In this document: one piece after another, positions 1-64,000 of the stretch | Position numbering within the stretch: the stretch's first letter is position 1 | Layout: each line of letters starts with the position of its first letter | From: Lepidodermella squamata | Lineage: Eukaryota; Animalia; Gastrotricha | Direction: 5' to 3' | DNA length: 64,000 bases | Assembly (NCBI GenBank): GCA_047495785.1 | Contig: JBLDXI010000012.1 | Coordinates: forward strand, 992,001-1,056,000 | Notes under the pieces: generated by a model | Told to the model about the DNA's origin: nothing | The model's input: only the letters and a program-made list of their open reading frames with translations | Databases searched by the model: none | Translations under genes and position numbers: made by a program

Positions 1-35
<35 letters not shown>

Positions 36-182
36 CCAATCCGAAGATTGACAAAAGTAACAATTCAACCATGCGTTTTCAATGGAATCGATGATGGAAT
101 ACTAATAATTTTAGTCTCATCTGCATATTAAACTTTAAAGTTAAAATAAGTTATTAGGTTTGAAAACAGAATGAAAAAAGTT

Positions 183-254
183 AGGTCCCATCGAGATTTG
201 AACTCGAGTCGCTGGATTCAGAGTCCAGAGTGCTAACCGCTACACCATGGGACC
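183..254 (-). tRNA. tRNA-Gln(CTG)
   Basis: Reverse complement reads GGTCCCATGGTGTAGCGGTTAGCACTCTGGA-CTCTGAA-TCCAG...GAGTTCAAATCTCGATGGGACCT. It forms a full cloverleaf and is followed by a T-run terminator. Confidence 0.95.
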
Positions 255-341
255 TTGCATAAAAATGAAGCCTTGTTTTGTATGTAATCCTAGATATCGC
301 CTCTAGTTTACTAGGAAAAGTGATTCGTTGAAAAAAGAAAT

Positions 342-423
342 CGCTGCCAGTAGGATTTGAACCTACGCGCGGAGACCGCATCTGATTTCAAGTCAGACCC
401 CTTAACCACTCGGGCATAGCAGC
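342..423 (-). tRNA. tRNA-Ser(TGA)
   Basis: GCTGCTATGCCCGAGTGGTTAAGGGG-TCTGA-CTTGAAA-TCAGA, a long variable arm, then GGTTCAAATCC and a T-rich terminator. Confidence 0.93.
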
Positions 424-609
424 TTAGATTTTATCTCATTCAAAAAGCCCAAGCACATGATTGCAATAATGTTTGGAACAATAAAAATCAGATCAAGAGT
501 CCAACTGTAAAAAAATTAATTTAATAATTTTTTATTTCAATTATTTTTAAGGAGACATTTTTTTAATTATTTCTCCATGACCATTCCTTTTGAGAATCCC
601 TAAAGAGTC

Positions 610-986
610 GGGTCCCCTACAGAGCAGCAGGCTTCAAAGCAAGATAAACTCGAAAAGCGGTGCAAACGTCACGCAACAATAAATCGAATTAATTACGATA
701 AAATTCGGCGTAGTTTTCTGAATATGGACTCATCATAACTTTAGTAGTCCGGCCTATGCATTTTGAAAAAATTTCGAAAAACGACTTTTTCGACCAAAGT
801 GAGGTCTGAGTCACATTACGGAGTTTTGATGACTTATGTTCCTCAATTTTTGGTGTGAAAAGCTAGAATAGCTGACCATCATGTTAGTCCATTGGTTGAA
901 AATCAGAGGCTAAGCCTGAGCGCCTGCTGAGAGGACTGTTTAGTGCGTTTTCCCTGCTTTGAAGCCTGCTGCTCTGTGGGGGACCC
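610..986. mobile_element. Non-autonomous DNA transposon (MITE, 377 bp) with 32-bp TIRs and 8-bp TSD
   Basis: The TIR GGGTCCCCTACAGAGCAGCAGGCTTCAAAGCA starts at 610 and its inverted copy ends at 986 (1 mismatch). The direct repeat AAAGAGTC flanks it at 602-609 and 987-994. Confidence 0.85.
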
Positions 987-1377
987 AAAGAGTCAGATGA
1001 TTTCGCAACGATCTATCAATAAAAATCAGATAATTTCAAAAATGGAGAAAAATGGAAAAAAAACTCTAGGCCTGGCGGCGGAATGCTGAAAATAGCATAT
1101 AGGTAAATAAAAAATCGGGTCCAATCAAAGTTCTTCGAAAAAGTTAAAAAAAAGTTAAAAAAAATTGTCATTTGTAGCTTTTAGAGTTTCAAACTCTTTC
1201 ATTTTGTTCAATAAAAGTTCCCCACTATCAGAGAATTTGCGATTCATCTACAAGCAGAAATTTGACACAGTTAATTTTTATGATTTCGATAATCTCCGAT
1301 TTTCATCAAATTAGGAGGCCATAATTTGCGCGCATACAAACATAAGAAAAATAATTATAATTTTCTCTAAAAAATTA

Positions 1378-4300
1378 TCATCTTTTACCTTCAAGTAAAG
1401 ACATAACTCCAGTGTCTTGATCCAGTAACGTCAACGGAGACGCAATGCCAGGCGTTCCAGCGCCACTCGCAGCCTGGCCAGTGCCTCGCAGTCGCATGTT
1501 GCCTTTCGGCGTTTCAATAACCCGATGAATGAAACCAGTACTCGTCAAATAGTCCCCAAGCGCCGCCTCAGATAACACTGCGAAATAAACCGATTCGATT
1601 TGACACGCGCCGGGTAGTGAGCTGTTAGGATCCAACCCAGCCGCGCCACGAATCGCCCTTTCCAGGCTCAAATCAACCGAAACTACAAAATCCACCGCTG
1701 ACATAGACGCATTAGTCGATGAATATATCGGCACGTGAGGCTGTTGCTGCGACTCGGAATTAATGGGTACCGGCTCCAATAACACCGACCCAATCGTCAC
1801 AAATTTACGATTAGCGGTCGTACCCATCGAATCGTTGATCATAACGCCGAAAGACAGGTCTTTAATCAACAAACCAATCGGGTTATTGAAAGTCGCAGTC
1901 TGTTCCGGTTCAGTGATTGTGACGTTCAATTTCGTGTTCGCCTTACTAGCCTGTTCCGGTTTAAACACCCTAGCCGACCAGCCGTAGTGCGCGTCGACAT
2001 TTTCCATCATTTCAAGGTCGAAATTTGAGACGCTGAGCGCGTGATTTGTTTTGAAATAATGAAGCAACGACCCGAGTTTCGGTAATAACCCGGACGCATT
2101 CGCCGTTAACCGACCGCCGCTTTGCGATAATTTCTCGAAAGATTCGAATAGCTCAAACCTCGACTCAACAACCTGGCTCAGGTACCACGCTAATGGGACG
2201 CCATTTTCGCGGAATAACAGGTCAAGATCGTCTTCGCCGATCCACGTGACCGGGGTCAATTGCTGGCACAACGCCGCTGCTGTATCCGTCAACTCGGGCG
2301 GAACGGCGAATCGGTCGAGCAGAACGGTTTTCGCTAATTTAGCCATGTCGTTTGCGATGATGTCCAGCAGACTGCAGAGTTTAATCGCCTCGGTTTTCAT
2401 GAAAGCGCGCCATGGGTCGCTGGGCGCTGTGAGATCCTGCGCGACCTGGTACGCGAATTTCGCCTTTTTATTGCGAATTTGATGCGTGCAATCGTGGGCG
2501 ATAACCAGGCCGTTCCATAGGCGATTTGTTTGAATTTGAGGCGGATCGTCGTACCAATACGCGTCTTCGATGTCGAGCATTTTCACGAATTTTAGGAAAA
2601 ATCGCCGGCCGGTTAAAATTCGCTGGTCTTTCAAATAGTGATCGAAGTCTGAAAAATCAGATTCGCCCAATTTTGAGGCGACATCCTCTGGAACTCGAGC
2701 ACTGGCGAATTTGACCAATATTTCACTCGATTTTTGAATAATCCAACTCGTAAGTCTGGGTTCGAAAATCGATGAGAAATAAATGGTTGATTCGAGTAGG
2801 GATCTTCCGAATTTTTCCAGGTCGTTCGGTAACGGTTTCCCTGTCTCGAAAAATGACTGTAGATTGCTCTGAATCACGTCTGGAATGCTCCAAGCTTCGA
2901 ACAAGAACCGAGGCTCGATAAGACTGGCTGACATCGTTTGAATCGTAGTTAAAAATAGCGATAGGCGGAATATTTCTGGATTCGCAGAAGCATCTGGAGG
3001 TAGAGTTCTCAAACTACTCTGCAGTTTAACCGCGACTGATCGATTATCCAAGCTCGAATTCGGGCTTAAATCGACAGATTTAACGAAATAGTCGTAGGAA
3101 ATCATTTCCCACGGCTCGTTAGCCTCGATGCAATGGTCATTCAACGCCTTTTGCCCGGTTAATTCAGACGTATCGACGGTGAAAACTAGCTGGAATGACG
3201 TAGCCGATTGCCGGTCAATGATAATTTCCAACACGTGTAGCGGTATAACTTGAATATTCGGCACGAAAACAACACCAGTGGCGTCTGATGACAGTTTAAT
3301 CTTCAAATCTTCGAGGTAATTACGCCCTAGACAGTCGATAACTGTCAATCGACCTTCGCCAACTTTTTGAACCAGTTTCGACTGGACGATGTTTGAAGCT
3401 CGAGCCGGGCAGATTACAGCAGTTCTTAAGCTGGATTCGAAGCTGTATTGACAGCCTACGATGTTGTCTTTACCCTGGGCGACGATTTTTTCGCAGAAAT
3501 TTGTGAAAATATGCGGTTTTAGCAGACCGATAAGATACGCCTTCTCGAGATTGGTCAAATTTCGGCCTGAAACCGTCATTGGAACTTCAAATTCGTCATC
3601 CTCTTCCGACTTCCCGGTAAACCAGTCAGACCAAGCTTGGCAGTCTTCATTAATCGCGCGGAGGAATTCGGGCGAGAAAAAGCCCGAAAGGCGAGCGAAA
3701 TCAGTTTTTGACAGAAAAGCTGGTCTTTCAATCGTATCAGATAGATGAGCAGGTTTCCCGGTGATTAGGAAGGTCGAATCGGTCCGGTCTTGACATAACG
3801 CGAATGATGTTAGCAGGAGGGACCTTTCAGCTGGCAGCAGCTCTTGGCTGATAAGTTCCAGGGGTCGAGTTACGGCGGCGCTTGATAGCTCGCTGATTTC
3901 CAACTCGCTGAATGGCGCACTGACTTCGGCTGGAATTTCGGGTATTTGCGGCAGAGCAAGCTGGTGTTGCGAACCTTGAGATGTTTTCTTCTCCAGTTTA
4001 TTGCGCTCATCAGCCTGTTCCTGATCCTTGTCTACAATCATTTGGACCTGGCCATCACCTACGTCCGCCTTAACGATTTGCTGGTCGGGTTCCAGGCCAG
4101 TTTGAGGCTCGCCTGAAGGTTCAGCCTGTTTTGCTGGTTCGGGTTCAGGTTCGGGTTTCTGGCTGTGATTCGACCTTGGCGATTCCTTCCTCGCCTCCTT
4201 TTCAGAACTCTGAGGCGGTTCTATGGCTCGATTAGAACCAGATAGCTGGAACCAATTATAGTCCAGACCGATCCATGAAAATGATTTTTGATTCATGTTG

Positions 4301-7300
4301 CTGACAATAGCTTGAAGTCGGAATGAGATATGCATCAACATAGCGGCTCTATCGCAAATCGGGCCCAAGTTGTTCTCGGCGAGTCGGTGAAGCTTTTGAA
4401 TCAAACGCTCTAGAGTTTCGATTGAAATTCGAATTTTGTATCGCGAATTCAGAAGATGAGCGAATGATAGTTCAACCGCCTCGTCGCTTGATGCTGCGCC
4501 CGATGAGAAAACTGAAATATCGCTGCGTTCCATGAGTTGCTGATAAGCGGCGGTGACTTTGTCGGCGGCTTCGAAAAACGACGATTGCGAGTCGTAGAGA
4601 GATCGAATTGTGAGGCCGATTGAGGGACGCAGTTCAGACATCGATTTGATGATGAGATTTTCGCGAATCACGTCACGGTCCAGGCGATAGCTGATAAGAG
4701 AAGTTACCGACGCAACCTAAAATGATGGGATAACAATTCGTAAAAATTAATAAATACAAAAATGATTTTTTAAATTACTGAAAAAAAATAAAATTTGAAA
4801 ATTCTGAAAATTTGAAACTGATTTTAAAAAGTTTCGAAAAAATTAACGTTTTAGCATTAATCTAGAGCTCCAAAATTTTTAATTTTTAATTTTAGCTACC
4901 TCTTAGCCTATCGTATCATCATAAAAATGCTGAAGCTAAGGGACGATTTGAAACAAAAATAGCCGCAATTTGGGAACATCTAGAGCGGGGCCCTGAAATT
5001 AGGGTGCTCCAGCTTAGTGGACCCAAATTAAAATAAATTAAAATAATATTTCATGATTTGAAAAATGAAAAATTCAATTCATTTCCTTTCTAGTTTCCAA
5101 AACCCAAATACCGAGGTTATGTCATACCTGAGGACTGAAGGCTGGGATTCCATCAGCGTTTACTCTTTCAAACTCGCCCGGAAGAATCGGTCGACTGCTG
5201 AAAAACGCTTCGAAGGTCGCTCCACAAATGACTTTCCTCTTCCCAACCGGCAAAATTGAGATCTCCCTCAAATTTATCGTCACAAAATGATGTTGAATCA
5301 ACGGCTGGAGTAATGCATCCAAATTTCTCGGGGCATTTTTCACAATTACAACATCGCCATCGATCACGTGACGTTCTAATTGCGATACAACGAGAGGATT
5401 AGCGGCCAGGGTTAGCGTTTTGATCTTTTCGAGATCTAACGCGAATTTGAGGTCTTCAACCTCAGTGTCGCCGTTGCATTTACTCCATTCGGCGAATGTG
5501 TAAACAGGCCGATTTTGCGAGTTCGCAATCATCGCCACATTTTCCATACGTTGCCGGCTAAAGGCGAGTTTTTGCATTTCAAGCAACCGATTATCGCCGA
5601 CTAATTGCCGGAGAATCGCGTCAAGGTACCGCCGAACCCGTTCAGCTTCATCAATCGCGTAATCTGAGTCATCACTTTCGACCAATGGGGGCTCAACTGC
5701 GGCAACACTTTCGCGTTTTCCAGTGCTTAGAGGGCGGAATTGAGCTGGAGGTATCTCCCCGCCGAAATACTCGTTTTCCTCGAATTCATCGCTTCCAGTG
5801 CCGTCCGGGTTAAGACCACCGACTGAGGCATCGATAACACAGCCGCGGATATCATCAATTCTGTCGAAAATCAGCGGCAACCCGCGTTTTCTGACGCAAA
5901 TCGGCCAGTGGTGTAGCAGCATTTCGTGGCGGAATTTCGGCTGGAATGGGCCGAGATACGCGACAGTGGCCGCTGCGATAGCGCAACGCCCGAACATGGT
6001 TGAACTAAGACGTTTCTCGCACGACTCGATGATTTGTTCGCAACGAGCCATTTCAGCGTCGAGGAGGCGTCGAAGGCCTCGGGCGTCTTCTAACCGACCC
6101 CGCATTTCCGCGACCTTTTTCTCCTGCTCCTGCTTATCGACAGTTGCTTCTTCGAAGCCGCGAGCCAGTTCGGCCAATCGGCTGTCGAAAGCGCCGCGCT
6201 TCTCGTCGAGAGCCGCGAGTTTGGTCTCAGCCTCGGCGACGGAGGCTTTAGTTTCGTTCAGTTTACGTTGAAGCGGCGCGACTCGGAGGACCATCAATTT
6301 TTGATAGTGGATAACGTTATCGAGCCACCTTAACAGAGGGGCCGTGCGATTGTCGCTTGATAGAAAATCACGGTGATCGTTCAGCCGACGAACATGACCT
6401 AGAAAAAATATTAACATTTTGTTAAAATTTTCCGAAATTTTATATATTAATTTAATACATAATTATAAATTAATTGAATTAATAATTAATTAATTAATAT
6501 TAACTTAATTAATTATTAATTTCAAATTAATTTTAAATTAATTTTATGATTTAAATATTATAAATTAATTTTCAATTTTTTTGTAATTTTTTGAATCTGA
6601 CGAAAAGTTCAAAATTTCACCAATCTCAATTTTCACTTATTGTCTAGTTTCAATTTTTTGCAAAACTTACTTTCTAGGATTTTGATAGTGCTCTCTGACA
6701 GTTCCATCGAATTGAATGACGACAATTCATCGATAAATCGCTCCAAATTCGCCAACTGACGTTTCGCCCCTCGTTGCCAACTCAGATCAGCAGTTGGCGA
6801 TTTCAGCACAATGATGATGCCCGCCATCAAATCATCCATGCCCTCCTGCGGCTTCTGAATACTCCGCAACTCAGACAAAACAGTCATATCCAACGCTTTC
6901 AACAGTCCCTTGGTATCATCGATGATTTGCGAGGCCTTATACATCGTCCGTTCACAGGCCATTTGATATTTTGGCAGTTGACTTCGGAAATAGGTCAATT
7001 TTCGAATGTGGCCTTTAACAGTTCGTAGTTGAAGTTCCATAATCGCCTTATCCTGGCCAATTTGCTTTAACAACTGAGCCGCTCCTTCCCGCTTATCCTC
7101 AGCAATTTGCAGATCAATCTCCAACTGCTGGGCTAATTGAGTCGCAGCGTCCGAATCGTGACGTAGTCGGTCAATGATTTTCTTCGCAGCTTCGTCTTCC
7201 GCCAAAATTTTCTCCCTCTCCTGTTTTAGCAGCATCAAAAATCGCCGGACGAAATACTCGAACGTTGTATTCGTCAAATTTCCGAACGGCCCACATTGCA

Positions 7301-10300
7301 GGGATGCGCTTGATTTGGCTGAAGCGTTCGCATGGGCTCGAATTGTTAAATGCATATCAGCCAGTAAATGGCACACATTCTCGCGATCAGACGCGCTCAG
7401 CCACTCCCATTCATCAGGGACCTCCTCCTCCTCGTCCTCATCTTCCTCATCAACCTCGGTGCGGAAGTGGTAATCGGCGTGTTTAACCAACTGCGCCCGG
7501 GTCCAGTGACTCAGCCAAAACACGTTAGACTGCTTGAAAATCGCCAAATAGTTGCGAACAGTCGGCCAAAACGTCGCGTCAACTCGGTTGAAAATGATGG
7601 CGAGACGCGCGTTTTCGTAGACTCGCCGCTCGAAAAACCGCCAAATCGCGTGCTTCGAATGCGCCTGCCCTACCAGCGTCGCATCAGCCCGAACCGCGTT
7701 GATGATATTCGTCTGCGCGTCAACGCCGTACAAACTCGTTAAATCAGACTGAGTGACAAAATCGCATAATTTCGCCAACAAAGTCGGGCATTGGTTGAAT
7801 TCTTCATCGCGGACGATTATCAGCATTTTCTGGTCTTTGCACCCAGCATCGAAGAAGTAGTCGGCTAGGGACGCGAGGGATTCGCTCAATTTCTCGCTGG
7901 GAGAAGCGTCTGGGGTAGATGGCGGCAGGCTTCGAATTTGAAGCCCGGCAACAGATCCGCCCAAAGTCGCGAAAAATTGAGTCCGGCCAGGGTAGCCCTC
8001 AGCAACTAGGACGACATTGCCATTCGGAGCCGATGACGCAACAATTCGAGCAAGACGGGAGATAACGCCCAAAACTTGTCGGTAGAAGAAAATTTCAATA
8101 TTCGGGTAATTTTTATTCCACTCATTCTGAGCCTCGCCCGACAGTTCGAAAACATCTTCATCCATAGCAAATTCGTGCTTGTAAAAATCGTGGAGAACGT
8201 ACTTCCGATAGCCATTCGTATGTTGGCCCATTGTCGGAATCGCAACGTTAGTCATGCCGTTTTCGTGGGTGATAATGCTGCTGAAAAGCGGGATTTCCGG
8301 CTCGAATAGCCATTCCAGGTACCGTTTGTCTGTTACGTATTTTTTCACCCGGCTAACGTACAGCTCGTCGTATTTCTGCTGATCAACGTTACTGTTGAGT
8401 TTTTGACGCAGCGTCCAGTCCAACTCATGTCGCCATAAATAGAATAGATTTGCGATATTTTGATTCGCAAGCTCAGTGTTCATCGATTGGCAGAAAAACG
8501 AGAACAGCCGCGATAGATCGTGCATAGAAAATAGGTAATGGCCTCGGGTCAAAGTTGGCACGAAGATCTTGGAAAGATCCGAAACCAGGTCGAGTGATAG
8601 AGATGTCAAGGAATTTATCACTGATTTCAACTCGCCACTTCCTTGGCCGAAATGGGCCTGAACCAGGCCGGAAAAGATGTGGAACTGTTCATCGTGCGAT
8701 GGATAGGCCAGGCTGAAGAAGAAAAACTTCCAGAGCAGGCGCTCAGAAACCACAGGAGCGGCATTTCGAGGCGTTGGATTCAAAGACAGGATGTAAGAAG
8801 TTCCTATAAAATTAGAAAAAGAAATTTAAATTAAGGTATGCCACGAATTTCAAAATTAAAATTGAAAACAAAACTAAATTGATAATCAATTTTCCAAAAT
8901 TTCAATTATTTCCATTTCAAAATTTCGATTATCTTACATTTCAAAATTTTAAATTCAAACTTTGAATATTTTAAGAAATTCGAAATCACTTGCTTTTTCC
9001 TGATTTTTATATAGAATTTGTTTACATAGTGGAACCGAATCCTGAAACTTAATTTTTCAATAATTTTATTTTTTATTGTTCAGAGAACCGCACAGAATTT
9101 CATCAATTCAATTTTTGAAAAGGATGCGTCAAATTGGAAGCCTAAATTTAGGGTTTTACAGCAATAAATTCTCCCAAAATATGGTTTTTCGAGTTTCGCA
9201 TCTTCCCTAATAGAATTTCAATTTTTATATTATCATGAGTCATCGGAAATTCTTAGTGCCAAGACACATAAAATTAGTGCTGGAATTTTACTGTTGCAAA
9301 TATTTAGACCCATTTAAAAAGGCATTTTCATGGGACTTTTAAATTTGTTTTCGCTAAAAGAGCCTATAAAAATGTACCTCTAATATAGCGCCAAGAGCAG
9401 TCGGCTGGCGTATTGAAACCCCCATCATCGATATGCTGGCGAATCAACTCCGCAGAAGTTTGAGCCGAAGTATCCGGGTCGACTCGAGCCAAATGAAGGT
9501 CATCAATGAAGCAAATCAGCCGCTTTGATCGTGGCGCATACGTTTGACCGTGCCGCCAGACCACATGACGATCAAGCGCGGAGAAAACTGCCATGCTGTC
9601 AGTTTCCTGGGTCGACGTTACAACGGCAGAGTCGAAATCACTCAACTGTGACGCGCACATTTGGTCCAATTTCGTGAGTAAAGTTCGAGTTTTCCCACAG
9701 CCATCAGTTCCAACAACTGCAATCGACGAGCCCATGTCGCAAATCAAGCTGACAAAATACGACAATTGTTCAGTTCGACGAGTTCGGATGAAACTTTCGG
9801 ACGAAATTCCGAGACCAACGGCTAAATTAGCTGTTTGGCTAGCCTCAAATCGAACAAGATCGACCTTCTCAGTGTCTGGGATCAGGTCGTCAAGATCTTT
9901 CGGGCAATCGTGGTACATAGAAACAATCCACGACAAAAATTCCTGGCGGGCGTTTTGGGTCAGGCCGCCGCCAAATGCCCAGTAAATCGCGAAATACATG
10001 CATTTCTTGAACAATTCCTCCTTACGGATATCAAGCGCATGTAAGAGACCGTCGACAATTTTCGTGAAGGACATGACAGACATCAAAATTTGCAGGTCAT
10101 TGCTCATTGGCCAGCAAGTTGCGTGGCACAGCTCGGCACGTTTATTCAACGCAGGAACGAAAATTTTGTTAAACAGCTCGAAAAATAAACGCTGGAAATC
10201 GAACGGCTTGCGTTGAATCCAATGGAATAAAATCAAAGGGACCATCGATTTTTCGCGGGTGATTGAAACCAGGGCCATCCTAGAGCAAGTTGCGGGTGAC

Positions 10301-13300
10301 AAATGCGCCAGTGAGTCGGTTTCCCAGAATACGTGGCAATTTTGCCTGGCGACATTCAACCGCCTACCGTCAACCAGGCTCGAAACGTCTTCGGTATAAA
10401 TCACATCGAGCAATTGTTCGACTAAAACTGGCGTTAAGGGCCCGTCAACTTGAAGGACTTGGTCGATTTCTTTACTAGCGTTGGCGAATATCATTTCGAA
10501 AGCTGACGGGATTAAACCGAAATGGGTCCCAGATTCGTGTCTCGCCAACTTTTTCGCATCCCCGAAAACTCGGCTGGTCTCAACTGAAGCCGGGTAGATG
10601 CTGTGAATATTCAGTGAAGTTCCCATTTGTTTCAAAGCGGCGCAGAATAACTTAATCGCCTCAGTTTTACCCGAACAGGCCGGGCCTAGGACAGTTACAA
10701 ACGGGTAATTGTGGAACATTTCAAACAACTGATCGAGTTTTTGAAGTAGAGTTGACGTCAACTCAATGCTGTAGTTCAATCGTCTCGCGGCTAAAAACAC
10801 AGCTTCGTGGAAATTCGAGCAAATCTGATTGTGGGTAATCACAGCAGAGTTGATAACCGGCAGTTTCAGGTCCAAAATCGAGAAGAACTGATCGGCGGTT
10901 CGACCGAGGGCCGACGTCATTGACTTGGCGTTTACAGCTCGAGCTGATTTTCGAGACGGGATCATTCGTGAAGAATTCCGTTCATTCGCCGACTTAACGT
11001 AATCTTCAGCGGATAAATTGAAAAACAGCGGAGTTATCGAAACCATCAATTCACTGTTTTCCCGCTCCAACTGCCCGAGTAGAACGCTTTCAATCGCTGA
11101 AACTATCGCCAATTCCTCGAATTCAGCTTCATTTGTTGCGTTCATGAGTCCTAAGATTTCGAGATCTTCGTTGGATTTGCTGGATTTTCCGAGATTTGAC
11201 AGCTTTTCGCCGGCGCTGTGACACAGGGCTGCTATCATCGAGTTACCCATGAGAGACCCAGACCCGACATCCAACATTCTAACCCCATTTTTGTCATGGG
11301 TGGTTAGATCCGTTCCCATTAATTTAGTCGCAAATTTGAGGTAAGAAACCAGTTTTTTCGCCAAAACTGTCGAGGATGAGAACCCTTCCCGAAGCAGGTA
11401 GAGTTCCGTTTGAATAACGGGGTCCGGCGGTGTTAAGGCCAAAGTTCTCAGACGATCTCGGATTGAATCAGTCAAAGGAAAGGCGGCTCTTATCGACCCA
11501 TCGAAAATTCTTTGGTTCGAGTCGGCCGTGAAGAAAATGTTGCCAATGTTCAATGGTATTTCAGCATTAGCCGGGCTCGGCTGGTCATTAATCGAAGCGA
11601 CGGCTAGGAGTTGAAGATCCGGGGTTAGACAGTGAAATTCGGAGAATAAAACCCAAGCTCCAGAAACAATTGAAGCTTGAACAATTTCAGTAATTCTAGC
11701 CGGAGTGTGATCGGCATCAGACGATAAGTTGGATCCAATTCCGAAACTGAAACCGTAAAGCATGTAGCCGAAAAGCCCGGCGATTGATTCGACGCAATTT
11801 TTGATGGAAACCCGGTCGTTGCCGAGGAAGCAAACTGGCCTATCTTTCGTAGCAACGCTCTCAAAAACAGTCGCCAACGTGAATGGAGACATGATGAAAA
11901 TCGAGTGCTGAAAACTGGCGGCGCCAACGAATTCGAACCCGTAATCAATCGAATGGCCAACTGCGCTTAATGAGACCGAATTTTTCTCCTGGTCGAAGGA
12001 AGCCTTAGGAAAAGCTTCAAATTCGAAACTTCCCCGAGTTTTGACACTCTCGTCCGAAAACAGAAGCTCCCGGAAAGAGATCAACAACGATATAATCGCT
12101 TGAAGTTTGATAGTTTCTTGGGGTAGCATCAAGGCTACGAGCGGTGCCGTATCCACTGCATCTTTAATTACAGTCGCGCTGAATTCTTCGAGGGAAGTTG
12201 ATTTCAACATCGAACTCGCAATTCTAATCAAATCTTCCAGCGCAGTTTTGAAGCCAGATTTCGACTCGGAATCATTGCCAGTCAATAGCAGGGACGTTAG
12301 CTTGATTCTCAGTGATGTTATTAAAATATCCGCTGGCATGTTGAGGATTCCATTGAAAAATTTCGATTCGGCATCGAACGCTTTTAGAGCCAGAGGAACG
12401 TGATATTTCAAAGTTTCATGAGTTTGTTTCATAATATCGCCCAGAACTTGGGTGATTTGTTGACAAGTGACCGGGGTTAAGAAGGTCAATCGGTCACCCA
12501 AATGGCCAACAAGCCCTGCAATGGCTTGGTGGTCTTCTGTCAGAATCAAACTGTTAACACTCGGCAGAAATTTGTAGATATTTGCATCTAAAAGGTCAGG
12601 ATTCAAACTTGACGAAACCATTCTGAGGCAATCAAGCGGGGCGAGTAGGGAGAGCCTTGGGAATTCAATCTGCGTCCTCGTAACATGGGCCATGAGACTT
12701 TTGATGAAACCTGTCAAGATATCTCCCATCGATTCAAGCCGGTCCAGCATATTTGGCCGGTTGCAATTTTGGAAAATATTCGGATTTTTCTCAACATGGC
12801 GCATGTGGTTGAGAAATTCTTTCGATACAACGGCGAATTTGTGCGATTCAGTTTGAAACGCGACGCGAACTTCGTCATTTGCGAAAACTTCCTGCATTTG
12901 AATGTACAGCAGCTGAACACGTTGCCATTGCCGTAGCACAGATTCGACGTGCTGCAAATTTTGCTGCCATTTTGTGACCTCGTCAACAAAACTACTAGCG
13001 AGCGGGTCGTTCAGAATTGTTTGCAGTTGCAATTGGTGATTTTCGATTTCTTCGTATAGATTTTCGAATTTCGTTATAACGACAACTGTTGTCGGCAGGT
13101 TTGCACCACGCTCGTCCGGTTTTGCTGAATTCAACGCGCTTGGTTGAGCAGTTGAAGCACTTGTAAAGCCAAGTTTTGTCTGAAAAATTAATGCAAAGCT
13201 CAGAAACAGTACTTTTAAATAGTAAATTTTTGTTAAAAAATCTATGAAATTCCGCTAGTAGGATAAGCACTAAATCACCCAAAATCAATCAATTGCTTAT

Positions 13301-16300
13301 TGTAGTTAGTAATGAAGCCAAATATTCTATAGCGAAAATCCATAAAATTGTGATTTAATCTTGAACACATTGTTAAAAAATTAATACCGTGGGCAATTGA
13401 GTAAGCTGGCCGAGGAAAAAATATTTGTATAATGTAAAAAGAGCAGAAAAATACGGAAAACATAACTTCAAAATTTTAGGAAATGAACTATTTGACCGTT
13501 TCAAGTGAAAGTAAGGTATGACGAAATTTCCGAATTTTCGCGTTGGCTCGGAAGGTCCCATTCTTTGGTTACACTGTGTCCTGAACCATACTAACAGTCT
13601 ATGTTTTAGATCTTACATCCTCCTCAATATAAGGTAGATAACCCCTGATTGCCAAAAAGTCCCAAAGTTTAGCACAATTTTAAAGAAATGTTCATGTCTC
13701 TTGTCTCTTTAAGATTCCTCATTTCTTAATACCCCACAGATAATAATCGGCTTATTATGAAATGATACGAAAATATGCTATTCGGCAGATTAGAAGTGGG
13801 CGCAAAAAATGAAAAATTGGGGCGCACTTTCCATTTTATAGAGCTTGTTTCTCAAAAACCCTAACGGCTTTGAGCCTTTGACGCTCATTGATCTTGACAG
13901 CGGCGCCAAAAAGAAATGTCGCCAAACCTCACTTTTCACTTGTTAATGGTCGTTTTGATTTTACTAAAACAGAAGAGCTACGAATAAATCAACTAAAAAT
14001 CTAGCACTAATAAATGATTCATTGAAAAAAACTTGAGACTTACATCAGCTCCATCGCTTCTGTCATCGATCGCAATGTCGATTGTCATGCCACGAGCTGA
14101 TTCCGCGCCGCCATTCATTGTCGCCGTGCCTCGCCTTCTGCCATCGCTCGCATCCATTCGATTCGGCCGACGAATATTGCGCAGTTTCGACTCGAACAGC
14201 TTGCCAAACCAAATTTCTTCCAGCGCCTTCAACGACTTCTCAATTTTAAGATCTTTATCAGCCCGTTGAACGATGTGATAAACATCTCCGGTGTTGTTTT
14301 GCAAGCCAAGATCTAGCATTTGGCCGAAAGTTGACGTTCGAATTGAGTCGGAATCCATAAAAACTGCCGAGTTGATAGCTCTCAGCAGTTGTTTCCAGTG
14401 ACGAGCTCGCATCGCTGGGTTAGAAACGCTTTCTAACAGCGGGACGTATTCATCAACGATTTTCGCGTTTGCCTCGCTGCTTTTGACAATCGCCCAATCA
14501 CGAGCTTCAACAGGCAGCAGTTGCATGCGTTTAATTTCACCCGCGACATCCTCGCGTAATTTCGCGAAATTCATGCGAATCCACGGCTGATTGCACCAGT
14601 CGCGATATTTGTTCGAAAATGCAGCAACGCATTGCCAGACACGTTCTAGTACGACCAATCGCTTTTTCGCCCGGCTGATCAAGTCAAAATCAACGACAGA
14701 TGCTTCGACAAAGTTCTGCAATTCTTTTAAATCCTGGGCAGTGTCTTCGATTTCTCGCAGTTGGCGATTGAAATTTTCGATTTGCTCGAAAGCGACTTCG
14801 AAAGTAACTTCATCGTCCTCCGCATACAAATTCGCTGTTTCAATTTTGGTCCATAACTCGCCGAGGAATCGATTGAACTCCTTCAACTCATTCGTAACTT
14901 TGACGATATGAGTTTGAATTTTCGGGGCCAACTTTTGTTTAGCGAGAGAAACTTTGGTTTTAACAGCATTCCAGCGACTCGGCGACGAAGTAAATTGGGC
15001 CTGGTGATTTCCGGGTAGGCCATGGCCGTAGCGCTGAATCATACCAACAGCTCGTTGTAGAACGGGGAATTTCGACTCAACTTCGGTTTGCTTCTTCTGA
15101 ATTTGGTTGACCAAGTTCATGAGAGTTTTGTAGGATTTGAAGTCATTTTCATTCAACTGGTCAATTTTAGCTTCGACATCGTCCAAAAATTCTCGAAGCG
15201 CGTCGACAAACGTGACGGTATGGTCGATCAAATAACGAGCGTAGACGTAGATTGATTTCGAGGCTAGGACTATCAAAGAATCGCGGATTGGGCGAATATC
15301 GAGGCGGATGAAGCCGCAATCGTGGAAATCTGGCATTGAATTCAACTCATCGACCATCGCTTTGTAAGCGCTCATTTCTACATCGAAATCGTCCAAGGTC
15401 GGGAGATTAGGCCCGATGACGTTATTACCGCCGTGGCCAACACGATGGCGAGTAAGGCTTATCACTGTTCTAGTTTCCGAGGCAGCAGTCATCTCCCGAG
15501 AGACATCGCCCTGATCCGGTTTCCTCTCTTCCCCGCGATGGCCAGCAGCAGGCGTGTTGGGAGCACTGTTTTCGCCCTTGGATTGATTTCGGCTGGGGCT
15601 CTTGCCAGATTTTCCGGCGTTTTTACCACTTTCGATGAATTCTTCAAAAACTCTAGCAACATCTTGCTCCCACAGCCTAGTGAAGCCCTCGAAAATCGGC
15701 AAAACTTGTTTGCAAGTCGCGACTGAAACATCGATGACTGACCAAATTTTCGAGAGAATCCCCTGAATTTCGGTGTCTTGCCGGAGTAACACGTCAAAAT
15801 GGCGATCGTCGTCACTGGAGGCTGTTATGAAAGCAACATGCCGCGACGTGCTGAAACAAGCGTCCAGCCAATCGGCCAACGTTTCGCTCAAACACTTCTT
15901 ATTCATAGATTTATCGAGGGGCGGAATGAACATCAAGGTATTCTGGGTTAGCATCAGTTCGATAGTAAGGAAAGGTGGGTCGTAAGTATCGGCCGATACC
16001 GATGTCATAATTTCCTGTTCCTCGACCAGGCGAAGCGCCCCACATCGGCGAAAATTCTCAACCAAACAAATCAGATTATAAGTGCAGAGGCGAAGTAAAT
16101 TGTCTAAAACAATCGTGTTGATACTTTCAGTACAAGCAACCCAAGCTGGGGAAACGCGACTTATTTGGACACAACCGAAAATGGTTTCAACTGTTGACTG
16201 AATCCTCTGGCCGAGGGGATGCAAACAATCCTGAGCTCGGATTTGAAGTTTCTCCGAGCAGTCTTCGAGTGTTAGCATTCTCCGCTCTTCCCATGTCAGG

Positions 16301-19300
16301 GATTCTAGCTCCTCAACACCTGGGGCAAACACAGTCAAAGGTAAACCGTTCCAAATTTTCGTTGTTTGGACAATTTCCACAATGCAAGTGCGAACTGTGA
16401 GCACCCTTTGCCACAAATCACTGCTCAAATTAGTTGACAGGGAAATTATGTAATCGCCGAGTCGTTCCATGTTCCAGCAAACAGTCGTGCAGCCTTCATC
16501 AACCAGTTGATGAGCGTTGGCGAAACTATCGTTGAATAAATTCATTTCCAATTCGGTAGCATCACAGAAAATCGCGTTGTAAGTCCCAGCTATGACATGT
16601 AATCGAGTAGCGGCTGAGAACACACGTTGCCAATCGACAGCTTTCACAACGGTTGGCAACTGAATATCAGAATTTTCAGGTGATTTCGAGAGGCAAACAA
16701 GTTCGCGTAATAAGACTGATTGCTCAGTTGAAATGTTGATGGAAAGAGATGACCTCGTTCTGTTACCATCAGATTCAATTTTCTCAAGATAAACAGGTTG
16801 TTTAAGGTGTTCAACCAGAGCTTCAACAACTCGATCAGTCCAATGCTTGCTAGCATCGGGGTAGAATCGTTCGATATCGGCTAATACTTCGCGATAAGCG
16901 TCGCGAATGTGCCAACCTTCCTCGTCCTCGAAAATGAAGGGGCAGACACGTTGAGTCAGCTCGAAAACCCCGACTAGGCGATCTTTCAACGCTTGGGCCC
17001 ATCTGAGAGTCGAAACAAAGCTTGGAACATTGCGCTGATGCGGTATCATTCCAGGCGTTTTGGTACCTGCATTGAATGTGCGGCGAGTTGACGCTATTTC
17101 GTCTTTCAAACCTTCAGTGATAGCGCTGAATTCGTCAATCAACGCATCTCTAATACGTTTTCGACTGCTGACGTTGCCGAATATTTCGGTGAAACACAGA
17201 CGTGATGACAAGGTAAAAGTTTGCCGGTAGCCAGCTCGCATGATCGCCACTAGTTTATCCTCCAATTCCATCACAACGAGTCGCAATTTGTAGAAAGCCC
17301 TCTCAAATGGCCTGCTGCAGTCGATATCCAATACGTTAGGTACGCTAGCGAAGAATTCGCTTGTTGCAGCAATGTAAGCCGCGAAAACATCAGCGACAAG
17401 TGCGTCGAGCGATGCTGAGCCTGTCCCACCCAAATCCGCCAAATCGGACAGCCGCCTGAAATGATCGGTCGTTTGTACTAACTCAAGCAAATCATTGCAG
17501 CGCTCCATAAAAGCATTCATGTAATCAAAACATGGAGCGTTTCTTGGAGGCCAAGGGCTATATTGAGCAAGTGGTTCAATCATCGTCATGACTTTCAATC
17601 CTCTCGGATTAGATGATCGAAACTCGAATTGTCCGAATAATTTGGTGTGGAATAAATTATCGTTTCTTGGTTGATGAGCCAATTTTTCCGCATTTTCCCG
17701 TCGCCTCTGATCATTTATGGCGTCGGCTTTCGCTTTCCAGTCGAGATAAGCCCCGCGAAAAGACGCACAGATTCGCAGCGCATCCCTCAACATGTCGTGA
17801 GATTTCTCGGGATTGTTTATAACGTCTTTGGTCTCCGCTCCAACAAATGCTTGTGCAATCTGCACAATGAAGTTCGCAGTTTCTTGCAATAATCCAAGAA
17901 ACGGTTTGGTTTGGTGATAGTACACGGAAGTTTTCCACATCAACAGGACGGTGTGCACAAGAGCAGGAATATTTGCGCAAATTTGGGTAGCATCCATTTG
18001 CTGAACAAAGCCTCGCAGTTTCTTGCAGCATTTATCCAAAGTGGTGAGGAGAATCAAGTTTTCCTGTGTTTCTTGAGCCGCACTTTGTAGCTCATCCAGG
18101 ATTTGTTTACGGTTCATGGCATAGGCGCTGCCACTCTGCTGAAGCATCTCGAATACTTCTAGAACTGGTTCAGACGCAAAATGATCTATAACCCTTTCCA
18201 AATCACGCAAATGGTGCTGAACCGTTGCCAGTTCATCGCCGATAGTTGGATGCTTGTATAGTTGAGAAACTGCCTTGACGACGTCAAAGCCCAATATAGT
18301 CTAGAAATGACAAAACAAAAAAATTACCAAGGAAGGGGTAACTAGGCGCTATAAATAGCACGCCACTTAAAGTCAAGTAAACCAGCAAAAATATATGAAT
18401 TCTGCAGCTTATTCTACGCAGCTATAACAATTCGAAATAGGTCGTTTTAAGAATAGCTAACATAGAGGCTACATTACCATCAATCGGCGCTGGGACTGTT
18501 TTAAATGTTGCAACATAATATATAACTTAACGTGTAGATGGTTGACGACATACCTTCACATGCTTGTTCCAATTAACCACTAGTGATTCCAAAATGTGGA
18601 CAAATCCAGGACGGCTTGTACCAGCGTCGAGCTGCCATTGCTTCAAGAGGTCGGTATTAGGTTTCGCCAAAACAGCTTTGTTCTGTAAGTAATGTCATCA
18701 AGTTTTACGAAGCCTCTGCTGTTTTAATGGCCTTCGAACCTGAACTTGGCCCTCGGTAACTTGAATTGCGGATGAAAGTTTGAGAAACTGCTCGAAAACT
18801 TTGTCTCCGACCGCCGGATTTTGCTCTCGATGAGATCGAAACTCTGCACTGAATACCGGTAGAAAGACATTGTCAACCAAGAAATTTGAATGACGCAGTA
18901 AGCTCGAAGTTGTTTCAATAATTGACACGCAGTGGTCTGCAAAATATCATATAATTAATAAGTTGACAACTTTCTGGGAGTTTCTCACCAATGCTCTCTA
19001 AGGTAGGAACAGCATTAGCGGGTTGTTTCACGAATGTAATCAATTTTCCATTGAATACTGCAGGTGGTGCCGGTGATGCAAACAGTGATTTGGCCCCATC
19101 ATAGCCGACGAAAAGTTCAGATACCTTATCTGAGTTTAGGAACTGAGTGATTGAAATCCTTAAGAAAAAGGCATCAACGATAAAATATTCATTTGAGATG
19201 AAATTACCGATTTTGCTCTTTGGCCAGTAGCAGCTTAAGCTCATCTGACTTCGGTTTCAAACTCAGAACAACTTTACCGTTAATCCATTGGTATCTCCCA

Positions 19301-19311
19301 TCGGTGTCCAT
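1378..19311 (-). CDS. Divergent axonemal-type dynein heavy chain (~5,133 aa, 9 exons) with degenerate AAA1
   Basis: Exons 19311-19208, 19158-18989, 18936-18740, 18682-18554, 18300-14044, 13179-9378, 8803-6671, 6398-5128 and 4716-1378 join in frame with GT-AG introns (15,402 nt). Tail motifs LVDNVFLPVF, VHILESLVVNW and NPAMRARHWKQL; linker FPRL; P-loops GPACSGKT and GTDGCGKT; Walker B FIDDLH; stalk coiled coil with an MTBD-like ELRS..KP..SWQRGAK. Confidence 0.88.
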
Positions 19312-22300
19312 ACTCAATTCATCAATATAATAAAGATCTCTTCAGATTCAGAGATTATATTAAGCAAGTGACTTAGTATGGCGTAGGATTGTTATTCTCA
19401 ATGCGACAAATACGTCCGCTAGAATAAGAAATACACAATGTAGCCTTATTTGACTTTTATTGGAACCTTATTGGAACTGAGCGGCAGCAATTTTTATTCC
19501 CACTCCCAGATCATCCTTATGACGGCTACGGCGCCAAATATAGCACATGCCGGTCCTCTTAAGGCCGGAATACGAGTCGCCAAACGTCGTCATGACTATA
19601 TAAAAAATTATTCGCAGTTCCCAATAAAAGTAAAAAATGTATATTTTACATCAATTTATAAAATATACTGTCAAGTTCAAATAGTCCGCGAAAAAAGACA
19701 GCTGATTTTTGGCTTCGAGTTTATTTCTCTCAGCGGGATGCGATCGTGCTCTGAACTCGGAGCTCTCTGCCAATATTGGAGAGTGGTCTAATTCAAACTT
19801 TCGTATAGCTATACCAAAGTGCGTTCGCTTGCGAAAGTGCATCGTTAGCAGCCAAGTCCCAGTGATTTTGTCGGAGTTTTCCCGAGACAAATACTCTGGT
19901 TTTGACGGATCAATGTCGCCTTGTGGATTCTACTCTGAGAGTAGTCTAGCAGTTATTCTTTAGTAGCCTACTATTGTTTTTTGTTTATTTCTCTTCCCCG
20001 GGAAGGCGAAGGCAAAGTAAACCAAAGGTTTAGCCACACGCCCTTATAATTTTGGTTACATTGCTACTTACAATCTGTTCGAGTCCTACCTATATCCATT
20101 TTTTCGTATCTATTCGTAGTTAAGGACTCGTGCCGAATTTTGCATCAACACTTGTATAACAACAAGTAGCACACTAGCTCATTAGCACCTCTATATCAAT
20201 GCAATAAACTATAAATCAAGGGCTATTTCGTAGTTCTCAACTATGTGTCATCTGCCAAGTTTTCTTTGCGAGTAGCTCCCACATCTAGAAATTCATATTG
20301 GCAGAATTAAATGAGTGAAGATAGTAGTGGGAACGCAAGTAAATTTCCCTAACCTATGCCAATTATTACAGAGAAATATCGTGAAGAGATTATCAGTTAC
20401 TGAAATGCTTGATAGCATTACCTTTTGAACACTACTCCGGCTGTTTAATAAAAGGTTAATTCTGCGTTTGCGAATAACTCTCATAATATCTTTGAACAAT
20501 AATTAAAAATCTTACACTTTAAAAATTATCTAATTTTGGTAGCGGGGCGCGTCGATAGATCCTTTCAGTAGATTTTAGCATTATACTCACACAGCTTGGC
20601 ATCGATGCTCGCGAACCAGAAAAAATATTTGAAATTTTACAAGATTTAACAAAGTCGAATTGAAAGTCTTTGTTATTGCAGCTTCCACGCATTATATTGA
20701 AAAATAGATGATTGGTCGACAAAACTATGAATAATTGTTAATGACCTTCTGTCAACTACTTGTGAAGTTTTCCAATTTGAACTTGGAATTACCACATCCA
20801 ATTTTTTTTACCCAAGTCACTTGAGTAAACCATTATCAGAGCGCGTCGCCTCGACTACCCTTGACTCGTGCATTACGTGCCACCGGGAGCGACTCGTCTG
20901 CGTGCGAGAAAAGTATGCAGCCTGTATTTATGTTCAAAATAATTTTTTAGTGAAGTCGCCCTTTTGGCGCATAGCTAACGCGTTGTGGGTCATGAATTAC
21001 GTATTATTGCACTGAAAATTCTTTTGATCCATGCCCCGACATCGCAAATTCCTTAACTAATAGCGGCAGTTGAAAACATTGACATGACATAAAGTTTTAT
21101 ATCATCAATTATAGCCGGCATTTTGCGCACTAGCCTATAATTTTAAGAGTGAGCATATGGTAACATTTCTGTTTTATGTTATTCGCTGAGTTCATTTTTG
21201 TTATTCGCTAAAACTTTTATTACCGCAGTAAATACACAAGCTCGATTTGTGACTACATCTTCCACATCTTCTTCTGAATTATTTCATTGAAGCATAAATA
21301 ATCTAACAAATTGAGCCTTTATGTAAAGCTGCCCATCCTGATTTTCTTGAATATTGCAAATCTAAGTGACAAAGTGGGGCATTGAATATGGCATGGCAAA
21401 TTTATTCATAAAATTTTAGCTACAACGCAGCGATAATTTGAAATCATTATACTTTCGTAATGTTTCAGTACTCCCATGTACTAACTTCAGACTAAGAAAT
21501 AGACAAAAACAAAACAACAATAGCGAAAGAGAAATAACTGCAATAAGAAGACAAAAAAGTATTCGATGTTTTGCTGCGGTCTGAAGATAGCACTTCGGCT
21601 TACCGGAAGGTTACGTAAATTCAAGAAAGTTGATGATTACACATTATCGCCACCTTTTTGCTTTTCATCTACTCGTCTTCATGGTACTCATTTGAACGTC
21701 ATAAAACGACCAATTATTATGTGTTTTCACATTTCAGTCCTTACGTGATTTGGAATTCTATGCACGTTTTTTCTATGCTCTGTATGAGTCATTTATCTTG
21801 GCGAGATCACGAATTATCAGCTTCTTGAAGCGAAGTTTATTTTATTTTACCAAATATAGTTAACTCCTTAATGTGAATATGATCAAAAGATGTGCGTGTC
21901 AAAGCCGTGCATCTCTGCTTTGCAGGCTGGATTCATGGCGCAGCCATAGTTTCACGTTTTTCATTTATAATCAGGCAAATTATAAAAAGCTCACTTGTCC
22001 GTGCAAATAGCGTAAGTAAGAAATAGTCAGCAATCGGTCTTCTTTTTTTCTAATGAAGAGGGTGAGGTCTGGCTAAATGATGTTATAGGTTAATGCCGCA
22101 GAGATCGATGTATTTTATTCTATGGAAAGGAACATCGCAAAAAATTGCATTTCGTTATGATCAACAAAAAGCTGAGCCGTGGTTCGTTTGTTAGTGCGCA
22201 TGTATCGAAAACAGCCGATTTTTTGTGTTCCGCTCACGGTGCATCTAATGGCTGTTATAAATTGCTTGGCCCTTCAAGTACGCGCGCGCGCAGAAGCGGG

Positions 22301-24045
22301 GCCCGGATCTCAGCGCTAGGTAACCTATTAGCAATTGGGAACAATGTTTTTCATTACGTTTATTTTCGCAAGCAGGCCCCGGTCCAATATTTGGCGCCGA
22401 GTCGATGAAAAAATAATGCATGCTTGAGTGGCTGGGTTAAGCGATTTGTAAAAGTACTAATCCCGAGATTTTGTCGAAAAATGTTTATCGTCTGCAAGGA
22501 AAACGCTTTTAATTTTCAGCACCTTTTTGAAAAGCGATGAATATTGACGCGGGCTGCAAAAATCTTGCTATTCTTTTCATACTGATGAGTTTCGTTTTTA
22601 TCCGCGCGTCACTTTGTGCGCGAACTAAATAAGTAATAAGTATGCTGAATAGGGTTTTCCTGTTTGTGTGCGTGTGGCTGGGTGGGTAATTTTGTGTTTG
22701 CGGCCGTCGTTGGCTGATGCTTTTCCTGATATTGCCGTACTTTCGTCTTCTTCTTCTGATACTTGTGCACCGCCTGATGCCTTTTTCTTAATGACGATTT
22801 CATCGCATGCGCACGTGTTGTTGCCTATATGTGACCGCGAGTCCTGACGTATCTCCGATATTTTCGCATGGACTTCACACAACGGGGTGGGTCGTTCGCC
22901 ATCGATTTTTTTCGCTGCAGTCAGCGGCGCTCATGGCGGCAATCTCGTAGTCCTTATAGTAGTAGTAGTCGTAGTATTATAGTCCTGGATCTGAAAAGCG
23001 CGCTTGCTAGCCACATTTTTACTCTAGTAATAGTAAAATCGAGTGTGACTATATATATGATAATATTCGATATATTAATATGCATGGCAAACATATGAAA
23101 TTGTGATAATAAGAGCACAGAGCAATAAACGTTGGCATTGCTTTTCAAGGATTTTCGGCTCTCCCGTTGTCATCGTCTCGTTCGTTTTTTCGCCGCGTCA
23201 CATATATAGCATTAATAAAACGCTAATATGACCACATTAGACTTTGCGCCGTTGCACTATTATTATTATCATCGCCATCATCATCATCATCCTCATCATC
23301 ATCATCGAAAAATCGCTGCTCTTACAGACTGGAAATAATCAGCTTACCAGAAAATGTATGATGATTTCGCCTCCAAAATTTTGTTTTGTTTCCAGATTTA
23401 GATTATTATCATTTCTGTGTGTATAATATGGGTCTATTTTTATCTTTTATCGATGGTAATTCAACAAAGCGATCATCGTCGCCTTTCTTCGAAATAAACT
23501 GAGACCTTTCTGCTATTTTTCTACCACAACCACGAATTATTTTATCGACGGGCCTACGTTCGTACAGCCGACGAGCCAAGTGATTAAATTTGCATCATTG
23601 CGACGTTATGTCGTCCAATTGCTACGAAGTATCAGCTAATACGAGATCACATCGATCAAACCTGCTGGTTGCTAGCAGCTGCATTGCGACCGGGTTCGCC
23701 TGCTGGCACCTGGCTGAGATAGCGTAGCATAAATTATAGTACCTACGCGTGTTACTCGAAGACGAACGAAACTGTTATATTATTATTTTTATTACCTCGA
23801 TCTCGCGCGGTAGTAGAAATCTCGCAAGCATCGATCTACGAATAAGCGAAGTCGACTCTCTCTTCCTCTTCGTTTCTTCGTTGTTTACGTGTGCGTCCTA
23901 CCATCTATTTAAGTGTCTGGCCGTCATCATCATCATCATCAAAAACAAACGACAATCGACTCGATTTTCTCGCTCGGAATTTTCTACAACGCCACAGTTG
24001 CTTGTGCTGATATCACATAATGCATCGTAGTCGCTGTCTCAATCG

Positions 24046-27000
24046 ATGCTAATGTTGCCTTTTACGTCTCTCGTACCGCTGATTCTTCGCAAGGACGCTG
24101 CCATCAAGGTGCTGCCCGTTGTTGATGGCAGCCAGCATAGTTCTAGTAGCAAAGACACATCGTCTCTCAGTCACCCGTTCGGGGACCCTCTGGACCTACC
24201 ATTGCAACCCGCAGTAAGTTCAGCCACCTTTGCGGTCATAAATACAGACAATCCCGATATCAAGTTAGCAAATCCCAATTTTTCATTTTTTTTGAACTGA
24301 GGACAAACAGTAGAAATCGAATAATGCTTCGAATATTGTTGGTAATTTTTTGCCTCGCTAATTTTTTTTTTCATTTTGAGTAGTAACTTCATAGGGAGAA
24401 TTGCTTTGTAAAAGTATTATCTTTTGAAATCATTAGGTTTGCCATCAACTTATTCCGAACTTAAGTGTTATTTTTCCCGGACCTAATTATTTGCCGACTA
24501 GGTGTGACGATTTTGCGTGATGTTTTCATTCCATGCACTCATAGTCCCCCGCGGACTTCTATTTCGGGAGATGATAAATTATTTACCCATGCCTTTTTAT
24601 TGAGTGTTAACTTTTCAAGATCCTATTCTAATTTTCGCCGTTCTGGTATTGGTATAAGTCCCAATGTAAATAAAATCAATAAGTTTACACTGTCGAAGTA
24701 TAAAATTGTGTAGTAGAATATATTCGAGTTCTTTTTATCGTAATTATAAGAAATTCCTATCCTCCGCCATTGTGATGCCTAATTCATTTTTCGATATATA
24801 ATAGCGGTCTGGCTACTCGATTGAATTGAATTCCTGCGCAAATTAGGCATGGACTATTTTTTGTGAATCATCACTACGAGACAGACGTTTAATTTCACTA
24901 TATTACGAATTATACGAGCGTAAGATACCGTAGGTAGTAGTAGTAGTAGTGAAATCGCGGCTGGAAATCTAATTACTTGTTGATCATTTTTTGCACTAAT
25001 GCGGTCATCAACAGGCATTTCGTGCGCTTTTATTGCGTATTTTTGCGAATTCCGCGAATTCGAGCTGTTTTGTTGGCACGCTGCGTGCGGCTAAGCTCTT
25101 TTTTTCGATGAGCGGCGATGATGATCGCAATAATAATGATAATAATAATGACGATAGAGCGTTGTGTTCATTACGAATTTTTGCGAACTACGCATATCGA
25201 CGGCGTTGCTCCCTATGCGCATCTCGTCATTACAGTAGCAGTCATTTGTTTTGCTTTTTTTCGTCGTCTGATTTCCGTCACTCTAGTACTTGGAAAGCGC
25301 AAAAAAGTTTGCATTTGATTATTAGCTTTTTATTGTCCTACATAGCAACAAAAAAAATGCGAGAATCTAGGCAGGAAAACGGAATAATATTTCGACTCTT
25401 GTAATGCGCTATTTTTGACAATCTATGATTCAATTTGCATTTGGGACATCGAACTACAAAATCATGACGACTTTACGCCACATCATCAAATCGCTATGCA
25501 GCAATATCAAATTGGTGGTAGCCGACGAATTACGCCAGGTTTTAGTTGACACTTTTTTCTACCTAATTTCCTCTATAAAACGACGCGTATTCCACGAAAA
25601 CAGCGTGGCGCTCGTTTTTTCAATTGTGTTCATATATGTACATTACTTGATGTGTGACGTAATTTTCTCGCGCGCCAGTGAACCGACCTACAAGAAACGT
25701 TATCACGTAAGGTTGTTTAAACACTCTATAGGCGCCGGTATGCATGCTTATCATCACAAAAAATTCGCATTTCCTATTTCGCGAAAATACTTGTTCAGCT
25801 GGACAATGCACCCGCGAAAGCGCCAATTGTTATGATCAACACCTAGTATGATTGTTGAATGTGGGGGTCGCATATTTCTATTCTACTTGGGTCCGATATT
25901 TTTTTAAGCGATAACGAATCGCAGACTTGAGACTTCTAATTGAATTTTTTGTCGCCCCCTCATACAGATTAATTCAGATTATTGGCATTGCGTGATTGTT
26001 CGTCACGTGTTTACTTAGAGATTTTGGCAGTAAACACCGCTCCTTTATCAACAAAGCAGTTTCATCTAATTGTCCATTATTTCAATTGCCAATTAGGTTG
26101 AATAATATGCGAGTATATATTTTGGCTAAAGAACAAGAAGACTCGTCACCTGTTAGTAGTCATAATTTGCTTCCCAGTTACGATGAGTTTTCTGAAGATG
26201 AAGACGCTGAGAATTTTCTGGTCAGAATGAGTAAAAAGCGGCGTATGTCAAGTCCCGGCCCCAATCCCTCCAGAGTATATATTTTTGTTTGAATTCTAAT
26301 TTGCATTGTTTAGTTAATTGTTTTTGCATTTTTTTACAGTTTGTACGAATTTTCAAGCCGCGATGTCGCAACGATCCATACTACGTTACGATGGGCGATG
26401 TTCGAGAGAAGAAGAAAGACCGAGTTCGGCGGCTGTTGTCGCATTGCCCTCGCATCGAATCGCAGCCACTCGAGGCGAGATCGTCGCTTGTCAAATCGCT
26501 AGTCGACGAGTCGATAAACGTTAGTTTGAAATTTAGCTTTTTAATTTTCAATGATTTTTTTTTTAAATATTAGGCGTATTTGGCCAACTTGTCGTCGTGG
26601 GCTAAATTCGACGTTTTCAAATTCGACTCGGCCCTCTCGTCATACCACGGCCTTTCATTGATGGCGGAAATGGCTACGGCCATCGCCTATCATCACAATC
26701 TTTTCGTCAACTGCAAAGTGTCTCCGTCCAATTTCTATGCATGCATGCGTAAGTTCTAGGTCATTTTCCCAATTCCTCCTTAATTCTTTTGTTGAACAGG
26801 TGAAATAAGCAATAATTACTACCGAAGGAATCCATATCACACGGCCTTACATGCTTGCGATGTTCTGCACGCTATGCATTGCCTGATTTCAGAACCTACG
26901 GCCAGCTCAATTCTCATGCCTTTAGATGTGAGCTGAAGAAATTATTAAAAAAATCCACCTTAATTTTGATTTTTTTAATAGAAATTTTCTCTAATCTTCG

Positions 27001-29903
27001 CTGCTGTTTGCCACGACGTGGCTCATCCGGGCGTGAACCAGGCGTTCATCGTCAAGACCAACCACGTACTGCACACGTTTCGAGGAAACGAGACCAGCTC
27101 GCTGCTGGAGCGGCACCACTTCGCCGTCGGCTGGTCGATCCTCGTCACTTTCGGCCTGCTGAGCGATATGGACCGCGATAGCATCGCGTATCTGAAAAGC
27201 AACCTTCTCGAGCTGATTCTTGCCACGGACATCGCACGCCACGGTTCGCTGATCGAGGCGTTTCGCTCGATGGCGAACGCCGACTTCGACCCGCGCGGCA
27301 ACACCACGCATCGAACGCTGCTCATGTGCATTCTCATGAAATGCGCCGATATTTCGAACCCGTGCCGACCGTGGAATTTGTGCGAGCGCTGGTCGGGCCT
27401 CATTTGCGAGGAGTTCTTCAAGCAGGGCGATGTCGAACGCAAAATGGGCAAGGACGTCTCGCCCATGTGCGATCGCAATGCGTGTTCGGTCAGCCGAATC
27501 CAAAAAAGTTAGTCATGTTCATTTTTACCCCGTAGAATTTCCGATTGAAAATCAAAATTGTGATTGAAATTGAATATAATATGCAAATTTTTCTGCAATT
27601 GTTGCGATTTTTTTTGCGATTTTTGCTTCTTATTTTTTTTATCGATACCAATGCCATCCGCAAGCCTATGAATTTTTATTTAAGCTACATCAGCTAGATA
27701 GAAATGTTTTTAATGTTGGCATCCAACAATGCTGATATCGGAAAAATCACTGATTTTTAAAATCGATAATTGGAGTCGATATCTCTCGGAATTAATATTT
27801 TACTTCATTGTTTCACATTTTGATATTCGAGCTATTTAATAATATTTTCTTCAATTTTTTCAGATTTTATTCCTCACATCGCCAAGCCGCTGTTTGAGCT
27901 CTATCATGGCTGGAGTAACTCGACTTTGAGTGGTCGGTTACTCGTCAATTTGAGAGGAAACTTTCACATTTGGGAGGACAAAAACAACACCGAAGTTGAA
28001 GCAGCAGCGAAGTTGCTGGAACTTAAGCAGCAACAAGCGCCGACCCTTGAGGGTGACTCTGTGGTGCCGGAAACCGTTGAAACTTCGATACGAGACGTTT
28101 CAACGCCTTCAGACTCTTCCGACTGCGAAGACTTCGACGCGTTCGGAATTCGCGACTCGCCGTACCCGCTCACGAACAACCGGCGCAAATATTCAATGCC
28201 GGCGAACCTGCTCAGCCTATCCGACCACTCATTCCAGGTGACGATCGTACCTGGCCGGCCGCACTCGGGTGATCGCAAAACGGCGAAGAACCGGTTGCAG
28301 GGCCGGCGTTTCACGCTGACGGACGCGCCGAGTCAAAACAGCCTTGCAGCGTTGGGCTTTCAGTTCTCTGAATCGACGCATTCGGAGATTTTGAAGGAGC
28401 TGCAGAGTCACAGGCAGCGTTTCTCGATGATGGAGACGGTCGAACAATCAGCTGCTGAATCGAATTCTTCTTGTTCCGGCGAGTCTTCCTCTCAAAAACC
28501 CACCCAGTTGAAGCAAGAAGTCTTATCACCTCAGCGATCGCTCGATCAAAACGCTTTGTCTAATCATATCGGCGGCAAATCAGGTTAGAAAATTTTGTGA
28601 TTTATTTAACGATTTTTTTTAATTTTTGAATAAATTCAGAAGCCGTCGCTAAGGCTGCTTCTATGCATTCTGCTGCTGGCCGTCGAGTTTCTGAACAAGC
28701 GCAGCTGCCGGTGCACCAGAAACCGCACATAACTCGCTCACCGACTGCACCGGCGCCTTCTTCCGTCGTGCCTTGTACCATTTTCTTGACGAAGGTGCCG
28801 AACAGCAATAGCAACCAGCTGGTGCCTCCGGGTCAAGCCGTGCCGAACCACGACTGCGCGCATGTGCACGGCTCGAATCGCTCGAGCCAACGCCGCGCTT
28901 CCGAAGGCACTATGCTTTCTTCGTACGTTATAGGTAAGTAATCCTCCAAATGTCTCCTAACAAATCTAAAGGAAAAATTCCACAAAAAATCCAAGTGGAT
29001 CATTTGCTAGAAATAATTGTAGCCTGGAAGATATTTTTAAAATTCCGGAAAAAACCTAAAAATTTAGTTATCGAACATTTTGATTGAAAATGAAGCGAAA
29101 ATAATCGTAAAAAATTCAAATTTCAAGGTAGATTTTCTGGTCAATAGTTTTCTTTTCAATTGTTAACTGTAAAGTAACGCTGAATTAATGTTTTCCGCAA
29201 AATGCTCGGGCTTGGACTTTTTCTTCCGCAAAAGTGTCACCTCAGGGTTAAAAACAATGTTGAAAACCGCTTATGAGGCTGTCAATGTTGAGATTCCGCG
29301 ATTTCGAGGTACCTTTGACTCTTGGTATCTTGATAAGTTGTAGCATAGTGAATTTTCTGTCGATTCAACTGGGTTCGATTTTTTGGTTCGATGTTGTTTG
29401 GATTTTTTCTGGCAAATTTTATTTTAAAAAACCAATTAAAAATTCTGAAAAATAGAAAAATTCATATTTTGAAGAATTTTAAGGTTGATGTTTTATTTTT
29501 TTTAAATATCTATTTTATTTTATTTTATTTTTCCTTCTCAGGTGCTGAACACAGCTGTGCATGCGAACATAGCCAAATACCTCATCCCGACTCTTCAGTT
29601 GCGCGTACCGCTTCTGCGTCGCATCAAGGCGGCAAGAAGGTGCGCAAATCTCAGCCCACACCGCCGTCCGTGGTCGTGTCGCCTACTTCGTCGCTAGGGG
29701 CTTTCATCGCTAACAAGTGGAACAGTAATAACAAGTCTTCGCCCGTTGTCGTCGCCCACGAGGACGGCGGCGGCGGTGGAGGCGCGGCGGCGTCGGCTCT
29801 CGTCGACGCGGCGTGCCGCCTCAAGGAGAGCTGGACGCGCACGGGCAAGCGCTACTCGGACAGCTGTCTCACGATGCCGAAATCGCCGCTAATCAACAGC
29901 TGA
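24046..29903 (+). CDS. PDE7: PDE7-like 3',5'-cyclic nucleotide phosphodiesterase (~850 aa, 8 exons)
   Basis: Exons 24046-24213, 26340-26519, 26574-26748, 26800-26927, 26982-27507, 27864-28583, 28640-28933 and 29542-29903 are in frame. Motifs NPYHTALHACDV, HDVAHPGVNQAFIVKTNH, LERHH, ILATD, KCADISNPCRPW, EEFFKQGD, SPMCDR and IQ; PDE7-type N-terminal GDVR...RRLLS. The first exon is the least certain. Confidence 0.85.
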
Positions 29904-32900
29904 TCTGAACTCTATAAAAAATCGAGCTTCTCCAAATATATATATAAATTACATTACATATACGTGAATAGTTGTTTCATACTTGAAATTTATAATATAT
30001 ATCTCTACATTACATTTATTATTTATAATCATTATTTAATTTAATTTGATGATTTTTTCCTCCTTCCGAAAGTTAACCGACGTGTTGTTGCCCCATTGAA
30101 AGGAAAGAAATTATTGTTAATTTTTTCTGACAAATCCTTTATTATTGAGATAACAGGACAAAAGATGAAACACCAAAACTTGACTTGGCTTGCTCACATG
30201 ACGCCGCGATGGAGTGACGATGAGTTTTATATTATCTGTAATCTGTAAAATCCGCAATTTTTCATGATGAAAATGAACCAATCAATCCACGACATGTATA
30301 CGCAATTTAGCTTTCGTCTCTTCTTTACTTATACATATATATATATTTAAAAATGACCTTGATGACGATGATAATGACGACTTTTTCAACGTTAGGCACC
30401 TGTTTGTTGCAATAAAAATAACAGACGAGAAAAATCCTAAATTTACTAGAATTTATGTAAAAACAAACTGACGATGCCATCATTCTTTTCTCATAACGTA
30501 CTATTTTTGCAGTAAAATGACGCATTGTTGGAAACGGGGATCGCACATTTTATTTGATTTTCTTAAACGGCGTCCGCTTTCGCCCGTTCGAAAAATGCAG
30601 AATTTCCATATTAGATTACTTGTCTAGCCATGTATGCAATAAAAAGAGTTGCGCTCCCTACAATTCTAAGCCATAAAAGTTAGAACGATAGCGCCGTTTA
30701 AAACGCCTCATTTGGCTGAGAAACGCGAATCGTCAAACACATAGTTGCCAAAATTTTTCATTACTTTGAAGTTGTTTCAATTTTAAATTAGAAGCAATAT
30801 TAATGAAATGCAAGAACAGGATGCGAGAAATGAAAGCTGACAGTTTTAGAGCATTCAATGTTTTATTATTTCCTGTCGAGTAGTTTTGTCTTAATTTCTG
30901 TTTTCTCTTGTTCAGCAAAACTTTCTTGTTATTATAAATATTCCTATCTTGTATCTAACTAGTGTGATCCTCTTTCTTGATATCAATCTGCAGATTCGAA
31001 GAGAAAAGCGAATTTTATTGCGACGAAAAAATAAAATGACACTGACAAACAATTTAGGCTTAGTTTTTTTGGAAAGTTGCCATGGCTGTCATGACATTGG
31101 TGTGATTAAGGCTTGTTTATCAACTTCAATTATACGTAATTCCACGGTAAATAACCAGCCTACACGAGACGGGGTTCAACGGCCGGCTTGTTATTAAATC
31201 GATACAAGTGCGCGAAGAGTGGAATTAATCATTCGCGCGGTATTTTATTTATATTATCATCATTCAGCTAGCCACCTTATTTCACGCCTGTTTATTTGTT
31301 CAGGCGTATGATAGCCGCCGCGCAATGGCAGCACGTTCCCGCTGTAACATACTCATGTTTGTTTTCGCATCGCGCCATTCCACGCATCTCGGCGATATAA
31401 TATTTTGTTGCTGCAGTATAGATATCACGCTATAATAAAATTCGATCAAAAATAATAACTTTCAACGCGTGGTCTTTTGGCTGTGGCTCAATTTATTGTA
31501 ATCTCGTCGCATGCGAGAAGCCACACGACAACAACAACAACAGAACAGGTGTGGCACGTGATTTTACTACGAATTTCGTAGCACTGAATTTCGGTGCATA
31601 AACACCTTATTTTGCAAAATAATCATGTCCCAATTATTTTCTGATGCATATGCTTTTGTCAGGGACTTTTCTTTTCACAAAGAAAGGAAAATTTATTACG
31701 TCTGAGATAGCCTATTTGCTGTCAAAAAGTGTAATTTTTCAAAAGATGATCCTGTCACCCAAGATGAAAAGCGACGGCAAGAAACGTTCTCAATCTCTCC
31801 CAAAGTTTATTCACATATTTTTCTTTGATTATATTGAATGATCTGAATACTGAATACCAAGTTAATGGGCGTCCCCAGGACCATTTGACCAAAAGTGATG
31901 AGCTTATAAAAAAAAACTGGCGTGTACCCGTAGCACCCCACTATCTTTTCATCATTTTTTGAGAACTCCATTTGGCAGCACGTGCGAAAAATTGGACTGG
32001 TGACAAATTGAGGAGAAAAATATCATTTTTTGACTCGAGCCGCATTCTACCTGCTGCGTTTTGTGTGAGATGGGTGCGAAGCCTTTCAAGTACAATCTTT
32101 ACGTACTATCCATCTGTTTTTCGTTTTTCCAAGTGTTTAAATCTCACGTCGGGGTAATCATCTTTAAGGAGGATCAAATTATAAATAGAAAAGGGCTTTG
32201 TAAATGTTTTTCATCGCGTATATTGTGCGCCGTATTGTTTTCTGGCCAGAATGATTCCAATTGGCCGTATTATTTCCCAATTTATGCAAAGCCACGCTGT
32301 CGGTGATCGCGCCTGCCTGCTGTCTTCTGCCGGCCGTATTTTCGTAATTGAATTGCCACACAGCAGCGGGCCTATAAATGAGAAAAAGCTGTGTGAAGAG
32401 CTGCGCACGCGCTCCGAAAAGGTACGAAAAGCAGCACGCAGCTCGGCATTATAACCGGGATACTACAACCGCAGTATAATAATTTGGATTATAGCTACTC
32501 AAAAACTTGGCTGCTGCCGTGATGCGGAACATTAGTGGTATAGCTATCGGCACCTAAGCACGGGTTCCTCACAGCAGAGCAATAATAATATATCAAAAGA
32601 AGACGCTATAGTGTAAATGAATAGCGTAACGGCGTCGGCAGCAGCATTTTTCACCGTGTTTTTTTCATCTTACTTCCTGTTTTACTTATTATACTGCTAC
32701 TACCACGGCTCTTGATGCGATGAAATACGCGCCGGCTGCTTGAGGAACAGACACATCATATCCATAGGCATGTAGGTATATAATTAACGCGAAAAGATGA
32801 TACCCTAACGCGCTATTACCCTCGTGTTTCAAGCACCACGTCTACATATGTCGGATGAGCCAAATCCCACTCAATAAAAATGCCAAAGCGATGGCGTGTA

Positions 32901-35689
32901 CAGGCGAAAAATAATCGTAATCATCATCATCACCGCGCGCTTCGTGCGCATCCAAAACGAAAACAGCTGCAGATTTAATTAACAGCTCCTGTCAGAACGT
33001 CTTTTTTGGGACTAGCCGAAACAAAAATATGAGAATGAAAAACACAAAACGTCGCGTTTGTTGGCCAACAAATGCTTCCTCTTTTATTATTTTGTATTCT
33101 TCCTTTATAATTTTTTCCAATTTATTATTATCATATTCAATCCAGTTTTTTCGAATGAGAGAGACACGTACAAAAACCAAGCAAAGCATTGATGAACGAA
33201 TAATAATAATAGAACATAAATGACATCATGTGGTAGACAACGCCATCATTTAATTTCTTATCATCTCTTTTATGTATAATATACCATTTTTAATCGCATT
33301 AAAATGGCAAAGAATACCCCATCAGAGTGTTTTGAACGTATACTCTTCCTACCAAGGTGCGTCAATGGCAATGCAAGTGACAGACACAATGGCGACCGAG
33401 AAGTAGCAATAGCACACGCAAAAAATTCAATAGTAGCGAAAGATGAAAAGAAAGTTGATGTATTACAACAACATTGGCGGCTTTTTTTAAAACCAGAAGA
33501 AGAAGAGATGATTGCAGGCGAGCGAGCGTCAAGAGTAGGTCCACATGTATTATAAAGTCGGTCTATTTCATAGAGCTTGATTCCAATCCTTTTTTGTAGA
33601 AAATCCAACTTAAAATTGTGAGTGTTTTAACCTTAAAAATGAGCCTGGATATGAACGATTTAGACGAGACGACACAAATAAATGAATCTGGTGGTCGATT
33701 TTTATTACATTCAATTAATTCATGCGTCCTAAGGCTTTGCTAAATTTGCATTTCAGGGTGAGTCACATTTTATCCCTGGCTATTTACATAGAGAAAGAGC
33801 GATCGATTTTTTTATTACATAGGCTAAAGTTACTATACCCGGTAGTTGTAATTTCATACTTTTTTACTCGACGCACTCACATCAAAGTTTTTTTCACGTG
33901 TCGTCGTCCGTTGATGAGAGCAAAGCGAGTTCGTACTGCGCATGATTGTACTTACGACGATGCTTATAGGTTGATCAAACATGTGACTATACTAACGCGA
34001 GAGAGAGATGTAAATTTAGTTTGAGGTGGAGAGGGTGCTTGTTAGGCCTTAAAGTTGGAATTTCGTCACAACAGTGCGTCTCATTTTTCTCACTTATCAT
34101 CCGCTTTTACATCACCATCATCAGAACTTATGTCAGCGAGTAAAAACAACGTATTGTATCATAGAAGATAGATTATATCATATCATCATCTTTTGAAAAG
34201 ACAGAAACAATGAATTTTGTTATTGCGAAGAACAAATAATAATAATAATATTAATAATTGATATAAAAATTGATCTACTATAATTTCTGCCCGTTCGTCA
34301 ACGGAAAGCGAGGTGTGCAGGAGGGGTTGTTTCTTTTGCAAATTTGAATAAACTACCAAGTGCGGAGAACAAAAGGTGCATCGAATAATTAGAATAACAG
34401 AAGCGCGTGACGAAAACAGCGTTTTTCGACGGCTCGGGCTAACAACAAATTGTTAAATGATAGAAAACTAGGCTATATTGCATCTCAGTTATTGTTTTCA
34501 TCATCATCAATAAGTTCGCGAGTAACAACACACCAATAATAATGAAGATAATTTCTTTATAATATATATATATATAATATATATTTATTTATAAGATACT
34601 GAAAGTTGCTTAGAGTGTTTTATTTGATGATGTTCCTTCAAGAATTTTTCTTAGTCAGCCCTTAAAAAGTCTTCAGCCCACCACTTTTTGGCGTGCATCT
34701 TTGCCGTGAACAAAAAATTGCAGTCATAATTTACAGTAGTAGTTTAAACATGTATGAAAGGGACCACGCCGTATAATTAACGATGTTATAATATTTCTTT
34801 ATCATCATAACAATATATATGTATATAAGAACAAACGAGAAAAATGGCAAGCTTTTTTCAGTCCGTTTAAAAGGAAATGCACATTGGCGCACATATTTTG
34901 TGTCTTTCTTCGCGCATTTTTCGGGTTTTGCGAGCGAGCGAGCGAGTGAGCGGCGAAGAAACCGGGAAAGAAAACAAAACTTTTCTCAAACATCATCATC
35001 ATTATCATCGTTAAACACAAATAAAAGCAACGAATATAAGGGCGAAAAAAACAGCGCATCACGTTTCATTTTTTGTTGTTATAACAAGCACGCGAGAGAT
35101 TCGCTTTTCAAGTGAGATGAGACGAAGAAGCTTTTAATAAGGCAGACTGACTGACTGACTTCAAATTTCATCATCAAATAAAATATATGGACCACAAACA
35201 TTTGTCATTTGTTTCAAAAAGAAAAGATATGATTTTTCAATTACAGACACAGGAAATGTGATTAATTGTATATTTGTTGCAGCATTACTTGGTGTTGTTT
35301 AACTCATCGCCAGGGATTGTAGTTGAATATCGCCGATTTAACTGAGCGCAGAGAGAGAGAGACACTTACACGAATATTGAACGTAGAAGCCTCATTTTGA
35401 TGAGGTTGAAAATAACACGACAACGACTACAGAAAAGAGGCACGTTAACACGACGCGTGTGTTATCTGTGTAATGGAAGACCAAGTTTTCTCCTCCGATA
35501 AAATTAAAACCAGGTAATTGACAAGACGATGATGATTAAACAGAAGTTCGACCAAAAATTCCACCTTAATTTTATCGCTGTTTTTTTTTCATCTGGTGGC
35601 CTAACTGAGTTATTTCTTCAATCTGATTTTAATATTTTGTTCAGGTGATGCATTAGGTATAATTTGATCGACTACGACCACAGCCGCCG

Positions 35690-38600
35690 CTACACAACCG
35701 CAGCTGGACTGTTGCTAGAATTTACAACCAGTAGTGACGACGGGTGCGGCGACGTAGGCGAGCCCGGCGAGGGCGACTGCGTGCTCAGCAAGTGCCCGCT
35801 CAGGTGCGTCGGCGGCGGCGTCGAACTCGACGCTATGGAATTGTGCTGCGTGCCGCCAACAATGACGCTCGAATTCGCGCTCGACGTCGAATTGAAGTGC
35901 ACGATGGTCGAGGGCGACAGCGCGTTGTTCGCACTATCTGTCGTCTGTATTAAGGCGGCGATCTTTTCAACAATGACATTGCGGTCGAGCTATAGACACA
36001 CACAAAAGGTTAGAAATTTCACGCGATTATTACGCCGCAACTTACGGGATTAACGAGGCCGAACGAGACGAGCTCGTCGGCGAGACCTTCGCTGGTATCG
36101 CCGACGTCGAGATGGCCGCTCAGCTGCCGGTTCATGCGGTCGTCCATGCGTAGTAAGATGGTCAGTTCGCGGCGCAGGTCGCCCGGCTGGTCTGACACCG
36201 GTTTCACGCTGACCGAGATCTGCGTTATCCGCCGCGACTCGATCGACCGCGCGTACTCCTTCGGCGCCGGCATGCCCGCCGTCGACACCGCGTCGTGGTG
36301 CTCGCCGTGACTCGCCTTCTCGCCGTTCTCGTCGTCGCTCAACGGGTCTTTATCACTCAGCGAGCCGTCGCTGCCGATCAGCGAGCCCATGCCGGAGAGC
36401 GCCGACTGCCCGGCGCGGATTTTCTCACGCCGCGCCGCTTCGCCGGCATCGCACGTGTGTTCCGTGAACACGGTAACCGGGTCGACCCCTAACCGCACAT
36501 TTTCAAGCAGCTTGTCGACGTCGATCGGCGGCAAATCGCCGTATTTCCGCTCGTATACGACTCTTTGCGCCGTCTCGCTTATCACCGCGACGAAAATGTT
36601 CGTCGGAGATGCTGTAGACCGCAACTGACTCGCGAGGTCAGGCAGCACATCCGTACCCAATTTCCCTGAAAAATTGACACAAAAAATTCAAATTTTTTCT
36701 CTTCACTTCAAAAGTTCGCAGCACGCAATAATTCATCTGACCCCGGCACGAATAAAAAAGTGTCGTCATGGCAATTTCGGGTACTCATTGAGACAAACTT
36801 TACAACCGCTGCTGGTCTACTATCGATCTGCCAAATTCGCCGTGTTTTTTTATCAGCAGCTGATTATTTTGAGATGCTGTGTGGCTAATGAAGCGAAAAC
36901 ACGATGTGAAAAGAAAACCGCGCCGCCGAATCGCACTACGCCCATGGGACGTGAATGAATTACGAATAAAAAACAAGCGCGCCCGCAAGCGGAGTCAAAC
37001 GGGGTACTGCGGCCAAAAAGCGGCCCGCCTAAGATTACTTTTCGCACAAGCATGCCTAGAACGGAAACTGGCGCGTTTTTTTTCGTTGAGCAACGAGAAT
37101 TTCTAATGAGGGGAATTAAAACCTACGTTGTGAGCATATGTAATTGTGGGCGGCGAAAAGCTTGAGCGAAGGCACTTCAAAAATTGCTTGATGGAACAAC
37201 AGCTGATGTGCGGTTGGCCGTTCGTGTTCTTCCGTTTTTAAACACAACATAATCAAGTCCTGAAAAATTGATCGATAATAACAATTGAGCGAAATAAATT
37301 ATTAATTTCGTACTTTATGGTAGGGATCACTGAGCGATTGAAGGCGCTTTTCCACGGCCTCGGGCGTTAAATGCGACCCATTGTCGCCGTTCACGCCTTT
37401 TACGTCGGCCATTTCCAATGCGCAGTAGCCGAAACATAGAATATCGTAGGCGGCGCGGAATTTGTGGTCTTTTTCGAGAAAGCCGGGCGGGAAGCGAGTG
37501 CGATGGCCCCATTGCGAGGCGTCCGAAACGTCGCTTTTGATTATTGTATACGGCGATATTCTTCCGATCTTTATTAGACCGTTGAATTGAACGAAAATCG
37601 TGTCAGTCGAAATGTCCGCATGGACGAGTTGTGAACCGTGAAGATAATTCAAAGCACCAAGAATTTCAGTACACCATCGGGTCCAAGTCTACGGTAAACA
37701 ATCGCACGAATTTAGATAAATTTCAACAATTTTTTTCTAAAATTACTTTTATGGTTAATTGTGAGTTGCCAGTTTTACATTTTTTCAGGAACTGTTTCAA
37801 AGAACCGGAAAACATGTACTCCGTAATAAAGACGATCTGAAATAGCATAAAAATATCGATTTTTACAATCCATTTTTCCAGTGCTACTGTACCTTATTGG
37901 TCGGCTGCGTAGTCCGCCAATATCTGTGGAATTTCACGATATTCGGGTGATCGATCGTAACGAGTTGATCGAAAAATTGCATCAAGTTTTCGCAATACTA
38001 ATAAAATTATTATCGTAAAATTTTTGCCCAGGTCATCAATTTTTTTCTTTACATTTTTGCTTGTCTGAAGTTTTGCATCATTCAGGTGAATTTCGTTCCA
38101 TAGAACCTCAACTCCGTCTTCGAGGTCCATGGCCATCCATGTTTCATCGATTCCGGGTACGTGCCGTTGTTGGACCTGTAATACGAACACAAAATCGACA
38201 ATTTTAACGTCACTTTTCATCAATCATTCATTGCGAGTTTTTTTCCGCTTTGCGTTTCATGCCAAAAAACGCGACCTTAACTTGACAGATGGATGCGCAC
38301 CGTTAAATCGATAATACATAGGTAGTGCAGAGACAAAAAAAACGGCTGAACACACCCACCTCTCAACATCACCATCCTGCAACTGTTTAACCTAGGAAGA
38401 TCTAATGGGGCCCACGTAGCTCTTTTCGTCGCAGATTAGCGGGAAGGAAAACCCTTGAAAATGAAAAAACCTAAAGCCATGTGTTGACTCGGTCGTAATT
38501 TGGCAAGGCATCAAATGTCTGCCATATTACGTAGATGGTATATATATGTATTTACTCTGGGAGCATGACCGTCAACTAACTAATGCGCGAGTTCAGACTC

Positions 38601-39252
38601 GACTTGTGTTTACATTTGTTCCGCCATCGTTTTGCGACGGCGAATAATGTAAAGGCCCGAAAGATCGCAGCCTGGTATTCCGCGCGCGCTCATGCTCTTT
38701 TATCAGGTAGGCCCACATACATACATAGAAAACGGGCGGGCGACGCATTATGGCAAACACGTTCTATTTATATCACGTGTGTCGAAGAAGCGCTACAGCT
38801 ATAGCTGCCAATACAAATATTAACCAAGGTGAGCGAGCGCAGAGACCACTGCATAGCCCCTGCAAAGCTTCGCAGCGTAATGACAATGTTTTTGAAAGGA
38901 AGAGGCCATGCCCCGCCCTCCTTAAAAAACACGGTCATTCATTTCAACGGCCATGACAACGCAAAGAGGAAAAAAACAGGATGATAATAAGTGGAACAGG
39001 ACAAACCTTATCCTTGCCCTTCTCATATCTCCGGCATGGACTGCATTCTGGCACGGCCGTAATTAACTCATCCTTGTCTTCTGAAGAAGATTCTTTCCGC
39101 GATGCAGGCGCAGCTTCACCCGACATAATGTCAGAATCGTTCGGGTTCCCATCGCCAGGGTTATCAGGTGCTGCGGGTGGGCTGATCCTGCCAACTTTTT
39201 CTGTTAGCCCGCACGGCTGCGTTACGCAGCTTTCTGTCGAAGGGGCTGTCAT
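35690..39252 (-). CDS. NRBP: Nuclear receptor-binding protein (NRBP/Madm) pseudokinase (~663 aa, 8 exons)
   Basis: Exons 39252-39007, 38175-38053, 37997-37893, 37836-37747, 37688-37314, 37259-37127, 36665-36046 and 35989-35690 are in frame. Motifs SPCRRYEK, VPGIDETWMAMDLEDGVEVLWNE, HPNIVKFHRYW, FITEYMFSGSLKQFLKK, DTIFVQFNGLIKIG, BC-box FEVPSLKLFAAH and LLRMDDRMNRQLS. Confidence 0.92.
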
Positions 39253-40989
39253 AAGCCCGTATATAGGCAATAAAGCCAACAAAGTGTGGCTACACTTTCC
39301 TAAAATGAAACAAAAATGAATAATAAATCAGACAATAAACATAGCTAAACAAAATTAGCATCCACCTCCAGCCTCGTCGCTAAGAACTGTACCAACTAGA
39401 CTTAGGCAATGTTATTCATTGCTTTGGTGCTCATATAATTATTTGAGGACACCGTGGTAAGCACAACGTTGAGGAGAATATTCGACGAAAGAAAATGGAA
39501 GCCGATTGTGTTTATTAGCCCGGTTTGGATAGTATATTAGAGCAAGAAAATGTCGAAACTGAATATTATCCCAGTTTTTTTTTTAATTTTGGGAGTCATG
39601 TACACATGTTTAAACCCAGGCTGCTGTATTAAAATTTACGGTATACTGATCGACAGTTCCTCAGAGAAATTACAAAAGAGACACGCCAAGAACGACCTAT
39701 GAACCCGGAGGAGAAGAAGTAAAGAATGGACCTTATCTCTACAGATATTGATAACGGTGTGGCTACACAAGACGCCTACGGCAGTAAATTAGCGGAAAAA
39801 AGATTGCGAAAGAAATTGCTGTGACAGGAAGTGATACAGTAACCATATGAAAATAATCAACCCGCAACGACGCTTATCACTACAAAAAATGATAAGAGAC
39901 GCGTGACACTTGCACATACGGCACAGGGCCAAATGATTGAGCCTTTAGACTTTAGCTTCTTATTTTTAGCCTCTACAGATATCAAATCCATTATACCTAG
40001 AAATAGCACAGTTATATCTTTCATGACAATTTAATAAAAGCTCAGCTGCTATACAAGCAATTTTCACTTCTTTTATTTGGAAGCACTTATCTCGCGACTA
40101 ATTTAGGTCGTGGAAACTGTTCACTACTCACGCGAATGGGTTAATGAAACAACATTCTCTACAATAAATGATCATATAATCGTTAGGGCGAATATAATTA
40201 GGGTATTTAATGGCACAGGCATCATTTAGGGAACGGTTGGGAATAAGTTAAGTAAGGAACAAGGGACGGCACATCAGCCATGAGCAATGAGACTCATCTT
40301 CAGCCGTAGGTGCACAGGCTCCAAGCACCCAGCGGCAAGCAGCAGGCAGGGGTATAGATTTTTGTGTAACTCACTGATTTAGATTGATTTTTTCCATACA
40401 TGCAGATACCTCTGGCTAAAATAACGACAGCTATAACTTCTCAAAATAACAAACGTTGGCTAAGGATCGGTATAAGTATGACAACTATAAATAACACAAC
40501 ATTTGAATCTCAGAGTAAAATTAGCATTAGTTCAGCATTATTTGAATGAAAAAGCAGGCCAGTGAAAATATGCCAAGTAGGATTGTAACAAACGCGGCAG
40601 CATTAGCGATCGATAAACGATCGATTCCTCGGTTTTAACAGTTCGTATGAATCGCCGGCCCCGCAAAAATCAGAGGGCAAACGGTGAAGGACAAAATCAA
40701 TGAAATGTAGGCAAAAATTAAAAAAACAAAGTGATAATGAAATGTAATAATAAGGATTATGCTGATAATTTCATATAAAATTAATTAATTTAGTCGCATG
40801 AGAATTTTGAAAATTTTTCCCGCGCGAAAGCTCGTAAGTACCTAGCAACGGAACCCAACTGCGAACCTAGCTTCGGGTTTTAATCAGCACCAACTTCTAC
40901 TTATCCTAGGAGTCGCATCATTTCTTGTGGATTTATATGGAGCTACCCTAGATGATAAAAACAAAAATTACCTTTGCATCACCTTCCGC

Positions 40990-41400
40990 TGGCGTGCTGC
41001 CAATTTATGTTGCTGTTAAGTTTTTACCATGCGAAAAGAATGCTGGTTATTGAATTGGATTATGGACCACATTTGTTATGTCTAACAGCAGCACATCACA
41101 AACTTGTTTATTATTTTGTGAAAGCTCACACGCCCAAGAGAGGGCAGCTTGACAATGAGCTTCGGTCGGCAGGACGTTCCACAGGTCCGGCCCGCGATAG
41201 CTCAAGTTTAGCGTGCCGCGTTCCTTTTTGGAAGTTGGTTTGAACATTGGTTCAGAGCGGCGAAAATCGTTGGAACTGGTTTCGTTTAGCCGGAACAATG
41301 TTTGCATCGCTACTGGTGCTTGATGGCGTAAGCAGCTCCAAATAAAAGTTGCAAGGTGAATAGCGTGTTTTTGATTGACGTCGACCCAACCAAAAGACGT
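40990..41400 (-). mobile_element. Degraded non-LTR retrotransposon 3' fragment (L2/CR1/Jockey-like ORF2 tail)
   Basis: The translation contains LFRLN...RGTLNLSYRGPDLWNVLP, matching the xYRGPxLWNxLP tail of LINE ORF2. Boundaries are approximate. Confidence 0.55.
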
Positions 41401-42238
41401 GAGAGTTTGTCGTAAAACGCAACAAATGACGCTGATTACGATGGCTATCTTTATTGTTTCAGCAGCATCAAAGGATTGTGAAATCCACCAGGTAATGTGG
41501 CTTACCTTAGCAGGTTGGGTGCGTCCCATGGCCTCAAAAGTAACTTTTTCGGTACCGTCGTGGTATATTACTACGGCTTTCAAAGGTCGAATTTTCAATT
41601 CATAGAACTTGCGAAATTTCTTTTTTTCTTTTATTTATCTTAAAGCTGTTTCGCCCAGGAGAGGGCAGATCGAACTGTGGGAAAATAACATAATTATTGC
41701 AGGACAGATTCAGTTAAACGATTTTGCATGTTATAAGTAGTTGCCATTTTTTCAATGACTTGGTGATGGCAGCGTGTAATGCGAGGTACTTGCTTGGGAG
41801 CGGAAAATTTGGTTATTTAACATTGCATCTCAGACGTTGAGGATAATTGAGTTCACCCATGGCATCCCTACCTGCTCAGATGAGCCATCTTACCTGAATT
41901 GTTTATCCACGAGTCACAATTTGCCACTGTGCGCCCGGAGTATCATATAGCTGACTTGGCTGACTAGCTGACAACCAGGCAGCTTTTTACAGAAAACCGT
42001 AACTGCTGTTCTGGTGAATGAGGATGATTTTCTTGCATATCTGTGTGAAGTGATAGGGTGATAGGTAACACAGCTTATCTACATTTTCCTATCCACCCCA
42101 AACTTGTGTGCCCATGTACAAACTGACTTGAATAAATAAATAAATACTTGATAGTTATGTGGAAATGTTTAATGCTTTAATTTGCGGTGAACTAGTGGAT
42201 CTGCATCTAAACAAACTATTAAACCGAGACTTTGTAGC

Positions 42239-42445
42239 TGCAGACCTTGGTTTTGATGTAAAAGTCACCCTCGACTCAACGCAACGAATGAGTTTTATTT
42301 CTTAGTACTTTCCTTTATATAGTCGGCTTGTTTACATTCTCACTTCAGTGCATTCTATTGCATGCATATATACATTATGGCTCTCGGTGCAAAGTCTGTG
42401 AGTCTTCGGGTGTGCTGTGGAATTCGCTGAGTTTCAGGGTCTGCA
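42239..42445 (-). repeat. 3' LTR
   Basis: TGCAGACC...GGTCTGCA terminal inverted ends; appears identical to 47184-47390; carries TATATAAA and AATAAA on the minus strand. Confidence 0.95.
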
Positions 42446-42450
42446 TCTGG

Positions 42451-42460
42451 TCCCCTCCTT
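42451..42460 (-). other. Polypurine tract
   Basis: AAGGAGGGGA lies just upstream of the 3' LTR on the element strand. Confidence 0.8.
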
Positions 42461-42793
42461 GAAAGGTTTGACCATCTGAGGCCTCGAAGATGCCCGAAAG
42501 TTGTTCGTTGTAGCTGTGGCTGTCTTAACTTATTGATTTGGTTGAGTTGGTGATGGTTGGTATGAAGACCTTCGTTTCGATTTGTTAGCAGATTAAGTAG
42601 CGTAATTGAAGTGTAGCCTAGTTGCGTTGCTTTTCGTGATTTTTATGCCGGGTATACGATTTGGTTATTATGTGGCAAGCTCATGTGTGAAGCACTCGAT
42701 GATATTTGTTACGATTTTGACGATCTTTACAAAATAACAAGAATTTAGCCTAGTTCATACTTTTTCCGAAATATATTTAATTTTACCCGTGAT

Positions 42794-45700
42794 TTAGGTT
42801 TCTTCCGGCCTGTCTCGCGTTAGGTATGCGAGACGATATTTTTCGCCATAGTGAATGCCGTCGCACCTTACGCAGTTAAGGTATAGGCCTGCGACGTATG
42901 ACGTAGATCGGTGTTTGAACTCCGGGCGAGCATGAATTGTCGCCACGCGATTCGCCTCCACGAAAGTGAGCTTTTCGAGCGCCCCTTCTCCTAGCCGTCT
43001 GTAGTCTATCCTGGCCCCGGTTGGTACGCACTTCTTGCAGTGATCATCTTCCGACTGAGCTGATTTTAGATTCTCCTGCGTGATTTTCATCTCTTCTGGC
43101 AATACGAGGTAAATCTTGCCACGTGGGGCTTTCTGGTTATTCTGCTTCCTACGTCTCTTCTTATTCCACTCCTCGACCTTAGGAACTACGTTCTCGCTCT
43201 TTTTCTCTGCTGCGGCTACTTTCTGGTCCTTTTTATCGAACTTCTCATTGAAAAGGAGCAATTTGGCGTCCTTCTGGGCTTGTTTAACTGGGTCATCGAA
43301 GTAGTGAGGTAACCTAGATAAACAATCTGGACCGGCCAAAAGTCTCCCAGGTTTGTGTATAATTGAGAAATTGAACAATGAAGCGTAACGAGCAATCCGC
43401 CCTAGCTTGCTGAAGCTATCTTTGTGTGTTAGCAGCGTGGTATTTGCTGCGTGGTCCGTAACTAGGTCAAAGTCTGTGCCTGGAGGTGTCGTTGGAGTTG
43501 ATAGTTCTTTCATCTTCAGATATGGAGAGAAAAATTTCAATGCTACTCCTATTCCGATTGCCTCTCGAACAGTTGTCGATTCGCCTTTTTCTGCCTTAGT
43601 TAAAGGTCGGGAGAAAAACCCAATGACCTTAATTTGTGACTTGCCGTTTTTGTCGTGCTGGCGCTGCATGAGACATGCTCCAATGCCTACGCCTGACGCA
43701 TCTACCTCCAAAATAAATCGGTCTTTCGGGTTTTTGTATGTTGGGTACCCTAGCACCGCTGGGCTGAGTAGCGCTTCTTTTACGTCTTGAAATGCTTTGT
43801 CCTCTTCTGGCCCCCACCTGAACTCCTTATTTTTGGAAGTTAGCTTGTTAAGTGGGGCTGCGAGAATTGCGAAGTTTTTGCAAAATTTGGAGTAATATGT
43901 TGCGAAGCCCATGAAAGTTCGAAGTGATGAGTGGTCCGTGGGTCTCGGCCAATCTTTTACGGCTGAAAGCTTCTCCATATTAGGGAGGACGCCCTGCGTA
44001 CTGATAATTACGCCCGCGAAGAGCGTCTTCTCGACCCCGAGCTTTGCTTTCGATTGTGAAAGCCTCAAATTACTACGGCGGATGCATTGTAAGAACTCCT
44101 CGAAACGATCTAGGCCATCGTCAAAGCTGTGACCCCACACCAACGTGTCATCTACGAACGCCATGAATTGACGTAGGTTTTTCGTTATGTACGACATCAA
44201 ACGGCAAAATCCGCTAGGACTACACCGAAGTCCTTGCGGACTGCGGGTATAACAAAGGGACTTGAGGGTATTGTTGTGCGTCTTGACGGAGAACGCCGTG
44301 ATGGGCTTGCTCTCCTCGTCCAACAGGACCGAGTGGAACGCGTCGTGAATGTCGTTAGCAAACACGGCGGCGATGGGCCCCATGTCGCTGTAGTCGAGCG
44401 GCAGCTGATGCACGCTCGGCAGCGTGATATTTTGGTTAATTTTCCTAAAATCGACCGTGAACCTGAGCCGCCCGTTGTTAGCGCGTCTGACGAGCACGAC
44501 CGGGCTGTTGAACGGTGATACGCATTCTTCTATCACGCCTTGTTTCAGCATCTTTTCGGTCTGTTCTAGGATTAGCGCGTTCTGATCTGGTTGGACCCTC
44601 CTGTATGGGACACTCACTGGTGGGCCGTGATAGTCGATGCGGTGCCGCATGGCATCGCATTTTCCGACATCGTCCGGACCTTTACTGTAACAATCGTGAT
44701 ATTCAATCAACAGTGACTTCAATCTTTCGAGATGTCTGCCGGTGAGGATGGTCTGTGATAGATCAATATCTGGCAGTAACTGTTTTAATTTCGCGTCTTT
44801 TTCTGCTGAAGTCATTTTATCCGCTGCTAAATGGCCAACGAACACATTTCCCCCTTTTTCGCGTTTTCCGCTTAAACGCTCGGTGCTCTCATCGTCGCTG
44901 AGCGCCGCGCCTATATGCGCTATAGAATCAGCGGCGTTGGTGCATGTTGCTATTTTTCGCCCTTCACGAATGGTTACGCTTTGTTGCCCTAAATTAATCA
45001 TCTGCACTGGCACAAAGCCGTTATGCGCGTAGCCAATTGAATGGCCTACTGCGATGAGATCTTTCGCATCATACGTATTATTTGGTTCAACATAAACAAG
45101 CGTGCCGTCGGGGATTGAGCCGCCGACGCGAGCGAAGATGAATGCGTTCGCGCACGCCGGCAAAATTAAATCTTCAGCTGCACTAATGGCAAAACACGCG
45201 CTTTCTTTCGCCGGTGCTTTCGGTGCAGAATTTTCAAGTGCAATTTTCTCGCCATTTTTCATCTGTATGAAACTGTCCTGCCACTGAGTATTATTTACGT
45301 GGCTACGAATGAAATCAGAACCGATAAGACCATCAACCTGAAGATTTTGAACGAAAGTAACAGGGTGGACTATCGAACTCGAACCTATCCTCATAGCGAC
45401 CTCCGCTCTGCCGACAACTGGTAATGGCGTGCCGTCAGGTCCTTTTGCTGATGCTGGCTGAATAATAGAACCTTTAGGCAAAAATTTGGCGTCGGCGCAT
45501 GTTATTGTCGCGCCGCTATCAAAGAGAAATGTTTGAAATTTTGAATTTTGAGACAGTTTGACAGAATTTTGAGAGAAATTGTTCTGTGGATTAATCGAGA
45601 CTTTTAAACCGTAACCTCCTGGGTCAATTCGGCCCACCATTGGAGGCTCCTCAATGTTTTGTTGGTGATTTTCAGTTTCAGTTTCAGTTTGGTGACCCAT

Positions 45701-46005
45701 TTTTTGCGATTCTTGATAATTTTCGGATTTTAAACGCAAATCCTGGAGTGAATTTGGCTGAAATTTGTCGTTATTTGCGGGTGATTCGAAATTCGGATTT
45801 GGCTTCTGATCTGAATTTTTAGGTACAAACTGGTTGACTGAGTTATATGAATGACAATTCTGGTGCTGAATGTTACAATTTCCGCAGCAACTATTTATTT
45901 GCTGCGCGCCGCTGCAGGCCTGTTCGCGCCTGCAAGGGCAATTTGAAGTTGAATTTTTGGGTTTTACGGCCGGCCGCCGCGCTGGGCCGGCCAGTTGGCG
46001 TTTCC
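42794..46005 (-). CDS. pol: Pol polyprotein (aspartic protease, RT, RNase H; no integrase), expressed by -1 frameshift from gag
   Basis: Protease FLFDSGAT; RT SPFNSPVVLV..RFTVDFRKIN, DIHDAF, SPQGL and FVDD; RNase H LEVDASGVGIGACL, REAIGI, TDH and HKPG..GPDCLSR. The frame is open upstream to the slippery site at 46000-46006. Confidence 0.9.
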
Positions 46006-47100
46006 CTGTCGCGTGGTTGGCAAGTAGCTTTGACTTTCTAAATCTCGCTGCCTTTTACGACATTCACGCTTGAAGTGACCGGGTTTTTGACAATAGAAAC
46101 AACAATTGTTGTCAGGGGAGGAGTTAGAGTTATCAATGTTTTTATTTGAGTTTTCATACCTCTGTTGCTGTGCAAACCTGCCCCCGCCTCGGCCTCCTCT
46201 CGAGCCGTTGGATCGGCCTTGGAAGTTCCGCTGCCCTTGGCTATTGGGCTGTTGATGCGGTGTATACTGCTGGAACTGCTGTTGCTGTTGGTATGGCCTG
46301 CTGTACGCTGACTGCGGGCGACCTCGGCCGCCTCGCCATGAGCCTCGCCCATTTTCGGCTCGAAGATTGGCGACCATTTCGCCTACGCTGTTGACGTGGT
46401 CACACATTTCATCTAGGCGCTTACTATGTTGGTCGAGAGCTGCACGGACATCCATGATCGCATTAACGGTTGCCCCTTCGCGGCTCTTTGTTATCTTTTC
46501 TTCCTCGACTGCGCGTTTAAGAACTTCGGCGCTGACCACATCGGCGGTTCCGCCTCGCTGTGCGGCTTCGCGCAGATGAGTTCGGAGGCCCGAGATAAAC
46601 TGCAGCTTTAGCTGTTTATCAAATCCCTCGGCGTTCGCCGCCGTAACTTGTGTTAACAGTCGCCTGATTCGGCTGTAGAAGTCTCGTACTGATTCGGTTG
46701 GCTGTTGAAACGCTGACCTAATTTGCAAACTTGCTTCGATTTCGGACGGCTTTAGGCCTGCCAGGTCCGCTAGCGCTGCTTTGGCTTCGGGAAGTGATCG
46801 AATGGTCGCTCGATCGGCGGTTTCCCAGAGATCCCTTAGCTTACGATCGAGCACACATGGTAATGACCGAATGGCATCGGCCTCCTTAACGGGCGGTTTA
46901 AGCCCCGCGGCCCTTGCCGCTTCGGCAGCCTCGGCCTCCGCTGCCGCTAGTGTCGTTCCGGCTGCGAGTTTCGCCGGATCGATGGCCCCATGTGCCCTGG
47001 CCACCGCTATGTAGGCATCGAAGCCATCGTCGAATGCTTCGGCCGAATCCGATGAAATGATCCTTGTGATTGGCGTGAATAACCGGCCTAGTTCTGCCAT
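45964..47100 (-). CDS. gag: Gag protein with CCHC zinc knuckle
   Basis: 378-aa ORF with a QQPTESVRDF major-homology-like motif, FISGL, and a CFYCQKPGHFKREC knuckle. Confidence 0.9.
   Translation of the reverse strand: MAELGRLFTPITRIISSDSAEAFDDGFDAYIAVARAHGAIDPAKLAAGTTLAAAEAEAAEAARAAGLKPPVKEADAIRSLPCVLDRKLRDLWETADRATIRSLPEAKAALADLAGLKPSEIEASLQIRSAFQQPTESVRDFYSRIRRLLTQVTAANAEGFDKQLKLQFISGLRTHLREAAQRGGTADVVSAEVLKRAVEEEKITKSREGATVNAIMDVRAALDQHSKRLDEMCDHVNSVGEMVANLRAENGRGSWRGGRGRPQSAYSRPYQQQQQFQQYTPHQQPNSQGQRNFQGRSNGSRGGRGGGRFAQQQRYENSNKNIDNSNSSPDNNCCFYCQKPGHFKRECRKRQRDLESQSYLPTTRQGNANWPAQRGGRP
45968..46006 (-). promoter_or_regulatory. Programmed -1 ribosomal frameshift signal
   Basis: G_GGA_AAC heptamer in the gag frame, a 7-nt spacer, then an 8-bp GGCCGGCC/GGCCGGCC stem. 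Pol is in the -1 frame and open from this point. Confidence 0.8.
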
Positions 47101-47165
47101 CTCTATTCAGTGTAGTTCTTGAAAAGAGATGTCTTGATTTGTTGCAATGTTGAATACGAGTAAAT

Positions 47166-47179
47166 CACCGCTGCCACCA
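47166..47179 (-). other. Primer-binding site (tRNA-Leu-like)
   Basis: TGGTGGCAGCGGTG lies 4 nt inside the 5' LTR and is complementary to a ...CACCGCTGCCA-CCA tRNA 3' end, as in tRNA-Leu(AAG/TAG). Confidence 0.75.
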
Positions 47180-47183
47180 AATA

Positions 47184-47390
47184 TGCAGACCTTGGTTTTG
47201 ATGTAAAAGTCACCCTCGACTCAACGCAACGAATGAGTTTTATTTCTTAGTACTTTCCTTTATATAGTCGGCTTGTTTACATTCTCACTTCAGTGCATTC
47301 TATTGCATGCATATATACATTATGGCTCTCGGTGCAAAGTCTGTGAGTCTTCGGGTGTGCTGTGGAATTCGCTGAGTTTCAGGGTCTGCA
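47184..47390 (-). repeat. 5' LTR
   Basis: 207-bp direct repeat of 42239-42445. Confidence 0.95.
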
Positions 47391-48419
47391 TAGCTAAAAC
47401 CAATGATTTTACAATAGATAGAAATATGACTTGCTGCATAAATATTTCTTTTGAGTAAAGAAGCATATTTCGCTTCAATTCGCATGTTCCGATGCGGTTA
47501 CATTGAAAACGAAGTCATGAATGACCACGAATGAAAGCACAGTTATCTCTTTCTTTCACCGCTATAATCGATTTCCACACGACAATGGACGTAGCTGAAT
47601 GACAGGAATCAAGTACGCCGATTGCCACTTCTGCAATGCGGGTTTTGATTCGCATATGCTATGTTTTCTTACTTTCTTACTTCTTATTTTTTGCTAACAA
47701 GGATAATTTGAGCAATTATTGATAATTTTCTTTCTTTGCATGGAATAGCGCTCCTCATACTTGTTACATTTTCGTGATTATTTTAGCAGTTTGGTCCAAA
47801 CGTGGACTCCGGAGAGCCTTTTGGACTCTTTTCGACTTTTTGTGGGCTCCGGAACGTATTTTGGTTTTTCGAGGTTGGACTCCAAATGGGCTCCGAACCT
47901 GTACTCCGCCAGGCTCCATCGGACTCCCTCGCCTGAAAGTGTTCACCAACTAGAGGTTGCCCATGAATCCTCGAAATTTTAAGCCCATTCGCGGCTTGAA
48001 AATGCTCAAAAAAGCGTTACCTAAAGGTCGCTTCGCTCGCGAGTCGACATTTTTTAGTAGCTTTTCAGGCCGCAAATTTTTTTGAACCTTGAATGCAATT
48101 TATTTAATTCCAAAATATTTAAATGCTAAATGTATTTTCTAATATAAAAAATGTCAACATCATCGGTCAAAAACAATCATGGGTCCAAACAAAATCAGAT
48201 CTATGGGTTACATAATAGGTATGGTCAAATCGCTAACACCTATCGATTGCGCTTGTCGACTTTACGAGGAGTACTGTATACGTTGTAATTTTTGTTGTGA
48301 CTTACTTTTCGTTAAGGGCTATATTTTCCTCGTTTTGACCAAAATAACGAAATTTTATCCCTATGTTATTTTATTCCTTGTTGAAAACTGGGCCAACGAA
48401 AATAAAATCTGTCAACGAA

Positions 48420-48815
48420 CAGAAGTTCGCCGCCTCCAACATGATTTGATTTTGATGCATAAAATGTATCAGGGATTAGTTGACATTGGTTTCTCTGATT
48501 TCTTTGAAATCAGCCGGAATCCTCGCCTACCTCCTCACTCTGTGAAGATGAGCGCGTGTAGAAATAACCTAAGCTATAAATTCTGCTTCTCTAGGCGTGT
48601 TCGTGCTGCGTGGAACCGTCTGTCTTCTGTTGTCGTAAATAATTCTCATCAAGCGTTCTGCAACTATATTAAACATAATTCTGCTCTATTTGATAAACAT
48701 GTAACATCTGCGGTGAGGCGCCTCGAAATCACATACTGCTGATCATTGAAATTTACCATTTGCTAACTGTTCATTACGATTTGCAAATAAAAATGAGTAT
48801 GAGTATGAGTATGAG
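48420..48815 (+). mobile_element. 5'-truncated CR1-like LINE
   Basis: EVRRLQHDLILMHKM..FF..FSRRVRAAWNRL resembles the CR1 ORF2 C-terminus. It ends in AATAAA followed by an (ATGAGT)n tail. Confidence 0.7.
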
Positions 48816-48839
48816 AACATTAGATTATAGATGACCAAT

Positions 48840-49230
48840 CACCGAAAACGAAAATAAGGTCGGCGAAGCACCAGTCGAGCTAATCGAGCTCTTCAAGCCG
48901 AAGACAGAGGTGAACCCCGGACTTCGCAGTTCCGCTAACGGCAGCCTCAAGGCCACGCAGTCCGACATTGTCACCCAAGATCGAACTTTCCTCATTCGCG
49001 GCTCGAAGGCATGGAGTCAGACCGACCCCTTCATTCGTAAGCTCACTAGCTCGAAAGCCTGCCGCAAAGCCGCCTACCTGCAGCAATTCTTCATCGAGCA
49101 GGTGTCTGAATGGAGCAAATAGATCATAGATCTATTTTTATAATCTATTTTCGTATCCTATTGTGCCACTCAGCGCCTAACACCGAATTATCGGTGACAG
49201 GTCTAACTTATCTACCATGAAATAACTTAA
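48840..49230 (+). mobile_element. LINE (L2/CR1-like) ORF2 3' remnant
   Basis: LIELF...LRSS..L...RTFLIRGSKAWSQTDPFIR resembles the LINE ORF2 tail. Boundaries are approximate. Confidence 0.45.
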
Positions 49231-49380
49231 AAACACGTTTCCCCCCTACAAAATTGCCTAGGTCTGGGTCCAAGATTTTTTCTTCGGGACGCTACGTAAC
49301 GAAGGGAGTGGTCATTAGTTTAACGGCATGAATTTCGTAGTTACGTCATGTTGAACTTACTAATGATAGTGGTTCATGTG

Positions 49381-49650
49381 CCTTAGTAAGCATACCTTAG
49401 CAAGCTTATGGTAAAGTGCCAAAAATTTGCAAAGAAAACGCTGACGCAGTTTTTGAATTGATGGAAAATGGTGAGCTTTTCCAAAATTTCCTTTTGGAGT
49501 CATGCAGTTCGAGGGTTATGACACACTACTAGCTAAAGAATGACATCCTACAAGCTTCAGCCTTCAATAAAGTTCACTTCAAAAGTCTGCAGTTTTTTGC
49601 AGATTTGGGGCACTTTACCCTATGCATTGCTAAGGGCTGCCTTGCTAAGG
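49381..49650. mobile_element. Degraded MITE with ~55-bp imperfect TIRs
   Basis: CCTTAGTAAGCATACCTTAGCAAGCTTATGGTAAAGTGCCAAAAATTTGCAAA matches the inverted right end CCTTAGCAAGGCAGCCCTTAGCAATGCATAGGGTAAAGTGCCCCAAATCTGCAAA. Confidence 0.6.
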
Positions 49651-50815
49651 ATGGCTAAGAATTTCTAGCGGGAATTGATAACAATGTGCTGTCAGAGTTA
49701 TAGTTTTGCGCTTGATCTGCATAAAGGAAACACCTTCCGATGAAAACGTGGGCCCTGGAAATCGACCAACCATACCAAACACAGAACACAAAACTGCACC
49801 AGTCCCCAAATTCAAATATCATGCGGACAAAAATTACTAATAATCTCAACTAAACACAAAGCCTTCTACCAGCGTAACTTTGTTTTATCAAATTTAAAAT
49901 AAAATTGTATTTATAATGTGACCTTGATCTGCCTAGTTTTGGAGCCAATTTTTTTCGTGCGGTGAGCCCCTCAGCTTTTTTCAGCGGCTCTCGTTCGAGA
50001 CTCTTTCGGCTTATCTGGCCTGCAAACTTTCGAGCTTCGAGCCTAGGCATTGAGCATTCAGGTGTCTTAATCCTTAGCCGACGTTGTGTCCAATATCCGA
50101 TTATCTAAGCCTAGTTCTCTTCACGGTCGCCTTCCTATTTCCTATCCTCTCCGTGGCGTGTTGTACTTCATCAATTAGCGACCAGATTACCGCTCTCCTA
50201 AATACTCTGCTCTAACTTTAGCTGAGCTTGATATGGTTGAAGTCAACTCTTCTTATCAAGCTAGGATTGCGATCCAACTTGGATACTATTTTGAAACGAA
50301 TTGAACAAATTGAACAGACTAAACTTGTCATTATTCTAGATTCTAGACCCATCGGAAGTTGCGTGAAGAACCCGATTGAAGCTTGCGCAATCAGGCACAG
50401 CGGCGAAAACTGTTTGAAGTATTGATTGTAACTACTGTCCAAGTATTTTCGTCTGTAGCCTTCAGCTCTGTGTGCACTGCGCATACCTAAGCTTAGCCTT
50501 ATCTGTACAACTCACAAGTACAAGGGAATCGGGGCTTCTGGAATATTCTACCTCTCGTTTTTCTGCAGTTTGAGCTGTCTGTTCAAGATGCGTGGCTCCG
50601 CAAAAAGTATGATTTCTCGGGTCATAGCGCGCAAGACATCGATTGTGTTGTAATGCTTTCCAGTTTAGATATAAGTACACGTAAAATTGCCATAGTCTGC
50701 ATTTCCATGGATTATTTCCCATGAAATTGTCTACACCCAAACGGCCCTTAGAAAAAAACCGCAGTGGATAAACGCTGTTTCTATATATTCCATGTTTCTT
50801 ACTGCTATGTGTTAA

Positions 50816-52825
<2,010 letters not shown>

Positions 52826-54110
52826 TCACGATGGAAAAAACTACTAGTATATTGCTTGCTCGGATTGCGTATATAAAAAATAATTCTCGATCCATGTATT
52901 TCATTTATTCGTTTTTATATATGGCTCGATGAAAGGAAAACAAATTACTAAACGATAATCAACTTTCAGGTTTTTTGCGGCGAAAAGTATTAGCTCGTCT
53001 CTCGTAGGAATTCGGCAATAATATTGAATCGTGAAGTATCGTTTCCGTTTCACACGAATTTGATCGTTGTCATTGTTCAGGTGTCCACTTTTTTAAGCTG
53101 GGCTGACTGTGTTTGCGGGCGCAACTGGTGATTCATGAATTGATAAAAAAAAAAACGGTTGAAATATGGATGAGGCAACATTCATCTTGTAACTATAATA
53201 TCAATAACCAATATGAAATGTATATCAGACCTATATTTGCATTTCTTATGAAAAATGAATGAAGATTTATGAATTGAATGAAAAAAGCTTGTGAAATTTC
53301 ATGCCCAGTGCCATCGTTGTCGCGCATCTTGTAAATATTATGAAATTCTTTGTTTTGTTTTTCTTTTATAATCAAACCTGATAACTCTACCCGGCAAATT
53401 TCCCGAAGCAGCTGCGCTCTAACCAAAGTTATAACCTTTAATTTTGCGAATGCTTCGTCGTCTCTTGAATTCAGAAAAAATGTTAGGCATGATGAACTTC
53501 GCCCCGAGTTTAACTGATTTGTTCATGCTTGTGACTGATGAAATGCGGGGTCTTGCTTTCGCCATTCGCTCGCAAACAGTCGCCCTGTGGATGAGAGACT
53601 AGCTATATATATTTTCAGCACGGTAGAGCGCTCATTTCTTCGCGTATACCACTCTGTACGTTTCGAATACGTGTATACATGAATCTAAAATTATTATTAT
53701 CCCAATTATCATCCTTGAAAGTTATTAATATTAATATTATTATATATTTATAGTGCGAATGCAAATGTACAACAAACAATTCCGAAAATGAAATAAAAAA
53801 ATTCAAATAGCTATAACCGAGTTTGAGTTTTAATTGGAAATCCTGCGTTATAGAGCCGCAGTGTGTGACGATTTTTCGCGAGGTTGGAAAGATCAGCATC
53901 ACTTGAAACTCGAAAAACTAGTCAATGGCGAGGACAGTGGACAAGCCATTTTCGCCTACTAAATTGAGGCCCGAGCGAGACCTGACAATTTTCTTGGAAA
54001 TGTTGATGACAGGTACTTCGAAAATTCATTTTCGCGTATGATTTCCGTAATGGCGGACCGTTGGTCTTGCCGGGATTGAAGCGATTTTCAAAAGAGAGGT
54101 CTAACGCCGA

Positions 54111-54398
54111 CAGGAGCGTAACCAGAAAATTGTTTTGGTAGTTGTTATGGATTTGAGAGTGAAATTTGCATTTTCCCCAGGGTTTTATAAAGCCGACAAA
54201 TGCCGATTTTCAATAGGAAATATTGAAAATATCGGGATTTCGAGCGAAGCGAGAAAAGTTTTGACAATTTCGCAAATAATTCCTCCATTTTAAGCAATTT
54301 TAGCCATTTTCTAGGGAAAATAGACCGAAGAGGGGTTTTCGATTTTTGATTTTGGTAGTTGTTTGAACAACCAAAACAACCAGCTGGTTACGCCACTG
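54111..54398. mobile_element. hAT-like MITE (288 bp)
   Basis: TIRs CAGGAGCGTAACCAG and CTGGTTACGCCACTG; flanks AACGCCGA and ACCGCCGA form a 7/8 TSD; internal CGAGCGAAGCGAG motif. Confidence 0.7.
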
Positions 54399-54550
54399 AC
54401 CGCCGATTTGAAAGACATAGTTCGACCATCCGGGAGAGCAGCGCGAGCCCAGGTGACTAGGCAAAATGCGGTGGATCCGCGAATCGCATCATTTGCGAAT
54501 AGGAAAAAATTGTTTCTCAGCATTTTTCGAATATTTAATACGAATTCTTA

Positions 54551-54589
54551 GCCCGGTTAGCTCTGTCGGTGACTCTTAATCCCAGGGTC
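54551..54589 (+). pseudogene. tRNA-Lys(CTT) remnant
   Basis: GCCCGGTTAGCTCTGTCGGT-[deletion]-GACTCTTAATCCCAGGGTC; the T-arm is absent. Confidence 0.7.
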
Positions 54590-54623
54590 AATTGCATAGT
54601 TTTTTTTTATAATTCAAGAACGT

Positions 54624-55766
54624 TCAGTAAGTTAACATTTTCGCGATGAAAATACCAGATGAAGCTAAGATGACTAGAGCACAGAAAGAGAAGCACGCCA
54701 AATCGCTGATATTCAGGGTTTTAGTCAGAAATAGTTTCCTGTCCTGCTTGCGACATTTCTTTATCAAGTTATTACAGATGTAGCAAGAAATTGAGGAGTA
54801 AACCGTGATGACAGTCGCAATGCCGAGTTGAATGGTGAATATAATGGAAATGTAGCTCAACTGAGAAGTTGTTGGCATTTTGTCGTCTATGTTTGTTTGA
54901 AGAACCCCCAGCGCTAGTTGACAAGTTATAGCATATGCCGACCGGTCTGGGGCACTAGCCGGAATACCGAAGGCGGCTAATTGCAGCGTCATCAGAAAAG
55001 CCATTGGAATTATTGCTATGTAAATGAACTGTAACGGGCGGCGTCTGAGCGTGATGCTGAAATGGGCTGCATCGTCAAAAGAACCGCATTTCGGTCTGAG
55101 CATCACCCCACTGCCAGTCACATACCACTGCGAGCTTTCCGAAGTGAATTCGACTTGCTTCGATGGAATACCAACCTTGATAGCTAAATTGCCGAATGTG
55201 ACGTCAAAGCATGAATCCAAGTGGCCGAATTTGAAAATGCAAGTCTGCTCATCGAAAGGAAAGTGGAGAAAGTCAAGCGGGCAAACTGTTGAAATTGCTG
55301 GCACAGGCGGATAGAATACGACAGTCCCATTACGCAGCGCGAATACCGTTTCGAGCTCTTTTTCGTATTTCACCGTTGCATAAATGTCTTCGGGGTTGTT
55401 CATATGCAGAAGCCCAGGTACCCAGTTGCTTTGCGGGGTCATAATCAGCTGTTTGACATCTTCGAACTCGCTGATGTTATCCCAGTTGACGAGCGGGTCA
55501 TGCCATTCGACTCGTAAATCGGGCAAAACAGTGAGTGTTTCGCCTTTCTCATCCAATGAAATAAAACTCAAAGCTCGAAAAGTCAAGTTTAGCGATATCA
55601 CATCCCGTTCATTCAATTTTGGCGGGTCGCGTTCTGTAATGTGGGCGCTGTCCCGTCGTTGTTGCATGAGCGATTGAAGCCTTGAACTGCTCCAGTTTGG
55701 ATTTCGAGCAAAAGCACATTCCGAATAAATAAAGAGAGCAAAAGCAAGTCTCAAGCAAAGATCCAT
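54624..55766 (-). CDS. Intronless Cys-loop ligand-gated ion channel subunit (divergent nAChR/5-HT3-like)
   Basis: Signal peptide; WHDP; WVPGL; Cys-loop CPLDFLHFPFDEQTC; pre-M1 LRRRP; four hydrophobic helices; KMPTTS M2-M3 linker; very short M3-M4 loop. Confidence 0.9.
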   Translation of the reverse strand: MDLCLRLAFALFIYSECAFARNPNWSSSRLQSLMQQRRDSAHITERDPPKLNERDVISLNLTFRALSFISLDEKGETLTVLPDLRVEWHDPLVNWDNISEFEDVKQLIMTPQSNWVPGLLHMNNPEDIYATVKYEKELETVFALRNGTVVFYPPVPAISTVCPLDFLHFPFDEQTCIFKFGHLDSCFDVTFGNLAIKVGIPSKQVEFTSESSQWYVTGSGVMLRPKCGSFDDAAHFSITLRRRPLQFIYIAIIPMAFLMTLQLAAFGIPASAPDRSAYAITCQLALGVLQTNIDDKMPTTSQLSYISIIFTIQLGIATVITVYSSISCYICNNLIKKCRKQDRKLFLTKTLNISDLACFSFCALVILASSGIFIAKMLTY

Positions 55767-56194
55767 GGGGAGATGACGTTAGCGACTATTATAATTCACA
55801 TCTGAGATCTGCTGTCTCTGCAAATTTTCCATTAATTTTGGATAAATAAATCACACGAAGAAGAAAGTGCTTTTATTATTCTCGCTAATTGTTGTTTGCA
55901 TTCGGGTATATTTCCAGCTTCAGGTTTATTTGCATTCAAATTTTATGGCGAAAATCTATGGCGAAAACACTCATCCGAAGTTCGTTTCATCCCAAAGACA
56001 GGCGAATATTTTTTGTTTCTTATCATCGAAAAGACATCAGTCAAGGAAAACGAAATTAAAGGTGGAAAATAAATATTTTCGCCCGAATTATTGCGATGGA
56101 TTCCGAATCCCGACGGCAGAAAATAATTATTTTGTCCCGCAAAATAGAGAAATTGTTCCGATAGAAACATCTACGTGCGCTGAATTCTAACTGA

Positions 56195-56266
56195 GGCCCG
56201 TTGGTCTAGGGGTATGATTCTCGCTTCGGGTGCGAGAGGTCTCGGGTTCAATTCCCGAACGGGCCC
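56195..56266 (+). tRNA. tRNA-Pro(CGG)
   Basis: GGCCCGTTGGTCTAGGGGTATGATT-CTCGC-TTCGGGT-GCGAG...GGTTCAATTCCC. Confidence 0.95.
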
Positions 56267-56347
56267 AACGTTTTTGTGTGTTTGCATAACTTATTTTTTT
56301 TTATGGCAAACCGACAAGTTGACGCAGCACATCGCCGCATATGCAGC

Positions 56348-56419
56348 TCCCTGATGGTCTAGTGGTTAGGATTCCGCGCTTTCACCGCGGCGGCCCGGGT
56401 TCGATTCCCGGTCAGGGAA
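56348..56419 (+). tRNA. tRNA-Glu(TTC)
   Basis: TCCCTGATGGTCTAGTGGTTAGGATT-CCGCG-CTTTCAC-CGCGG...GGTTCGATTCCC. Confidence 0.95.
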
Positions 56420-56506
56420 CAATAATTTTTCTTCTAAATTTTCTGAAATTTTGGATTACTAGTATCTAGATTGTATGATTTTATTAGGTACCCCCGCAGT
56501 CATCCA

Positions 56507-56579
56507 GGTTCCGTAGTGTAGTGGTTATCACGTCTCCTTCACACGGAGAAGGTCGCGGGTTCGAACCCCGCCGGAACCT
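56507..56579 (+). tRNA. tRNA-Val(CAC)
   Basis: GGTTCCGTAGTGTAGTGGTTATCACG-TCTCC-TTCACAC-GGAGA...GGTTCGAACCC. Confidence 0.93.
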
Positions 56580-56648
56580 TTTCGAGCATTTTTTCGACTA
56601 TTCTGATCTTTAAAATAAAGCCAGATTCACACCCTATTACAATCACGA

Positions 56649-56720
56649 GGGGATGTAGCTCAGTGGTAGAGCGCTTGCTTTGCATGTAAGATGTCCCGGG
56701 TTCAAACCCCGGCATCTCCA
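56649..56720 (+). tRNA. tRNA-Ala(TGC)
   Basis: GGGGATGTAGCTCAGTGGTAGAGCG-CTTGC-TTTGCAT-GTAAG...GGTTCAAACCCC; carries the G3:U70 pair. Confidence 0.95.
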
Positions 56721-56822
56721 CCATTTTTTAAAATCTGTGCTATTATTCCGCCGATCGACGTTTTGCCATGTCGATTTTACGGTTCGATGCAGTAAAAAAG
56801 ATAAGCGAAAAAATAAGCATCA

Positions 56823-56894
56823 AGGCTCAGGGGGGGATCGAACCCTCGATCTTCTGCTTACTAGGCAGACGCTCTACCACTAAGCTACTGAGCC
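56823..56894 (-). tRNA. tRNA-Thr(AGT)
   Basis: Reverse complement GGCTCAGTAGCTTAGTGGTAGAGCG-TCTGC-CTAGTAA-GCAGA...GGTTCGATCCC. Confidence 0.93.
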
Positions 56895-57086
56895 GATGGG
56901 TTTTACATGTTGCTTTATTATTTACACAGCCGATCTATTGAATCCGCGACTTACAGCACTTATACACATGACTTGCTAACATTTTGGGAGAAAATTTTTG
57001 GGAAATGGGCATCGAGAGCCTGCAGAACGTGCCAATATATCACACCGATGAAAAAAAATGCGGTAAAAACAGGGTAAAAAAGCTTG

Positions 57087-57159
57087 CGCCCTCCGGGGGA
57101 CTCGAACCCCCGACCCTGTGATTAAAAGTCACATGCTCTACCGACTGAGCTAGGAAGGC
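57087..57159 (-). tRNA. tRNA-Lys(TTT)
   Basis: Reverse complement GCCTTCCTAGCTCAGTCGGTAGAGCA-TGTGA-CTTTTAA-TCACA...GGTTCGAGTCCC. Confidence 0.95.
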
Positions 57160-57230
57160 CGTTAAGATACAGCGAGACTCAGAACATTTTATTGCATTTC
57201 GACGAAAGTTTCGCCCGTTGCAAAAATAGT

Positions 57231-57303
57231 TGACGCTGATGGGACTCGAACCCACAATCTTCGGATCCGAAGTCCGACGCGATAGCCATTTCGCCACAAC
57301 GCC
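57231..57303 (-). tRNA. tRNA-Arg(TCG)
   Basis: Reverse complement GGCGTTGTGGCGAAATGGCTATCGCG-TCGGA-CTTCGGA-TCCGA...GGTTCGAGTCCC. Confidence 0.92.
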
Positions 57304-57369
57304 CGTTCAGTAAAACACTGCTAGAAAAGTTTTTAACATGAATATACAACGCCGAAATAAAATTCAGTT

Positions 57370-57413
57370 GCTGAAAGTAGAATTTAAACCCGTTAACCAC
57401 TCGGACATGATGC
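57370..57413 (-). pseudogene. tRNA-Ser-like remnant lacking anticodon and variable arms
   Basis: The plus-strand GCTGAAAGTAGAATTTAAACCC-GTTAACCACTCGGACATGATGC resembles both ends of the tRNA-Ser at 342-423 with the middle deleted. Confidence 0.55.
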
Positions 57414-57495
57414 TAACCTTATAGGCTCAATATAGCCTGGAAAATAACTAAAAAGCAAGCTTACTTAAGCAGCTTTCAATCTCATTACTATGTCA

Positions 57496-57579
57496 GTCAG
57501 GATGGCCGAGCGGTCCAAGGCGCTGCGTTCAGGTCGCAGTCAGTTTCTACTGGCGTGGGTTCGAATCCCACTTCTGACA
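57496..57579 (+). tRNA. tRNA-Leu(CAG)
   Basis: GTCAGGATGGCCGAGCGGTCCAAGGCG-CTGCG-TTCAGGT-CGCAG, a long variable arm, then GGTTCGAATCCC. Confidence 0.95.
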
Positions 57580-57772
57580 CACAGTTTTTTGACGTCATCT
57601 GCCAGTGACTCATTCAATGAGGTAAAAATTGCTCTGACATGAGGATTTCTCGAGCGGTTATCACATCTGAACACGAATCAGCTGTTTTTCGAATCGTCTC
57701 TAAATGAAAAAAATGGAAGTTACCACGAAAAAAATGTAACTGCCTGCCACTGTCTCGAGTTATGTGTGACTC

Positions 57773-57833
57773 TGCCACGGCCTGGAGTCGAACCAGGGTC
57801 ACCTCGGCCACAAACAGGAATACTAACCGTGGC
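57773..57833 (-). pseudogene. tRNA-His(GTG) pseudogene with D-arm deletion
   Basis: Reverse complement GCCACGG-TTAGTATTCCTG-TTTGTGGC-CGAGG-TGACCCTGGTTCGACTCCAGG-CCGTGGCA. The acceptor stem and T-arm are intact, and about 11 nt of the D-arm are missing. Confidence 0.75.
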
Positions 57834-58259
57834 TGATTTCGCGGTTGGCGAAGTTATCGATGGCGGGTTTTTTCGTAGTAAATAAAACACATAACCATTT
57901 GAAAAAATGTTCGACTCTTGGTTAAGAAAATTATCAAGTAATATTGTGTTTACTCAGAAAACAGAAGATGCCTTCCCGCATTGTTCTCGCCATAGATATA
58001 ATTTCAAATTTCAAATTTCAAAATTTCTCAGACATATCAAACTCAAACACAAACAGGTGTGGCGCGAGAGTGGTGTGATAAGCACGCGACGAGCTTGTTT
58101 TTTACGACATAAATGCCATCGATTTAGGTAAGTGCAAGGGTTTCCAGGTTGAATCAACCAGGTTGAAAATTGGAACAAAACAAGCTCGCGATTTCGGTAA
58201 AAAGATGAGCACGTGGAAAATTAAATGGAGTTGCATAACAGCCCAACCTATTGGCTTAT

Positions 58260-58817
58260 CAATCAATCAATCAATTTATTTGCAAACTTCGTTCACAGGA
58301 CTAGAAGGGCACGCAGGCCTCTTACACTAACCCGATGCAATAAGATTTCCTTTACAATATTTCTTCAAATTCACGCGGTACAGATTTCGTTTTACGATAT
58401 TGTTCTTTATATCAGCAGGTAAATTATCGTCAAAGTTAAATACGGTAGTCGGCAATCGATTCCAAGTGTTTACAGTACGGTTCAAAAAATAGTTCTTATA
58501 AATAGGTTTGGTGGGATTTTTGCACTTCATATTCGGATTTAAAACAGAGAAGCGAAAACGATGACCTCGATTGTTATTCAACAAAAATTTTATATTATTA
58601 GAGATAGATGTTTTAACAGACCCATTAATTATTTTGAAAAGGAAGCAAAGATCGTATATAAGGCGCCGTTCTTCGAGAGACACTAGCCGAAATTTTTTTA
58701 GACGCTCGGAATAGGACGGACGCGAAGGATCGTAGGGTGATAAATTAAGAGCACGGCGAGTAAAGTAAGATTGCAATTTTTCTAATTTGTCAATTTCATT
58801 TTTAAACCAAGGTATAA
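58260..58817 (-). mobile_element. 5'-truncated CR1-like LINE
   Basis: PWFKNEIDKLEKLQSYFTRR..SYSERLKKFRLVSLEERRLIYDLCFLFKI..RGH..FLNRTVNTWNRLP. It ends in AATAAA plus an (ATTG)n tail, with a possible TSD GCTTAT. Confidence 0.85.
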
Positions 58818-58820
58818 GCT

Positions 58821-58828
58821 TATATAAA
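58821..58828 (+). promoter_or_regulatory. TATA box of the secreted Gly/Arg-rich protein gene
   Basis: TATATAAA lies about 90 nt upstream of the ATG at 58911. Confidence 0.5.
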
Positions 58829-58910
58829 CCCCGCTCGGCAAATTAATTTTCAACAAGCCCAAGCTGTATTCTCAATTTATATCAAGTGAATATATTTTTT
58901 GAAATCAAAC

Positions 58911-59575
58911 ATGCGTGCTATTTTGGTTGTGGCTGTTGTCGCCCTCTTCTGCATCGGTAATGTCCTGAAATGCGAACCCTACTTTCAAAAATTTCCATTC
59001 ATTTAGTCGCCACCTCGGCGAACCTCGGAAAGCGTGGACGTGGCGGCAATAATGTCTCCGCCTCGGTGAACAAGCGCTCGGCCTCCGCCTCGGCTGGTGA
59101 CAACCGTCGTGGTGGTCGCTTCTTCGGCCACAAGGGTCGTCGCGGCAACTTCGCCTCTGCCTCGGTCAACCGCCGCTCCGCCTCGGCTGCTGCCGGCAAC
59201 AACCGTGGCCGTCGCGGCTTCTTCGGTCGCCGTCGCGGTGGCAACTACGCCTCGGCCTCCGTCAACAAGAACTCCGCCTCGGCGAATGCTGGTGACAACC
59301 GTGGTCGCCGTGGTCACTTCTTCGGCCGCCATGGCTCCCGCTCGTCCGTCTCTGGTTCCTTCTACGGCCGTCGCCACGGACGCGGTTTCTCTGGCCGTCG
59401 CTTCGGTCGCCGCGGTTTCGGATACGGCCGTCACGGTTACGGTCGTCGTGGATTCTACGGCCGTGGTCGCCATGGCTACGGCTACGGTCGTTTCGGCCAC
59501 CGTGGCTACTATGGCAGCGGTTCATCCTCGTCCGGCGACTTCTACGGCCGTCGCAATGGCTGGTACTGGAATTAA
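58911..59575 (+). CDS. Secreted Gly/Arg-rich repeat protein (204 aa, 2 exons)
   Basis: Exons 58911-58956 and 59007-59575; signal peptide MRAILVVAVVALFCIVATSA; three SASVNxxSASAxAGxNR..FFG repeats followed by a GR/GY-rich tail; strong codon bias. Confidence 0.85.
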
Positions 59576-59721
59576 GCGTACTCGCGAAAGAACTTGCTCA
59601 AATGTCGACTTTGCGTCGAAATGTTAAATCTATTTATTCAGAGGGTTGCAAATAAGATCAAGATCATAAGATAAAAGATAACAAATTTCTCTCCACAATT
59701 AGATACTTTTTTATCCAAAAA

Positions 59722-60804
59722 ATGCGAACTGTCTTGGTTTTGGCAATCATCGCTCTGGGCTGCATTGGTAAGTCTTCACCTTATCCTAGTCGTCCAAATT
59801 TATAATATTTATTTTTCTTAGCCCTCAGCTCAGCTGGCGGCTACGGTGGCCGCGGTTATGGCAAAGGCAAGGGTGGTCGCAAGCAGGCCTCTTTCTCGGC
59901 CTCGGTCGCTCATCGTGACACCTACGACCGCAAGGCCGCCAAGGCTCAGCAAGAATCTGCTGCCGTCGACTACGCCTCGGCCGATGCTTCCCACAACGCG
60001 CGAACCAGCGACAAGCGCAAGCTGATCAAGGAACGATCGGCCAGCCACGAACGCGCCTCGGCCAACTACGAATCCGCTGGCAAGCGCGACTCTGTCTACG
60101 ACCAGAAGAAGTCCAAGGCCGGCAGCAAGCGCCGTGGTCGCAAGATCCGTGAAAGCGCCTCGGCCGCCTTCGCCAAGCACGACAACGCCTACGCCGACTC
60201 TGGCGCCGCTGCTGCTGCCCAGAAGTACCGCCGCAACAAGAAGCACGGCCGTGCCGACCGCAAGCGCAAGGCTGCTTTCCACAAGGACCAGGCTCATGAC
60301 AAGAAGGGCGAAGCGATCGAGTTCAAGAAGAAGACCTTCGCCGACAAAGGCCACAACAAGATCAACAAGTTTAGCTACGAATCCGCCTCCAATGACTTTG
60401 GTGCCTACGACTCCACCGGCGCTGCCACCACTGCCAGCCGCAAGAACACCGCCAAGAAGGCCCATGGCAAGAAGGCTCGCCAGGCCCACTCTGCTGCCTA
60501 CGCTTCCCGCGACTCGCAGGCCTCGGCCGCGGCTGCCTCGAAGAAGGCGAAGCGCAACAAGGCCCACCAACGCCGCGCCTCGGCCTCCGCCACCCGTGCT
60601 GCCCACAACGCCCGTGACTACAAGGCCAGCAGCAAGAAGACCTCCGTCTCGGACTCTGCCCACACCCGCAAAGCTGGAGCCAAGTACGGCCGAAAACGCG
60701 CCAATGCCTCGGCTGAACGCGCCACCCACGACTTCCGCAAATCTGTCTCCGCCGGCTATCGCGATGGTCGCTATGGTGGTCGCCACGGCGGTTACTACTA
60801 CTGA
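59722..60804 (+). CDS. Secreted Ala/Lys/Ser/Arg-rich basic protein (342 aa, 2 exons), absent from the ORF track
   Basis: Exons 59722-59767 and 59822-60804; signal peptide MRTVLVLAIIALGCIALSSA; exon 2 is open for 983 nt (GGYGGRGYGKGK...GRHGGYYY-stop); extreme C/G third-position bias; AATAAA near 60896. Confidence 0.88.
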
Positions 60805-61074
60805 AAACTGATTCAAGTTTATTCGTGAGCTTTTCGCCGCACTGCAGAGATGATGTTGAATTATTTTTCAAATAATCACCGAAATGTCCATTCGAAATAA
60901 AGAACATGAAGTTTTCATCCTCAATTGTTTGCTATTAACATTAATTACAGTATGGGGCTTAAATATTGAGCCGACTTCATTTATTCACAGCGCAGTCATT
61001 TCGGCTCCGATTCTCACAAATCTCATACCGTTGGAATGTTCATGAGAAATGGTTTATTCCCCTAAACTTTCGCT

Positions 61075-61558
61075 CTATTTTGAAATTGAAAAATCTCAAA
61101 TAGCGTCATAACCGATTTGGCTGATTTTTTGGCTACTTGCAGATGAAGCTCTCGTCTACATGCTGGTATAAATTTTACGGGCGGCAACCTTTCCACTGAT
61201 TTTTTGTGAATTTTCAAAAAGTACTCCTTTTACCATATTTTTATGCTATCTGTGACGAGTTTCCAGTGATGAATCATTACTAAACAGAGGTAAAATATTT
61301 TAAAATTACCATAAAAATTCCAGAAGTGATTGAAAAAATTTTCAGGCGATAATTTGTGGATACAAAATATTTAGAATATTATGGAAACAAATATAAATAA
61401 TTTTTTTAGGGTTTTACTAGTCAAAATACCGCGAATTTTCCCTCCAAATTGGTCAACTTGCCAGCTCTATAAATTATATCAAAATGAAGCTTAACACAAT
61501 CCCTGTCCCCGTCCGTGAATTTTTTCAGCCAAATTCAAATTTTTCAATTTCAAAATAG
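61075..61558. repeat. Inverted-repeat element, probably the internal arms of a Tc1/mariner-like MITE
   Basis: CTATTTTGAAATTGAAAAAT at 61075-61094 is a perfect inverse of 61539-61558, with an inner ATTTGGCTGA/TCAGCCAAAT pair. A TA-CAGT start lies near 60946. Confidence 0.45.
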
Positions 61559-61928
61559 GCAACCTTTTTCAGTTGATCACTGCTCACTTTTTGCAGTACA
61601 CAGATTATTACCCTCATCAAGTGATTTCTTGGCACGCGACCCAAAATGCAAAAAATTGTGGTGATTCATCTCGGCACTCATAAATGTACTAGCGTGTCAG
61701 ATCTACTGTATTTATTTATCTATGGAAAAAATTAAGCTTTTGTAACGCCTTCTCTGATTCTTAAATCAGCGCAGTATTTTTAGGAACGTATACCGCCAGT
61801 TCATAGTCTAAAATTTTAAAAGTTACTCTTCATAATCGCATAAAGCGGCGAAGCGCGTTATACAGAAAAATTATTTTTTATTTTAGAGGAGAATAGAGAT
61901 TTTGAGTCCGTAAAATAATAGCCGAGAA

Positions 61929-62902
61929 ATGTACATACGGTTTACATCAACGAGCGAATTCAAATATTTGCAGGTGTTAGGCAGCGGTGGCTTTGGCACG
62001 GTCTACTTGTGCCATGCGGTTGAAACCTCTGAGAAATTCGCTGTGAAAGAGTTTAATGTGACTCGACTGGACGTTCGGAGCTGGACGTTGGTAAAAGAGA
62101 CCTGCGATGAGGTAAGCTGTTTGATTGCATCAACTTTTAAGCAGTATATTTCTCATTACAGTACAAAAAGTTGAAACAACTGCCTCACCCTAACATCGTG
62201 AGAGTTTTTGGGGAATTTGTAGGTATGAAAACCGTTTCTGGGTTGAGATCAGGCGTTCTCAGCTGCGTATATTTTAGAGTTATACAGTGGCAATGACAAC
62301 TCGAAAGACGATTGTCTGATGAACTACCTGGTAATGGAGTACTGTGAAGGCGGAGATTTGGGCAGTCGAATCGGAGAGAAAATAAGCGAGGTGCAACTGC
62401 AATCCTGGGCCAGACAGCTAGCGTCTGCGTTGAAGTATCTGCACGACAAAGGCATCGTTCACCGGGATGTCACGCCGAAAAACATTTTTTCAAGCCGTGA
62501 TGGACAAACGGTGAAGCTAGGCGAATTCGGCAAACACTTGAACAGGTATTTGAGCTGAATGATTAAGTTTTCCAACTCGCTAAAACTGATCCTTTTATCG
62601 CAATATTTTTCAGAGTAGAAATTACGTCATCTAAGAAATCTTGTGCTTCCTGGGTATATGCAGCTCCGGAGTACATCATCACCAGCAATTATCACCGCTC
62701 CTGTGACGTGTGGTCGTTTGGCGTTACTCTTTACGAATTGGCAAACGTTGTCACCCGGCTGAAGCTAGCAGGACGTATCTTGCAGGATTGTGTTCCGCTC
62801 ATTTTCGCTCTTGTGCCACCCTTGTGCCATCAGTCTGAGGGCCTAAATAGTTTATCCAGGTGTATTCCAGAGATTGCTGCATCGATTTCATCAAGTAATT
62901 AA
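61929..62902 (+). pseudogene. Divergent or truncated Ser/Thr kinase (NEK-like)
   Basis: Exons 61929-62111, 62162-62222, 62278-62545 and 62614 onward. Motifs LGSGGFGTV, AVKE, HPNIV, VMEYCEGGDL, HRDVTPKNIF, KLGEFG, YAAPE and DVWSFGVTLYEL; similarity then ends abruptly at a repeat. Confidence 0.65.
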
Positions 62903-63094
62903 CGATTGACGCAATTAAGGGTCACAGTACATGCGCCCTGTTCTAAATTAACCTCGCAGGATACTGTGCCAGTCATAAAACTTGGTGGACTGGGGTAGAA
63001 TTTTGCGCCGATTACGAATATGCAATCCTCTTGCGTGTCCAATCTGCACAAAATTCGATTTGTGCCATTATTTGTGAACATAAGCAATAAAATG

Positions 63095-63545
63095 ACCCAT
63101 CACGTGACCTTCGACCTCAGGTGAGCTTGTGCCGGCAATGCAGGATTGACCAATCGATAGAGCGGGGTCGATTACCCTAGTTTGCCAATTGACAGCCCAA
63201 TGCAATCAAAATTGAGTGTGGAAAACGTAGCCGAAATACCGTAAAATATCAATTTTTAGCACCGCAGGGTGACTACAACAAAAAGTGGGTCAAACACCCT
63301 TGCAGGATTGTGTGCCAGGCATTATGATATGACCGTCTAGACCAGTTTTCGGCCCTGATCACGAATTTCAAGTCCGTTTGCGTAACCGGAGCCGGCAAAT
63401 CGGTTATTTTGCCTGATTTATGAGGAAAAACCGCAAAAATTGGCTTGTCACGTGACCTGTGACCCCAGGTGTGCCTGTGCCAGTGGCGCAGGAAGCGCCA
63501 TTCGATCGGGCGTGGTCGAAAACACTTGCTGTCAGCAGGGCAGCT
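63095..63545. repeat. Interspersed repeat with internal ~80-bp direct repeats (Helentron-associated-like)
   Basis: TCACGTGACCT..GACC.CAGGTG..C.TGTGCC...TCGAT.G.GCG.GGTCGA occurs near 63100 and near 63448. The family assignment is only by motif resemblance. Confidence 0.45.
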
Positions 63546-64000
63546 CTAGGCAATAACATTTGATAATTTAAAACGTTACTGAAATTAGCCGAAATAATAT
63601 ATGGATATATTTTTCCAATGTATTTTCAATTTGAGCGGTTAGCAGAATGCGCTTTCACAGGCGATTTTATCCGATTCTCTGCTGATTTCTCTGCTGTTTC
63701 TTTTTTTTACATGAAATTACAATTACAGAATGCTGAGATGAAAATATTTGCCACATACAATTTGGTCTACTAATTATCGACGGGCTTTATTATACATTGA
63801 GCCGCCACTACTACAAGTGATTGCCGATAACAGGTGTGCGCTAATAAAATGGGCGCCTTCTTCGAAAGTTATTACACGCAATAAAGCCCCTCCCGCGTAC
63901 GCGCAGGCGTACTGACTACTGACCGACAGATTTGTTTGGCCTATTCTTGCTAATGAGTATGGGGGCATAGGCGACTAGAGAAATTCGCAGAATTGATCGA

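Follow-up and report, generated by a model that had tools for sequence, protein, structure and literature searches.

Repeated pairs of genes for strongly basic, cysteine-free and putatively secreted proteins in the gastrotrich Lepidodermella squamata

The two genes, g1 and g2, that lie near the end of the window (the whole stretch of 64,000 nucleotides that was analysed) are one dispersed copy of a two-gene cassette with at least 20 copies in the genome. Short of even confidence, we favour the reading that g1 and g2 encode two co-expressed components, in matched amounts, of a bulk extracellular matrix of the gastrotrich, most likely its eggshell or its body cuticle and scales; on present reading, the sequence separates neither eggshell, cuticle nor glue from one another. 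The gene models on which this proposal is built are the following:

58911-58956, plus strand: exon 1 of gene 1 (g1), 46 nt, made of 15 signal-peptide codons and 1 nt; kept in paralogs
58957-59006, plus strand: intron of g1, 50 nt, phase 1, GTAATG..TTTAG (GT..AG)
59007-59575, plus strand: exon 2 of g1, stop TAA; three Ala/Ser modules of 32-33 residues, Gly/Arg/Phe linkers, a Gly/Arg/Tyr/Phe/His tail and the tip GDFYGRRNGWYWN
59576-59721, plus strand: spacer between g1 and g2, 146 nt, with AATAAG at 59651-59656 and an acceptor-like TTAG at 59699-59702
59722-59767, plus strand: exon 1 of gene 2 (g2), 46 nt, signal peptide
59768-59821, plus strand: intron of g2, 54 nt, phase 1, GTAAGT..CTTAG (GT..AG)
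59822-60804, plus strand: exon 2 of g2, stop TGA; a Gly/Tyr/Lys-rich start, a 290-residue Ala/Lys/Arg/Ser core and the tail GRYGGRHGGYYY
60896-60901, plus strand: AATAAA poly(A) signal 3' of g2, read from the sequence

Both genes look real and intact. In each, a phase-1 intron interrupts the predicted hydrophobic N-terminal signal, and an in-frame stop is met when that intron is read through. The signal exons encode the peptides MRAILVVAVVALFCI (g1) and MRTVLVLAIIALGCI (g2), which are identical at 9 of 15 residues and 32 of 46 nucleotides: the shared 46-nt signal exon, the phase-1 intron and the similar signal peptides announced by the original prediction are thus borne out in both models. The likeness appears to be limited to that exon. 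Between the mature chains no homology could be detected (BLASTP E=27; hhalign probability 0.5%), so that the claim that they are paralogs of each other is not confirmed. The exon/intron plan recurs in nearly all paralogs of g1 and g2; the introns of the g1 paralogs measure 49-61 nt and have diverged in sequence, with preserved boundaries.

The composition of the exon-2 chains confirms that the two proteins are strongly basic and free of Met, Cys and Pro, as had been predicted for the mature forms. That of g1 holds 24% Gly and 20% Arg, for a pI of 12.0 and a net charge of +38, and is devoid of C, E, I, M, P and Q; that of g2 holds 21% Ala, 14% Lys and 10% Arg, for a pI of 10.5 and a net charge of +50, and is devoid of C, M, P and W. 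The chains are 188 residues (g1) and 326 residues (g2) long. The SASA-type motifs and the aromatic ends, WYWN and GGYYY, are present in the chains as described, and the aromatic tips and Gly/Tyr ends are preserved among paralogs.

In g1, the module ASASVNKxSASAxAG occurs three times at a spacing of 32-33 residues, with Gly/Arg/Phe linkers between occurrences, and long g1 paralogs elsewhere in the genome reach about 8-12 modules. The AlphaFold2 model of g1 (pLDDT 42.2) is without secondary structure, and we infer that the protein is a disordered block copolymer of Ala/Ser modules and Gly/Arg/aromatic blocks. No repeat structure is seen in g2: its core of about 290 columns contains zero indels among 14 paralogs, at 76-83% identity, and its AlphaFold2 model consists of long helices of low confidence (pLDDT 47.6). 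Neither prediction amounts to a usable model. We read g2 as having a helix-prone core of fixed length and Gly/Tyr/Lys ends. Over this core, amphipathic, heptad (3.5/7-residue) and 11-residue periodicities, or any periodicity of 2-12 residues, do not rise above those of shuffled sequences; a putative period near 7 is confined to residues 112-162. The coiled-coil silks of aculeate Hymenoptera and mantis were considered as a model for g2 and rejected, given helices at pLDDT 47.6 and no heptad periodicity over the core.

Each spliced model was searched one exon at a time. Neither chain matches Pfam, in agreement with the claim that no domain can be recognised, and raising E to 10 brings up neither LEA_4 nor any other match. 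Searches of a word index gave nothing for g2, for g1 or for a long g1 variant, a profile of 14 g2 paralogs found no relatives among 1.84 billion protein representatives, neither g1 nor g2 matched a PDB sequence, neither chain matched the ESM Atlas, and a scan of metagenome contigs returned no relatives. No clear homology to an already characterised family, which would have spoken against the original prediction, emerged from the Pfam, profile, PDB or Atlas searches. A protein collection into which assemblies of public sequencing runs have gone does not contain the family either; it is consequently codon use and copy number that argue for its high expression.

The genome contains at least 29 g2-like genes, and 20 of these 29 are immediately preceded by a g1-like gene of the same orientation, which lies 235-530 nt upstream. 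Most of the resulting cassettes lie within about 1.15 Mb of contig C3 (C3:2.47-3.62 Mb), and the pair of the window is the sole copy on contig C12, amid housekeeping genes. The tandem pair of the original prediction is therefore real as two adjacent genes, but it is not unique. Because the assembly was built from MDA-amplified DNA (PMC11660948), a few identical or inverted copies of the cassette may be artefacts of the amplification.

Across the cassettes, exons are conserved at 80-99%, introns and spacer at 45-65%, and the flanks fall to background. The median dN/dS among paralogs, 0.26 for g1 and 0.35 for g2, indicates purifying selection on both families; together with the conserved exons and the preserved exon/intron plan, values below 1 imply that the gene pair is more than a product of chance. 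The extreme codon bias that had been noticed holds as well: the effective number of codons, Nc, is 33.9 for g1 and 30.6 for g2, whereas the dynein and receptor genes that the window also contains have values of 53-61. Both genes prefer the codons that EF1a prefers, A-ending GAA included, and the bias is thus not mere GC3 drift. This codon use, which is that of a highly expressed gene, suggests high expression of g1 and g2, and a bulk secreted material, as had been proposed, would be the most economical reading.

Such a material could be formed as follows. Signal peptides would probably be cleaved after TSA in g1 and after SSA in g2. Mature g1, of about 170 residues, would be disordered, its short, beta-prone Ala/Ser modules alternating with Gly/Arg/Phe linkers, and its Gly/Arg/Tyr/Phe/His region would stick through cation-pi and pi-pi contacts; mature g2, of about 320 residues, would act as a helix-prone Ala/Lys/Arg/Ser spacer of fixed length with Gly/Tyr ends. 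The two would condense after secretion, possibly with polyanionic partners, and a heme peroxidase could harden the condensate through tyrosine cross-links. Heme peroxidase loci are present in the genome, on other contigs and unlinked to the cassette cluster; they are candidate enzymes for the dityrosine half of the cross-linking chemistry originally proposed. The cassette may moreover be a single transcription unit with its promoter before g1, in which the g2 message would be separated through 3' end formation together with trans-splicing of a spliced leader at the conserved TTAG; a single transcript would fix the ratio of g1 to g2 at 1:1. The complete version of this scenario, with a head-to-tail unit of some 20 copies, one transcript split by trans-splicing, and two unrelated polycations made in equal amounts, condensed and joined into eggshell or scales by tyrosine cross-links, is one that we put forward as possible but doubtful.

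In the literature searched, we found no work at the molecular level on the cuticle, scales, eggshell or glue of gastrotrichs. If the genes do supply such a material, they would be a first basis for designing probes, antibodies and knock-downs. It would also make the family a new Cys-free, cationic, tyrosine-tipped two-component protein material, relevant to bio-inspired coacervates and adhesives. Should the single-transcript reading be true, it would provide the first molecular component of any gastrotrich extracellular material and a case of operon-based fixing of biomaterial stoichiometry; the head-to-tail cassette would allow a clean test of whether animal operons fix subunit ratios. If, on the other hand, expression of the genes proves to be low, the case would call for caution in inferring expression from codon bias and copy number.

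Two known systems resemble the proposed one in architecture. In silkmoths, chorion genes are paired and present in many copies, and each gene consists of a minor exon 1 of about 50 nt followed by a major exon 2 (PMC4639761). As in the moth, multi-copy genes for putative secreted structural proteins are clustered here over about 1 Mb; two different chains are paired and duplicate together (a g1-like gene precedes 20 of the 29 g2-like ones); a minor exon 1, of 46 nt against about 50 nt, precedes one major exon; and gene regions are conserved between decayed flanks. However, no sequence similarity, chorion A/B domain or relative was found, the moth proteins are rich in Gly, Cys and Tyr and are not polycationic, and a bidirectional promoter serves both members of a moth pair, which stand head to head, whereas g1 and g2 follow each other head to tail on a single strand, separated by a spacer of 146 nt. 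The suckerins of squid sucker ring teeth (10.1101/2020.08.10.244673; PMC9999432) carry Ala/Ser/His-type modules that alternate with Gly/aromatic ones behind a signal peptide; they share with g1, whose Ala/Ser modules are beta-prone, this alternation, a likeness of architecture only, and a number of modules that varies within the family. They differ in that no homology was detected (g1 against Pfam, word searches, PDB and Atlas), and that g1 has Arg-rich, strongly cationic Gly blocks and an obligatory unrelated partner gene; beta-sheet in g1 is a prediction from its modules, and AlphaFold2 gives no structure.

The gastrotrich might also use such proteins to hold on to surfaces. A doubtful alternative to the matrix reading is that the pair is the temporary-adhesion secretion of the caudal adhesive tubes: a cationic cohesive/adhesive pair would bind negative surfaces and the glycocalyx, and an anionic factor would release it, a mechanism that has been proposed for the flatworm protein Mlig-ap1. 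Both proteins are indeed Cys-free polycations with putative signal peptides, and the Gly/Arg/Tyr/Trp tail of g1 is close in composition to the chemistry of mussel mfp-3. Mussel mfp-3 and mfp-5 and the cement of the sandcastle worm are small, basic, Cys-free secreted proteins rich in Gly, Tyr, Arg/Lys, Asn and Trp; mussel foot and sandcastle-worm proteins condense and cure outside the cell, relying on DOPA made by tyrosinase. Here, in contrast, there is no sequence similarity to these polycations, and the search of this genome for tyrosinase (PF00264) gave no match, a result that does not prove absence; for the DOPA half of the chemistry originally proposed no candidate enzyme was detected, with the same caution. 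A chaetonotid, besides, has only two adhesive tubes, and genes in optimal codons present in some 20-29 copies point to a demand for protein far above what these would require.

Adhesive tubes are nevertheless the attachment organs of gastrotrichs (PMC11660948), and a flatworm precedent exists: Mlig-ap1, an orphan secreted protein of very high Lys/Arg content, acts through Lys/Arg-rich regions and is likewise without database homologues (PMC6410801). Like g1 and g2, it comes from a small aquatic animal with duo-gland adhesion, and the two phyla are thought to be related. However, Mlig-ap1, which is expressed in the adhesive gland, is giant and multi-domain, its KR regions alone exceeding 3,600 residues and flanking lectin and vWF domains (PMC6410801), whereas g1 and g2 are small (188 and 326 residues), domain-free, Tyr-tipped and multi-copy; Pfam finds in neither of them the lectin, vWF or thrombospondin-type domains that flatworm adhesive proteins carry.

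Whatever the material, the copy of the window has a peculiar promoter, whose features are:

57995-58259, plus strand: upstream promoter region common to the cassettes of contig C3 (blastn against L016/L017, 79-86% identity)
58230-58240, plus strand: conserved element GTTGCATAACA, in other copies about 120 nt before the ATG
58260-58817, minus strand: inserted dispersed mobile element of 554 bp, plus 4 nt, with a (CAAT)n end
58254-58259 and 58818-58823: probable 6-bp target duplication GCTTAT on the flanks of the insertion, read from the sequence
58821-58828, plus strand: TATA box TATATAAA of g1, read from the sequence
58850-58857, plus strand: initiator-like TCAACAAG, 3' of the TATA box of g1

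The paralogs have aligned TATA or TATTTAAG-type boxes, with a CATCA(A/G) site about 30 nt downstream. The motif GTTGCAYAACA together with a TATA box has 8 sites in the genome, versus 0 in the control, and six of the eight are at g1 promoters; a genome-wide regulon defined by this strict pattern was rejected, since the pattern is almost confined to the g1/g2 family and tells little about co-regulated genes. In the window, the insertion parts the conserved upstream element from the TATA box, a region that is uninterrupted in the other cassettes. Copies with the same ends, 98-100% identical, are found on contigs C42, C20, C28 and C19, the one on C42 at 100%: the 554 bp are a discrete dispersed repeat, and their arrival in the promoter is very recent. 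An ORF of 149 aa within the insertion has no Pfam match, and its reading as the tail of a reverse transcriptase was dropped. Because this fresh transposon sits between upstream element and TATA box, the window copy may be weakly expressed.

That the window copy is altogether a silenced or dying duplicate, of a family that may itself function, is unlikely, and would be compatible with any other reading. The element that splits its promoter, identical to the copy on C42, and its isolation on C12 amid housekeeping genes point that way. However, the copy has kept its two open reading frames, every splice site, its TATA box and its codon bias, and the changes private to this copy, which include 12 amino-acid changes in g2, are still more frequently synonymous than non-synonymous per site (dN/dS of 0.22 for g1 and 0.45 for g2); the insertion, for its part, is too recent for decay to be visible either way.

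Quite unlikely is a role of the pair as antimicrobial or defence polycations from the epidermis or gut, on the model of the Gly-rich antimicrobial peptides of arthropods and nematodes. The very high net charge, the Gly/Arg/Tyr/His/Phe-rich tail of g1 and the tandem multi-copy families would suit it, and known Gly-rich cationic peptides are similar in composition. Yet these peptides are induced by infection and have fewer than about 100 residues: the composition of the g1 tail fits, but the size of the chains (about 170 and 320 residues) and a paired g2 with a core of fixed length do not. Strict pairing of unrelated chains and conservation over the whole length, with no diversification (dN/dS 0.26-0.35), fit a material better than an arms-race effector.

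Two further roles, each for one protein, seem very improbable. A secreted LEA-like protectant of resting eggs or cuticle against drying or freezing, conditionally helical, would agree with a g2 rich in Ala, Lys, Ser and Asp, without Cys and Trp, and with low-confidence long helices typical of conditionally folding hydrophilins, but membership in group 3 LEA (PF02987) was rejected for want of any Pfam match at E up to 10 and of an 11-residue periodicity above shuffles, and the tyrosine-rich ends and the obligatory g1 partner would be left unexplained. A multi-copy neuropeptide or prohormone precursor, whose cleavage at dibasic sites would yield small Gly/Phe or Ala/Ser peptides, in part amidated, might be read into the 14 overlapping dibasic sites of g1, 10 of them preceded by Gly, but several features speak against it: the in-module site varies between modules and paralogs (NKR, NKN, NKK, NKQ, NRR), the linkers vary in length and sequence and leave the Ala/Ser module as the constant part, the predicted products have inconsistent ends, and g2 is without repeats.

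Returning to the two-component matrix and to the way in which its chains might be matched in amount, the comparison of cassettes gives some indications. An acceptor-like TTAG lies 19 nt before the ATG of g2, its TAG aligned in 10 of 10 cassettes, in a spacer otherwise conserved at 45-65%; no TATA box and initiator of the type seen before g1 and solo g2 genes was found in this spacer. Across the aligned cassettes, no canonical poly(A) signal is conserved after g1; past the stop of g2, AATAAA or ATAAAG is aligned at about 90 nt in most of them. Solo g2 genes have a promoter of the g1 type and are missing the acceptor-like site. This pattern of the solo genes, the presence of motif, TATA box and initiator only before g1, and the AATAAA conserved only after g2 support one transcription unit.

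The two genes of the pair lie on the same strand and follow an identical exon/intron plan:

58911-58956, + strand: gene 1, exon 1 (46 nt)
between 58956 and 59007, + strand: gene 1, intron (50 nt, GT..AG, phase 1)
59007-59575, + strand: gene 1, exon 2 (188 aa)
59722-59767, + strand: gene 2, exon 1 (46 nt)
between 59767 and 59822, + strand: gene 2, intron (54 nt, GT..AG, phase 1)
59822-60804, + strand: gene 2, exon 2 (326 aa)

Reading through either intron meets an in-frame stop, and coordinates and boundaries agree with the original prediction of a 46-nt signal exon followed by a phase-1 intron in both genes. The spliced models were handled exon by exon in searches and folds, and the signal peptides were read from the sequence: MRAILVVAVVALFCI and MRTVLVLAIIALGCI, encoded by the two first exons, resemble signal peptides in their charged beginning and hydrophobic stretch, and the first exon-2 residues would supply the small-residue cleavage motifs ATSA/N and LSSA/G. 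The same prediction took the genes to be paralogs, which is not confirmed: likeness is limited to the signal exons (32/46 nt identical), and a comparison of the mature chains detects no relationship.

The window pair represents one instance of a cassette that has been amplified in the genome, a gene 1-like gene followed by a gene 2-like gene. A search of the genome (121.2 Mb, 151 contigs; the window is G000:C12:992001-1056000) finds 29 gene 2-like exons at 67-100% identity, 13 near-full gene 1-like exons at 83-100%, and many genes of a longer gene 1 type. In 20 of the 29 cases a gene 1-like gene lies 235-530 nt upstream of the gene 2-like gene on the same strand; the other 9 are solo, or sit beside other lysine-rich neighbours. 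Most copies are found at C3:2.47-3.62 Mb, two at C1:1.34 Mb, and the window pair is the sole copy on contig C12. Long gene 1 variants carry about 8-12 copies of an Ala/Ser module, and long gene 2 variants an extra KKGG-rich tail. The main C3 cluster (loci L028-L034) also holds more distant gene 2-like genes (29-33% identity; one has a more acidic product), further lysine-rich ORFs whose products look secreted and, between cassettes, Sushi/CCP-repeat genes.

The published Lepidodermella squamata assembly was built from MDA-amplified DNA (PMC11660948), and some of the identical copies, though few, could be artefactual, since MDA can yield chimeric or inverted reads. Two pairs of copies have identical scores, loci L018 and L019 and an inverted pair about 13 kb apart at C3:3262940 and C3:3279303, spanning C3:3262940-3264969(+) and 3278074-3280103(-); they reflect duplication, very recent or inverted, or else chimeric MDA artefacts.

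Across ten cassettes, exons are 80-99% conserved, introns and spacer 45-65%, and flanks fall to background; paralog introns span 49-61 nt and keep their splice boundaries. The median pairwise dN/dS among paralogs is 0.26 for gene 1 and 0.35 for gene 2, and for substitutions found in the window copy alone the ratios are 0.22 and 0.45. Exon conservation, kept splice sites and these ratios are evidence that the genes are functional. Among 14 gene 2 paralogs, a core of about 290 columns (76-83% identity) has no indel and both ends vary in length, which points to a length-constrained middle with flexible ends.

As predicted, both exon-2 chains lack Met, Cys and Pro and are rich in Arg or Lys. Gene 1 (Gly 24%, Arg 20%, Ser 13%; pI 12.0, net charge +38) is devoid of C, E, I, M, P and Q; gene 2 (Ala 21%, Lys 14%, Ser 12%, Arg 10%; pI 10.5, net charge +50), of C, M, P and W. 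Three other features of the window can be listed:

1378-18294, - strand: gene for a dynein heavy chain of axonemal type, longest exon 1,433 codons
42794-47100, - strand: LTR-retroelement-like ORF pair, Gag with zinc knuckle, Pol with dUTPase, reverse transcriptase and RNase H
54624-55766, - strand: Cys-loop receptor gene, apparently single-exon, 380 aa, ligand-binding domain and hydrophobic segments

The receptor gene lies 3 kb upstream of the cassette, and the very long dynein exons show the genome to be intron-poor. Gene 1 has an effective number of codons of 33.9 and gene 2 of 30.6, where the dynein and receptor genes reach 53-61; the codon bias noted at first is confirmed. An EF1a gene of this genome prefers the same codons, among them GAA for Glu, which ends in A. 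Translational selection thus seems a better explanation of the bias than local GC content, and codon use suggests high expression.

The SASA-type motifs and aromatic ends noticed earlier are present. Gene 1 has three units of 32-33 residues, each a Gly/Arg/Phe-rich linker followed by N-x-ASASVNKxSASAxAG, then a Gly/Arg/Tyr/Phe/His region of about 85 residues and the conserved tip GDFYGRRNGW(Y/F)W(N/H). Almost all gene 2 paralogs share the terminus (G/H)YY(Y), and 8 of the 18 Tyr of gene 2 are invariant. For gene 2, AlphaFold2 run with the paralog alignment predicts, at low confidence (pLDDT 47.6), three long helices at residues 27-107, 112-162 and 200-313; for gene 1 AlphaFold2 predicts no structure (pLDDT 42.2). 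Fourier analysis of gene 2 finds no amphipathic, heptad or 11-residue periodicity above shuffles.

Neither chain has a match in Pfam, in keeping with the absence of a recognisable domain reported at first. Word-index searches with gene 2, gene 1 and a long gene 1 variant, a profile of the 14 gene 2 paralogs against 1.84 billion representative proteins, the PDB, the ESM Atlas and a metagenome scan yield no relatives, and literature searches on gastrotrich secretions, no molecular data.

We favour the reading that the pair encodes a two-component bulk extracellular material, given the amplified cassette, high-expression codons, putatively secreted Cys-free chains, conserved aromatic ends and strict pairing of two unrelated chains. 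The material may be eggshell, cuticle or scales, or glue, among which the sequences do not discriminate. The closest organisational precedent is silkmoth chorion, whose genes are likewise paired and present in many copies, each with an initial exon of about 50 nt and a single major exon (PMC4639761); however, the orientation of the pairs differs, and the sequences are unrelated. Rival readings are adhesion proteins, comparable to Mlig-ap1 (PMC6410801), and antimicrobial defence proteins, followed by a peptide precursor and LEA-like protectants. Cross-linking had been proposed through either dityrosine or DOPA: heme peroxidase loci are present in the genome, but the genome search detected no tyrosinase, a result to be read with care, so that dityrosine curing is more plausible than DOPA chemistry.

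Upstream of gene 1, cassettes share the motif GTTGCAYAACA, a TATA box 14-24 nt after it and, some 30 nt beyond the TATA box, the initiator-like sequence CATCA(A/G). This set is not present in the spacer between the genes (146 nt in the window, 59576-59721), where all 10 cassettes compared retain a pyrimidine-rich TTAG about 19-30 nt before the gene 2 ATG. Among cassettes, a canonical AATAAA is conserved solely after gene 2; solo gene 2 genes have their own motif, TATA box and initiator directly upstream, and no acceptor-like site. These observations fit a single transcription unit, and the cassette (loci L013-L024) is possibly an operon of two genes whose messages are separated by spliced-leader trans-splicing: one transcript would start before gene 1, and gene 2 would be freed at the acceptor-like TTAG. 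Gene 1 too has an acceptor-like pyrimidine tract ending in AG, again about 19-30 nt before its start codon (58870-58886 in the window). Outside this family, TTGCATAACA with a TATA-type box at promoter-like spacing occurs only at C19:2342674-2342704(-) and C43:52480-52514(-).

In the window copy, homology to the C3 promoters covers 57995-58259 and resumes at 58818. The interruption is a discrete dispersed repeat of 554 bp (58260-58813) plus 4 nt, flanked on both sides by GCTTAT, probably a 6-bp target duplication. The repeat has a (CAAT)n end and, on its minus strand, a 149-aa ORF that has no Pfam match. Copies with the same ends on contigs C42, C20, C28 and C19 are 98-100% identical, which shows that the element was active very recently. 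The insert lies immediately 5' of the gene 1 TATA box and has moved the conserved upstream element from about 120 nt to about 680 nt before the ATG.
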